Origin: Eukaryota sp. TZLM1-RC
Taxonomy: Eukaryota; Protista; Metamonada: BaSk clade
Assembly (NCBI GenBank): GCA_040285825.1
Contig: JAUPSS010000004.1
Coordinates: forward strand, 3,871,585 to 3,935,584
Direction of reading: 5' to 3'
DNA length: 64,000 bases
Positions 1-64,000 of the stretch are shown here, piece by piece (position 1 is the stretch's first letter; the number at the start of each line of letters is the position of its first letter). The position numbers were made by a program, and so were the translations under genes. Below the pieces are notes generated by a model that did no database searches, was not told the origin of the DNA, and saw nothing but the letters and a program-made list of their open reading frames with translations.

Positions 1-878
1 CATATAGTCAAATCTTTCTTCACCGTAATCAACAACAAACAGTCAAAAACTGAATGACTAATGATTAGGCAGTCGTTTATGTATCTATAAACAAAGACTC
101 TGCCTTCAAGATTCTTAAATTCAACATTAGTTAGTTTGAGGTCAGAATTAGTTAATTCAAAGTGACCATCGTTAGCAGTAGAATGACGAACAAGAACAGT
201 TTCTAAATCAATAATAGAATCAGTAGTAACAATAGATTGAGATTGACAACCAACAGCATCTACATCATCAAAATCAACAATAGACTTAACAAGGGTAATA
301 AGAGGTTCATCATTAGCACATCCACTAATGACTTTTCCATCAGAATCAACTGGACCTAAAGTTTTGACATTGGTGAAATCCAAGGTTGAGTCATCAGCAT
401 TGATGAATGAACCTGAATAAGAAGAAAAATTGATGAGAACCAAATTAGTTAAAGTAGTTTCTGCACTAGAATTGAAATCAATTAATCTGAAAACAGATGA
501 ATCAAGTACTTTAGAATCAACCAAAGTTACTTTACTGAAGGAAGTATTCAAAAGAGCTTCAGATGGAGTATCAATATTTAAAAGTTGTACACACAAACCT
601 TCAACTTTAGAACCACTCTTTATATCAAAAGCTTTAACTTCAAGATTGTTTAATTGGACATCAGTTGCAGTGAAGTCACAATTGGTTAATTCAACATGTC
701 TAGAAGCTTGTGAATGCACTACATCAACATTAATAAAGGTAACATCTGCATTGTTAATACCAACAAGAGTTTGGGATAAATGACCAGTAAGTGAGGAGTA
801 ATAATAATAATAAGTGAGGGTAGTGGGGTTGGGGTTGGGGGTAGTGGGGGTGGGGGTGCTATTTGTGTGCTCAATCAT
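1..878 (-). CDS. Partial ORF running off the left edge; beta-strand-rich (beta-helix-like) putative surface protein, possibly a relic
   Basis: Manual translation: ATG at 878 (MIEHTNSTPTPTTPNPNPTTLTYYYYYSS...) stays open for 292 codons to position 1; rich in S/T/N/D/V/I with repetitive strand-like motifs. Absent from the ORF track because there is no stop in the window. Confidence 0.55.
   Translation of the reverse strand, partial: MIEHTNSTPTPTTPNPNPTTLTYYYYYSSLTGHLSQTLVGINNADVTFINVDVVHSQASRHVELTNCDFTATDVQLNNLEVKAFDIKSGSKVEGLCVQLLNIDTPSEALLNTSFSKVTLVDSKVLDSSVFRLIDFNSSAETTLTNLVLINFSSYSGSFINADDSTLDFTNVKTLGPVDSDGKVISGCANDEPLITLVKSIVDFDDVDAVGCQSQSIVTTDSIIDLETVLVRHSTANDGHFELTNSDLKLTNVEFKNLEGRVFVYRYINDCLIISHSVFDCLLLITVKKDLTI
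815..858 (+). repeat. G-tract microrepeat (potential G-quadruplex, TTGGGG-like units)
   Basis: GTGAGGGTAGTGGGGTTGGGGTTGGGGGTAGTGGGGGTGGGGGTG: six runs of three or more G in an AT-rich context. Confidence 0.7.
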
Positions 879-1049
879 GGATTGTAAATCTCCAAAATAG
901 GCGTATTCAGTGGAATTGTGACGCTTGGGAAGGAGTCATCCATGGACATCAGTGGTATGGTAGATAATGTAAGGAACACTTCGGGCAAAAACTGCCGTGA
1001 GAAGTAGTCAAGACAAGAAGTTTCATGGAGAAAGAAAAACAGAAGCGGA

Positions 1050-3893
1050 ATGGTGTCATTAGTTGCTACAAAATTCAACAAATTCACCACTATCCCTCAT
1101 CAACTCACATCCATGACAGTAACTGTGAACTTCCAAGACATTCTCTGTAAAGCTGCCAAAAACCCCTTTGAACCTCTCAACATCAGTCAATATGTCTCAC
1201 CTTCGATCATGTTTTCGGATTCATCTCATAAAACCCCGTTTCTACCTTACGCTATCAAGGACATTCCTAAAAACCATCTTCTCCTGATAGAGCGTGGTTT
1301 TTCAATAGTTTGGCCCGCCAAAAAGACCCCAGAAACTACTTGCTGTTCCCTCTGCTCTCTTCGCTCGGCCTTTGAATCAGAGATCTCCCTTCTCAATCAT
1401 GTTCAGCGCAAAGCCTTATTCTCACGACTTTCAGCTCATGCCCTCCCCACTAACCCCTCTTCAGAAGATCTCCATCAATTCGTCATTGAACACTGCTTTC
1501 CTCTCACTCATTCTCAGTACCATGTCCATGCTCGTTCCCGTCACTTGTTTAGGCACTCTCCTGACGAAGGGAGGGGGATCTTTATGCTTGCTTCAAATAT
1601 CCCAGTCGCTTGTGTTCCTAATACCGCTTGTTTTACCATTGCTGATTGCTTATTTATCGTCACTACAACCAAAATTAAATCTGGTTCGTTATTGTTACTT
1701 CCTGTTGATAGCAGGCCTGGTCTGGATTGCCTATCTCTTGGTACTAGTAAGTGTGGAAAGATGTCGAGTGGAGATCAGGAAAAGCTTTATGATGTTTGTG
1801 CCAAGTGCAACTATGAAATTTCGTTATCAACAAAATCTTTATTCGAAGTTTGCTCACTCAGAGCTGGATTGTATCAATCAATCACTGACCCAAAAATTTC
1901 ATTTGATCAGACATATTCAAATTTTCAATCAGTTGCCAGTCAATTACCTCAGGGATTACCTTATTTGCAAATTGATGCCGCTCTGTGTAGATGCCTTCGA
2001 TATATTGATTTAAACTTTCCAAAAGCCGTACGATCTCTTCAATTTGCTTACCAACTATCCAAAACTAACTTGGGTTTCTACAGAAGAAGAGACTTGTTCT
2101 TGAAATTGATAAGAATGGTTGCGATCGAGTATAGTAAAAAAGATTTACCTGAAATTAGTGATAAATGGACCTCTAGGCTTCTTAAATTGACAATCTTTCC
2201 CTTTAACCTCTCAGCTTTTTTTGATCTCTATCTCACCAATTATGTTGATCTTATTGAGTTACCTTCAATTTTGTCCATATTGGAAGATGAAGATTGCGAT
2301 TCTTATGAAGACCCATTTGAAGACTCTGTCGCTATGAATAAACTAGCGGAATTAAACCAAAATTTAAAAAATTTAAAAACTCTGAAGGGTATTAAAAATA
2401 TGACCCCTGTTCCTGAGGAAACCAAAGAAACTATCAACTGTGGATCTAATCAATCAGAATTGATTACCAATCAAATTTCTGATCCAGATAGTAAGAAATC
2501 AATCTTTTCTGATTTATGCAATAGATTTAAAATTCTTTTATTTCAACGTAGATTTGTGTCGTTGCTATCAGTTTTGGGCAGAATACCATTAGATCAATCA
2601 AATCCCGTGTTAAACTTTTTTTCTGCTATTTGTTATCAAGCTTGTGGTCAGTTTGAGACAAGTATTGAAATTTTCAACGCCTTGTCGAAAATTTCAAATG
2701 AATCTCCAATGAGCTCTACTATTAACCAAGTGATTAAAGAAGCAATGTATGGAAATTTTGATTTAGCTTCAATATTTGAAGAGTATTCTACTGATCCTTA
2801 CTCTGGTTGCCTCCATTCAGAATATAGATCAAAATTGATCAAAGTCAACCAAAGTCCTCCAAATGGTCTGGGAATTTCTGCTGTCGAAGACATCAAAGTT
2901 GGAGAGTTTCTATTGGTGGAAAGAGCTCTAATCACCCAGTTTCCAAACTCTGAAGATGACGTTTCCAATCAAAATATTGATCCTTTGAGCTCTATTGCAC
3001 GAAAAATTCAACATTTAGAGGATGAAATACCTGAAAATTTAAAAATTTCTCTGTTGAGTTCTCCATGTCGAGTTGGCTGGTCAAACATAGTCAAGAAGCT
3101 CAAAAAGGAAGCTCACAAAACACCATCATTAAATACCATCAAGAAGTCATTAGAATCGAACTTGTTTCCTCTCTCCCATCGGCAATTTTGTTTTCACCCC
3201 CCTCCAAAAGAAACTAGTCTTGGTGGGTTTGGGGTGTTTTTGACCGCATCACGTTTCTCGCACACGTGTGCTCCCAACGCTGTTTACTTTACTGTAGGCG
3301 ACTTGATTTTCATTCGAGTAGTTAAACCAATCTCAAAGGGTGAGTCTGTTTCTATTAGAAGAATTGTTTCGGCTCCTAATGGGGAATTTTTCCCTTGCAG
3401 TTGCTGTGTTTGCAAAGCCGAAATTGAGTCAAACGATAACAAAGGTAACAGCTTTACATTATTGAAAAAAGTGACAAAGTTACTTTTTTCCTCCCCTTTT
3501 TCTTCTTCATTCGATGCCATATTTGATAGGTTTAGGTCAACCTTAGACTCAATGCCTTCAAGATACCCCCCACTATCAGCTGAAGCTTTTACCAGAGCTG
3601 CTCAGTTTAAGGTTTCGCAATTTGAGTTTGAGGCCGCCAGAGATTACTTGGATATTGCCTTTCAAGATTTGTTACTACCAGAATCCAGTGGAGTTGATGT
3701 TCTTCCTTTTATAGAAGTTTGTGTCTCCCTTATAGATTACTATTTGGATTGTGGTAATATTCAAGAAATTTCTGAAATGGAACGAAGAATTAAAAAATTA
3801 GTAATTTTGATTGGAATTGATGGCAATGATGATGCCCTCTGCGGAAAATTAGTTAAACAAATGAGAATTAAGAAGCAAAGTGACGTTTGGTAG
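1050..3893 (+). CDS. SMYD-like protein with two SET-like domains and helical/TPR-like segments
   Basis: 947-aa ORF. C-terminal SET: GLGISAVEDIKVGEFLLVE...GFGVFLTASRFSHTCAPNA...IRVVKPISKGESVSI with post-SET CSCCVC. Degenerate N-terminal copy: AIKDIPKNHLLLIE...GRGIFMLASNIPVACVPN...TTKIKSGSLL. Confidence 0.75.
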   Translation: MVSLVATKFNKFTTIPHQLTSMTVTVNFQDILCKAAKNPFEPLNISQYVSPSIMFSDSSHKTPFLPYAIKDIPKNHLLLIERGFSIVWPAKKTPETTCCSLCSLRSAFESEISLLNHVQRKALFSRLSAHALPTNPSSEDLHQFVIEHCFPLTHSQYHVHARSRHLFRHSPDEGRGIFMLASNIPVACVPNTACFTIADCLFIVTTTKIKSGSLLLLPVDSRPGLDCLSLGTSKCGKMSSGDQEKLYDVCAKCNYEISLSTKSLFEVCSLRAGLYQSITDPKISFDQTYSNFQSVASQLPQGLPYLQIDAALCRCLRYIDLNFPKAVRSLQFAYQLSKTNLGFYRRRDLFLKLIRMVAIEYSKKDLPEISDKWTSRLLKLTIFPFNLSAFFDLYLTNYVDLIELPSILSILEDEDCDSYEDPFEDSVAMNKLAELNQNLKNLKTLKGIKNMTPVPEETKETINCGSNQSELITNQISDPDSKKSIFSDLCNRFKILLFQRRFVSLLSVLGRIPLDQSNPVLNFFSAICYQACGQFETSIEIFNALSKISNESPMSSTINQVIKEAMYGNFDLASIFEEYSTDPYSGCLHSEYRSKLIKVNQSPPNGLGISAVEDIKVGEFLLVERALITQFPNSEDDVSNQNIDPLSSIARKIQHLEDEIPENLKISLLSSPCRVGWSNIVKKLKKEAHKTPSLNTIKKSLESNLFPLSHRQFCFHPPPKETSLGGFGVFLTASRFSHTCAPNAVYFTVGDLIFIRVVKPISKGESVSIRRIVSAPNGEFFPCSCCVCKAEIESNDNKGNSFTLLKKVTKLLFSSPFSSSFDAIFDRFRSTLDSMPSRYPPLSAEAFTRAAQFKVSQFEFEAARDYLDIAFQDLLLPESSGVDVLPFIEVCVSLIDYYLDCGNIQEISEMERRIKKLVILIGIDGNDDALCGKLVKQMRIKKQSDVW

Positions 3894-4719
3894 TGTTCAA
3901 TAAATATTTAATAATTGTTCTTTTTTCATCTTTTTTGTCTTTTCTACTGGTTATTTTCTTTTTTTTGCATTCTTTTTTAGTTTAAGTTTGGGTTTTCCAC
4001 CCTAACTATCCGGGTTTTACGAATATCTTGACAGCTTTAAGTAAGCAACATGAGCAAACATTGTTGATGTGGAGTTACAACAAGTGTACCAAGCAAGGAA
4101 TGGGTTCTTACTCTTTAAAGCAAAACATAGTTCTTTTCTTACCCAGGAAAACTATCATAAACTGTAGCAAGTTGAGTCTCACTCATTTCTTCAACTTTCT
4201 CAGGGTTCATGGCTGTAATGTAGATGTAGTATATTTGATAACTTTAAATTTAGTCACCAGGATTGAGAGTTGCAAATGGTGAAATTAGTTTGGTGTATTA
4301 ATGGTTTGGGTCAATGGAAGCAATAACATTTTCTCTTTTTAATAAATTGAGTTCATTTTCACTTAAATATAATTTACAATACTGTTTTTCTTTCTTTTTC
4401 TGTTTGCTTGTCTTGACCCTTTTTCATATAATCCCTTTGTGTTGAATCAATACCCCCATAAGGCTTAACCATAGTCCCAATGATTGAATCAAACAAATGT
4501 ACAATTGATATCTATGATCCCGAACCAACATTCATGTTCAGGATCTTTTTCCAAGTTTTAAGCTTTTTTAACGACCTCATCATCGCTTTCCATTTAACCC
4601 GTGACCAATTGAAGAAATTTGACAAATTAGACTTTTCATTCTTTCATTTTTAGTTACAATTTTGCATATTTTTTTGGCCCGTGGCTATTATAATTGGTTT
4701 TAAATTAGTCTAGTTTGAG

Positions 4720-4940
4720 TTTGAACTTCCACACTAAACAAAATAAAATCATAACTAATGGGACGAAATTCAATGAACCAAGTTTTCCCCTACAAAATCT
4801 TGATCTGCTTGCTGTCTAGCTAAAGCTCCTCTAATTGGATTGAAAAACCGAGGTAATCTCTTAATAATGGTAAATTGAATTTGAGAGCGCCATAACCAGA
4901 TATCAAATCTTTTTATTGTTTTTCCTTGAACCATTTTTTT
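4720..4940 (-). mobile_element. 3' end fragment of CRE-like non-LTR retrotransposon (family A)
   Basis: Close DNA match to 5185-5410 and to the reverse complement of 33230-33440 (e.g. tacaaaatcttgatctgcttgctgtctagctaaagc). Confidence 0.8.
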
Positions 4941-5184
4941 AGGTTACAATACAATGTGTTATTAATGGTTTAATCATTGATTTTTCTTGTTGTATTGACG
5001 AACTTCTGTTTCTCTTCATAATGCTTGAGTCAATAAAGTTCTAGTGCACAACAATAGTTTAACTTGAAGTTCATCAATTTTCTTTACATTTTGAAGAATT
5101 TGACAAGTTTTTGTTATAGAAACAATAATTGAGTTTTAGACATTGGAAATTTGATAAATGTGCCAAGAAGCCAACATAAATAAA

Positions 5185-5905
5185 ATTTATTGAATTTGCA
5201 CACTTGATTAAATTAAATCATAACTAATGGGACGACTATCATTAAACCAAGATTTCCTCTACAAAATCTTGATTTGCTTGCTGTCTAGCTAAAGCTTCTC
5301 TAATTCAATTGAAAAACCGCGGTAATCTATTAATAATGGCAAATTGAATCCGTGAACGCCATAAAAAAATATCAAATCTTTTCATTGTTTTTTCTTTCAC
5401 CATTTTTTGGAAGTCATCCAAAAAAGTTTCTGCTTCAACTGATAATCTTCCATTTATCGAAAATGGGAAAGCAATAAAAACCAGCTGTGTATTTCTATCG
5501 ACATTTGCATCTTCAATTTCTTTATCATATTTTCTATGTTTTTCTTTTGCTTTAAAATCCAGAGCAGCCACAGGATTAAGTTTTCTTCTGTGAACCAAAG
5601 TATCGTTTGCAACATTACATGAGACAAAGTCAACAATAGCTTCAGAATTTTCAATCCAATCACAGTATACATCACCTCTATCATCAGAACCAAAATTATT
5701 CAGAGAAAGTGTTTCCTTCAGCAGGGGCTCTTTGATACACGATATCCTTGCAGTTTGTGCCATATTGAAAACAGTGTCTCTAACAGCATCATGTAATGAA
5801 GAACGATAAGTTATCAATTTAGAGCAATTTAGAGCATGGCGCAAAGTGAGTTGAGGTGAATTCGAACAAATACATTTTTCTTTTGATAATAATTGGTTAA
5901 TGGGG
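5185..5905 (-). mobile_element. 5'-truncated CRE-like non-LTR retrotransposon (family A): zinc knuckle plus restriction-like endonuclease (RLE)
   Basis: ORF 5305-5844: HALNC...HDAVRD, KEP, RGDVY, VDFVS, K..KY, FPFSINGRL are RLE-type motifs; homologous to 32717-33440. Confidence 0.85.
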
Positions 5906-6689
5906 ACATAACCAATCTATATATCTATATATTGTTATAGATGAATTCATTGATTAGTACCTCAAATAATTGAAGCTTACCATTATGTTACAGCATTTCT
6001 CAAGGTTGATCAATAGACCCTGTGCTCAATATCTTTAGTACTTGTAAAGTGCCTTTTTCATACAGTTAAACGTTTATAGAATTTGCGACAAACTACATCA
6101 TCTTCTTCCCCAATAATTTAAAATATTCAACAAAGAATACAGTTTAAACAAAGTAATGATTGAAGTGAACGTATGTATCGAAAAGATTGCTAATATTCTT
6201 CTGAAACACATTTTAAAATTGTCCTTATTAACCATTAACTGAGTGGTATTATTTTCAACACTGTTTTTTAAAGCATACATCCTTTCCTAATTAATTGAAT
6301 TATGTCATCAATGTATTTTTTCTTTTGAATTTGTTGTACTTCTTTTGGCGAAATCAGAGGAAATATTTGGTCAGTTAGCTTCAAGTGAAAGAACTTCCAA
6401 CATGGAAAGGGTTCATTCTCAATTTTTTGGCCAACTGAGTCTAAAAATTCATCAGAAATTGGAACTTTGTTTGATTGAAATTAGATTTGAATGTGGTCTT
6501 GTAGGCAACTTTGTAAATGATTATATTACAGAAAAAGGTTTACCATTGATAAATCAGGATCTGGTACTCATGTAAGGAGGTAATTAGTACTTTTGTAAAT
6601 GAAGCTACTGAGGCTTTTTGACCATAATGCAGAAGCTTCAAACAGAAAAAGAAACAAAAAAATCTTTATAAACTGTACAATAATTACAA

Positions 6690-9600
6690 TCAACTGACAA
6701 TGATCTCTTCTTCCTCACTTTCATCTTCTTGTGTATTGGGTCTTTCCTTCAAGGCTACTCCTGCTGCCGAAAATCCAGTATTGACAGCTGTCTGAGTATT
6801 AAAGGAAGAACCATCAGTTCCAGATTGCCTTGCCATTTCCCAAGCCAAGCGTAATTTTCTTATTGATAAAAAGGATCTGATTGGTCCAATGGCAACAATA
6901 ATGAGCATTATAAAAGCATTAATTAGATGGACAGCAACTAAAAAAGGTTCAATAAGAGACGAAAAATTAGGCATTTTCATTAAGGTGAACCCAGAGATTG
7001 CTGTAACAGTAATAGAGAACCTGCTGAAAACATCCATAAACACCTCATAACCATCAGAAAGAGGTTTTGTTACCCAACTGAGCACAAAAACTAAGCCAAC
7101 AATGATGGAAGAAATCAAAAACGACAATTCTCCCAAGTTGATGACCATAAACACAGACAAAAACAATAAGGACCCCTTTTCAATCATGTGAATAACCTTC
7201 CAATACCGCAGTGGTCTTCTATAGGCAGCAAAAAGATAGCTTTGGGCAGTGGAAAATTCTTGACATGCTGATGAATATTTTTTTCTTATTTCCTTTTTCA
7301 AACGTTTAATTTCATCTTGAAAACCTGGTGGTGTATCTCTTTTTAATTGGTCAATTCTGTCAAGCAATTCTTTTCTTTTTGCTTTCAAATTATAATTTCT
7401 ATCAATAAGGGCAACACCTTTTCTTATTAAAAAGAAAAAGAAAATGGGAATAGAAAACATAAACAATGCTCCCATTACAGCATTAATCAACTGAAAAGTC
7501 GTAAAGTCTTGGAAAGTCTCCCCACATTTTTGAGCGGGTAACGTGGCAATCACCAGTTCACCATCGATTTCCTTACATATAAAAGTTGATAATATAGTTC
7601 TTGAAACCGGCATAAAAAGAATTGTCAGAGAAAAAAGACAAATTCTTCTTTTTGTTTTGATAAAATTAAACCAATAAGCTGAATTCTTTTGGTTACTTCT
7701 GAAAGATTTTGCAAGTTTAAAATACAAAAGAAACACCACACTCCATAAAACAAACGTAGCAACCAAAAAGCCCATAGAGTCCCCACTGGGCCAATTACCT
7801 GAGATAATCAATGAGATTGACCCGAAATCGACAAGCAACACCGATGATAAGATGAACAACAGAATACCAACAAAGTATATATTCAGAGTTAGCCTTTTGT
7901 GTCGTTTCCAGTAGAGAACATAACGTAACTTCCATTTGTTGTAATTAAAATCATAAAAATATAAAACGGTAAATATCAATGGTAGCATAATGAAAGTGCC
8001 ATACTTGATATAATCAAAGTAATCAAAATCAAGACGTAGCCAATCAAAACTGATTGAGAAAGGAATAGTAAGATACTCATACCAAATAATGAATTGAGGC
8101 CACTCAATATTAATGTTAAATGCAAACAGCAAGCCCAAAATCTGGAAGAAACCAGTAATAATTTCCAGTTTAGTCAAAAAAGAACCCAAAGTCATGAAAA
8201 AGGGAGTTTTGAGGGCATTTGTGTAGGCTACAGATATTAAACCTGAAAACCTTTCAAAATTGACGTCAACATTGACTTCTTCAGAATTTTGATCTTCATG
8301 ATTATCATCATCGATTGAATTTGATTGATCATCATCAGACTGATTTCCTTCATTTTCTGATGGATTTTGACCTCCATTGCCTCGATGACTATTATTTCCG
8401 TCTTGGTGATGGTCATTCCCATTGTTTCCTTCATTTTCTGATTGATTTTGACCTCCATTGCCTCGATGACTATTATTTCCGTCTTGGTGATGGTCATTCC
8501 CATTGTTTCCTTCATTTTCTGATTGATTTTGACCTCCATTGCCTCGATGACTATTATTTCCGTCTTGGTGATGGTCATTCCCATTGTTTCCTTCATTTTC
8601 TGATTGATTTTGACCTCCATTGCCTCGATGACTATTATTTCCGTCTTGGTGATGGTCATTCCCATTGTTTCCTTGATTTTCTGATGGATTTTGACTCATT
8701 GGTTGAGCCGATGTACTTGACTTTACTGGCATTGCTGTATTAACCTGTTTGCTGACAACACGTGATTGACCACTTTCCATTTTGGTAGAGCCAATAGCTC
8801 CAGGTCCTGCAGCGGGCTTCTTTTTTCCTTTTTCCTCACGAAGTTCCAAAGTATCTGAAGAGATTTGATCTGTTTGACTAACCTTACAAACAACAGGATT
8901 CAATAGCTCTTCACTTGGACGTTGCAAGAAATCTAAACCAGAGGAGCGAACCATTTTTTCGCAAATTGAATGAGCATTGCTTCGTTCTTCCAAAGTAATT
9001 TCTGTAGAATTTAAAATTTTCAGAGAAGGGATAAGAAAAATGGCCATGAATCTAATATTTGAAATTTTCTTGAAAGCAGGGACATCAATTGACAAATTCT
9101 CAACTGGAAGGTAAGCCAAGCACCTTAAAATTGCTACAAAATGCTGTTCAGAAAAACTACTTCCAAAAGGTTTCAAATCAATATTATAAAGTCTATTAGG
9201 TGAGAAGTTACCGAATTCCAAAAGAAAATTAAACGCATTCAACTGATAAGGATTAAGACCAAAAACATTGGGAATGTTCTCTAAACTATGCAAACCTCTC
9301 AGTTTGGAACACACCAGTTCAAAATAAGTTTCAATTTCATCAGTTGATTTATCAACAGTACTTTTGAGAAGATACAAATACTTGAGGTTGGCGCAATAAG
9401 ATAAAGCGTCAATTAATAGTGGCAAATCTTTAAATTTATTATCGCAAAGATTTAAATGCACCAAGGAAGGAAAACTGGAAATTTCATTTAAATTTTGTGA
9501 AAACTCTGTCAAATCGTTATGGGAGAGATCAATAGAGATCAAATGTGAATATTTGGACAATGATTTGATTGAAGACAGACCACAATGGTTTAATTTGATG

Positions 9601-12600
9601 GTATTATTTCCGGAAAGTACACCTTGTCTATGTGCTACTAGGTCAATTTTGAAAGAATCAGCGGCTTTGTTTGAAATATTGGAAAATTTGACAACATCTA
9701 ATGGAGAAATTTCACGAGAGTCGATAAATCTTAAATTACAATCAACTCTTTTGATACAATTCAGTTTTTTCAATAAAGACTCGTAATAACTACTTGAATT
9801 TGTACAAGGATTAGAACCAATTCCTAATTGGACAAGGGTTGGTAATTCATCTACTAACTTGGCTAATTGATTTAAGTCTTTTAATTCATTGTTACAAAGG
9901 TTTAAAAATTCAAGACTTTTGAGAGAATTAATGGCAGAATACTGAATTGATTCATTAAATAAGTTATTATTAGACAAATTAAGCTGTTTGAGATTGGGAA
10001 AATCAGAGAAATTGACCAAAGATAGGGACTTTCCTGATAAATCCAGACTGGTAACGTCAGCAGGGTTAAAATCCTCGGGTAATAAGGAGAATAACACTGA
10101 CCTAAACCTGTACACTTCAACATCAGTAACACTTCCTCCACACCTTTTCCAACATTTACATACATAATCATGATCAATTATGACGTCATCAATAGCAATC
10201 AAACTACGTGGCACTTGTCGACACAGTTCAAAATTACCAATCAAATTGATTTCATAAGAATTATTTCGACACATTGGATTACCAGCAAGACCCAATACCG
10301 TGAGCTTGGTTAAAGGTACCAAATGGGAAAGTAGGCTGGTTAATATAGAAAAGGAGTTATTTCGTAAATCTAGTAATTGTAATTCAGAACATTTTCCAAT
10401 AAAACTATCTTTTAAAGAAGAAATATTATTTTTGGCCAAAATTAATCTTCTTAAACCCACAAATCGACTTAAATCTACTGCCACCAGTTCCAAAGACACC
10501 AATTTCAATTCATTTACCATGGATAAATTAGAATTTGTAAGTGTGGGGTACATAAAATTAATAGCAGCTTTGAACATCAAAGAATGACACTTTGAATCAG
10601 AAAGACCACCTGATCGCCAAATTTCGAGTCGTTCCTTCATAGTAATTGGTGAATCTACTGTCTTTAGTTGAGAATCTGGGGATTGAAGGCTCGCAATGAG
10701 AGACAAAAAAAGTGACCTGTCGTGACTGTTGTTGATCATTGGACATGGGTGGAAATAGACTATTTGAATATTTGGAAGGTTATCGATTAATTGACTGCAG
10801 TTATCCATTTCATGACTGGGAAAGTGATTATGTCGACAGTCCAAAACTGCGAGATTTGATAGTTTTTCTATTCCAAAAGAAGAAAGCGATTCAAAACCAC
10901 AATCAGCAATATTAAGTGCTTCTAAATTTAGAAACATTCCAAAATTAACAACACTTCTATCAAAATCAAACTTCAACCTTCCTTCAAGATTAATTTCCTT
11001 TACTAGTTCCAAACTGTAAGCATTGCCCGGAATGATTTCTTTAGGGAGCCAGTTAATTGGATCTTTTGCAAACAATAGAGTTAGAGTTGAATTGAAAAAG
11101 TATTGATTAATACTTAATTCTAAATCAGGATTCTTTTGCTTAATCAAAACAAGAGCATTCACTCTTTCTAAAATGGAAACTTCAACGTCATCAATTACTG
11201 AAAGATGGGGACAGGGGGTTAATAACCGTGCAATGAGTTGTATTCTAAAAGAATTTAAATCATGACTAGATAGATTGGCATTACGAGATGTAATGTTCAG
11301 ATGACAAAGTGACGAAAGTTTGTCAAGTTCAGGTAAAATTCTATCTAGATTGATTGGATTCCCCGATATATTCAAAAATTTCACCTTATTTAGACCAGTA
11401 AAGTCCACAAATTCCAAATTATTATTACTCAAATCTAACAATTCCAATGAAGAAAACAATTTTAAATCAACTGAACCCAATCCAGCATTGGAAAACCTAC
11501 CAGATTTAATACTTTTTACCTTGTCAGTAACATCTGAAGAGTAAAGTTCTCTATGACCTATGGTGGAAATACAAACAAGGGTCCACCTATACTCATTAGC
11601 AATGGTTTCAGACATCCCAAAGGCAATACAAGAATCAACAAGCTCTCCTATTGTAACCACTTGACCATCGAGGTAATTGATACCAGGCTGGTTATTAGTA
11701 CCTTTGGAAAACCTACAAGAATAGATGATAAACTGTCTGTAATTGGTAGGGTAATTGTTATTTGATATAGATAAATCAGAGAGACTTGGAATTAGAGAAA
11801 GAATTTTGAAATCATTTTGATTGGATAATTGATTGTTTGACAAATCGACTGTTGTCAAGCGATCCAAATAGGCAAGTCCTGTATTTTCAAGGGAAGTCAA
11901 ACGATTTCCAGACAAATATAACCGTTCCAAAGCTTTAAATTCATCTAAAAAAACACAGCTCAATTCACAATTTTTAGCTTGAATTTCCCTTATATGAAAA
12001 GGCAACCATGACGTCATTGATTGAATAACTGATTGGTTCATTACCACCAAATCCCAAAGCAACAATCCCAAGTTGTTTTTATATTCATCAGGACCAAATT
12101 TGTTGATCCAAGTGCCTCTGTCTTTTGGTTGAACACAAGAGTTATTTAAAACCCGAAGATACCTAAAACAACCAATCATTTGATTGACAATGCTACTTTT
12201 AATTCCCGTGTCTACAAGATTTAAATTTTCAATTAATGGACAATTATTGGTAAACTTGGGGACGTCAACCTTACTTAGTGGATTTGTTTCCAAATCTAAA
12301 ACTCTAATAGACCTAGAGGAGAGTTTTTCAATAGAACGGAGGTTGGAATTGGCAAGTAAAAGGTATTGAAGTCCAGTAAAGTCAGCTTGAATTGTGGAAA
12401 AGAGAAGGTCAAAATCACGTTGGGAGAGTCTTGTATTGGATAGGTTTAGGTAAAGTAATTGTGATCGATCATACACTTTGCTTAGCTGTTCAAAACCTGA
12501 GCATTGTTGGTTGGGTGTGAGCTTGTCTAACGGGGTGATTCCGGGTAAGTTGAGTGAGAACGGACCAGGGATGAACTTGAAAGAAGGAGTGGAGTTACGT

Positions 12601-12800
12601 TCCTTTGTGTAGGAGTCGAGATCAAAATTGGGAGAGAAGACCCCAGGACCAGTTGAAGCTTGTTTATGTGTCTCTTCCAGAGAGATCGAGTGGAATGGGA
12701 TGGGTTTGCGTTCAGGGGGAGGTGTCCATTTGTAACCTTGTGAAGACTGCTGCAACTCCGACCCAATGGTGTCAAGGTCATCCAGTATAAGCTCTTTCAT
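6690..12800 (-). CDS. Giant LRR protein (repeated LRR plus LRRcap-like modules) with a G/N/H-rich repeat and a C-terminal multi-pass membrane domain
   Basis: ~2036 aa from the first ATG at 12800. Many LxxLxLxxNxL repeats with cap-like motifs (e.g. FLIPSLKILNSTEITLEER). The C-terminal ~500 aa has about 8-9 hydrophobic segments with KLEIITGFFQI...IEWP and LFAAYRRPLRYW motifs typical of protist TRP-C-like membrane proteins. Confidence 0.85.
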   Translation of the reverse strand: MKELILDDLDTIGSELQQSSQGYKWTPPPERKPIPFHSISLEETHKQASTGPGVFSPNFDLDSYTKERNSTPSFKFIPGPFSLNLPGITPLDKLTPNQQCSGFEQLSKVYDRSQLLYLNLSNTRLSQRDFDLLFSTIQADFTGLQYLLLANSNLRSIEKLSSRSIRVLDLETNPLSKVDVPKFTNNCPLIENLNLVDTGIKSSIVNQMIGCFRYLRVLNNSCVQPKDRGTWINKFGPDEYKNNLGLLLWDLVVMNQSVIQSMTSWLPFHIREIQAKNCELSCVFLDEFKALERLYLSGNRLTSLENTGLAYLDRLTTVDLSNNQLSNQNDFKILSLIPSLSDLSISNNNYPTNYRQFIIYSCRFSKGTNNQPGINYLDGQVVTIGELVDSCIAFGMSETIANEYRWTLVCISTIGHRELYSSDVTDKVKSIKSGRFSNAGLGSVDLKLFSSLELLDLSNNNLEFVDFTGLNKVKFLNISGNPINLDRILPELDKLSSLCHLNITSRNANLSSHDLNSFRIQLIARLLTPCPHLSVIDDVEVSILERVNALVLIKQKNPDLELSINQYFFNSTLTLLFAKDPINWLPKEIIPGNAYSLELVKEINLEGRLKFDFDRSVVNFGMFLNLEALNIADCGFESLSSFGIEKLSNLAVLDCRHNHFPSHEMDNCSQLIDNLPNIQIVYFHPCPMINNSHDRSLFLSLIASLQSPDSQLKTVDSPITMKERLEIWRSGGLSDSKCHSLMFKAAINFMYPTLTNSNLSMVNELKLVSLELVAVDLSRFVGLRRLILAKNNISSLKDSFIGKCSELQLLDLRNNSFSILTSLLSHLVPLTKLTVLGLAGNPMCRNNSYEINLIGNFELCRQVPRSLIAIDDVIIDHDYVCKCWKRCGGSVTDVEVYRFRSVLFSLLPEDFNPADVTSLDLSGKSLSLVNFSDFPNLKQLNLSNNNLFNESIQYSAINSLKSLEFLNLCNNELKDLNQLAKLVDELPTLVQLGIGSNPCTNSSSYYESLLKKLNCIKRVDCNLRFIDSREISPLDVVKFSNISNKAADSFKIDLVAHRQGVLSGNNTIKLNHCGLSSIKSLSKYSHLISIDLSHNDLTEFSQNLNEISSFPSLVHLNLCDNKFKDLPLLIDALSYCANLKYLYLLKSTVDKSTDEIETYFELVCSKLRGLHSLENIPNVFGLNPYQLNAFNFLLEFGNFSPNRLYNIDLKPFGSSFSEQHFVAILRCLAYLPVENLSIDVPAFKKISNIRFMAIFLIPSLKILNSTEITLEERSNAHSICEKMVRSSGLDFLQRPSEELLNPVVCKVSQTDQISSDTLELREEKGKKKPAAGPGAIGSTKMESGQSRVVSKQVNTAMPVKSSTSAQPMSQNPSENQGNNGNDHHQDGNNSHRGNGGQNQSENEGNNGNDHHQDGNNSHRGNGGQNQSENEGNNGNDHHQDGNNSHRGNGGQNQSENEGNNGNDHHQDGNNSHRGNGGQNPSENEGNQSDDDQSNSIDDDNHEDQNSEEVNVDVNFERFSGLISVAYTNALKTPFFMTLGSFLTKLEIITGFFQILGLLFAFNINIEWPQFIIWYEYLTIPFSISFDWLRLDFDYFDYIKYGTFIMLPLIFTVLYFYDFNYNKWKLRYVLYWKRHKRLTLNIYFVGILLFILSSVLLVDFGSISLIISGNWPSGDSMGFLVATFVLWSVVFLLYFKLAKSFRSNQKNSAYWFNFIKTKRRICLFSLTILFMPVSRTILSTFICKEIDGELVIATLPAQKCGETFQDFTTFQLINAVMGALFMFSIPIFFFFLIRKGVALIDRNYNLKAKRKELLDRIDQLKRDTPPGFQDEIKRLKKEIRKKYSSACQEFSTAQSYLFAAYRRPLRYWKVIHMIEKGSLLFLSVFMVINLGELSFLISSIIVGLVFVLSWVTKPLSDGYEVFMDVFSRFSITVTAISGFTLMKMPNFSSLIEPFLVAVHLINAFIMLIIVAIGPIRSFLSIRKLRLAWEMARQSGTDGSSFNTQTAVNTGFSAAGVALKERPNTQEDESEEEEIIVS
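8341..8693 (-). repeat. 81-bp coding tandem repeat, about 4.3 copies (27-aa unit GNNGNDHHQDGNNSHRGNGGQNQSENE)
   Basis: ttgacctccattgcc recurs at 8367, 8448, 8529 and 8610 (period 81); copies near-identical. Confidence 0.95.
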
Positions 12801-13354
12801 TGTGTATAACAATGAAAATATTATTATATATATTTTTTGAAATAATTTTTAATTTATTACTTTCAAAAAACTAAACACAAATATGAAAATGTTTATTGAT
12901 TTCCCTCCAATAGATTTACGTTGTTGAAAATCAGCTAAGATTGACAGTCTCCGTCAGCGATACATAGATAATTTGTTTGTTTCTCATTTTCAGTTATTCC
13001 TTGAGGCTATTTCTAGGAATGTGTTGCCAAAAGGCATATTTGCGAGGTGTGGGTTAGGATATGTAAGGTGTATAGCGAGTTAGGATAATGATAATTTTAT
13101 TTCAACCTATATACGATAAACTGCGGTACTCACTAGTGAAATACCTACACTATCTGATCACGTTCTCTTAATTAAATTTAATTACAGTAGTTCTTTCGCT
13201 TTTTTTGCGGATAGCGCTTTTGCCGAGGCACATGGAGAGGTTGAGCTGATCTATTGGATTTAATAGATTTGGGTTTTCATTTACTTGCATGTTGCCTTAA
13301 GTCGAGAAGTTAAGATAATGTTGATTTATTTTTTCATCATATTATATAAGTTTA

Positions 13355-14600
13355 AGTCGTCCTATTGCAGTAGGTGAATCTCTATCTCGTTTGTTCTCCT
13401 CAATTATTTTCAATAGAATTGTTAAAAAGGTTGGAAAATTTTTGTCGCCAATGCAATTTGGTATTCAAACGATTGATAGAGCTTCAGTGGCTGCTCTGAA
13501 ATCTGACTTGTTCTCCAAAGGAACTGTTGAACTCCAAAGGAAACAACTTCATTTTCAATTTAGATTTCAATGCTTTCAACACTGTAAAAAGAAAAGCAAT
13601 TAACAAAGTGATTGAAAAACGTTTCCCTGAACTATCAAGTTATTTCTACTTGTGTTACGGTAAATCCAGTGAATTAGTATATGATGTGTTGTGCTTCCCT
13701 GGTAGAAGTTATTCCTGAGCTAATTCGAGCTCACTTGTTCTCTTCTTCACAATTCGGTGGTGTTGGCTTTACCAAATCTTCAATTCTTTTTCAAGCAGCT
13801 TTTGTTGGTGGTGGCAAAAATTTTATATTGGAATTTCTTAATCGTTTTCCTAAAAATATTTATTTGCTTAGTCCATCATTTTCAAAATATTTGAATGACC
13901 TTGATATCGCTATTTATAAAATTGCAACAGAAATCTGGTGTCAATGTTTTCCCGACTCAGTTCAAGAGATTCCTTCACGAAATTTAGTTAATTTAAGGTA
14001 TTGTATGTTCAGCTCTATTGTATGTTTAAGTCCTGCAAGATTGAATCTTTTTTAGAACCTTTGCTTTCAAATCTGGCTGATGAATCTGACAAAAATTCTT
14101 TTGGTGACAGCCGTAAACGATGTGCTAGTCTCCGGACTTGATGGATCAATGATCATTAGTGATGTCAGATCTACTGATGTATCAAACAGCTCAAATGAAA
14201 AACTGGCACAATCTTGTAATTCACCTTTACGTAGAGCTGAAGAAGCGAAAATTATCAAGTACACAGAAAAAATCAATCACTTGAATTCCAACTCACATAC
14301 TCAATACCTTCTTTGTCCTTTTGCTTTTTCCTTATTGTGAACCTTGGGTAAAACTGCGCTATCTGTTTTGGACGATTTCTCTTCTATTGTCAAAAATAGA
14401 ACTGGAAGAACATTTGACCGAACGTTTTGGCAAAACAGAATTGTATTTTCTCTTTTTAAGGGAATGTATAGCCTTATTTCTAGCTCGTTGTTATCACTAG
14501 GAAAATTTCATCAAGAAAATGCTGAAGCTAAGTATTCAATAGTAGATGTGGAGTTTGAGGAGATTGACTTTTAGTTTTTTACAATTTTGTTTGAATAAAA
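13355..14600 (+). mobile_element. Degraded, internally deleted CRE-like non-LTR retrotransposon (RT plus RLE fragments, family B)
   Basis: RPIAVGESLSRL...PMQFG, LDFNAFN, GGVGF, DVLVSGLDGSMIISDV...AEEAKIIKY...CPFAFSLL, FWQNRIVF across frameshifted ORFs; AATAAA near 14594. Confidence 0.85.
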
Positions 14601-15049
14601 TATGTATCTAAAATAACATATCTTGATAGTCTTCACTTTCTGTGTTGTTGGATAACTTACTTATGCTATCCATTATACTTTACCATTGTCAGCACCAAAC
14701 TTGAGTTATGTGAGATGAAGTAATGACAGCTTGTTGTCCGCTTCTTCATTCCTTTTTCTCTTCACCTTGTGATTTATAATTTCCGTTTCTAATGACTGTA
14801 CTTTCTCTACGGCTTGGACAAATGTCTGTCAATTCAAAACAGTTGTTTCAAAGACATATGTACACTTTCCTTTTGCCTGTAATGAGATTAATTCTGACAG
14901 CCAGTGGGCAATGAAAGGGTAATATGTGCCGTTATACAAACAACTAGAAATGTTCTTACTGCAACAATGGTAAGATGGTTACAGGCTTCAACAGTAACTA
15001 GCACCACACTCTAGACGATGCAAAACACAAATATTTGGTATCAATTTTA

Positions 15050-15290
15050 ATAATCTATTGAACTTGCACACTTAACAAAATATACTTATAACTAATGGGA
15101 CAAAATTCATTGAACCAAGATTTCCTCTACAAAATCTTGATCCGCTTGATGTCTAGCTAAAGTTTCTCTAATTCGATTGAAAAACCGAGGCAATCTATTA
15201 ATAATGGCATAATGAATTTGACAGCGTCATAAAAAGATATCAAATTTTCTCATTGTTGTTTCTTGAACTATTTTTTGGACATCATGCAAA
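15050..15290 (-). mobile_element. 3' end fragment of CRE-like family A
   Basis: Matches 5190-5430 (aactaatggga...gaaccaagatttcctctacaaaatcttgat). Confidence 0.8.
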
Positions 15291-15657
15291 AAAGTGGCTG
15301 ATTCTACTTGGTATCAATCGAATCATCACTGTATATGATGGGTTTCTGTATAAATATTTGATTTTGCTTTTTTGTAGTGAATTGAATGATTTCAGCGTTT
15401 GAACAGTGTTTAGAAAAAAAACGCTGTCTATTAAATTGAACACTGTGATTGACATTTTCAACAAATTCTTTTTGGCTGATTTGGGATAGCAAGATATAGA
15501 GTTTAAGGATTGTTGTATAGTTTATTGAATTAAATCGAATTTTACAAAAAAATATGATTGGCAAATCCAAAATGGTGACGCCTTTGTACCAAAAAATGTT
15601 AAGTTAAAGTACTTTGCCACTTTACTTTTATAGATCCCTAGTTGTAAGATCATATAC

Positions 15658-15936
15658 ATGTTGCAGCTACATTTTGAAGTCTTTGGCAAGGTTCAAGGTG
15701 TTTGGTTTCGCAAGTACACTGTACAAGAAGCCCGGCGACTTGGTATCTCTGGTTATTGTCAAAACACATCATCTGGATCAGTAAGAGGCGTTGCTGAATG
15801 CGATTCTCGCTCAACTCTACAACAGTTTCAGCAATGGCTTGCAGAAACTGGATCTCCGAAAAGCAGGATTGAACGTATAGAAGCTGAAATCGTAGAAACA
15901 CCAGAGGGCAAATACCATGGGTTCGATAAGAGATAG
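15658..15936 (+). CDS. ACYP: Acylphosphatase
   Basis: 92 aa; signature FEVFGKVQGVWFR and GYCQNTSSGSVRG; W...GSPKSRIE. Confidence 0.95.
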   Translation: MLQLHFEVFGKVQGVWFRKYTVQEARRLGISGYCQNTSSGSVRGVAECDSRSTLQQFQQWLAETGSPKSRIERIEAEIVETPEGKYHGFDKR

Positions 15937-16119
15937 ATACATGGCAAGTATGTAATGTTGTTGGCAAAAGTATAATCAGAGTAAGTTATGTTTCAGACAG
16001 TTGTAATACCATGGATTATATTGTTAATTCAATATTCAAATAAAGAGTCCAGCAAAAAAAATAAACATTTTATTAATAAAATCTTAAAAATGGCATTATT
16101 TTACACTAATATAAACAAT

Positions 16120-18069
16120 TTAATTCTGCATAAGATCCAAAAACGCTGATTTAAGCAACTTTGCCTCATCAGAAATGGTATTTCCCCCATCTTGACTCAA
16201 ACCAACAGCAGTAACTTCTCGACTTCCAAAAGCTTCAACCTTGTCCAAAAACTCTAATATTGACTCATAAACAGAGTCTTTGAGTATAATCCAATGCTTT
16301 GCCAGGGTATCAACCAACGAAGCCAAGCATCGTTTGCTGTAAAACCAAGTGTCTACTGATAATTTCTTATCCAATGGCTCAAATGACTTGATAATTCTAG
16401 ATATACCAAATTCAAAATTTCCCTTTGCACAATATAAAGTTCCAATAACTAAATTAATAATACAAGAATGGTAACATTCCTTTGTTGAATCCTGATAAAA
16501 TAAAGCTTCCTCTTCCTTCTCCACCCTCTTCATCAAATCTTCAGCATCTTCATTATTGCTAGTCATGATGTAAGAAACACAAAGATTCGCTAAAACAATT
16601 GCTTGGACACTCAACAGCCCAGTATCATAGTACTGTTCAACAATTGGTTGATATCCTTGAACACAATCATGGAATCGTTCATTCATGAACTGACAATGAG
16701 TTTGATTCAACTTCCAAGTGGTATTATCTGCACAAAATTCTGCACTTTGTTTCAATAGTTTTTCACAAGCAGAATAATTGTCATCATCCCAAAGTATTTT
16801 AGCTTGCATCATTAGAACTGGAATGTAACTTTCCAATTCCGCGTCAAACGAGTCAAGCAAAGTCTTAATTTTGACCTGATCACGTGACAGTTTTGCGTCT
16901 TGAATCATTTTAGTAATCTTTCTGAGCCTATCAACGTGACGACCTGACAGCGCATCAAGTTTCCTAAATGCATCCTGGGGAGAACTTTTGCTGGTTATCG
17001 CAGCATCAATGAAATCTGAAAAATTCTGTGAGACCAATCTTGATACCAACATTGAATTTTCTGAAAGAATATCTGCAGCAATGCTCTCCAACCCATGCTG
17101 TAATTGCAACACGAGCAAGTTTGACATTGTTTCTGGAGGGAAAGGAGGTGTTTCCAATAAGAAAGAAAGCTTCTTAATGGCAGCATTGGGATCTTCCACA
17201 GTGTCCAACAAAGCTGAATTGTGTAGGGTTATGGGATCAAGTTCTTCCTCGTTCCTTGGTGGCATATCATTTAAAGCAATTTTGGCTTCATCAAATTCTT
17301 CCTTTTCAAAGTGAATGGCAATTTTAAGATTGAAGGCCTCAATTAAGGAAGTTTCGTGGAGAATCATTGAATTCCCAACAGATCTTACATCACCATCATT
17401 CCCTGCACCTACAGAAAGTTCTGGGTGAACCCTTATGCCGTGTTCTTTAATCTCTTCTGCTAACCTTAATGCCTGGTCATGCTGCCCTAGGCGATGGTGA
17501 CAAAGCGCTATTCTGTAGACAAGATCAGGGGAAGAACCAAATTGAGTGAGCGCCTTGGCATAAGAATCTAGAGATTCTTGGAACTTTCCTTCTTTGAATA
17601 AGAGAGCTCCATTTGAAATGAAAAAATCCTTTGAAGTTGAGTTTAATTCTGACGATTCATTAATATACTGACGAACGGCAGCATAATCTTCCTCTTCAAA
17701 CTTAATGGAAACTAATAGTTGAAGTGCCTTTTCATAGACAGTTGGGTTAGTGTCTGGAACCTGGAGGGCTTCCTTGGCAGCTTCAACCAAGAATCCTGCC
17801 TTGAACAAAGCTTGGGCATGATAGAGTTGGTACGAAGGATCTTTTGGGCATAATGAGTGAAGTTGTTGGTAAATAGAAGCAGAAGATTCAAAGTTTTGCA
17901 TCATATAGTGACAGTAGGCTAACAGGGAGAGAGCAGCCCTACTTTCAGGGAATCGTTGAAGTTGGTACTCAAGAAGAGGGAGAAGATCTGAATAACGTTG
18001 CTCTTGTATAAGTGAATAGACATGTGATGTGAGTTCGCCTTCTACTTGGAGGTTTGGAGCAGCGGCCAT
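16120..18069 (-). CDS. IFT70: Intraflagellar transport protein IFT70/TTC30 (fleer/DYF-1), TPR protein
   Basis: 649 aa; SRAALSLLAYCHY, HPELSVG...DVRSVGNS, EAFNLKIAI, DMPPRNEEELDPITLHN, PPFPPET, VLANLCVSYIMTSNNEDAEDLM, HSCIINLVIGTLYCAKGNFEFGISRIIKS. Confidence 0.96.
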   Translation of the reverse strand: MAAAPNLQVEGELTSHVYSLIQEQRYSDLLPLLEYQLQRFPESRAALSLLAYCHYMMQNFESSASIYQQLHSLCPKDPSYQLYHAQALFKAGFLVEAAKEALQVPDTNPTVYEKALQLLVSIKFEEEDYAAVRQYINESSELNSTSKDFFISNGALLFKEGKFQESLDSYAKALTQFGSSPDLVYRIALCHHRLGQHDQALRLAEEIKEHGIRVHPELSVGAGNDGDVRSVGNSMILHETSLIEAFNLKIAIHFEKEEFDEAKIALNDMPPRNEEELDPITLHNSALLDTVEDPNAAIKKLSFLLETPPFPPETMSNLLVLQLQHGLESIAADILSENSMLVSRLVSQNFSDFIDAAITSKSSPQDAFRKLDALSGRHVDRLRKITKMIQDAKLSRDQVKIKTLLDSFDAELESYIPVLMMQAKILWDDDNYSACEKLLKQSAEFCADNTTWKLNQTHCQFMNERFHDCVQGYQPIVEQYYDTGLLSVQAIVLANLCVSYIMTSNNEDAEDLMKRVEKEEEALFYQDSTKECYHSCIINLVIGTLYCAKGNFEFGISRIIKSFEPLDKKLSVDTWFYSKRCLASLVDTLAKHWIILKDSVYESILEFLDKVEAFGSREVTAVGLSQDGGNTISDEAKLLKSAFLDLMQN

Positions 18070-18129
18070 TCTCTCAAGTGGAAATAAAAAACTTGAAATA
18101 AACGTCTATGGTTTTTATTTAAAATGAAT

Positions 18130-18250
18130 ATTTTCTTCAAGCATCAAACTTATTCCAAGAACTTTCATTCTTGGTGAGATCGTCCACAGACGTTCCAGAA
18201 TCCACGATTAATTGGCATTTCTCCTCTAGAACAATCAGTTGCTTTGAAGC
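18130..18250 (-). ncRNA. Candidate Fanzor omegaRNA scaffold
   Basis: Lies immediately 3' of the Fanzor stop. On the minus strand: CCAAGAAU-GAAA-GUUCUUGG 8-bp stem with GNRA loop (18174-18155), AUCGU/ACGAU stem (18208-18179), and an enclosing CUUCAA/UUGAAG stem (18249-18244 with 18140-18135). Confidence 0.5.
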
Positions 18251-18921
18251 TAGTTTATTTGTGGTCTCTGGAACGCTTCTGGTCTTGTTCCATAGTAGTG
18301 CTCACGAATTGCAATTTCTAGCTGATTCAGTGATGCAGAAATGTCTCTAGACCAAACTTGATTACATTCCGGACAATTGAAATATGCGTTGTGAACTTTA
18401 ACTTCCTCATCAACTTCTCGATAGATCTTTTGGTGTAACATCTTGCAGTAGTTCACCTTTGCAGGTGTCATATATTCATCTCCGATCTTCACATTAGCAA
18501 ATGAACATTGTAACAACTTGAGAAACGCCTTACGTGGAGTTTTCACTTTTTGACGTGATGTACCACCACCTCCATTGCCAAACCACACCTTTACTTCTCG
18601 GCCGTCTGCAAATTTTTTCACTTTGTTGATAATTGAGCTGAATCTTTTCTGTTTTCTTATAAAGACGTCAAATGTGTTTCTCCTCAATGCTTTTCGAGCA
18701 CTCAGATCTAATTGCTGCTTCAGCAATGATCGTCTTACGTTATTACCTTCACAGTCCTTATAGTCACCGATAGTTGATATTTCAAGCAGATAATGGTTCA
18801 ATTTCTGCACGTCATAAACATCTATTGATGAATGGGTCAGTGAAGCGGAGTGATTGATTTTTCGTTGCTTTGGTGCCAAGAAGATATTGGATACGGTCGG
18901 TCCTGAACCTGTTCAGATGCT
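18250..18921 (-). pseudogene. Fanzor (TnpB-like RNA-guided nuclease) C-terminal half: RuvC-II, zinc finger, RuvC-III
   Basis: RRNTFDVFIRKQK, VWFGNG..TP, IGDEYMT, CPECNQVWSRDISASLN, terminal RPEAFQR match the Fanzor C-terminal consensus. Confidence 0.85.
18910..18921. repeat. 12-bp target-site duplication TGTTCAGATGCT (partner at 20908-20919)
   Basis: Identical 12-mers flank the 1986-bp retroelement. Confidence 0.92.
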
Positions 18922-20907
18922 TTTATTGAAAATTAAGAAGAAACTACTCGAATACTAAAAAAACTACCTACCAACATTGACGATCTTCTCTTTTCTTTTG
19001 AAGTATATAATTAAAAGCACTGTGGCATTTAAAACTATTCTTCAAAATGATACAGCTAATTTCATTTGCTACCTCATTCCATCCAAATTGGTCAAACAGT
19101 ATTTTTGCTTTAGTGTAAAAACCCCCATGAACACTAAAAACGAGAGGAACAATTTGGTTAATTTAATTTAATTCTTTTAAAATTGAATACTTTGCAATCT
19201 TATCGGAATAAGCTTTCGAAAAAGCATCAGTCCAATTATTACCATAACCTCCAACTATGGTGACATCAAAAGCAATTTGGTTGACGTTTGAAAGCCATCA
19301 ACACGTAACTGCTTATTTAAACCAAATTTAAATTCCTTTTCAGATTCAAAATTATTTAATTCGTTAATAAAATTATTTACTTCGTCATGTCTTTGTGTAA
19401 CCATTCTTGAGACTTTTCTACATTGAAACGAGTGATCTAAGCCTAAGGTTTCCATAACCACACAAAGGACATATCACAAATTGTTCTCCTTGAAGCAATC
19501 TCAGATTTATTAGGTATTTGAAGCAATCATCTGAGAACGTGAAATTTTGAGAAATAGGCAAGACTTTCAAAAAACAAGATGATTGACTGTCACAATTTGA
19601 AATAAATTGTACTAGTTCACATTCTGATATTTTTTCCTTTAAAAGACTCAATTTTTCCTTATAAAATAAGTGAGTGATTTGACGTTGGCAAATTTTAATT
19701 CGTTTGTCCCAGATTGAGTCAAAACCAGCAAAAGAAGGTGATAAAGCTGATAGTCAAACCCTATACTGATCACGTGGAATTAAATTTGTTAAATCAAGAT
19801 CACGTACATCCAAGTATACAGAAACTGAATAGCAAATATGTGCAACTTGGCCCAAATGGAGAAACCCTAATCCACCCAAAGAATGAAAGAATAAATTAAA
19901 TCAAAATTATTTGATTCTTCCAATCCCATTAAGTTGAAATAAGCAACAAATTCTGAAACCCAAAGGTGAAAACCCATGCTGGTGGACTCATAGGGAACTG
20001 TTCGGGCCCAGTACATCAAAATTGAATTAATACAATGTCTAAATATTAAAAATTGATTTTGTAGTGGTAATGATTTTAATAAAAACAAACTGGGAATCAA
20101 TTCATTTTGAACTTCTTGAATTATAAAAGAGGATTCAAACTCAGTAGAACCTATTGGAGATCCCAAACACATGAAATCATCTTCAACTGAAAACACTTCG
20201 GTTTTTGTCAAATTTAATTTCAAACCAATTTGCTTGAAAATTAATTCTAATTCATTTAATAACAACTCAATGCTGACTTCTTTTTGACAAAGAATATAAG
20301 TATCATCTAAATAACTTTTAACTTCAACACCTGGATAATTATTTAAAAATGATAATACGTGAATAGTTCCAAGTGCATATAAAAAAGGTGAAATTGGATC
20401 ACCTTGCTTGACACCAGTGTTTGATGGAATAACCTGATCATAAAAAATTAAATTTGATTGTTTCCCATATGGCCATTTAAAAAAATTAACTAAATTGGGA
20501 GACTGATCACACAACAACTTATATAAATGATTTCGACTTAAAGTGTTAAAAGCATTTGAAATATCTAAGCAAATTACTTTGTGAAAACATTTTGCAACTC
20601 TCTTTAGTCTTAGTTCATGAATAATTTTTTCACTGCCTCTTTCAACTTTGACACCATATTGACCTTCATTTGTCAAAAATGAAGAATCAACAAAATTAAG
20701 TAAATACTTAGATGCCATTCTGTAAAAAATTTCGGAAATAGCGATTGGTCTAACGCCATTATTTGGTTTTGTTAAACCTATCAATTTGGATGATAACAAA
20801 ACAACTGAAAGAGATTTATCCAAAGTTCCATTGATCATATGATCTACCAAATACATTAGAATATCTGCTAATTCATCGTTAATAATTGAAGGAAAATGAA
20901 CCATGCA
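18922..20907 (-). mobile_element. 5'-truncated CRE-like non-LTR retrotransposon (RT-ZnK-RLE) inserted in the Fanzor gene
   Basis: RT motifs GVRPIAISEIFYR, QYGV, LDISNAFN, GVKQGDPISP, SYLDD; CPLC..HSFQC, RHDEV, RVDG; 3' end ...TTCAATAAA abutting the TSD; frameshifts downstream of RT. Confidence 0.9.
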
Positions 20908-22084
20908 TGTTCAGATGCTGGAACCACATAAATTTGAGTGGTTGGGGTCGATGTCCCAGAATACCGTTTCCGTTTCATCATCAGGTATCTGCCACTCAAT
21001 AGCTTTTGCTTTCTGGCGAGGTTTTGGCCGTTCAACGTTGGCTTGTAGGGTTTGTTTTCTATTCCGAGTGGTTTCGTAGTAATCAAGTTCCCCTTTGGGT
21101 CTCTTATCAGCCAAGGCTTCTCCAGACAATCTCACTCGTGTTCCTTTTGGGTGGGGTTTGAAAGTTTTACGGACACTGTCACCATTAAAAGACATGTTGT
21201 AGTCATTAGATTTTGTTTTAAAAATATAAATAAGGGTTTTTCAAAATTGTCTGTGATGTGTTTTTGGACATAAAGTGGTTGAGAACCCATGTGGAACAGG
21301 GAAGAAAAACAGGCTTCAAATTAGCAATGGGAGTGAGTCTATGTCGTTTAAAGGTATGTGGAAAGGCTTGCTCCAGGTGGTTTTGGATTGTTAATCCGCA
21401 ACGAAAGATGTAGGTACTGTTCTCTTGATTGAGGGTCACTCTTCAGGAAGAAAGAAGAGTCTTATGTTGTACCTTTGTGGATCACCAACCAAAAAGTTAA
21501 ATAGAGTGCCAGCCATTGTATGGTGTTTGTTGAACCAAGTAAGAAGAGGTTCCCTAAAGTACGTGTTGTTGTGAAGTACAAAGCCAGCATAAGTGACTGG
21601 TGCAGGGCATTTATGTCCAATTCTATATGAGCGAAAAAGTTAACCTTTCAAGACACAAGACCATCAGCAAGAAACTGCTGGTACTTGCCTTGCAGCTGGC
21701 GGCATTTTGCATCCACTAGTTGTTGTAGAGGCCTACTAGTGGGTAGCGCATGATTACAACCTTTTCTTGACATGAAAAAGACAGCAAACGACCATGATGT
21801 AGAGATTCGCTCGAGCTCTTCATAAACATGACCTTTGCCACGAATGTTGAATGGATGTCTAACTTTTGGCTCAGAGACCGCCACAAAATCAAAACACCGC
21901 ATCCTGTATTGAAGCTGAGTCACAAAATGATTGGGTTCACACGGAAGTGTACAGCAAAAACTCTCGCCAGCAAACTGCCCAGATGAACCATGGTGGTCAC
22001 CTTGGTCAGCTGTCCATCAATTTAATCACACACTGGCTGCTCAAAGAACTGATGAAGGGAACAGGCACGTGTCCATGATTGCAT
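20908..22084 (-). pseudogene. Fanzor N-terminal half through RuvC-I (stops and frameshifts)
   Basis: ATG at 22084: MQSWTRACSLHQFF..IDGQLTKVTTMVHLGSLLA; then RHRLTPIANLKPVFLP, SFNGDSVRKTF and VFWDIDPNHSNL (RuvC-I-like). Removing the insertion and one TSD joins it in frame to the 18250-18909 half. Confidence 0.75.
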
Positions 22085-22999
22085 AACCTTACTGAAAACG
22101 GAAGGTGCAGAGACAATAAGAAATGATTGATTTCTGAGTTTCAATTACTTTTAAAATTTGGTTCATTTTCAACTTATTACACCCACAAAACAATAAAACA
22201 TGGACAAAGTGATATATAGACACCAATTATAATAGATACTAGATGTGCTTTAAGCATTGTCTTTCCTAATAATAGTAAACTGATGTAAAGTTTGATGAAA
22301 TTGTTCTTAGTCACCGTAGTTGTTCGTTCAATTAAGGGTGTTTGTAAATTTAATAAATTCGTAAAATTTCACAATTTAATTATTTTATTCAGTACAAACA
22401 TGTTACCAAGGGAAGTCAGAACATCCGTTTATTCCTCCCCATTTCGTTCCCTTTTTGATGGAGAACCTTTCGCTTGTGATTTTGGTAAAATTGCTGACTT
22501 TTCTTTTATAGAGAATATAGGTTTCGTTCAGTGGGCTTACACATTGACCATAAAACCTTTATCTCGGATTCCATAAAATAAACTAGCGACAGATAACTAA
22601 CAAAAGACAGTCTGTAGAGGTACTATCGGCTACTCTTGAGTCTAAACTCGAGTCTATTGCTGATGGTCCATCCCAAACTGCGCCACCCTCTTCAACAGCA
22701 ACCCAAGCTCGTCCTCCTTTACGCTCCCCCACCTCTACCCCCACGTGATCTTCCTGAGTTTTAGATGAATCTCCTTAATAGTTCTCCTTCATCATCTGTG
22801 AAATTTGTCACACTACCTGATAGAGTAAAGTATGTCAAGCTGTTGAAATCAGTCTGAATAAAGTACAATATCAAACTTGATCACGATTGTAGTGTATTTG
22901 GTGTTGAGAGTAATGTTTTTGAATACGCAACTCTTGAAATATATGTAGATAATGGAAGGTTTACTGAGTGACTGTCAAACTTTTCTTAGGTATTATTAA

Positions 23000-23950
23000 T
23001 TTATTTAACATAAAACATGAAAACATACAATACACAATTAAAACCCAACATCCACAAAGCCTGCCTCCCCTACATCAAAACAATTAATTGCTGAAGATTC
23101 AGAAAATTTCCCAAAAGAAGAGAGTGAATCAAAAACTAGTTTTATCATTCCCTTAAAAAACAGAAAATACAATCCTATTTTGCCAGTAAACACGATTGAA
23201 AATTTTTCCAATTCTTTTCTTTACAACTACAACAAAATCATCAAGGGAAAGCCATAGCAGCCTTACCTAGAGATCCAAGCAACGAAAAAACAAAGGGACA
23301 TAAATTATATTGGGTATGAGAATTTTCATTAACTGAGGAAATGGGTTTCGCATATTTAGCAATTTTATATTTTTCGCCAGCAAGAAGAGGATTATTTACA
23401 TCTGAGTCAATGAAATGTTCGTTAGAAGAATTACAAGGGTCAATAGACATGGCGTCCAAAATAGTAAAACTACCATTTAAACCGGGAACAACTAGATCAC
23501 CTCTTGTCAGACCCGTAGAAGCTCTGTTGTAACGCGTACTATATTGGGCTCTTGAAGAATTCATTTTGATCGCAAACGCTCTCAAAAGAAATCTACTCGA
23601 AATGATTTACACATTACATAAATTTAATCCCTGACATTATTATGCACTTTACTTCTAAATGTAATGAAATAATTACAGTTCAAAAAATGAGTAAACAAAA
23701 GAGGTTTACCACATTTACAAATTAAATGATTGGGCAAATTATTTGGCCAGAGAAAACAACGAAAACGCATGTTTAACAGCCATTCATTGTTTTTTTAACA
23801 AAAGTCCATAAACAGAGGAAATTTGAGTTACTAAAGCAGCAGCAGAACTACCACGAATGTCCGTTAAAAATTTCCGAAAGCGGGATTTTCAGTTTTGGCT
23901 AAGCCAAGTCTTACTTCATAATTCAAGCTTTCATAGAATTTAACCAAATG
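23000..23950 (-). mobile_element. CRE-like non-LTR 3' fragment (RLE, family B-like)
   Basis: RGDLVVPGLNGSFTILDAMSIDPCN..GEKYKIAKY..CPFVFSLLGSLGKAA; homologous to 14080-14574. Confidence 0.8.
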
Positions 23951-23999
23951 GTGCTGAAACTTTTTTTAGGCAAAAACGTAAATTTGGAAGTGATCGGTT

Positions 24000-24545
24000 G
24001 GGAATTTTTTAAACATTAAACTTGGTTCATATTGTGCGTCTTTGCAAACTTTTTAATTGACCTTCAAGACAGTATCCCAAGTTGCCTAATCTCTTAAGTT
24101 CCCAACATTTATGACCTTAATGGACCACTTAATGGACCATAATGGACCACTGTTATGAGAATGAAATGTTTCTTATGGCCTTGTTCGTTACCAAATAATC
24201 TAATTTGTCCCTGCAAGAATGTGGTTACGCTTTCCCGTATTTTGAACTGCAATTATTTTTTTACCTTTCGCTCAATTGTTCATGATTCAGTTCGTGATCA
24301 AATATATGCTATGTGCAAAAGTTTCAATATAGAGGCCTTTATTGAACCTTTAGTTCGTAAGCTATCTCCACATCAAACTGATGATTCCTTAGGTAAAAGA
24401 AGAGCAGATTTAGTAGCACCAGGGATCGACGGTGTTCTCAACGTTGTGGATGTTGTCTCATTAGATGTGTGCAAAATTCTGCTGCTCGTTTGGCGTATTC
24501 TGCTGAAGTTTTCCAATAAAATCAATATCGATGTGGGAAGTACTA
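24000..24545 (+). mobile_element. CRE-like non-LTR fragment (zinc knuckle plus RLE)
   Basis: CPC..ILNC, HDSVRD, IEP, RRADLV, VVDVVSLDVC. Confidence 0.8.
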
Positions 24546-24549
24546 TTTG

Positions 24550-25280
24550 ATTTGCCAATTTTGTTACCAAGAATGTCGTTATATTCAACATTCTGTGAGT
24601 CCAGCAAACTTATCTTGCCATTTCTGATGTAAGGTGGTAAGACAGAATTGCTCAGTGAAGGAGCATTAAAATGCTTCTCATGATTAATTAGTAAAGCAAA
24701 ATAGTCTCCTCTAACTGAAACAAGGCCAACCAATCATCTTGTGCCACTGCAACTCTTTCGTATGATTTTTTGTATTACTCTAAACTATGAATTTTAGCTA
24801 TAGCATCAAATGGCACAACATGCTTCTTTAAATAAACAGCCAAACTGGGAGTACATGGGTATCCATCATTTTGCCACCCATTACAACAATATTTTTTGTT
24901 GATAAACTCTACCGTTGCAAAATATTCTGCGTTTGCAGCCTTGTTGGTGGTAGAGATTGTTACAAAGCATGTATGAGAAGAAAAGGCATTTATTGTAAAG
25001 TTACGTTGTGTAGAAGTTGGGACCTTACGAGATTTAGAGCGTCTTCCAGGTCTAGTGGATGTACTACGCAACTCGAAAGTACAAGTGGGTTCTTTACACT
25101 TCAGGGACCATCTATCTGGTCCAGTGTTGTCGACCGTTGCTTTAGCACCATGATGTAAGTTGCACGTACTAACAGCAAGCTTAAGCTCATCTTTAAAGTC
25201 AAACACAGTTCCAGGTTTCAATGCATCGTGACTGCTAACGGAGGCGCATCAGCTCTTCTAAGGCTTTGTTCTCGGCCATA
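24550..25280 (-). mobile_element. Internally deleted MULE/MuDR transposase remnant
   Basis: PGTVFDFKDELKLAV...CKEPTCTFELRS...HTC (MuDR N-terminal domain) joined to SWIM-region-like GYPC and VLPP pieces. Confidence 0.7.
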
Positions 25281-25370
25281 GTGTTCAAATTGGAGAAAGG
25301 AAGGGGAAATTAGACAGAATGGTAAAACGTGAGTAGATTTGAAGGGGTTCAAATAACTCTGATTCCTTTA

Positions 25371-27113
25371 ATGTCTTATTCAGATGAGGAGTTTGAAAGT
25401 TATGTATCCGACTTCGAAAGCTGTTCGTCAAGCAATGCTACAAGTCGTCCCCATACACCTCATCAACATCTTCAACAAATCATTGATGCAGAAAATGCTT
25501 CAATCACATCCAGTCCATCGCCAACAAAACAACTTACACACTCTCCCAAACCCTCAACTGTTAATTTCGTGTTTACGGCCCCATCTAAGCTTTCAAAATC
25601 TAAACAGAAACTTCTACGTCAAAAATACAATGCTGTAACTTCTGTTGTCTCCTTTGATTATTCTACTCCCTTCGCTTGCTTTTCTCTTAATGTTGTTAGT
25701 GGTTCTGCCCTTGGTCGTGGTGTGCAATGTGGAGGAATTGGACTGAATAAAGCAGTGGAAACTAGCATTGATGTTTGTGATGTTGCATGTACGGCAGATG
25801 TAGGGTTCTTTGACGCTGTTGCTGATTCTTCTAGGCAATCAACCGATGATGATTTCATCATCCCAGTCAAATCATCAATCAAATCATCAATCAAATGCGA
25901 TTTTAAACATTTATCTTCATTTGTTACGAAAATCTCAAATCCGATCCTTTCTCTTTTACACAGGTCGCTTTCTCAGAAAACTGTTGCAAAAACTATTTCA
26001 AGTATTGAATTACTAACAACAGTATCAAATGGAATTTCAAATTATGCATTGTCCAACTATTTACTTGCTTTTTCAGATTATTCAGGTTCAGAAATCAGTC
26101 TAATCAATCTCAATCAATCACGTGAGATACCAGTCAGAATTAAGCTTCCATGTAAGGCAGTGGATTTCAGTTTAGTTTCTTATTCTAATCAATCAATCTG
26201 TGATTATCTTTTGATTGGAGTTTCTGAAGAAGGATGTCCTTTTGTTTATAAAATATTTAATCACACAAATCTGGAATTTGCGGTAATTGATGGCATCTTT
26301 GATGATAAACTGTTTCACAATGCTCTACCTGGAAGAGCTCAGAATTGTCATGTGATATCACGTGGAAATGATTGGAAAAAAGATTGTGTTGAGTTTGCTG
26401 TATTATCTTGTTCAAATCTCTTGGGTTTCTACACTATTTGTCCATCAAAAGGTTCATTTTCTTTGCAATTCAATCTTGTTTATGACCTAATGACGTCACC
26501 AAAACTGACCACCGTTGACAAAGTTCATGATACCAAAAGACTGGTCAAATCACTAAAATCTTGCATTTCTGTTGGTTCTGCAGTTGCTGCTGATAGTAGT
26601 TTGTATTATCTTATTGGCACAAACACTTTTATCTTCCCATTCTCAATTAGCAATAGGAAAATGAAATCATCCATACCAAAGCGGTTTGAATTTTGTGGAC
26701 CTCAGTGCATATCTTCCAATACGTTTCTTCCAGAATTGTTCATGGTGTTCAACAAATTCTCTTTATCTTTGTTTAGTGTTAATAATTCAAAACCTAAATG
26801 GACGTTCAACTGTTTGTTTGAGCAAAATTTTACTGGTCTTTCATTTTCTTGGAGTGTTTTTGATCCTTTTATGTTTGCAATTAGTTATGGTCGACGACTT
26901 TTGATTTATGATCTGTCTTGGTCTTCTGCAAATGCAAGATCTTCTTTATTATTAGATGAACAAATTAGTTTTGTTGTTTGGTCAACAAATTGTCTTATCT
27001 TGTACTTGCAAAATGAAACTTTGGTAAATATGCCGTTTCCAGAGTTTGTCGTTGATCAAACAGTTTCTAACCCGGACCGAAGTCTGATTGATCAGTTACC
27101 ATCACTTGATTGA
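25371..27113 (+). CDS. Hypothetical protein with a disordered N-terminus and a probable beta-propeller (WD40-like) region
   Basis: 580 aa from ATG 25371; SWSVFDPFMFAISYGRRLLIYDL and ISFVVWS are WD40-like; AATAAA follows the stop. Confidence 0.7.
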   Translation: MSYSDEEFESYVSDFESCSSSNATSRPHTPHQHLQQIIDAENASITSSPSPTKQLTHSPKPSTVNFVFTAPSKLSKSKQKLLRQKYNAVTSVVSFDYSTPFACFSLNVVSGSALGRGVQCGGIGLNKAVETSIDVCDVACTADVGFFDAVADSSRQSTDDDFIIPVKSSIKSSIKCDFKHLSSFVTKISNPILSLLHRSLSQKTVAKTISSIELLTTVSNGISNYALSNYLLAFSDYSGSEISLINLNQSREIPVRIKLPCKAVDFSLVSYSNQSICDYLLIGVSEEGCPFVYKIFNHTNLEFAVIDGIFDDKLFHNALPGRAQNCHVISRGNDWKKDCVEFAVLSCSNLLGFYTICPSKGSFSLQFNLVYDLMTSPKLTTVDKVHDTKRLVKSLKSCISVGSAVAADSSLYYLIGTNTFIFPFSISNRKMKSSIPKRFEFCGPQCISSNTFLPELFMVFNKFSLSLFSVNNSKPKWTFNCLFEQNFTGLSFSWSVFDPFMFAISYGRRLLIYDLSWSSANARSSLLLDEQISFVVWSTNCLILYLQNETLVNMPFPEFVVDQTVSNPDRSLIDQLPSLD

Positions 27114-27521
27114 TTAGTGATTATGTCGAAATAAAATGATTTTATTTATATATTTTTAAACACTTCTTATCTGAATTTATCATTTTACTTGAATGAAACA
27201 AATTCATTTACCTTTGATAACAACAATAACACCATTAAAGTTCAAAAGTATCCACAAAGTATAATTCAGTAAGAACATTCTTGACCGTTTTTGCAATGGA
27301 TGAAACAAATTGTGTTAGGTGAAAGAGATTGGTGCAAAATGTTTTAATGTCAATTTAAACGCTACGACTGTCATTTGTCAACAGTTGGAGTGTATGAACA
27401 TAGTCGTTTCGGTTTGAAATATGGAGATTGAAACTCTGTGTTTGTGTTTTCAAGTGAAAGGCTTTGTTGAATAGAAATTTCTTAGAAATAGCGCGCCAAT
27501 CAAACCTGTCGATCCCCAACG

Positions 27522-29129
27522 ATGTCTTATCTTCCCGAGGAGTTTTGGGACTTTGATGATGTGGACTCTATATCACTAGAATCAGAAACAGATCTTACAT
27601 CATGTCAATCGGATATCTTGTCAAGATTTCAGACATCTATTCCTGACATTGACATACCTACAGCCATGTCACGAAATACTACGACTCCCGTAAACCCTCA
27701 GGATAAACCCGACAAGAACCATCAATCAGCCCCGGTTCCTTCGAACATACCCAAAGAATCTACCATCAGTTTGGTTCCAAGTTTTTCAGTTTCACCACCA
27801 AAGAATGTAAATCGGACACATGCTGCTCCAGCAGCGACAAAATCTCCGATCTTTCCACCACCGTCTCCGTCGTTTTCTCCACTGTTTGCACCTTCTCAAC
27901 AGAGGACTTTTCCTCCCTCAAGTAGCGGATCATCAGTGATGCTGACTCAACCACATGTTCCAATCAATCGGACAGCTACAAACACGTCGAACAAACAAAA
28001 CTATCCCCCCACACCCCAAGAACCTGGAGATAGTGAGGAACAAAAGCCAGTACTAACTGGAACTACTTCCAAGATTCTCCGATCTGATTCTATATCCTTT
28101 TCTATTAACTTGGCTGAGGTTGTTTTTGAAAAAGAACAAAAGGACCATCAACTCCGTCGTGCTCTTTGCCGCCCCGATTTTGCTATAGGAGATTCCGGAA
28201 TCTTTATCACTGGAACACAAGATATTCGCCCTGAAGCAGGAAAGGCCAACCTATTGATCATATCTGATATCAAAAAGTCTCCTACAAGTGGAGAGCTCTT
28301 TTGTTCATTTAGACAGTCCATGTCTGTACATGCTGCAGTACGAGATGTACATTTCTTAGATCATTCAAGAGCAGTAATTGCTGCTGGTGACAAACTTGCA
28401 ATCCTGGTCATCAATTTCAAGGAAGGGGTACAGGTGTTTGATTCCTCTACCATTCAATCTTTTTCATTTGAATGGCTGCCACCTTTCCACACTGATGAAA
28501 TTCGTGAAATTTGTATCCATCCTTCCAATAGGTCGATCATAGCTTCATGTGGCTTTGATGGCCAAATCTTTGTTTTAAATCTGACTTCAATAACTCAACC
28601 TCAGATCAGCTCTTCATTCAAACTCAATGAAGTTGTTGGTTCGGTGAGATGGAATCCCTTCGACACAACTCTACTCTCTGTCACTACGGACTCTGGATTG
28701 ATGTATACATTCGATACGCAACTTAACAAAACTGTTCGTATAATTCCTACTAACAAGAAAGGACTTTTCACACACTGTCCGTTGTCAAAAGAACAAGTGT
28801 TGTTTGGTTTTGATGATGGTACGATACACTTGCACGATGTATCAAAGAATCAACATTTAATCTCATTTCATGATATTTCTGTTACGTGTATTGGAGATAT
28901 CCACATGTTTGCAGACGTAAGCACCTCTCTTCAATACCTAACATGCTCTGGTATTGGTGGAGTTACATTATGGTCTGTGGTGAAGGACCAAATGAGTGTA
29001 GTTGATAGTGGCAAGGTGAACACTAGTTGTGGAGGTCCTGATTATTATTCTTCTTCTTGTTTTGTACCATTTATGAAGGCCATTGCTGTAACTGATTCTG
29101 AAGGGAATTTTATAATTCTCAAATACTAG
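27522..29129 (+). CDS. WD40-repeat protein with a Pro/Ser/Thr-rich N-terminus
   Basis: 535 aa; HTDEIREICIHP..IASCGFDGQIFVLNL, VGSVRWNP, FGFDDGTIHLHDV. Confidence 0.88.
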   Translation: MSYLPEEFWDFDDVDSISLESETDLTSCQSDILSRFQTSIPDIDIPTAMSRNTTTPVNPQDKPDKNHQSAPVPSNIPKESTISLVPSFSVSPPKNVNRTHAAPAATKSPIFPPPSPSFSPLFAPSQQRTFPPSSSGSSVMLTQPHVPINRTATNTSNKQNYPPTPQEPGDSEEQKPVLTGTTSKILRSDSISFSINLAEVVFEKEQKDHQLRRALCRPDFAIGDSGIFITGTQDIRPEAGKANLLIISDIKKSPTSGELFCSFRQSMSVHAAVRDVHFLDHSRAVIAAGDKLAILVINFKEGVQVFDSSTIQSFSFEWLPPFHTDEIREICIHPSNRSIIASCGFDGQIFVLNLTSITQPQISSSFKLNEVVGSVRWNPFDTTLLSVTTDSGLMYTFDTQLNKTVRIIPTNKKGLFTHCPLSKEQVLFGFDDGTIHLHDVSKNQHLISFHDISVTCIGDIHMFADVSTSLQYLTCSGIGGVTLWSVVKDQMSVVDSGKVNTSCGGPDYYSSSCFVPFMKAIAVTDSEGNFIILKY

Positions 29130-29719
29130 GGGTGCGATCCACTCTTTGGTTTGTGTGTGTAATAAAGAGCTTACCAGTATTAGCTAGTATTATAGTCTAG
29201 TTGTGTCAACAAATAAAGTATGCAATCAACAGTTGGTGAACATAAGGTCGAGGTCAATTCTCTTGTTCTTTAGAATTATTTTCCAAAACAAGTCAGCATA
29301 GTCATAAAGAGAAACTAGGAAAACTAAGTGAACTTGGTCATTAAATCCCATATTAATTCCTATTTTGAAGATGTTGAAAATAGTTTTATTCCAACAAAAT
29401 TCCCAAGTATTCACTATTTTATCTAAAGCGCGACGATATTTGTGTGTCTGAAATAAAATTATTGCAATTCATTATCATTATAAACAGAAGTCAAACAAAG
29501 ATACATCTCTGAAAAAACAAAATCAATAGTGGCAGAGACAAACAGCTTTCATTACCCAAAAAATAGTTTCAACCAACACTAAAAAAATGACTTAACTTAA
29601 ACTTTATTCCTGACAGCAGAGACATCACAAAGTCTCTACACAAGACACAAGATGTCGCAATAAACATGACCTTATAACTCAGACTAAAAGAAAAAAAGAT
29701 CTTGTACAAAAAAAATTAA

Positions 29720-31927
29720 TTAAACCTTACAATAGAAATCTTCTCTGTCAAGATCTGCAGAGTATATTTTGAGCAAATTACTAATTGTAGGTCCAAAAAA
29801 TTCATTACCCAATAGAATATGCTGCGGAATCACACCAACATTTTCCTTAACTGAAATAACTAAATCGGAAAAGCTTTCCCATGGATATCTCTCAGGAAAC
29901 TCAGATCGCAAAGCTTCATATACATCGACATAGGTAGAATCAAGTTCAGTTGAGATTTGATACATTTCTCTTGCTTGCATCCTGCAACGAATGGAGACCA
30001 AAACAGGAACGGGAGGATGAGATGCTAGACTCTGAATAAACTGAGTAGCAAACTGTTTGTGTAGCTTTTCTTGGAGATTGGATTTTGCATCAACTCCAAT
30101 AATAAGTTGGGAATTAGGTTTTCCGTCTATCAAAATTAGATCAGGACCAGCAGCGTCCTTGCCATTCTTCCAAATATTTCCCCTACACGATTCCAATTCT
30201 TTCCAAGTACATACTTCATCTTGACTAATTAAACACTGAATCTTAAGGTTTTTGATAATTGCTTTCGATGGTTTGAAATGCAGAACTTTCAGACGTAAAG
30301 TTTCCTTCAATTGGATGGAATACTGCTGGGAATTCCAAATACAATGGTCAGGATTAGATGAAGTTTGACTTGGTCCAAATAAATAAATGAGGGAGTGGCA
30401 TTGGGAAATTGGTTCAACTTTAGGAAAAAGTTGACTCCGCAAAATAAGAAAATTGCCGATTAATTCTTCAAATGACTTCCCCATTTCTGTAGCAAACTTA
30501 TCTTTGGCCATTTTTAGGGCATCGCCATCAACTTGATTAAATGTCTTCTTATCAATAAACAAGTCAACAATAGTGTTGATCAATGAATCGAGTTGTTGCA
30601 ACAGAGCAGGGGAGACATAACATGAGATGGACCATTTAAGATCAAAATAAGACAAAATACAATGATAGCGTGTTAATTGAAAAGAGTCTCTACTGTGCTG
30701 TGGTGGAGGAAGGACTAATGGATTCAACATAAAGAAAGCATCAGCTTCAAAACAATCCATAGCCAAGTTTCCACTGTTTAATCGTACTTGATCACAATGA
30801 AATTCACCGAATGAGGACATTTGAGGCGACAAAGCAAGAGGAAAAGCTGCAACAGCGAGTGCTTGAATAAGAGGATTTAAAGGAGAAACATCTGAAGTGT
30901 TGATTTCAGGCGATACATTCCACTTTCTGGTTTTCTTGAAGGCGTTAAGGGTCCTAATAATTGTTCTTGGATTACCCGAACACTGAATGAGACATTTGAG
31001 TGCTTCTGTAAGGTTAACACCACTTGGAAGATCAGCTTGTTGAATGAATTGGTATAAATGATTTAGATCTGAGATGGCTTCAAGCCTGTAAGTAATCACC
31101 TTGAATTTGGAATTTTCTAAACATTGTTGGATATATTGACGATAAAGTCCAGCGACAAACGGTAAACCAACACCATTATGAATAAGATTTCTAAAAAAAG
31201 GAAACCATTCAGGAATAACAGACCCACCTTCACAGTTGGAGTTCCGGTTGGAAGAAGGAATTTCATCAAAAAAGAAGAGAAAAGGTAAGTTCGATTCATT
31301 ACCCAGTGATTTCCAATAATTCAAGGCATCGTCTTCATTTTGAAAAAAAGATAAAGAATTGTCTATTGTTTTTGGAGAGAATCTGGATAAGAGGAAATCG
31401 AGGTCTTTTAGAAAACGATTCATTGGTCTCGAATTAACTCCAGGTAGCAGAGATTTCAGGTTACTAAAGAAGAAGCCTGAGGTGGGTGGAGAATAAGGAA
31501 TGTTGAGATATAATGCAATGTACTCGAGAAGATATTCAGTAGCATTTTCAAACGAACAGTCAGGGAGCTCCATGGCGACAAAACGACCGGAAAGATATAG
31601 ATAAACTAAAAGGTCAGCAATACATGGAGTACTCCCAATGACTTTTTGAGAATGACCAAGCGAGATGTACAAATCTGAAAGAATATCGTTACGTCCATTA
31701 GGCTCAACAAGAGAGTGTAAACAGCTAGCTCCAAAAGTTGTTTTACCAGACCCACGAGTACCAATCACAGCATTGATACATGGCTTCTCATTTTTGCCAA
31801 TTGTTCTGAACAGAGAAAGTTGATCGCATAGATTGAGTGTGAAAGAAAGGATAGCTCCGATTCTATTGATCATTGATTTAGATTGCAGGGCCTTATAAGA
31901 GTTCACACCTCGGATCAGAATAGACAT
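29720..31927 (-). CDS. P-loop NTPase fused to a C-terminal PD-(D/E)xK REase-like domain (Crinkler/RHS-like effector architecture)
   Basis: 735 aa; Walker A GTRGSGKT, Walker B LFFFDE, SGNPR, GKSFEELIG, and NGKDAAGPDLIL...IIGVDAK. Confidence 0.7.
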   Translation of the reverse strand: MSILIRGVNSYKALQSKSMINRIGAILSFTLNLCDQLSLFRTIGKNEKPCINAVIGTRGSGKTTFGASCLHSLVEPNGRNDILSDLYISLGHSQKVIGSTPCIADLLVYLYLSGRFVAMELPDCSFENATEYLLEYIALYLNIPYSPPTSGFFFSNLKSLLPGVNSRPMNRFLKDLDFLLSRFSPKTIDNSLSFFQNEDDALNYWKSLGNESNLPFLFFFDEIPSSNRNSNCEGGSVIPEWFPFFRNLIHNGVGLPFVAGLYRQYIQQCLENSKFKVITYRLEAISDLNHLYQFIQQADLPSGVNLTEALKCLIQCSGNPRTIIRTLNAFKKTRKWNVSPEINTSDVSPLNPLIQALAVAAFPLALSPQMSSFGEFHCDQVRLNSGNLAMDCFEADAFFMLNPLVLPPPQHSRDSFQLTRYHCILSYFDLKWSISCYVSPALLQQLDSLINTIVDLFIDKKTFNQVDGDALKMAKDKFATEMGKSFEELIGNFLILRSQLFPKVEPISQCHSLIYLFGPSQTSSNPDHCIWNSQQYSIQLKETLRLKVLHFKPSKAIIKNLKIQCLISQDEVCTWKELESCRGNIWKNGKDAAGPDLILIDGKPNSQLIIGVDAKSNLQEKLHKQFATQFIQSLASHPPVPVLVSIRCRMQAREMYQISTELDSTYVDVYEALRSEFPERYPWESFSDLVISVKENVGVIPQHILLGNEFFGPTISNLLKIYSADLDREDFYCKV

Positions 31928-31956
31928 GGTTGACCAAGATTAATACCATTTATATA

Positions 31957-33881
31957 GAGTCTGACAAAATACACCAGCTATTGCACCAGTTATTAAGAAT
32001 TGTTTGAAAAATTGAATTTAATTTCTGAAAAAAAATGACCGAATTATGAAATTAGATATACAAAAACATATCAAATTTACCATTATAAGACTATGTTTAA
32101 GTTCCAATTTTAATCATATATTTCGATCTACAAATCCTCTTATCACTAGGCCTTTGGCCCAGAAGTTTAATGAATTACGTGCAACAGTTTTGTCACAATT
32201 ACTAGGATGTAAAATGTTCCGAATTCCTGATCATGCTTATCTTAGTCCACATTATGACGGTTTAGGTTGGACAAAGGCTTCTATTCTTACTTCATGTGCT
32301 TCTATTGGTGGATGCAGAGATGCAATATTTGAGTTTTCTGAAAGATTTGCCGATTGGGAAGATTTATCAATGACAACGCAAAGTTCCACTGTTTTTGCAT
32401 TAAATGAAGAAATTTCAAAAATTAAAGTTGAAAAATGCAATCGATGCTTTCCCCAATCATTCAATGGAAATATTCCTGAAAAGGTTTTTTTAAATTTTAA
32501 ATACACTCTTCGAACATTACAGAAACGACTCACTTCAATGTATGAAAATGATCTTTATAAAATTAAATGCAAGTCGGCTGTTTTGAATCAAGATCTTCAC
32601 TCATTGTTATTGGAAAAGGGTGTTTGTGAAAATCAACATCAGATTCTTCACTTTTTGTAAAACTTGTACCACGAAGATTTGGACTGTGTGCTAATGATGA
32701 AGCGTTTGTAACAAAAATGAGATTATATTTGAATATCCCCATTAATCAATTATTATCAAAAGAAAAATGTATTTGTTCGAATTCACCACAGCTCACTTTG
32801 CGTCATGCTGTAAATTGTTCGAAATTGATAACTTATCGTTCTTCATTACATGATGCTGTTAGAGACACTGTTTTTAATATGGCTCGAACTGCAAGAATTT
32901 CGTGTATCAAAGAGCCTCTGCTGAAGGAAACATTGTGATCGAATAATTTTGGTTCTGATGATAGAGGTGATGTGCACTGTGATTGGATTGACAACTCTGA
33001 AGTTGTTGTTGATTTTGTCTCATGTAATGTTGCAAACGACACTTTGGTTCAAAGTAGAAAATTTAATCCTGTATATGCTCTTGAATCTAAAGCCAAAAAA
33101 CTTAGAAGATATGGCAAAGATATTGAAGAAGCTAATGTTGATAGAAATAGACCACTTGTTTTTATTGCTTTCCCATTTTCGATAAACGGAAGACTATCAG
33201 TAGAAGCAGCCATTTTTTTTGATGATTTCCAAAAAATGGTTGACAAAACAATGAAAAGATTTGGTATCTGATAGTGGCGCTCTTGAATTAATTTTGCATT
33301 ATTAATAGATCGCGTCGATTCTGCAATCGAATTAGAGAAGCTTTAGCTAGACAGCAAACAGATCAAGATTTTGTAAAGGAAATCTTGGTTCAATGAATTT
33401 CGTCCTATTAGTTATGAGTTTATTTTGTTGAGTGTGCAAGATCATTAAACAAAAATACCAGTTATTTAAATTTTTTCGGTAGTTTGCACCATTTTATTAA
33501 TCTGTGCACCAGTGTAAAATGCACCAGTGTAATTTACAAAACACCATTTCTATCTGGTACATATCACCACCTTGTGCTTCTTCATTTATCTAGTGTTACA
33601 AACGTGGCAGACTGTTAGGTTCAAAAAACGTTAGACGCCAACCTTCGGCATTTGAAATCGCGCCAAGAGGTAGACTCAATGAGAACCAGTAATGCAATTT
33701 CTACCTAGATTGTCTACGCAATGCCATCTCGTTCATATTTATTGTTTCCTTCACCTTAATAAACCTACTCTATTTTATTTAGCATTCTCAACAGCTCGAA
33801 AACAAATTTAAATAGTAAGTGGTGCAACAAACTTAATAATTTAATTAACTGGTGCAATAACTGGTGTATTTAGTCAGAGTC
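31957..33881. mobile_element. Non-autonomous TIR DNA element (MITE/MULE-like) with ~40-bp TIRs, carrying a nested retroelement
   Basis: Left end GAGTCTGACAAAATACACCAGCTATTGCACCAGTTATTAA; reverse complement of right end GACTCTGACTAAATACACCAGTTATTGCACCAGTTAATTAA; internal GCACCAGT subrepeats; no clean TSD seen. Confidence 0.75.
31995..33456 (+). mobile_element. CRE-like family A retrotransposon, 5'-truncated (post-RT, zinc knuckle, RLE, 3' UTR)
   Basis: IIRLCLSSNFNHIFR, GLGW, CIC..HAVNC, HDAVRD, RGDV, FPFSINGRL; ACCAGTTATT at 31985-31994 and 33457-33466 is a possible TSD. Confidence 0.88.
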
Positions 33882-34116
33882 ATTATTTAATTTAGAAATC
33901 ATGGTAACTCACGTGCGAATTACCATATTTACCCAATTGCAATATCGTTGTATAGATGTCATAGGAAAATTGTATTTTAGACTGATAAATTTTATGATCG
34001 GACGATGATGTGATTATTGTGTGTTCAAACCATGAGCATTGAATTTTTATCATAATCTATGAAATATAGAAAGATTGATAAAGCATATTTACTGAAAAAA
34101 TAATCAAATCCTACAA

Positions 34117-34810
34117 TTACATAATACAACAGCCTTTCTTATCTTCATTATTTTGTTCATTACTGGAACTCACGGAATGATTTACAATCTGAGCAGGAAC
34201 AACCTTCTGTGATTAGAAATCAATTAAAAAAACATACAGATGCAGCCTCAACATCATGTTTGGAAAGAGGAACATGGGCTAAATCAGCAGCAATTCTATG
34301 AAACACGGCATTGACATTGTCACCGGTCTTCGCTGATAGGAAAAAAGAAGACATGTCGTTCTCCCTAGCAAAGTCGTTGTGTTTATCAGGTTTCACCATA
34401 CGAAGATGTGCAAGATCCGTCTTTGTACCAAGTAGAATCAGGTGAGGTAATGACTCATCTTGATATGTTCTTCTCACAATGTTTAGCCAATCATGAAGAT
34501 TATGGAAGCTTTGAAGATTGGTAATGTCATATACAAGTATTATGGCATGAGAACCGTATATGTATTTAGAGAGCATCTTGGAGCCTATGGTCTGGCCTCC
34601 AATATCCCATAGTTGAAGTGTCACACGTGTATCATTAGGAAAGTCTATATTTCGGCTAAAGAAGTCCAAACCGACTGTTTGCTTGTAAGACTTAGCAAAG
34701 TAATCATCAACAAAGCGGTACACAGTTGAAGTTTTTCCAACTGCACCATCACCAAGAAGTATGACTTTAAACCTTAATAATTCACTTTCAGAGTCTGAAG
34801 AACTGTACAT
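34117..34810 (-). CDS. RAB28: Rab28 small GTPase, two exons (34810-34238 and 34206-34117)
   Basis: GDGAVGKT, YKQTVGLDFF, WDIGGQTIGSKML.KYIYG are Rab28-type motifs. Splicing out 31 nt restores KVVPAQIVNH...KKGCCIM* with a CaaX end. Confidence 0.93.
34207..34237 (-). other. 31-nt spliceosomal intron
   Basis: GTATGTTTTTTTAATTGATTTCTAATCACAG: GTATGT donor, CTAAT branch point directly joined to CACAG acceptor; contains an in-frame stop. Confidence 0.9.
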
Positions 34811-35564
34811 TGATCAAAGTTGAGTGGTAATTCAATTAATGCATGTTTCTTTCCAAACATCATTGTTTTTGTTTGATGAACGCTATTATACTCCAAACTT
34901 CCTGCATGTACTCACAGATCATTGCAGTACCTTTGTTCTAGTATTATCATGAATATGTAAGCGTGGTATCACGTACTTATTGAGTGTACTGCTTACTTCC
35001 CTATTCCAATAAACTCCACATTCACTATTTTGCCAGTGCAGCATACCTTAACATTGGACTGGTTAAATATCATCTTTGTTCTGATTGCAATTTTGCATGA
35101 GTTCTTGAATTATATTTTCTAGATTGTTAATAACATGAGCATTATAGTACTGCTTTTTGCCGACCGTAAATCATCTTCCATTCTCCTTTTTGTGCGTTTG
35201 AACCTTTTTTATGCAAATGGATCTTTTACTTTTTCGATTGTTTTCGACACAAGCAAATCAACTTTTACTGGTACGATAACCTTCTACCGAACAGGCTTTA
35301 ATACCATTTTTTGCGAAAATTCTTTTCAGTCCTACACATCTCATGGTGCTTGCTTGATCTTGGAAATTGCTCTTCGCAAAGTCAATTACAATACTTATAT
35401 CATCATCCAATTTGACAATTGTTGCCTTAAGTATTGGGGGAAAAGAAAAGTGGATTTATTTTCTAATCATATTATATAAGCCCTTGGGCGCAAACACTGC
35501 TTCTTCCCTATTTTAAAATAAATCATTTCATATGAATATGAAACAAAAACTACAAACAAAAAAC

Positions 35565-36190
35565 TAAATAACTATAAATACTGAGAATTCAACATGCTTC
35601 CTAATTCTATTACTACGTCTAGGCCACCTAGGGGCTGTAGACTCATTGGAGGTACCTTGTCGTTGACTAGTGGTACGCCTACCAATTTTCTTGTTATTCT
35701 TACTAAATAACATGTGAGCTTCTGAATGTTTAACCGAATGGAGAGGCTCTTCTGTTGTCTCACCGCCAAACCATTGAACAGTACAGAAACTACCTGAATC
35801 AGAGCCATATTCTGAGAGGATTTTCTCTATAACGTGTTTTTCAGCATCGCCTCCTACTACTGCCTTGATGAACTCAATATCCTGTGGATTATCAGCGTAA
35901 TAGATTCTACAATTTTTTTAGCAGCTTTTAATTCAATGCCAGTGGTAAGATTCTTTAATGATAAAGTGGATTTGGTGCAGTCAATCACTAAGAATGGTTC
36001 ATTTCAAGATTGATGCAATTTATTATTTTGCTTGGTTTTACGTAAGACATAGTCGCCAATATTGAATACTATAAAACGCGAATTAGTATTATCTACTGAA
36101 ATTGGAGTATTTAATGTTTGGGGACGCTCTGCTTCTTCCCTCTTTTCTTGAAGACGATTATTTTTAAATTTAATGTCAACTAATAAAGGT
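35565..36190 (-). mobile_element. Ty3/gypsy integrase C-terminal remnant with chromodomain-like tail
   Basis: Manual translation: FNIGDYVLRK..KLHQS*NEPFLVI (GPY/F region), then DAEKHVIEKILSEYG..FCTVQWFGGETTEEPLHSVKH. Confidence 0.7.
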
Positions 36191-36199
36191 ATGTTAGTT

Positions 36200-36570
36200 T
36201 CAAATTTGGATAGATTTGCTATTAACTTTCAGTTTGAGCCAAAAACGAGGTGTTATTCAATGTGCTTGGTATGATGGAACTGAACTAATTATCGATTGTA
36301 CGACCGTGTCTCCACGGCAAAGAAGTTCCAATTCTGACATTGCACATTTCCTCAAAAATGCTGAGGTTTTCCAAGAAATCAAAATACGAAACCTTTCTAC
36401 AACGTCTTATTTTGAATAATGTTACGGAGTGTTATAACAAGCGAGTTGCTATCCAAGTGAATAGCGAAAATCTGCCGTCATTCAGTCGATGGGATTTGAG
36501 TGGGTAAAAGCTTAGGTTAAGGTTTGTTGTTTAGTTTTAAAAAAATGTGTTTGTTTCTGGAATAAACTCA
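36200..36570 (+). mobile_element. Short RLE-type non-LTR 3' fragment
   Basis: WYDGTELIIDCTTVSP..FLKNAE resembles the RLE D-x-T motif; AATAAA near 36561. Confidence 0.5.
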
Positions 36571-36726
36571 TTTCATATGTTTGCAGGATCTGTTCTTGGA
36601 TTAATCGAAGATCCGAACATAAATTCGTACGAGGTAAAAACAGTTTTTTGCCTTTAGTGGAGGTTAGTTCTATGAGAATCTTTTATGAACTTTCACAAAC
36701 ATAAAGAAATAGTATTTTTCACCATA

Positions 36727-37008
36727 AATTCAATACAAATTCAAAAAAAATCCAAAGTTCCATTTTCATGTTGAATATATTCTACAAACAGACAACATCC
36801 AATAGAAATGAATCAAATGGTGATGTTCAGCAATTGACAATGATAACCCTAAGTTCTACTCGATTATCATTCTTTTGATTAGGTCAATAACATTTTCAAC
36901 ATTTATGAGCTTTATGCATCATTGAAACTAATGGTCATGTCTCTCCGTTGAGTTGAATTCTATTGTTTTTAAACTGTTTGCAACATTTGCGACAATTCAA
37001 GCATGATT
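36727..37008 (+). repeat. Dispersed ~280-bp repeat; inverted copy at ~42950-43222, direct copies at ~63100 and ~63550
   Basis: cgattatcattcttttgattaggtcaataacattttcaa...gagctttatgcatcattgaaac and its reverse complement. Confidence 0.85.
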
Positions 37009-37045
37009 GAAGTATACAAAGGCAATTATTTAGAAAACACTGGAC

Positions 37046-37558
37046 TTATAACCACTGGATACAAAAAAAGATAGTAAAAAACAAATAAAAATTGAAATAC
37101 TTTATACTAAAAGAGTTTTGATTTCCACCTACATAGTCATGAGAAATATCAACCAAATACATATCACCCGGATACTGAATCCACCATTGAAAACAAGCTA
37201 TTTCAGCTACAAATTCATTCATAATAAGTTTAACAGATTTAATTAAACCTTGATTAATAAGTTTTGTTGGAGATACGGGAGATTTTGACAGATAGAATTT
37301 AGCAGCACTAACAAGTTGAACAAATTTCATAGGATACTTCTGTTCAGTTATATTGGTAGGAATTGGGCTCAATATTTTCAAGTTTGGTAATTGTATTTGA
37401 ATATTGACAGAATTACACACGTTTACTACCAGTCTAACAATCGACTGAAGTAAAAATATTCCTTGTAATGACATGTTTGAAATACCAGGAAACACAACCG
37501 TTTCTTTCAATGCTGTAAGATTGCATACATCAGCAACATGTCCTTCACTGTTGAACAA
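37046..37558 (-). pseudogene. Fragment of an unknown beta-rich (surface-protein-like) gene
   Basis: 170-aa ORF with no ATG start, between repeats; V/I/S/N-rich. Confidence 0.3.
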
Positions 37559-37741
37559 GCACCAACTTCACTAGTGAACTGGATAACTGTTCTATATTGA
37601 AGCAATAATTGAGTTTTAGACATTGGAAATTTGATAAATGTGCCAAGAAGCCAACATAAATTCAATAAAAATTTATAAAAATTCTATACTATTGACGAAT
37701 ATATATCATAATATATTTTTAATATCATAAATATCAAAAAT

Positions 37742-39160
37742 TTACAATATCAATTCTATGGTAACTTCATCAATATTTCCTACAAACGATCCCACGGGAC
37801 AATTAGCGTCAGTTGAACATAACGTGGCTTCAATTTCAATACCATCATAGACTGGCCATGATAGACTGGCCTTTCGACTATCTCGTCTGGCTCTTCTATG
37901 AGGTTGTTTGCGAGTAGGTTGGCCAGCAGAAGGTCGTGACTTGTTGGTCTGGAGGAAGGCTTGATCGGCCTTTGTATTCTTAATGCGGTCGACAGGCTCA
38001 GTGCCTCGTACATCTCCAGCATATACGACTTGACACTCGTTACCATCCTGGTTGAGAACTTTTGATAAGAGATGTTCTTCAGTATCACCTGAGGCCACGA
38101 TGCGATGGAATTTGTCATCGGTGGGCTTATCAGAATGATATAATTTGCATTGTGAAATGCTAGCCTTAGATTCGACACCTGTGATTAAATTCTTTATTAA
38201 TAAAGTTGATTTGCTAGGTTTGTCGATGACCAGATATGGGCCCAGATAATTCCCATGTAATTTGGAGTTACTAAATGATTTGAGGATTCAGTATCCAACT
38301 TCGAATAGCAGGTTACTCGTTCTTGGCTTCTCCTCCGGCGATTTCGATGTTTGGGTGGTTTCTGCTTTTTCTCGTTTTTCTTTCAATCGATTGAATTTAG
38401 ATTGGATATACAAATTTTGTAAGATGATCTCTATGACGTCGTTCAAATAGGCCATTTGATTGACTGAAATTTGGAATACCATTCGTCACGTCGATCGACA
38501 AGAATTCGCAAAGTGATTTAAACACGTTGGTGGCGAATTCTGGGCCGTTGTCACTGTGAATGCTGTAGGGTATACCGAAGATTGCACGAACACTCCAAAT
38601 CAAAGCGTCGGCTGTCAGCCTTGCATTTGATTCTTTGAGGGGTACGAGGATTGTATACCCAGTGAAACTGTCCACGAAAACTAAGATGTATTTATTGGCC
38701 TCTTGATCTGAAGGAAGAGGGCCAATGGTATCCACGTTCAACCTCGCGAAGGGTTTGTCAGCCCAGAGAGATCCGGTTGATGGGGTGTTAGTTTTGGGGA
38801 CAGGTGCCGTTTTCTGACATGATGGACAAGAACGCACATGATTCTTCATGTCATCAGTCATACTAGGCCAGTAGTAGTCGCTAAAGGATAGCCTGCGTAA
38901 ACTCTCAAACATACTAGGATGACCGCCTGATACATAACCATGTATGATCAGAAGCGTGTCGTTGATAAGTGATGACGGAATGACTATCCTGCCTGATTCG
39001 TTAACGTAAAGGTCAAGATGATTGACGGAACAGTTATTAAATGAATGTTCTTGAGCTGCAATCGCTTGTCGTTGCTCTGAACGGATCCTACTCAACCATG
39101 GATCGAACATGGGGATTGCAGATAAACATTTCGAATGTTTTGTGAGTATCCCGAAGGTCT
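37742..39160 (-). mobile_element. Ty3/gypsy integrase remnant (HHCC zinc finger, DDE core, GPY, chromo-like tail)
   Basis: HG..GGH..YYWPSM..CPSCQK; NVDTIGP, FVDSFTGY, HSDNGPEF, SNGLFER; LGPYLVI; frameshifted. Confidence 0.9.
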
Positions 39161-39167
39161 TCTGGGT

Positions 39168-40663
39168 CTAGAAGAGCAAAATCGTCTGGTGATGTGTAGC
39201 GCGAAGAGTACAGGCTCTGTGAGCTTTTGTAAGTTGAGTGAGACGTGCTAATTCATTAGTTAGAGCGACTTCACGAGGGTTGTTGGGATCGCATTCAAAA
39301 TCCTGAGAGATTCTGTCGTTATATGCCCAAGAGATGAAGTTGTTAATGAAAGCAATGACCTTGCCAGTATTAATAATCATATCCTTCTTGAAACGAGGCC
39401 GATTACGATCAGACTGGAGTTTCCTGGCTCGGTCGTGATACAAACTACGAGATGCTTTGGCTATAGCGGCGAGAACAGCGTTTGTTGTGGTAATTCCATT
39501 TTGAGGAGGGAGACCAGCACCATAGACTGTTCTACCGCAGTCTGATGCTTTGGTTTGACGCATCCTGTTCACTTGTTTAAGGGTATGTCGTAACCAGTGT
39601 GACCTTCAACGCCATCTAAAGTGGGATCAACTTCTCGTCCATCTCGAGTGATTGTACGAAAACAACGAGAGGGGATGTCCCAGATTTTGGTGGTGGATTA
39701 GGATGTTTTAGGCATGCTAAGAGAGTCGAAACCCACCGCGTTAGATGGGAGAAGGATGAGAGGAGAAGTGTCGAGATCCGAAACGGACAAATCTCCAGAG
39801 AGGGGTTTGGTGATGGAGGGATCAGGAGAGAAAACTTGGCTCCTGGGAATCCACAAAACGCATGGGTTACTGTCTTCATCATCACCATGAACAGCTATTG
39901 TTTCAGGACGAGAAGGTATGGGAGTGGTTTCGGGATTATCTGAAAGGCTTCTGCGAGTAGGAGGGTTTTCCAACGAGTTACATACTCTCAAGAACTCCTG
40001 ACCGTAAGCACTGCGAACGGCGAAAACTTGGCCTGGACTAGGTTTAATTGCTGATTTTCTATCCAATCGGAATGGATAGAAATCCATGTGACAATTCGGG
40101 TCTGGATGAGTCAAAGGATTATATTGTTGAGGCATCTGCAAGAACTAAAAGTTGTTTCCATCTTCTTCAACAGAAGAAATCCGAGGAAGAGACTTGTTTA
40201 AAAACATCTGAATCATGAACTGTTCGAAGTGGTCTTTAGAAACACGAGTAGCGAGCTCATTCTTCAAGGAGACTAAATCAAGGAAGTTCCATAGTTCCAA
40301 ATCCCCACGGAATTTTTTACTGGTGTACTGCCACTTGGATTTAATTGGAGTAGAAACCTTGGGGGAAGTAGAGGAGGAACGAGCCTTACCAGTAGAATCT
40401 GTCGACTCCTTGGAAGCCGTGGAGGTAGACTCCCCTTTCGAGGTGTCAGTGTGGGCTTCCTTAGGAAAAGAAGACTCCTTGGCAGGAGTGAGAGAGTCTC
40501 CCTCTGAGTCCTGAGGATGTTTGGCGAGATGGGAGTCGAAATCCCTAAGGCCGAGATTGGGGTTGGTTTCACCAGAAGGTGAGGCAGTATCCAGAGAAGC
40601 CTGTTGGTCGTTAGCTGTTGAGCGGCCAATAATTATTGATGCCTGAGGGCTAAGGTTAGACAT
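39168..40663 (-). mobile_element. Interrupted GC-richer ORF upstream of the integrase; putative gag-like ORF of the same element
   Basis: ORFs 40145-40663 and 39698-40141 are in frame across one TAG; 39168-39572 follows; same strand as and contiguous with the integrase; no PR/RT/RH motifs seen. Confidence 0.45.
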
Positions 40664-40859
40664 ATGTATAAAGAGAGAGTAATTTATTATGACGGGAAAT
40701 GAGCTACAGCGAATTTCAACACCATCGTCAGTGAAGTCTCCATGAATGAACTTTAAATAAACATTAAACTAATATACAAGAATAATTAGGAAAGTCTAAC
40801 TACACTCTAGAATAGTGTATGGACTAACAAAAGTGCCATTTGCAATATTACAGGAGGCA

Positions 40860-41380
40860 AAGTCAACAACACCTCAGGGTTCTCAATCCAATCACAGTAT
40901 ACATCACTTCTATCATCAGAACCAAAATTATTCAATGAAAGTGTTTCTTTCAGCAGAGGCTCTTTGATACATAAGATTCTTGCAGTTCGTGCCATATTAA
41001 GAACAGTGTCTCTAACAGCATCATGTATTGAAGAACTATAGGTTATCAATACAGAACAACCCAGAGCAAGGCGCAAAGTGAGCTGAGGTGAATTCGAACA
41101 GATACATTTTTCTTTTAATAATAATTGATTAATGGGGTATTCAAATATAAACTCATTTTTGTTACAAAGGCTTAATTATTAGGAAACAGTCCAAATTTTT
41201 GTTGCACAAAGGTCACAAACAGTGAAGAATCTGATGAGTGATTTTCACAAACACCTTTTTCCAATAACAATGAGTGAAGATTTTGATTTAGATCAGCTGA
41301 GCTGCATAAAAATCATTTTCATACATTCCAATCAGTCGTATCTGTAATGTTCGAAGAGTGTATTTGAAATTTCAATAATT
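40860..41380 (-). mobile_element. CRE-like family A fragment
   Basis: HDAVRDTVLNMARTARILCIKEPLLKETL; matches 32490-33030. Confidence 0.85.
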
Positions 41381-41499
41381 ATATAATTTTGAATTATATA
41401 ATTGTATAAGAGGGAAGGCAAGGTTGGAGACATTATCAAGATGTGAAAATTTAGAATGTTTTGAACTATATAATATAATATTGTTCTGAATACGAAGAC

Positions 41500-41622
41500 A
41501 CAAATTTATTGAAACATAACACTTAATAAAATAAAATTACGACTAATGAACATTAAATTAAATGAACCAAGATTCACAAAATCCTTGTCAGTTTGGCTTC
41601 TCGTCATTGCTTCTCTTATTCG
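41500..41622 (-). mobile_element. Diverged extreme 3' end of CRE-like family A
   Basis: aaatttattgaa..actaatg..gaaccaagatt..gcttctct resembles 5183-5305. Confidence 0.6.
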
Positions 41623-41624
41623 AT

Positions 41625-41705
41625 GAGATGTTATCAACTTGTGATCAAACTTTGTGTGAAATTGTGTGTGAATAATGTTGGCTATGTGTTACTTGGTCAA
41701 TACAC
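41625..41705 (+). repeat. Isolated ~80-bp fragment of the 440-bp satellite unit
   Basis: agatgttatcaacttgtgatcaaactttgtgtgaaattgtgtgtgaataatgttggctatgtgttacttg nearly identical to the array unit. Confidence 0.9.
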
Positions 41706-41709
41706 ACTT

Positions 41710-42870
41710 AAGACTGCCGATGTCATGAATCGCGTGTGGCAGATCCTGCAAATTCTGACCGAAATCTAGTGTTGGCTTACTCCTCTGTTCAATTTTCAGC
41801 TTCATGTGATCAAACAGCGACTTCTACTACTATTTCTTCAACGTCCTCATGTGATCCAACCACTTCCTCTGACCAACTTTCTTTTGATGCTTCCACACAT
41901 GCGCCCGACCACATCTCCGTAATTCCCGTTTCTGACCATACCGTTACCTTTCCTCAAAAGCAACATTTGAGAGATCTTGACCATGCTGATTCTAACAAAC
42001 TAACTTTAATTCTTATATCTCAAAGTTCACCTGGTCTAGAAGATAACACCTTTGGCTCAGAGGTTCAACTGATTCAACTGTCTAGTACTACTTCTTCCAT
42101 CCCATCGACAAATGGGTTGACGCATCGTTGGAATACCATTATCTGGAAGATTTTGCTGCGTTTCAAAAAAATTCTGTTGCAATGCTTGCATTAAAAACGT
42201 TTACACTTCCTTTTGAAGGTAATTTCAAGAACACCACTGTGAAAACAAAATAGTTTGGGGCTTCGCAAACTTTTGGTCTGCTTCAAAAATACTGGAACTC
42301 TTTGGAAAAACAAATAAAAGTTGTGTATGTATTGTCTGCGGCAACGGACTCACCAACGGAGCTATTGCACTTAAACTTGATGTCCCAATGGTCGGATGTA
42401 CATGTTATCGCTGGAAATTAAGCAATACATGATGGAACTTGATGTTGTAGTCAGAAAAATCTACAAGCTATTTGGAGAACTGATGACGGCTAAGCACGTA
42501 ATAATGCTTCAACTAAAAACTGATGTGAGTATTAAAAGATTGAACACCGCAAGGTGGGGTACTCGTTTTGCCATAGTTGAAAAGTACTTTAGTTGTTGTG
42601 AAACTGCTGTCAAGCTTGAACAAAAAGTAACTGACTCTATGCCCACCGTATCTGAGGAAAAAGGTCTGAGGGAACTGCTGACTCTTTTACAAAAGAAGAG
42701 GTTAACAAAAGTCTACAAGCCAGTTCACTTTCTCTTCCTGAAGCAGGGGACATTGCTGCAACGAAAAGTTTAGCAGTCTCACAACTTACACACTTTTCCC
42801 ATGTGACTTGTCTAAATCACCAGAGTTCGAAACAGGTGTGATCAAAGTCATTGACTCAAGAAGATGTAAT
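41710..42870 (+). mobile_element. Degraded hAT-like transposase
   Basis: IVCGNGLTNGAIALKLDVPMVGC (DN..N / CxxH region), NTARWGTRFAIVEKY (TRW motif), SPEFETGVIKV. Confidence 0.65.
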
Positions 42871-44059
42871 CAGAAACAAGCTATTTATTCACTTGAAAAC
42901 TTCTTTTGTAAAATGCGCCATTCGTTTCGATTTTTGCAATGTCAAAATGATCATGCTTGAATTGTCGCAAATGTTGCAAACAGTTTAAAAACAATAGAAT
43001 TCAACTAAACGGAAAGACATGACCATTAGTTTCAATGATGTATAAAGCTCATAAATTTTGAAAATGTTATTGACCTAATCAAAAGAATGATAATCGAGTA
43101 GAAATTAGGGTTATCGTTGTCAATTGCTGAACATCACCATTTGTTTCAAGTTTATTGGATGTTTTCTGTTTGTAGAATATTTTCAACATGAAAATGACAC
43201 TTCATGAATTTATATTGAATAAAATAAATAAATAGACTATTTTTTTACCATACTTCGATAACCAAATGATTATTGAACTTACTTTTTAAACACAAGTAAA
43301 ACAATGTAATGTGTTTCAAAAAACAGCTAATTGTCCAAAAATTCAATAATAAAAACTAAATAATGTATATATTTTTCCAAAAAACAACAAAAATTCACTT
43401 CTTTTATGACTTACACAAACAAACAAAGTCACTGACTCTTTCACTGATCATATGACCTCTGTCGAGCGACTGGCCCTAGTTCCTTTTGAAATATCAGTTT
43501 CTTCTGTTATCTCGCCTGAATCTGCCACTAGAAAGCGCCTTTCTCAAAAAGAGTTTCTCAAAAAGGGAAAAAGCCAGTCTACGTGAGCCACTATCAAAAC
43601 CGTAATGCGACCCAGCATGGATACCAATCACGTCGAACATGGTGGAAAGGCTGTTCAGTCAGTCTAGACCATGCAGAAGTGGCTACAGAGGCAATTTGTC
43701 ACCAAGCATCATGGAACTTGAACTCTTGTTTCATGTCAACCGAGCTTGGTACTTTTTGGAGACTGTAGGATCTCTGTTCAAACAACATGATAAGGCCAAT
43801 GACAATGTTGAATAGTTTCTGTTCAGATGGAGTTTATCAATTATTGAATGTATTAAGTTTTGTTTATCTCAATTTAAGGAAAAATAGAAAACCAAAAATA
43901 AATACACTATTTTGCATTGCAACGATCATCGTTTGATTGTCAAATCTGAAACGATAATCGATCGAAAGTAAAAGATGCATCAGTATCAATCGACGATACG
44001 ATATTGAAATGGGAAAATTAGTTTTGTACCATTTAAAGACTTTCAAAATTACCTTCATA

Positions 44060-44760
44060 CCACAATAATTGTTTTTATACCACCGCTGCTCTATAATGTA
44101 TTCTTTAAATATCGCTTCCTTGAAGAAAGAGTCTACATTCAAGGATAAGAAAAGCTTTCAACTACGACTTGAACACGACAGTCTTCTTGAAAGTCGTGAG
44201 ATCAAATACACTCATAGTGACAAGTTACGATGTCGAGCTTCTTGCTGCCAAATGTCCTGTGAATTCTCTGTTACGACTGTTCGAAGGACAACTGTTCCCT
44301 CTTGCATATGCGATTGTTGATATTGAAAACGATGTCAACTGGAAGTATTTTCTTCATTTATTGAAGGAAAGCCTAAAAGAACCTCATCTTGTTATTGTGT
44401 CTGATCGTCACCCGTCTATTTTAAAAACTGCAAAAGAGATGTTTGAAAATGATGTAGCGCATGCTTACTGTCTGAGACATTTGTGTGCAAACTTCTGCAA
44501 ACATTACAAGCAAAAAGACCTGGAAGGTTATATATGGGAAGCAGCAGAGGCTGTAAACGAAGCAGACTATTTTGTAGCGCTGCAAAAGATCGACAACGTC
44601 AAAGCGCGAGAAGAACTCGATTCAATCAGGGATCATAGTATAATATTATAGGATAATATCATTAGAGACAGAGAAAAGAGATCAGTGTCAATCAATCAGA
44701 ATCTCACCATGGTAGAAAACCAATTATAGTCATGAAAACGTGCAGTAATTTTCTTCACCA
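44060..44760 (+). mobile_element. Internally deleted MULE transposase
   Basis: FKDKKSFQ..SDKLRCRASC..SCEF joined to FPLAYAIVDIENDVNWKYFL..IVSDRHPSI..HAYCLRHLCANF. Confidence 0.88.
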
Positions 44761-44999
44761 TTTCAAACAGTGGTACAAAAACAATTTTGATTTAGAATGA
44801 GTGGCATAAAAAAATTGCCCCTATTGAAATTCGCTGAACATGAAATGAAAATACATTTATCCCGAATTTTACCTGATCCCGTTGATCAAAAATTACCCAC
44901 TGTAGGTGAAAAAAAACGGAAATCACTGAATACGGGCCCCGCATTAACGGGTGATTGAAATTTTTTTTTTCTCTTTTTCTTTGTTTAAAAATTTATGAA

Positions 45000-45320
45000 A
45001 TGTCAGGTACTTGTAGCAGTTTAGGTTCTCGCTCTACCAATTCTTCCTCGAGGGACAGGAAGCGATACAAGCCTACCTTTAGTGGAAACAAATTCTGTAA
45101 TTTAAATTCTGTATCTCACATTTGGTATTGATTTTTTAAGAAAAAGATCAATAAACAGTCAACAGCAGTAAAGCCTCAACAATAAGGTGTAAAAAATCGA
45201 ACTGTCTCTATTACGTAAAGGGCCGAAAGCTAGAATGCTCATTCCCCAAATGCTCTCAAAATCTATGCAAGTGGGCAATTAGAAGCATTCCTAATTCAGA
45301 CACAAGACAGAGAAGTGTGT
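45000..45320 (+). mobile_element. Deleted second copy of the 5' end of the RNase H-ZnF retroelement
   Basis: tgctctcaaaatctatgcaagtgg matches 46261 tgctctaaaaatctacgcaagtgg; ctcgctct..ctaccttta matches 45936-45990. Confidence 0.7.
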
Positions 45321-45399
45321 AGTCACACAATGTTGTATGAACTCTTACAATGATAAACAAATATTGTTTTTTTATTCAACATAAATTCAATGTATATCC

Positions 45400-45930
45400 A
45401 AAAGAACAATTTTAAAGCTAAAACTATTGGACTCATTTTGCATTTGAAAAACCCCACTTATGAGGAAAAACTCGACACATGAGAACAAACCTTTAAATTG
45501 TAATTTACTTATCAGTTGTTTCACACACCGTTGTATGATATTTTTTCTTCACACTTCTTGTGAAAACGTGCCTATGCATATTTGATACAATGCAGGTTTT
45601 ATACATGAGTGAATGATTCATGTCTTCTGAAATCTTGAAGACAATGGTGTAAGCAGTAAAGATGATGTATGTATTAAAAAGAATAATATAAAGAAAAAGT
45701 GTATTATGAAAGAATCTACACCAAGAAAAGCGTACAGCGGTGTAGAGATCAGGTCAATCAATGAAAAATTGACATCAAAAGATTGATTGAGTCAAACGAA
45801 ACCCTTGAAGGACCATATAGGTACAAAGGTTTGCGGTATACAAATGTAAGATGCGCTAGGCAAATCTGCTGTGGAAGAAATCGTGAAATCTACCTTTGTA
45901 CCTCCACGAATCTTGACACTAGGGATAAGT
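45400..45930 (-). pseudogene. Multi-copy relic of a membrane-protein C-terminus (copies at ~50400-51090 and ~62350-63020)
   Basis: Shared DNA (gagtcaaacgaaac, aagatgatgtat, aagaaaagcgtacagcgg). The minus strand reads VKIRGGTKVDFTISST...SFIIHFFFIYSF, a hydrophobic TM-like stretch with stops. Confidence 0.55.
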
Positions 45931-47752
45931 AGTGTCTCGCTCTCTCGATTCCTCTTCGGAGGATATGGAGGGGCACAAGTCTACCTTTATTGGTAACAAA
46001 AATTTAAACTCTGGTTCTCACAATGAAATCGATTGCTTTAAGAAAAAGTCAAAAAAAATCTCAACAGCGGGAAAACCTTGGTGTAATGTTCAGGTGTAAC
46101 ATCAGTGAGTAATACACCCAAGTTAGATGTAACTACAGCAAAAACACCCATCAGCAAAGAAACACCTGAAATCAGGTTTAAAACCAGCACTCGGTGGCAC
46201 TGTCACTTTTAAGGATTCGGAGAGTACAGGGCCTAAAACTGGAACCCCCAATCCTCAAAATGCTCTAAAAATCTACGCAAGTGGTGCATTTAGAAGCATA
46301 CCCAATTCAAATACAAGGACGGGAATGGGAATCGTTATGTATTATAACGGGGACCATTATTTAGATTACTACGGACCTTGTGAAGGCGTTACAACCGGTC
46401 TAGGAGCAGAAAGCCATGCTTTGCTGGCAGCAATGCTCCTAATTGAAAAACCTGAGGTACGTCCTCGGGATATGCAATCTGCAGTGATTATCACGGATTG
46501 CGACTGGGCCTTCGAGAGAATTATGGGTAGGTCAACAGTGAATGTAACACAGCTGAGACCTGTTATTAATGAAATATGCTCTAAAAGGGAAGGGTTACCC
46601 TATGTATTAACATTGGAGAAAGTAAAAGGTGTCTCCAGTGCTGCGAATAAATTAACAAAGGAACGAATGAAAATGGCTCTGCGTTTTGCAAAAAACAGCA
46701 TTGTAGGTGATAAGTCACCTAATTTTACATATGTTCCAATTAGAGCAATGAGTGTCGAGGATTGCACTCAACAACCACAATCAAAATTGAATGAAGGTTT
46801 AGAGTTTGTCCTTCCAGGCAAAGAAAAACAAACCAGTCAAACCAGTTCTAACCCCTCAAGACCCCCGCGAGATATCAGGGACCTATTGGCGGCCGAAACT
46901 AGAGATCACTCTCCAAGTCAAAGCCTAGAGAAACCAATAGGAAGACGATGACAAGGAACTACTAAGCTGACCACGTGTTTCGTCGAAGAATGTGAGTTCA
47001 CATTCAATACAATTAAAAGCCTACACAATCACCTGAGTGTAGAGCACGGGGACATCCCTGATTCTCAATATAAAGCGAATGGATTCCACCGCTGCGGTAA
47101 ATGCAGAACAGTGGTGAAAGATCAACCCAAATCAATTAACATCCATAAAAAGTATTGTAAGGGAAAAGTTAAAAAAGTTTGTCCAGTTACCAGTTGTGAC
47201 TGGACTTTTCCTAATAACAATAAGCTCTTAGAGCATTTGGCGAGGTTTCATCCGGGGGTCACGGATGATGAGTTAGCAGCAAAGGGATACGGTTTGTGCC
47301 CTTCATGCAGAGGTGTTTTCACTTCGACTGGGCTAACAAATCATAAAAAGGTATGCATGCCTGAAGCTGGTCTAGAGTACAAAGAACTGCCTGTACTTAG
47401 TGCGGAATTGTTTAGAGTACTCTACCATGAAATTGCATCCACCAAATACGCTAGACTTCGGTCCAAGGGTACTTGGAGAGGAGTTATTGGAAGCATTGCT
47501 AATAGTGATGCCACGATGACTCAAAAATGGATGTATTTATTGATTTCCCCTTACGTTTTTCTATATGGTAGAAAGGGAAATTGTTTCACCCAGCTTAATC
47601 GTCTTATTGATCTCATCAATCGTAATAATCAGGACGAAATAACATGCAACGAGGTCACTTTGGTCTTGCGAGACAGGAGAAACAAAATTGGTTTCCTTCT
47701 TTCTCAGGTTCATTCATCCTCTCAGGATGAGACTCGAGTTAAGCGGAAATGA
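45930..47752 (+). mobile_element. 5' part of a probable non-LTR retrotransposon: degenerate archaeal-type RNase H followed by four zinc fingers, truncated before RT
   Basis: LKIYASGAF..GMGIV..GAESHALLAAM..IITDC..AANKLT; after one in-frame TGA: CFVEEC..HLSVEH, CGKC..HKKYC, CPVTSC..HLARFH, CPSC..HKKVC. Confidence 0.7.
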
Positions 47753-47754
47753 CA

Positions 47755-48600
47755 TCGAACAATGTGGATCAACTTCAAAGCACTGATCAGATTTCCACAT
47801 CAAACTTCACTACTGATACAATTATATATCAATTGATTAAAAGATGTATAGTTGAAGTATTGAAAGTCAAAGTTCAAAAAAAGGTTGACCATTTCAGTTA
47901 AAACTCACTGAAATGAAATTGAAACTGTTCAAACTCTTGGTGGAAGTGCTGTTTATGAGGAAAAAATGTGATCATCTCGCAAATCCTCGTATTCTTAAAA
48001 TCAAAAATGTCCAGGATAAGTTTTTAGTTTGGTGTAACATATCCAAGATTATAAACGTTAAGCAAGCAAATCTTCAGCTTGTTGGTATTTGACAAAGTCA
48101 AGATTGAGAGAATGTCCACATTACATGATCGATAGAGTTTTTTGGTATGTCCTTACCTGAGTAAATAACAAGAATGTTGATAAATACATCATTTCAGAAA
48201 GAAGAGACCAAGTATGCTAAAAAATAAATAAATAAAAATATGCTGAGCCGACTTGCTAAGCAGTCTGACATAATTAATGAAGATTGTTTGAAAATATTAA
48301 ATTTAATATTTCTACATAATTCCTGGCAAACAAATCAGCGTAGACTTTAAGAAGAAACTGATAAAAATAAAATACAGTTGAATCAAATTTGTTGAGGTAA
48401 AAAAAGAAACCCTCAATTTAATTCATAAATGAAATTGTTGCAAGTCTTAAACCTACAAAGATCCAAAAACATGTAGACTATACAGACACACGTAATCAGA
48501 TTTTTCCTGACCGTAATCAACCTCAAACAGTTAAAAACTGAATGATTAATGATTATTCAGTCGTTGATGTACTTAAGAATAGAGACCCTAAATAAAGAAA
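47755..48600 (-). pseudogene. Decayed paralog of the surface-like gene at 1-878
   Basis: 48495-48590 (accgtaatcaacctcaaacagttaaaaactgaatgattaatgatta) aligns with positions 8-100. Confidence 0.55.
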
Positions 48601-51600
48601 ATTACTCTCAATATTTGGTAGAGACTCTGATAAAATGTTTGCAAATCAGTAACAATAACAAAATCAATAGATAGCAATGACAATAAAAAAATGACAATAA
48701 AATTAAGTAAACTCATATAAAACCATGGCTGAGAACAAATTAAAGAACCTGAATTGGTGACAAAAACTGCTGGTTAAAGGAAATTCACAATTGATTTAAG
48801 AAATAGAAATAGCAAAAAAAAGTTAACAAAGTGAAATGGGAAGTAATAAACCACAGCACACACAATCAATTTAGTGAATAATCAAAAATTCTGAATACCA
48901 AACTGACAATACTGACTAACAAATAGGGTTAAACCTCAAACTTTAATTAACTACAGACAAACTTAAACAAGCAACAAGTAAACAAAAGAACCAGAAATAC
49001 AATCTTTAATGAGCAGATTATATAACAACTACTTGATGAAAAAGTTTTATAAATGAATAAAGAAGAAGAGTAAATCAGAAATGGTTGTAAACCTTAAACT
49101 GCAGAACAATTCAAAACAAATTCAAAAGTGCAAATGTTTTGAATAAAGAATAAAGGAAAGTCAAAGTTCATTTCATTCGGTCTTAATGGAATTCTTGCCT
49201 AAGACTAATTGTAAATAATGATAATGTGATAATAAGGCAAATGAGCCAAACAAATTGTGTCTTGTAGAGGGTCGAATCCAGGGTGCGAGCTAAAAACCAA
49301 TAGTCGAGCGTTCGATTCCTGGTGAAGGCGAAAAATGACTTGATAATCAAGGAAATATAGAAAGTGAGTGCGACAGGAGTGCGAGAGGAGAGAAGCTGTT
49401 AGACAAACAAACATGTCAAAGTGATAGGAATGCGACTCAGGTGGTGAAGCATTGAATCGATTTGATAAAAGGAAATCTAGGTGGAAACAAGTGAGAGAAG
49501 GCAAGATTGAGCAATGAATTGAGTAATGTGAAGTGTGAAACGTAGAGTGAAGTAGAAGATTGTATGACTGATGAAGGGTGGTTTGAGCACTACAGCAGTC
49601 AAAGTTAACACAGTATCTTATAGTCTATGCCTACACTGATGTTAACAACAGTGTGACAGTAGGCAGTAGACACAAAAGTTAGTAGTTTTAAGTAAAGATA
49701 TGAAAAGATCCTTGGCAAAGTCAATGATGGTCGAGGAAGAATAAGAATACCATGCATGCATGGATTGGTTAATTGTACCAAACTTGGTTTGTGTTCTGAG
49801 GGAAAAGTATTTCTTATCAGTTCAAAGTTAGGCAGATAATGTTCTATCATTGCCCACCGGTTGACACAATGGTTCTCATTCCGCAATGAACATTGAAAAC
49901 GAGCACTTATCGTTGAAATGACTTTGCTGCGTTGAATGGATTCACTTCTTTCAATATATTTTTGATTATTTAAATACTAGTAATAAATTACTCACACCAA
50001 CTACTGAAACACAACATTTTGATCCATACAACTTTCATTGGATCTTGTTTCAACGGTTTGTTATTTCAAAATCTAAATTTGGTCTTGTAAGATTTCTCTG
50101 TATGTGGTCAATTTGATTTTTCTAACAGACATCGGATTATTCAGAAAATTGCTAAATAAAATAAGTTAAAGAAATATGGGATTTTTGTTGAACTTTTAAA
50201 GCCTGAAAGATGTCATTAAGATTATGTAAAAATGCAAAACCATGGAATTAAAAACTGAAATGACCTTCTCAATTAAAAGTACAATATTTCTAGAATTTTG
50301 GATTCTAAACAAAGGCGATTTATCATACCTCTTTGCAAAACAGTTACAATAAGATAGGTTCTTTTAGGCAAAAAACTATGAACAAAAGTAGTGTTAAAAT
50401 TGTTTGGCTCAATCTGTATTTGGAAAAAAATCAATTTATGAGGAAATCACTGAACACTTAACACTAAACCTTTAAGTTGAAATATACATTTAAATTTTCT
50501 TACACACAATCATATTATATTATAGTTTAGCATCAAAAAGGGTGTTCATGTGAAAATAAGTATAGGTTTATGGGATCCAGGGCAGATATTGAACACAAAA
50601 GAATGATTTATATTTTCTATTGCAATGACAGTCTTGAAAACAATGGTGGTAGCAGTAAAGATGATGTATTTAGTGAAACAAACTATTCAGGGAAACTGTA
50701 TAACGAAAGAATCTACATCAAGAAAAGCGTACAGCGGTGTAGACATCAACTCAATCAATGAAAAATTGACATCAAAAGATTGATTGAGTCAAACGAAACC
50801 TTTGAAATACCCTATAGGTACAAAGGTTTGCGGTATACAAATGTAAAATCCGCTAAGCAAGTCTGCTGTGGAAGAAATCGTGAAATCTACCTTTGTGCCT
50901 CCAAGAATCATGACACTAAGGATATGTACTGTTTCATGTTACTTACTCATCTTAAAGTTGAGTAACGAAAGAAGAAAGACCAAAGAATGTCGCTCAAGCT
51001 GGAAAACAAGATTATTGGTGTGGTCCCAAAGTTCATATTTTCCAATTTTGAACTTTCGGATTTTACAAAATCTACATCCAATTGACTTGGCTTGATTCGA
51101 TGTGTAATTTGTTCAGTTAGCAATCAAAACACCATTCTTGCGACCTTTGAAAATAAAACAAATCATCTTTATAGTAATTCGCCGACTTAAGGCATCATTT
51201 ACACCTAATATCATTCTTTATCACAAAATTGTTCCTTTTTCGCCTCTGTAGACGGTCAAGATTTTGTTCAAACAGTTGAGTAGAACATTATCAGAGAGAG
51301 ACTTCTGTCCTGGGTTCAGTATTGCATTGTATTGAAAATTAAAATGTTGAGGATGCGTTTTGTTTCTTGGATTGTTTAATGTGAAAATGTGGGCCTTGAC
51401 AGCAGACGAACTATTGAAAGCTCGAGTCACAATAGCAGCAGAACATTATTGCAAAATGTTTGCACGAAATGTACTGAAATCACATATGAAAACGACACTA
51501 TGAAAATTCATGTTGCCAAAAGCACATTCTACTATTCAAACAATTTGATGTCCAAATATTTTAAAGCAATTCTTTATATAAGTATATCATAGGTTTATAT

Positions 51601-52160
51601 ATTTCACAATTGATGTTAGAAGCAATTTCTATTCTTTTCTCCAAAACACTTTTTAACCAATCTGTTATTCCAGTGTTCTTCTGAAACCTAGAAATGCATT
51701 ATAAATTAACATTAATTGTTTTAAATTACAGTTGTTGTGTATTCAAACAATGTTGTATGAACTCTTACAATGATAACCAAATATTTTGAAATAACTAATT
51801 TAATAAATATTTTTATTTTTTTAATGTACTGTATATTTATTTAAACAAAATTCTATCTAGTATTCAATTTCCTCCAAACAAGCATCACTATTACTAAACC
51901 TACTCACAGCATTACGTTCATAATCTACACCAATAGCTAAAAGTGCCTTTGAAATCATTGTTGGAATAGACTTGAAAATGCAAAAAACAAATCTATTTAA
52001 CCAGAAAATGGAATTCATTTTTTTACGAGATCTATTCAGTAAAATTTTTCGAAGTTTTCAAAAAAGTGTAACCCTGAAGGTCCAATATTGCCAAAAAGAG
52101 AAAATGCAAACGGCACAAACTGATATTTCACATGTTCGACTCTACCTAACTGTACAAGTT

Positions 52161-55100
52161 CATTTTGGGAAAATTAATATAACAATTGTGGTGTTAAAGT
52201 CCGTCCTATAATCATTTGAGTAGTCATTGGTATGATTGGTTGAATGGTCATTGGTATGATTAGGTGATTTGCATGTAGTCCTTATGTACTAGATGTGATC
52301 AACTTGTGATCAAACTTTGTGTGAAATTGTGTGTGAGTAATGTTGGGTATGTGTTACTTGATCAGTACAAACTCATGATTACATTTTCAATTGATTTTGT
52401 ATATATTTGAATCAATTGAGTTTATTAATTTTTAAACATTATAATATTGCATTTTTAAATTGTAAAAATAGTAAAAAATAAAAAAGTATACAATTGAATG
52501 TTGCAAACTAATAAAACCATTGCTGTAAGTGTAAGAGTATCGTTTTTGATACGATTTACTGAGGCTCATATGAAGTTCCTAGTTTCGTATATTGACCAAT
52601 GGTTGTTTATTACAATCATTGGTCAAATCTTTAAAGTCCATTTTGGGACAATTAATATAACAATTGTGGTGTTAAAGTCCGTGCTATGGTCATTTGAGTA
52701 GTCATTGGTATGATTAGGTGAGTTGCATGTAGTCCTTATCTACTAGATGTGATCAACTTGTGATCAAACTTTGTGTGAAATTGTGTGTTAGTAATGTTGG
52801 CTATGTGTTACTTGATCAGTACAAACTCATGATTACATTTTCAAATGATTTTGTATATATTTGAATTAATTGAGTGTATTAATTTTTAAACATTAAATTG
52901 TAAAAAAAAGTAAAAAATCAAAAAGTATACAATTGAATGTTGTAAACTAATAAAACAATTGCTGTAAGTGTAAGAGTATCGTTTTTGATACGATTTACTG
53001 AGGCTCATATGAAGTTCCTAGTTTCGTATATTGACCAATGGTTGTTTATTACAATCATTGGTCAAATCTTTAAAGTCCATTTTGGGACAATTAATATAAC
53101 AATTGTGGTGTTAAAGTCCGTGCTATGGTCATTTGAGTAGTCATTGGTATGATTGGTTGAATGGTCATTGGTATGATTAGGTGAGTTGCATGTAGTCCTT
53201 ATCTACTAGATGTGATCAACTTGTGATCAAACTTTGTGTGAAATTGTGTGTGAGTAATGTTGGCTATGTGTTACTTGATCAGTACAAACTCATGATTACA
53301 TTTTCAAATGATTTTGTATATATTTGAATTAATTGAGTGTATTAATTTTTAAACATTAAATTGTAAAAAAAGTAAAAAATCAAAAAGTATACAATTGAAT
53401 GTTGTAAACTAATAAAACAATTGCTGTAAGTGTAAGAGTATCGTTTTTGATACGATTTACTGAGGCTCATATGAAGTTCCTAGTTTCGTATATTGACCAA
53501 TGGTTGTTTATTACAATCATTGGTCAAATCTTTAAAGTCCATTTTGGGACAATTAATATAACAATTGTGGTGTTAAAGTCCTTGCTATGGTCATTTGAGT
53601 AGTCATTGGTTTGATTTGGTGAGTTGCATGTAGTCCTTATGTACTAGATGTGATCAAACTTTGTGTGAAATTGTGTGTGAGTAATGTTGGCTATGTGTTA
53701 CTTGATCAGTACAAACTCATGATTACATTTTCAAATGATTTTGTATATATTTGAATTAATTGAGTGTATTAATTTTTAAACATTAAATTGTAAAAAAAGT
53801 AAAAAATCAAAAAGTATACAATTGAATGTTGTAAACTAATAAAACAATTGCTGTAAGTGTAAGAGTATCGTTTTTGATACGATTTACTGAGGCTCATATG
53901 AAGTTCCTAGTTTCGTATATTGACCAATGGTTGTTTATTACAATCATTGGTCAAATCTTTAAAGTCCATTTTGGGACAATTAATATAACAATTGTGGTGT
54001 TAAAGTCCTTGCTATGGTCATTTGAGTAGTCATTGGTGTGATTTGGTGAGTTGCATGTAGTCTTTATGTACTAGATGTGATCAAACTTTGTGTGAAATTG
54101 TGTGTGAGTAATGTTGGCTATGTGTTACTTGATCAGTACAAACTCATGATTACATTTTCAAATGATTTTGTATATATTTGAATTAATTGAGTGTATTAAT
54201 TTTTAAACATTAAATTGTAAAAAAAGTAAAAAATCAAAAAGTATACAATTGAATGTTGTAAACTAATAAAACAATTGCTGTAAGTGTAAGAGTATCGTTT
54301 TTGATACGATTTACTGAGGCTCATATGAAGTTCCTAGTTTTCGTATATTGACCAATGGTTGTTTATTACAATCATTGGTCAAATCTTTAAAGTCCATTTT
54401 GGGACAATTAATATAACAATTGTGGTGTTAAAGTCCTTGCTATGGTCATTTGAGTAGTCATTGGTTTGATTTGGTGAGTTGCATGTAGTCCTTATGTACT
54501 AGATGTGATCAAACTTTGTGTGAAATTGTGTGTGAGTAATGTTGGCTATGTGTTACTTGATCAGTACAAACTCATGATTACATTTTCAAATGATTTTGTA
54601 TATATTTGAATTAATTGAGTGTATTAATTTTTAAACATTAAATTGTAAAAAAGTAAAAATCAAAAAGTATACAATTGAATGTTGTAAACTAATAAAACAA
54701 TTGCTGTAAGTGTAAGAGTATCGTTTTGATACGATTTACTGAGGCTCATATGAAGTTCCTAGTTTCGTATATTGACCAATGGTTGTTTATTACAATCATT
54801 GGTCAAATCTTTAAAGTCCATTTTGGGACAATTAATATAACAATTGTGGTGTTAAAGTCCTTGCTATGGTCATTTGAGTAGTCATTGGTTTGATTTGGTG
54901 AGTTGCATGTAGTCCTTATGTACTAGATGTGATCAACTTGTGATCAAACTTTGTGTGAAATTGTGTGTGAGTAATGTTGGCTATGTGTTACTTGATCAGT
55001 ACAAACTCATGATTACATTTTCAAATGATTTTGTATATATTTGAATTAATTGAGTGTATTAATTTTTAAACATTAAATTGTAAAAAAAGTAAAAAATCAA

Positions 55101-58100
55101 AAAGTATACAATTGAATGTTGTAAACTAATAAAACAATTGCTGTAAGTGTAAGAGTATCGTTTTTGATACGATTTACTGAGGCTCATATGAAGTTCCTAG
55201 TTTCGTATATTGACCAATGGTTGTTTATTACAATCATTGGTCAAATCTTTAAAGTCCATTTTGGGACAATTAATATAACAATTGTGGTGTTAAAGTCCTT
55301 GCTATGGTCATTTGAGTAGTCATTGGTTTGATTTGGTGAGTTGCATGTAGTCCTTATGTACTAGATGTGATCAACTTGTGATCAAACTTTGTGTGAAATT
55401 GTGTGTAGTAATGTTGGCTATGTGTTACTTGATCAGTACAAACTCATGATTACATTTTCAAATGATTTTGTATATATTTGAATTAATTGAGTGTATTAAT
55501 TTTTAAACATTAAATTGTAAAAAAAGTAAAAAATCAAAAAGTATACAATTGAATGTTGTAAACTAATAAAACAATTGCTGTAAGTGTAAGAGTATCGTTT
55601 TTGATACGATTTACTGAGGCTCATATGAAGTTCCTAGTTTCGTATATTGACCAATGGTTGTTTATTACAATCATTGGTCAAATCTTTAAAGTCCATTTTG
55701 GGACAATTAATATAACAATTGTGGTGTTAAAGTCCTTGCTATGGTCATTTGAGTAGTCATTGGTTTGATTTGGTGAGTTGCATGTAGTCCTTATGTACTA
55801 GATGTGATCAACTTGTGATCAAACTTTGTGTGAAATTGTGTGTGAGTAATGTTGGCTATGTGTTACTTGATCAGTACAAACTCATGATTACATTTTCAAA
55901 TGATTTTGTATATATTTGAATTAATTGAGTGTATTAATTTTTAAACATTAAATTGTAAAAAAGTAAAAATCAAAAGTATACAATTGAATGTTGTAAACTA
56001 ATAAAACAATTGCTGTAAGTGTAAGAGTATCGTTTTTGATACGATTTACTGAGGCTCATATGAAGTTCCTAGTTTCGTATATTGACCAATGGTTGTTTAT
56101 TACAATCATTGGTCAAATCTTTAAAGTCCATTTTGGGACAATTAATATAACAATTGTGGTGTTAAAGTCCTTGCTATGGTCATTTGAGTAGTCATTGGTT
56201 TGATTTGGTGAGTTGCATGTAGTCCTTATGTACTAGATGTGATCAACTTGTGATCAAACTTTGTGTGAAATTGTGTGTGAGTAATGTTGGCTATGTGTTA
56301 CTTGATCAGTACAAACTCATGATTACATTTTCAAATGATTTTGTATATATTTGAATTAATTGAGTGTATTAATTTTTAAACATTAAATTGTAAAAAAAGT
56401 AAAAAATCAAAAAGTATACAATTGAATGTTGTAAACTAATAAAACAATTGCTGTAAGTGTAAGAGTATCGTTTTTGATACGATTTACTGAGGCTCATATG
56501 AAGTTCCTAGTTTCGTATATTGACCAATGGTTGTTTATTACAATCATTGGTCAAATCTTTAAAGTCCATTTTGGGACAATTAATATAACAATTGTGGTGT
56601 TAAAGTCCTTGCTATGGTCATTTGAGTAGTCATTGGTATGATTGGTTGAATGGTCATTGGTATGATTAGGTGAGTTGCATGTAGTCCTTATGTACTAGAT
56701 GTGATCAACTTGTGATCAAACTTTGTGTGAAATTGTGTGTGAGTAATGTTGGCTATGTGTTACTTGATCAGTACAAACTCATGATTACATTTTCAAATGA
56801 TTTTGTATATATTTGAATTAATTGAGTGTATTAATTTTTAAACATTAAATTGTAAAAAAGTAAAAAATCAAAAGTATACAATTGAATGTTGTAAACTAAT
56901 AAAACAATTGCTGTAAGTGTAAGAGTATCGTTTTTGATACGATTTACTGAGGCTCATATGAAGTTCCTAGTTTCGTATATTGACCAATGGTTGTTTATTA
57001 CAATCATTGGTCAAATCTTTAAAGTCCATTTTGGGACAATTAATATAACAATTGTGGTGTTAAAGTCCTTGCTATGGTCATTTGAGTAGTCATTGGTTTG
57101 ATTTGGTGAGTTGCATGTAGTCCTTATGTACTAGATGTGATCAACTTGTGATCAAACTTTGTGTGAAATTGTGTGTGAGTAATGTTGGCTATGTGTTACT
57201 TGATCAGTACAAACTCATGATTACATTTTCAAATGATTTTGTATATATTTGAATTAATTGAGTGTATTAATTTTTAAACATTAAATTGTAAAAAAGTAAA
57301 AAATCAAAAGTATACAATTGAATGTTGTAAACTAATAAAACAATTGCTGTAAGTGTAAGAGTATCGTTTTTGATACGATTTACTGAGGCTCATATGAAGT
57401 TCCTAGTTTTCGTATATTGACCAATGGTTGTTTATTACAATCATTGGTCAAATCTTTAAAGTCCATTTTGGGACAATTAATATAACAATTGTGGTGTTAA
57501 AGTCCTTGCTATGGTCATTTGAGTAGTCATTGGTTTGATTTGGTGAGTTGCATGTAGTCCTTATGTACTAGATGTGATCAACTTGTGATCAAACTTTGTG
57601 TGAAATTGTGTGTGAGTAATGTTGGCTATGTGTTACTTGATCAGTACAAACTCATGATTACATTTTCAAATGATTTTGTATATATTTGAATTAATTGAGT
57701 GTATTAATTTTTAAACATTAAATTGTAAAAAAAGTAAAAAATCAAAAAGTATACAATTGAATGTTGTAAACTAATAAAACAATTGCTGTAAGTGTAAGAG
57801 TATCGTTTTTGATACGATTTACTGAGGCTCATATGAAGTTCCTAGTTTCGTATATTGACCAATGGTTGTTTATTACAATCATTGGTCAAATCTTTAAAGT
57901 CCATTTTGGGACAATTAATATAACAATTGTGGTGTTAAAGTCCTTGCTATGGTCATTTGAGTAGTCATTGGTTTGATTTGGTGAGTTGCATGTAGTCCTT
58001 ATGTACTAGATGTGATCAACTTGTGATCAAACTTTGTGTGAAATTGTGTGTGAGTAATGTTGGCTATGTGTTACTTGATCAGTACAAACTCATGATTACA

Positions 58101-61100
58101 TTTTCAAATGATTTTGTATATATTTGAATTAATTGAGTGTATTAATTTTTAAACATTAAATTGTAAAAAAAGTAAAAAATCAAAAAGTATACAATTGAAT
58201 GTTGTAAACTAATAAAACAATTGCTGTAAGTGTAAGAGTATCGTTTTTGATACGATTTACTGAGGCTCATATGAAGTTCCTAGTTTCGTATATTGACCAA
58301 TGGTTGTTTATTACAATCATTGGTCAAATCTTTAAAGTCCATTTTGGGACAATTAATATAACAATTGTGGTGTTAAAGTCCTTGCTATGGTCATTTGAGT
58401 AGTCATTGGTTTGATTTGGTGAGTTGCATGTAGTCCTTATGTACTAGATGTGATCAACTTGTGATCAAACTTTGTGTGAAATTGTGTGTGAGTAATGTTG
58501 GCTATGTGTTACTTGATCAGTACAAACTCATGATTACATTTTCAAATGATTTTGTATATATTTGAATTAATTGAGTGTATTAATTTTTAAACATTAAATT
58601 GTAAAAAAGTAAAAAATCAAAAAGTATACAATTGAATGTTGTAAACTAATAAAACAATTGCTGTAAGTGTAAGAGTATCGTTTTTGATACGATTTACTGA
58701 GGCTCATATGAAGTTCCTAGTTTCGTATATTGACCAATGGTTGTTTATTACAATCATTGGTCAAATCTTTAAAGTCCATTTTGGGACAATTAATATAACA
58801 ATTGTGGTGTTAAAGTCCTTGCTATGGTCATTTGAGTAGTCATTGGTTTGATTTGGTGAGTTGCATGTAGTCCTTATGTACTAGATGTGATCAACTTGTG
58901 ATCAAACTTTGTGTGAAATTGTGTGTGAGTAATGTTGGCTATGTGTTACTTGATCAGTACAAACTCATGATTACATTTTCAAATGATTTTGTATATATTT
59001 GAATTAATTGAGTGTATTAATTTTTAAACATTAAATTGTAAAAAAGTAAAAATCAAAAGTATACAATTGAATGTTGTAAACTAATAAAAACAATTGCTGT
59101 AAGTGTAAGAGTATCGTTTTTGATACGATTTACTGAGGCTCATATGAAGTTCCTAGTTTTCGTATATTGACCAATGGTTGTTTATTACAATCATTGGTCA
59201 AATCTTTAAAGTCCATTTTGGGACAATTAATATAACAATTGTGGTGTTAAAGTCCTTGCTATGGTCATTTGAGTAGTCATTGGTTTGATTTGGTGAGTTG
59301 CATGTAGTCCTTATGTACTAGATGTGATCAACTTGTGATCAAACTTTGTGTGAAATTGTGTGTGAGTAATGTTGGCTATGTGTTACTTGATCAGTACAAA
59401 CTCATGATTACATTTTCAAATGATTTTTGTATATATTTGAATTAATTGAGTGTATTAATTTTTAAACATTAAATTGTAAAAAAAGTAAAAAATCAAAAAG
59501 TATACAATTGAATGTTGTAAACTAATAAAACAATTGCTGTAAGTGTAAGAGTATCGTTTTTGATACGATTTACTGAGGCTCATATGAAGTTCCTAGTTTC
59601 GTATATTGACCAATGGTTGTTTATTACAATCATTGGTCAAATCTTTAAAGTCCATTTTGGGACAATTAATATAACAATTGTGGTGTTAAAGTCCGTGCTA
59701 TGGTCATTTGAGTAGTCATTGGTTTGATTGGTTGAATGGTCATTGGTGTGATTTGGTGAGTTGCATGTAGTCTTTATGTACTAGATGTGATCAACTTGTG
59801 ATCAAACTTTGTGTGAAATTGTGTGTGAGTAATGTTGGCTATGTGTTACTTGATCAGTACAAACTCATGATTACATTTTCAAATGATTTTGTATATATTT
59901 GAATTAATTGAGTGTATTAATTTTTAAACATTAAATTGTAAAAAAAGTAAAAAATCAAAAAGTATACAATTGAATGTTGTAAACTAATAAAACAATTGCT
60001 GTAAGTGTAAGAGTATCGTTTTTGATACGATTTACTGAGGCTCATATGAAGTTCCTAGTTTCGTATATTGACCAATGGTTGTTTATTACAATCATTGGTC
60101 AAATCTTTAAAGTCCATTTTGGGACAATTAATATAACAATTGTGGTGTTAAAGTCCGTGCTATGGTCATTTGAGTAGTCATTGGTTTGATTGGTTGAATG
60201 GTCATTGTAGAGTTGCATGTAGTCCTTTATGTACTAGATGTGATCAACTTGTGATCAAACTTTGTGTGAAATTGTGTGTGAGTAATGTTGGCTATGTGTT
60301 ACTTGATCAGTACAAACTCATGATTACATTTTCAAATGATTTTGTATATATTTGAATTAATTGAGTGTATTAATTTTTAAACATTAAATTGTAAAAAAAG
60401 TAAAAAATCAAAAAGTATACAATTGAATGTTGTAAACTAATAAAACAATTGCTGTAAGTGTAAGAGTATCGTTTTTGATACGATTTACTGAGGCTCATAT
60501 GAAGTTCCTAGTTTCGTATATTGACCAATGGTTGTTTATTACAATCATTGGTCAAATCTTTAAAGTCCATTTTGGGACAATTAATATAACAATTGTGGTG
60601 TTAAAGTCCGTGCTATGGTCATTTGAGTAGTCATTGGTTTGATTGGTTGAATGGTCATTGGTGTGATTTGGTGAGTTGCATGTAGTCTTTATGTACTAGA
60701 TGTGATCAACTTGTGATCAAACTTTGTGTGAAATTGTGTGTGAGTAATGTTGGCTATGTGTTACTTGATCAGTACAAACTCATGATTACATTTTCAAATG
60801 ATTTTGTATATATTTGAATTAATTGAGTGTATTAATTTTTAAACATTAAATTGTAAAAAAAAGTAAAAAATCAAAAAGTATACAATTGAATGTTGTAAAC
60901 TAATAAAACAATTGCTGTAAGTGTAAGAGTATCGTTTTTGATACGATTTACTGAGGCTCATATGAAGTTCCTAGTTTCGTATATTGACCAATGGTTGTTT
61001 ATTACAATCATTGGTCAAATCTTTAAAGTCCATTTTGGGACAATTAATATAACAATTGTGGTGTTAAAGTCCGTGCTATGGTCATTTGATTAGTCATTGG

Positions 61101-62270
61101 TATGATTGGTTGAATGGTCATTGGTGTGATGAGGTGAGTTGCATGTAGTCTTTATGTACTAGATGTGATCAACTTGTGATCAAACTTTGTGTGAAATTGT
61201 GTGTGAGTAATGTTGGCTATGTGTTACTTGATCAGTACAAACTCATGATTACATTTTCAAATGATTTTGTATATATTTGAATTAATTGAGTGTATTAATT
61301 TTTAAACATTAAATTGTAAAAAAAGTAAAAATCAAAAGTATACAATTGAATGTTGTAAACTAATAAAACAATTGCTGTAAGTGTAAGAGTATCGTTTTTG
61401 ATACGATTTACTGAGGCTCATATGAAGTTCCTAGTTTCGTATATTGACCAATGGTTGTTTATTACAATCATTGGTCAAATCTTTAAAGTCCATTTTGGGA
61501 CAATTAATATAACAATTGTGGTGTTAAAGTCCGTGCTATGGTCATTTGAGTAGTCATTGGTATGATTGGTTGAATGGTCATTGGTGTGATTAGGTGAGTT
61601 GCATGTAGTCTTTATGTACTAGATGTGATCAACTTGTGATCAAACTTTGTGTGAAATTGTGTGTGAGTAATGTTGGCTATGTGTTACTTGATCAGTACAA
61701 ACTCATGATTACATTTTCAAATGATTTTGTATATATTTGAATTAATTGAGTGTATTAATTTTTAAACATTAAATTGTAAAAAAAGTAAAAAATCAAAAAG
61801 TATACAATTGAATGTTGTAAACTAATAAAACAATTGCTGTAAGTGTAAGAGTATCGTTTTTGATACGATTTACTGAGGCTCATATGAAGTTCCTAGTTTC
61901 GTATATTGACCAATGGTTGTTTATTACAATCATTGGTCAAATCTTTAAAGTCCATTTTGGGACAATTAATATAACAATTGTGGTGTTAAAGTCCGTGCTA
62001 TGGTCATTTGAGTAGTCATTGGTTTGATTGGTTGAATGGTCATTGGTGTGATTAGATGAGTTGCATGTAGTCTTTATGTACTAGATGTGATCAACTTGTG
62101 ATCAAACTTTGTGTGAAATTGTGTGAGTAATGTTGGCTATGTGTACTTGATCAGTACAAACTCATGATTACATTTTCAAATGATTTTGTATATATTTGAA
62201 TTAATTGAGTGTATTAATTTTTAAACATTAAATTGTAAAAAAAGTAAAAAATCAAAAAGTATACAATTGA
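52161..62270. repeat. Tandem array of ~23 units of ~425-475 bp (mode ~438 bp)
   Basis: Anchor gtccattttgggacaattaatataacaattgtggtg recurs about every 440 bp; units near-identical apart from a ~23-nt and an 11-nt internal duplication and homopolymer lengths. Confidence 0.98.
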
Positions 62271-64000
62271 TTCATAAATTCAACAAACACTTTTATTGCA
62301 AAATAAGTACGCGAAACAAGATGCTCTATTGATCAAAAATACTGCACCAAAAAAGCTAAAACAATTTGGCATAGTTTTCATTTGAAATCCCCATTTCTTA
62401 TTTGAAAAAAAGACTCCACACTTGACAATAAATCTTTGAATTGTAATATCCATATGAGTGTTTCAAAACGCTGTTGAATGTTATTGTGTTTTCAAACTTT
62501 CTGTAAAAACATGCTTATGCACAAGTGATACAAGGCAGGTTTGATACATGAAGAAATGATTTATGTATTCTGTTTCAATGGCAATCTTGAAAACAATAGT
62601 GTTGGCAGAAAAGATGATGTATGTACTGAAAAGAATACTGTCCAGGAAAACTTTATTACGAAAGAGTCTTCATCAAGAAGAAAGTACAACGGTGAAGACA
62701 TCAAGCCAATCCATGAACAATTGAGATCAAAAGAGTGATTGAGTCAAACGAAACACTTACAATAACCGATAGGTACAAGATTTACGGAATAGAAATCCAA
62801 AATGCGCTAGGCAAGGCTGCTGCACTAATGGCAATTGTGATGTCTACCCTTCTGCCCCCCAGAATCATGGCACTAAGAGTATAATGTGTTTGAAGTTACA
62901 GACGCATCCCAAAGTCGGAGTACGGAAATGAGAAAAACCACAGAAGGTTGCTCAGGTTGGAAGATCAGATTTTGGGTCTGGTTTCAAACTTCAGATTTTC
63001 CAATTTTGACATTGGAATTTTACCAACCCATAATGCAATTAATTTTGGTTTTGCTTTCCTGTTTTCTGCATGTGTTCGTATATGGCAACGGTAACGCTAA
63101 TTTCTGTACGATTATCATTCTTTTGATTAGATTAGTATTTCTTTCAAAATTTTGAGCTTTATGCATCATTGAAACCAATGTTCATGTCATTGATCTGATT
63201 TAAATTCCTTTGTTGATAATCCTTTTGCAACTGTTGCGACAATTTATACATGGTTATCTTGCCTTTGAAAAAATCGAAACGAATGGCGCAATTTACAGGA
63301 GAAGTTTTCAATTTATGAATAGCACCACTGGTTTTTTGATCACATTTTTGGTGTAAAAAACATTGTTGCGTGAACTTTTACATTGATAAAGAAAATTATT
63401 TTACTTTTGTTATTTGACAGAAACAAAAATAAATTCCAAAAAATTTACAGTTTCACTTTCATTTTGAATGTATTCTAGAAACAGATATCGTTTGTTTGAT
63501 TTGAATCAAAAGGTGATCGTTTGTATATGGCAACGGTAACGCTATTTTCTGCACGATTATCATTCTTTGATTAGGTCAGTATCTTTTCAAAATTTATGAG
63601 CTTTATACATCATTAAAACCAATGTTCATGTCATTCATTTGATTTGAATTCCTTTGTTGATAATCTTTTTACAACATTTGCGACAATTTATACATGGTTA
63701 TCTTGCCTTTGAAAAAATGGAAACGAATGGCGCATTTTACAAGAGAAGTTTTCAAGTTTATAAATACAGCATGTGTTCTTGATCACATTTTTGGTGTAGA
63801 AAAACATTGTTGCGTGAACTTTTACATTGATAAAGAAGTTTTTTCTTTTTATTAAACATAAATAAAAATAAGTTTAAAATTTCATAAATTCAACAAACAC
63901 TTTTATTGCAAAATCGGTACACGAAACTAGATGCTCTATTGATCAAAAATACTGCACCAAAAAGCTTAAAACAATTTGTCATGTAGTTTTCATTTGAAAT
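62271..64000. repeat. Second repeat block: ~1.61-kb periodicity containing two ~445-bp diverged tandem copies
   Basis: ttcataaattcaacaaacacttttattgcaaaat at 62271 and 63881; gtatatggcaacggtaacgcta at ~63078 and ~63523. Confidence 0.85.

Follow-up and report, generated by a model that had tools for sequence, protein, structure and literature searches.

Positions 18118–22233 (minus strand) of the window, the 64,000-nucleotide stretch of DNA analysed here, are very probably a decayed single-ORF Fanzor1 element that was later split by a non-LTR retrotransposon, and both elements are inert. The host is the free-living flagellate Skoliomonas litria strain TZLM1-RC (assembly GCA_040285825.1, contig JAUPSS010000004.1), and the Fanzor1 pseudogene is unannotated in this assembly. 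The window copy, a fossil, belongs to its mobile-element family only by descent and has no practical value in itself. Through the relic, a Fanzor1 clade specific to Skoliomonas was reached, in which every member carries the annotation 'hypothetical protein'.

The Fanzor1 element is ~2.1 kb long once the later insert is subtracted, and its minimal extent is defined by homology with a close paralog (L001) on the same 6.9-Mb contig. In blastn alignments, L001 positions 5862–7221 correspond to the window from 22233 down to 20906 (77%), and positions 7215–8015 correspond to the window from 18914 down to 18118 (87.5%). The element ends may lie at ~22253 and ~18075, as suggested by motif resemblance alone, which would place the right end 6 nt before the ATG of an intact host gene. 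This gene, which lies directly downstream of the right end in the same orientation, is presumably IFT70/TTC30-like, a name assigned from the opening residues of its protein and from Pfam TPR matches. An exact match to the IFT70-like protein is encoded on the S. litria contig of 6.9 Mb, and the host of the Fanzor1 relic is therefore eukaryotic. The features of the locus are listed in Table 1.

Table 1. Coordinates of the features at the Fanzor1 locus, numbered from the first nucleotide of the window
Feature	Position	Strand	Basis
Host gene, presumably IFT70/TTC30-like (TPR), intact	16120..18069	-	Pfam TPR matches, opening residues
Very probable decayed Fanzor1 element, minimal extent including the later retroelement insert	18118..22233	-	Homology with paralog L001
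Non-coding 3' region to the putative right end, candidate former omegaRNA scaffold site	18075..18249	-	Alignment with L001; predicted fold
C-terminal 220 codons, still open: RuvC linker helices, RuvC-II, Zn finger/TNB, RuvC-III, RPxxFxR tail	18250..18912	-	
RuvC-III catalytic Asp codon (S-R-D-I-S-A-S)	18343..18345	-	Invariant column
CPEC, second zinc-finger half	18364..18375	-	Sequence, alignment
RuvC-II catalytic Glu codon (G-D-E-Y-M-T)	18475..18477	-	Invariant column
Target-site duplication, retroelement 3' junction, with TGA at 18915–18913 inside	18910..18921	.	Exact repeat
Non-LTR retrotransposon, 5'-truncated, decayed, 1,986 bp	18922..20907	-	RVT_1 and target-site duplication
Target-site duplication, retroelement 5' junction, with TGA at 20913–20911 inside	20908..20919	.	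Exact repeat; L001 empty site
N-terminal half of the Fanzor1 pseudogene (WED/REC up to RuvC-I), four successive frames	20920..22084	-	tblastn
RuvC-I catalytic Asp codon, second D of W-D-I-D-P-N-H	20947..20949	-	Invariant column; aligned to SpuFz1 IDPN
Frameshift, +1 base compared with L001, where a single frame is continuous	21204..21226	-	Comparison with L001
Frameshift, somewhere within the interval	21436..21484	-	tblastn
Frameshift, -1 base relative to L001	21610..21637	-	Comparison with L001
Premature stop TGA at a Trp (TGG) position	21648..21650	-	W of xWK(R/L)NFF retained in L001, P0001 and P0005
Frameshift, +2 bases relative to L001, which keeps the frame	21936..21945	-	Comparison with L001
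Premature stop TAA (CD-stop-ID); TAT (Tyr) in the paralog	22022..22024	-	Comparison with L001

The insert that splits the Fanzor1 gene is flanked by a 12-bp sequence, TGTTCAGATGCT, which has exactly two plus-strand occurrences (18910–18921 and 20908–20919). Both copies read AGC ATC TGA ACA on the minus strand, and removal of the insert together with one copy therefore joins ...VFWDIDPNHSNLCGSSI and TGSGPTVSNIFLAPK... in frame across the stop codon. In paralog L001, the site is uninterrupted and contains a single copy, AGTATTGGAACA, in which GGA corresponds to the TGA of the window. Inside the insert, a minus-strand ORF (19867–20904) matches Pfam RVT_1 with an E-value of 1.2e-19. This reverse transcriptase (RT) ORF begins at the junction, and the frames downstream of it are broken. 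The insert is identified as a non-LTR retrotransposon by its RT ORF, its 5' truncation, the exact 12-bp target-site duplication (TSD) and the empty site in L001. It shares the orientation of the Fanzor gene, its 3' end reads ...CAATAAA, and neither the window nor the retrieved loci contained a further copy. With its RT domain, 5' truncation and 12-bp TSD, the insert resembles restriction-like-endonuclease (RLE) non-LTR retrotransposons (R2/CRE/NeSL-type), as it does in a C-x2-C-x8-H-x4-C pattern followed by RHD that was recognized by eye after the RT domain across one frameshift. It differs from them in that the decayed copy has no poly(A) tail.

The insert-free gene extends from ATG 22084–22082 to TAG 18252–18250 (1,837 bp, 612 codons), and full-length relatives cover positions 22090 to 18259 in tblastn. 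Skoliomonas relatives P0001, P0004, P0005 and P0019 align to the spliced sequence in segments of 22084–21944, 21935–21633, 21609–21484, 21436–21221 and 21204 onward. The gene carries three premature stops, the third of which is the junction TGA, four frameshifts and the 2-kb retroelement insertion. The window copy is therefore a pseudogene, and it has no ORF able to yield an active nuclease. Its lesions are mostly absent from L001, which has others of its own, and the substitutions that separate the two copies are distributed 22/12/21 over the codon positions. The three catalytic D/E/D columns of RuvC are invariant in every alignment made, and all three residues are kept in the relic. The first zinc-finger half is C-x3-H (YCKMLH), and the ligand set is C-H-C-C, not C4, throughout the Skoliomonas family. 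The tail, RPEAFQRP, conforms to the RPxxFxR motif. A reading in which a compact protein of TnpB size begins with the 73-aa frame at 21221–21439 was dropped after the full-length relatives had been aligned. A reading of TGA as a sense codon was ruled out, as the window has seven long host ORFs, three of which stop at TGA.

These results bear out most of the original prediction, which had placed a gene of ~610 codons between ATG 22084 and TAG 18250, with a few stops and frameshifts, behind an insertion at 18922–20907 flanked by a 12-bp duplication. The exact 12-mers, the RVT_1 match, the empty site in L001 and the tblastn coverage agree with this outline. The motifs named there (DIDPN, GDEYMT, SRDISAS, CPEC and RPxxFxR) are all found in the relic. 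The junction TGA was also correctly taken to be older than the retroelement, given its presence in both TSD copies and the GGA in L001. The following order of events would account for the locus. An active element, encoding a ~610-aa nuclease with a TnpB/Cas12-type split RuvC, would have integrated immediately upstream of the IFT70-like gene and in its orientation. The Fanzor gene would then have gained disabling mutations, among them the change from GGA to TGA. Later, an unrelated non-LTR retrotransposon would have landed on the TGA codon by target-primed reverse transcription, 5'-truncated on arrival, and its landing would have duplicated 12 bp. Both TSD copies carry the TGA, as expected if the duplication came after the GGA-to-TGA change.

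By analogy with SpuFz1, an omegaRNA transcribed from the element's 3' end would have served as the guide of the nuclease. Conserved non-coding tails of 74–131 nt follow the stop codon in every Skoliomonas subfamily, with z-scores of −3.2 and −2.2 for the predicted tail folds. In the window, the 3' region is a candidate site of the former omegaRNA scaffold, and only the 18118–18249 part of it is common to L001. No Rfam match was found at the gathering threshold in the window and four loci.

A function that persists at the locus, through either the 209–220-codon ORF at 18250–18912 as a truncated RuvC protein or a 3' 'ghost' that donates omegaRNA in trans, is very unlikely. The C-terminal ORF is uninterrupted and retains the E, the D and the zinc ligands, and synonymous changes relative to L001 are somewhat over-represented (17 synonymous to 26 non-synonymous). 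However, the C-terminal piece lacks RuvC-I, WED and REC and is thus unable to form the active site or to bind a guide, and the C-terminal half of L001 is full of stops. Ghost elements in S. punctatus do keep the omegaRNA without the protein (PMC10432273), and the 3' region of the window folds better than shuffled sequences (z = −3.2). Against such a role, the long predicted 3' stem is broken at 3 of its 11 pairs in L001 with no compensatory changes, in a comparison of two dead copies, and S. litria yielded no close partner protein that is intact.

A gene that is intact in the organism, with frameshifts that are long-read assembly errors and only the retroelement real, is very improbable. Four of the eight lesions are indeed 1–2-base indels, a typical error class, and the near-intact P0001 locus likewise contains a single 1-base shift. 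The three in-frame stops, however, are base substitutions (TAA vs TAT, TGA vs TGG and TGA vs GGA in the paralog), the junction TGA is present in both TSD copies, and the retroelement by itself separates RuvC-I from RuvC-II. Assembly error is thus conceivable in principle for the frameshifts but not for the three stops or the retroelement.

The assignment of the relic to Fanzor1 builds on its relatives. The joined gene belongs to a Skoliomonas-specific family of 540–605 aa. Its C-terminal piece matches 548–604-aa Skoliomonas proteins with E-values of 1e-62 to 1e-28 and typical Fanzor1-like proteins with E-values of 4e-8 to 1e-3 (phmmer E 1.4e-62 for P0001 and 4.4e-8 for the Fanzor1-like P0015). 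Judged from these sequence matches, the homology is far beyond chance, since the 220-codon piece alone matches full-length relatives at 1.4e-62. The same piece scores under the Pfam PF07282 (Zn-finger/TNB) cut-off of 26.3 bits (17.1 bits, E 0.006), and the relatives P0004 (28.1 bits) and P0008 (30.7 bits) score above it. The Skoliomonas-only profile aligns over its whole length (550 columns) with a profile of 12 distant relatives in hhalign (probability 99.7%, E 1.5e-25). The latter profile gives full-length matches to SpuFz1 (E 1.7e-69), PpFz (6.8e-60) and GtFz1 (2.2e-53). Homology to characterised Fanzor1 proteins over the full WED-REC-RuvC length is thus found via intermediates. A phmmer search of the PDB with the C-terminal piece returned no match, and an HMMER search of the PDB with the Skoliomonas-only profile reached no Fanzor; the Fanzor1 link therefore rests on intermediates, profile–profile comparison and predicted folds.

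The structural comparisons use predicted models of intact relatives, not of the relic. For the P0005 AlphaFold model (pLDDT 75), the top seven Foldseek matches are all Fanzor1 proteins (E 1e-12 to 4e-8), with a TM-score of 0.54 against SpuFz. In VIA-align, the P0005 model aligns with Fanzor1 structures over 453–509 residues with Z-scores of 19.3–21.4, whereas the best match outside Fanzor1 is a Cas12j (Z 12.8). The P0001 model ranks its structural matches alike. From profile, sequence and predicted-fold evidence together, the Skoliomonas family is Fanzor1, as had been proposed from the motifs and the gene size. An origin from another TnpB branch, namely a prokaryotic TnpB that arrived by transfer or contamination, a Fanzor2 or a viral TnpB, is hardly credible: the TnpB/Cas12 matches of the Skoliomonas-only profile in the PDB are only weak (the C-terminal Zn-finger of LaTranC, E ~0.3), but the locus lies between host genes on a 6.9-Mb eukaryotic contig, the 540–605-aa proteins have an N-terminal region homologous to Fanzor1 over the full length, and Fanzor2 (9b0l) and TnpB (8h1j) reach Z-scores of 11.0–11.7 against 19–21 for Fanzor1.

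Relatives of the Fanzor1 relic are annotated in three Skoliomonas assemblies. Intact copies had been proposed as possible elsewhere in the same genome, and this was only partly borne out for S. litria, where L001, the sole close paralog found, is dead as well and the P0001 locus, the best copy of another subfamily, has one frameshift of 1 base that is hidden under an intron in the GenBank model. No intact copy of the subfamily of the window copy was seen. Intact multi-copy elements are present in the sister strain TZLM3-RCL, which contains three subfamilies, each with intact full-length copies; their clusters comprise 10, 14 and 41 gene models. Identity between copies of one subfamily is 97–98% (P0004 and P0005 types checked), and the elements have therefore been active recently. 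No terminal inverted repeats (IRs) were found in the intact TZLM3-RCL elements. Because the Skoliomonas elements are compact, single-gene, IR-less and transposase-less, leave TSDs and mostly sit against host gene starts, they could shed light on the mobility of 'solo' Fanzor elements and on the purpose that the nuclease serves for them. For genome editing, the clade also enlarges the pool of natural Fanzor1 sequences by divergent members whose zinc finger is C-H-C-C. No mention of metamonads was found in the Fanzor literature that could be searched.

The position of the elements suggests, tentatively, that the family consists of TIR-less single-ORF Fanzor1 elements that insert directly before start codons in the orientation of the gene, with the right end at the place where the promoter or 5' UTR would be expected. 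If this is true, the omegaRNA guide would be the first codons of the gene. At four TZLM3-RCL loci, the right end of the element lies 0–48 nt from an annotated ATG. Two of the three clear TSDs of the relatives contain ATG, and the next annotated downstream gene is co-oriented with the element in 10 of 11 loci. For the Fanzor element in the window, no convincing TSD was found; the sequences AGACAATGC and AGAGAATGG match at 7 of 9 positions, with hand-chosen boundaries. In the window, the motif ATTNCCACT precedes the ATG that follows each of the two relics, at distances of 8 and 13 nt, but it was rejected as a signal: it occurs 3 times against 2.9 expected, and the argument is circular because the motif was derived from the same two sites.

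Among known systems, SpuFz1 of Spizellomyces punctatus (PDB 8GKH, 9CEU–9CEZ) ranks equally with PpFz and GtFz among the nearest solved structures (for SpuFz1, Foldseek E 1e-12 and VIA Z 19–21 over ~500 residues, with a predicted model). Its RuvC-I motif, IDPN (IDPNK in the alignment), is that of the relic, and its D383 and N385 residues coordinate the catalytic metals (PMC10432273). The original prediction had taken DIDPN for a divergent RuvC-I motif, a view that SpuFz1 itself contradicts. The Spu-1 element is likewise single-ORF, ~2.1–2.6 kb long and devoid of an internal transposase, with many copies that include decayed ones (PMC10432273). The sequence identity between SpuFz1 and the Skoliomonas family is only 13–14%. 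The first zinc-finger half is CxxC in SpuFz1 but C-x3-H in Skoliomonas, and Spu-1 has 30-nt IRs, whereas the Skoliomonas elements lack terminal inverted repeats. The Skoliomonas copies seen carry 7–11 bp TSDs; the window copy, in this comparison, is dead.

PpFz from Parasitella parasitica and GtFz1 from Guillardia theta match the Skoliomonas fold over the full length (Z 20.7–21.4) and its profile via intermediates. Like the Skoliomonas elements, GtFz1 loci have neither IRs nor an associated transposase (PMC10432273). Both proteins differ from the Skoliomonas family in their larger size, their extra insertions and an identity of 10–13%. TnpB of IS200/IS605 (ISDra2; PDB 8H1J, 8EXA; Z 11.7) has the RuvC D/E/D core and the PF07282 Zn-finger/TNB in common with the family, but it is a prokaryotic protein of ~400 aa with a TnpA transposase partner and no TSD, and the N-terminal REC/WED part of the Skoliomonas proteins matches Fanzor1, not TnpB. 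A prokaryotic TnpB of the IS200/IS605 or IS607 type was rejected on the absence of a second ORF, the eukaryotic host and the TSDs of 7, 9 and 11 bp in the relatives. Fanzor2, represented by ApmFz2 (PDB 9B0L), has the same catalytic core and is a TnpB homologue carried by eukaryotes or viruses. It was rejected as well, as Fanzor2 is compact (~400–500 aa) and closest to IS607 TnpB, whereas the family measures 540–605 aa and ApmFz2 matches the C-terminal Zn-finger region alone (~55 residues by profile, E 5e-7; Z 11.0 against 19–21 for Fanzor1).

The split gene in the window is a dead Fanzor1 pseudogene that lacks annotation in GCA_040285825.1 and is disrupted by a dead non-LTR retroelement. The host, Skoliomonas litria TZLM1-RC, is a free-living metamonad of soda lakes (PMC11603281). 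The open 220-codon C-terminal piece of the gene (18250-18912), searched against 1.84 billion representative proteins, matches full-length proteins of 548, 592, 604 and 539 residues with E-values of 1.4e-62 to 5.9e-28. These relatives, all annotated as 'hypothetical proteins', come from three Skoliomonas assemblies (TZLM1-RC, TZLM3-RCL and GEM-RC1) and share AIDPNHSNLCG, GDE(F/Y)xTS and (S/H)RDISA(S/A) motifs and an RPxxF(R/Q)R tail. In a tblastn comparison of the relatives with the spliced sequence, coverage extends from 22090 to 18259, in agreement with the originally predicted start near ATG 22084 and length of ~610 codons; without the insert, the gene measures 1,837 bp (612 codons).

The window contains exactly two copies of the 12-mer TGTTCAGATGCT (18910-18921 and 20908-20919). 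Deletion of the insert and one 12-mer joins ...VFWDIDPNHSNLCGSSI*TGSGPTVSNIFLAPK... in register because both 12-mers read AGC ATC TGA ACA on the minus strand. The retroelement insertion and its target-site duplication (TSD) are real, and the decisive control is L001, a paralogous Fanzor locus that shares the contig at a distance of 1.5 Mb and was found via the related Skoliomonas protein P0019. The L001 site is uninterrupted, with a single 12-mer copy (AGTATTGGAACA) that contains GGA at the position of the window TGA. As both TSD copies carry TGA, the nonsense mutation is older than the insertion, as had been proposed from the sequence. TGA is a normal stop codon in the S. litria genome: of the window's seven long host ORFs, three terminate at TGA. 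The retroelement is 5'-truncated, since its reverse transcriptase (RT) ORF starts exactly at the insert junction, and the frames downstream of this ORF are broken. On the minus strand 3' of the RT (19255-19651), a C-x2-C-x8-H-x4-C pattern is followed by RHD across one frameshift; by eye, this stretch resembles the CCHC/RLE module found in non-LTR elements of the R2/CRE type.

Features of the Fanzor1 relic and its retroelement, and TSDs of related Fanzor elements
Feature	Position	Strand	Detail
Premature stop TAA	22024-22022	minus	TAT in L001
Premature stop TGA	21650-21648	minus	TGG (Trp) in L001, P0001, P0005
Premature stop TGA	inside TSD	minus	GGA in L001
Frameshift	~21940		two extra bases
Frameshift	~21636		one base missing
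Frameshift	somewhere within 21484-21436		
Frameshift	~21224		one extra base
Retroelement insert	18922-20907		1,986 bp, between the two 12-mers
RT ORF	19867-20904	minus	Pfam RVT_1, E 1.2e-19
RuvC Asp codon, kept	20949-20947		read from sequence
RuvC Glu codon, kept	18477-18475		read from sequence
RuvC Asp codon, kept	18345-18343		read from sequence
Candidate 3' tail	18118-18249		also present in L001; may continue to ~18075
TSD, L005	2266-2272 / 4886-4892		ATGCCTA, 7 bp; holds annotated RtcB start codon
TSD, L012	flanks of 1418-3834		TGGATGGGT, 9 bp
TSD, L007			CTTATTTGACT, 11 bp; 10 extra bases at left junction

Besides the retroelement, the window copy contains three premature stops and four frameshifts, consistent with the 'few' originally noted. 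At least six of its eight lesions are absent from L001, which has a set of its own: two 1-base deletions, a 1-base insertion, a 51-bp insertion, a 6-bp deletion that takes out DP of IDPN, and a C-terminal half with stops and shifts. As the lesions are mostly not shared, the two copies decayed independently after separate insertions. Mismatches amount to ~8% of aligned bases in the 3' halves and ~17% in the 5' halves, and the 3'-half differences are distributed over the codon positions as 22/12/21. This pattern fits divergence that was at first partly under selection and later neutral. Upstream of the paralog, the first ~600 bp of the paralogous element is repeated three times in tandem (L001:4404-4999, 5136-5656 and 5862-6470).

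Intact copies had been considered possible elsewhere in the genome, and this was borne out only in part. No close intact copy was found in S. litria, in which the best copy (the P0001 locus) consists of two long open frames interrupted only by a 1-base shift close to L002:4763, over which the GenBank model of P0001 places an intron. Among the fetched loci, at least four S. litria copies of the P0001-type subfamily (L002 direct and inverted, L011 and L012) share 96-99% identity. Two of these lie head to head at L002:151-1728 (minus) and 3601-5982 (plus) with identical left flanks, so the inverted duplication involved a larger unit. Intact relatives occur in TZLM3-RCL, which harbors three subfamilies (90%-identity clusters of 10, 14 and 41 gene models) with many uninterrupted full-length ORFs of 592, 604/605 and 596 residues.

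Copy-to-copy comparison defined whole elements of 2,613 bp (P0004-type, 97-98% identity) and ~2,480 bp (P0005-type, 98.3% identity), within which neither a second ORF nor terminal inverted repeats were found. Their right ends are positioned 106 and 74 nt past the stop codon, respectively, and share the terminal motif (T)TTTGAAA-NN-CACAG. Clear TSDs were identified at three loci (L005, L012 and L007); Fanzor1-bearing transposons have been reported to carry TSDs as long as 12 nt (PMC10711439). ATG is present in two of the three TSDs of these intact or near-intact elements. The 5' non-coding leaders of two TZLM3-RCL elements (L004:2581-2935 and L007:2511-2864) share a 354-nt module with 89% identity, despite protein identities of only ~35-38% between the subfamilies. 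The module has a conserved 15-bp stem around a 71-nt GC-rich loop, contains no ORF and has no Rfam match; none of the S. litria elements examined carries it.

The window element is located directly upstream of an IFT70-like gene in the same orientation, whose protein has an exact match on contig JAUPSS010000004.1 of GCA_040285825.1. Homology with the paralog places the right end of the element 49 nt from the IFT70-like ATG; this distance shrinks to ~6 nt if the element also includes the right-end-like stretch TTTTTTATTTCCAC. Of the 11 fetched loci, 10 have an element that faces the same way as the next annotated gene downstream, and at four TZLM3-RCL loci the right end is separated from the annotated ATG by 0, 4, 44 and 48 nt, respectively. 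Based on these few loci, Fanzor elements may dock at start codons. A second, far more decayed Fanzor-like tail (34919-35400, minus; VEGYRTSK ... CGVYWNREVSSTLN) stops ~110 nt short of a Rab28-like gene that lies downstream in the same orientation (34220-34810), and shows weak tblastn matches to P0004 (E 0.002) and to the C-terminal piece of the Fanzor1 relic (E 0.07). Downstream of the IFT70-like gene, a 253-bp stretch (15056-15308) recurs near the paralogous Fanzor locus (L001:11863-12115, 84% identity) and is probably another dispersed repeat. The window also contains a 437-bp satellite (52455-62270; 22 copies, 96% matching) that is AT-rich (~29% GC) with a strong positive GC skew (~+0.3).

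The predicted Fanzor identity was substantiated by profile and predicted-structure comparisons, with an indirect full-length profile link to Fanzor1 and only Fanzor1 among the top folds. The Pfam TNB domain (PF07282) scores over the curated cut-off in P0004 and P0008 and under it in the relic, and a profile of the Skoliomonas proteins alone reached no Fanzor in the PDB. The Skoliomonas profile aligns over 550 columns (hhalign 99.7%, E 1.5e-25) with one built from 12 more distant relatives, and these 12 match SpuFz1 (E 1.7e-69), PpFz (6.8e-60) and GtFz1 (2.2e-53), three characterized Fanzor1 proteins, over the full length. The relic's own C-terminal piece matches such distant relatives at 4e-8 and weaker. 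AlphaFold models of two relatives, P0001 (pLDDT 71.5) and P0005 (pLDDT 75.4), were searched against PDB structures. The P0005 model has only Fanzor1 structures among its top seven Foldseek matches (E 1e-12 to 4e-8), with TM values of 0.54-0.55 against SpuFz. In VIA-align, its Z-scores with Fanzor1 structures are 19.3-21.4 across 453-509 residues, followed by Cas12j (12.8), TnpB (11.7) and Fanzor2 (11.0).

Homology with SpuFz1 suggests a protein that would bind an omegaRNA transcribed from the ORF end and the 3' tail, with the guide supplied by the flank, to form a complex able to cleave matching DNA adjoining a TAM. We infer this omegaRNA by analogy. The candidate 3' tail of the window folds better than shuffled controls (z = -3.2), as does that of an intact relative (z = -2.2); the tail has no covariation support for the fold and no Rfam family.

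None of the Fanzor papers covered by the literature search mentions metamonads, and the Skoliomonas Fanzor1 clade appears undescribed; the window copy itself adds little to knowledge of this clade. The catalytic Asp, Glu and Asp positions show no variation in any of the alignments, and in SpuFz1, D383, N385, E541 and D606 coordinate two magnesium ions (PMC10432273). The DIDPN motif, originally regarded as divergent, is not, as SpuFz1 itself reads IDPNK. A real peculiarity of the Skoliomonas clade is a zinc finger whose first half reads C-x3-H instead of CxxC.
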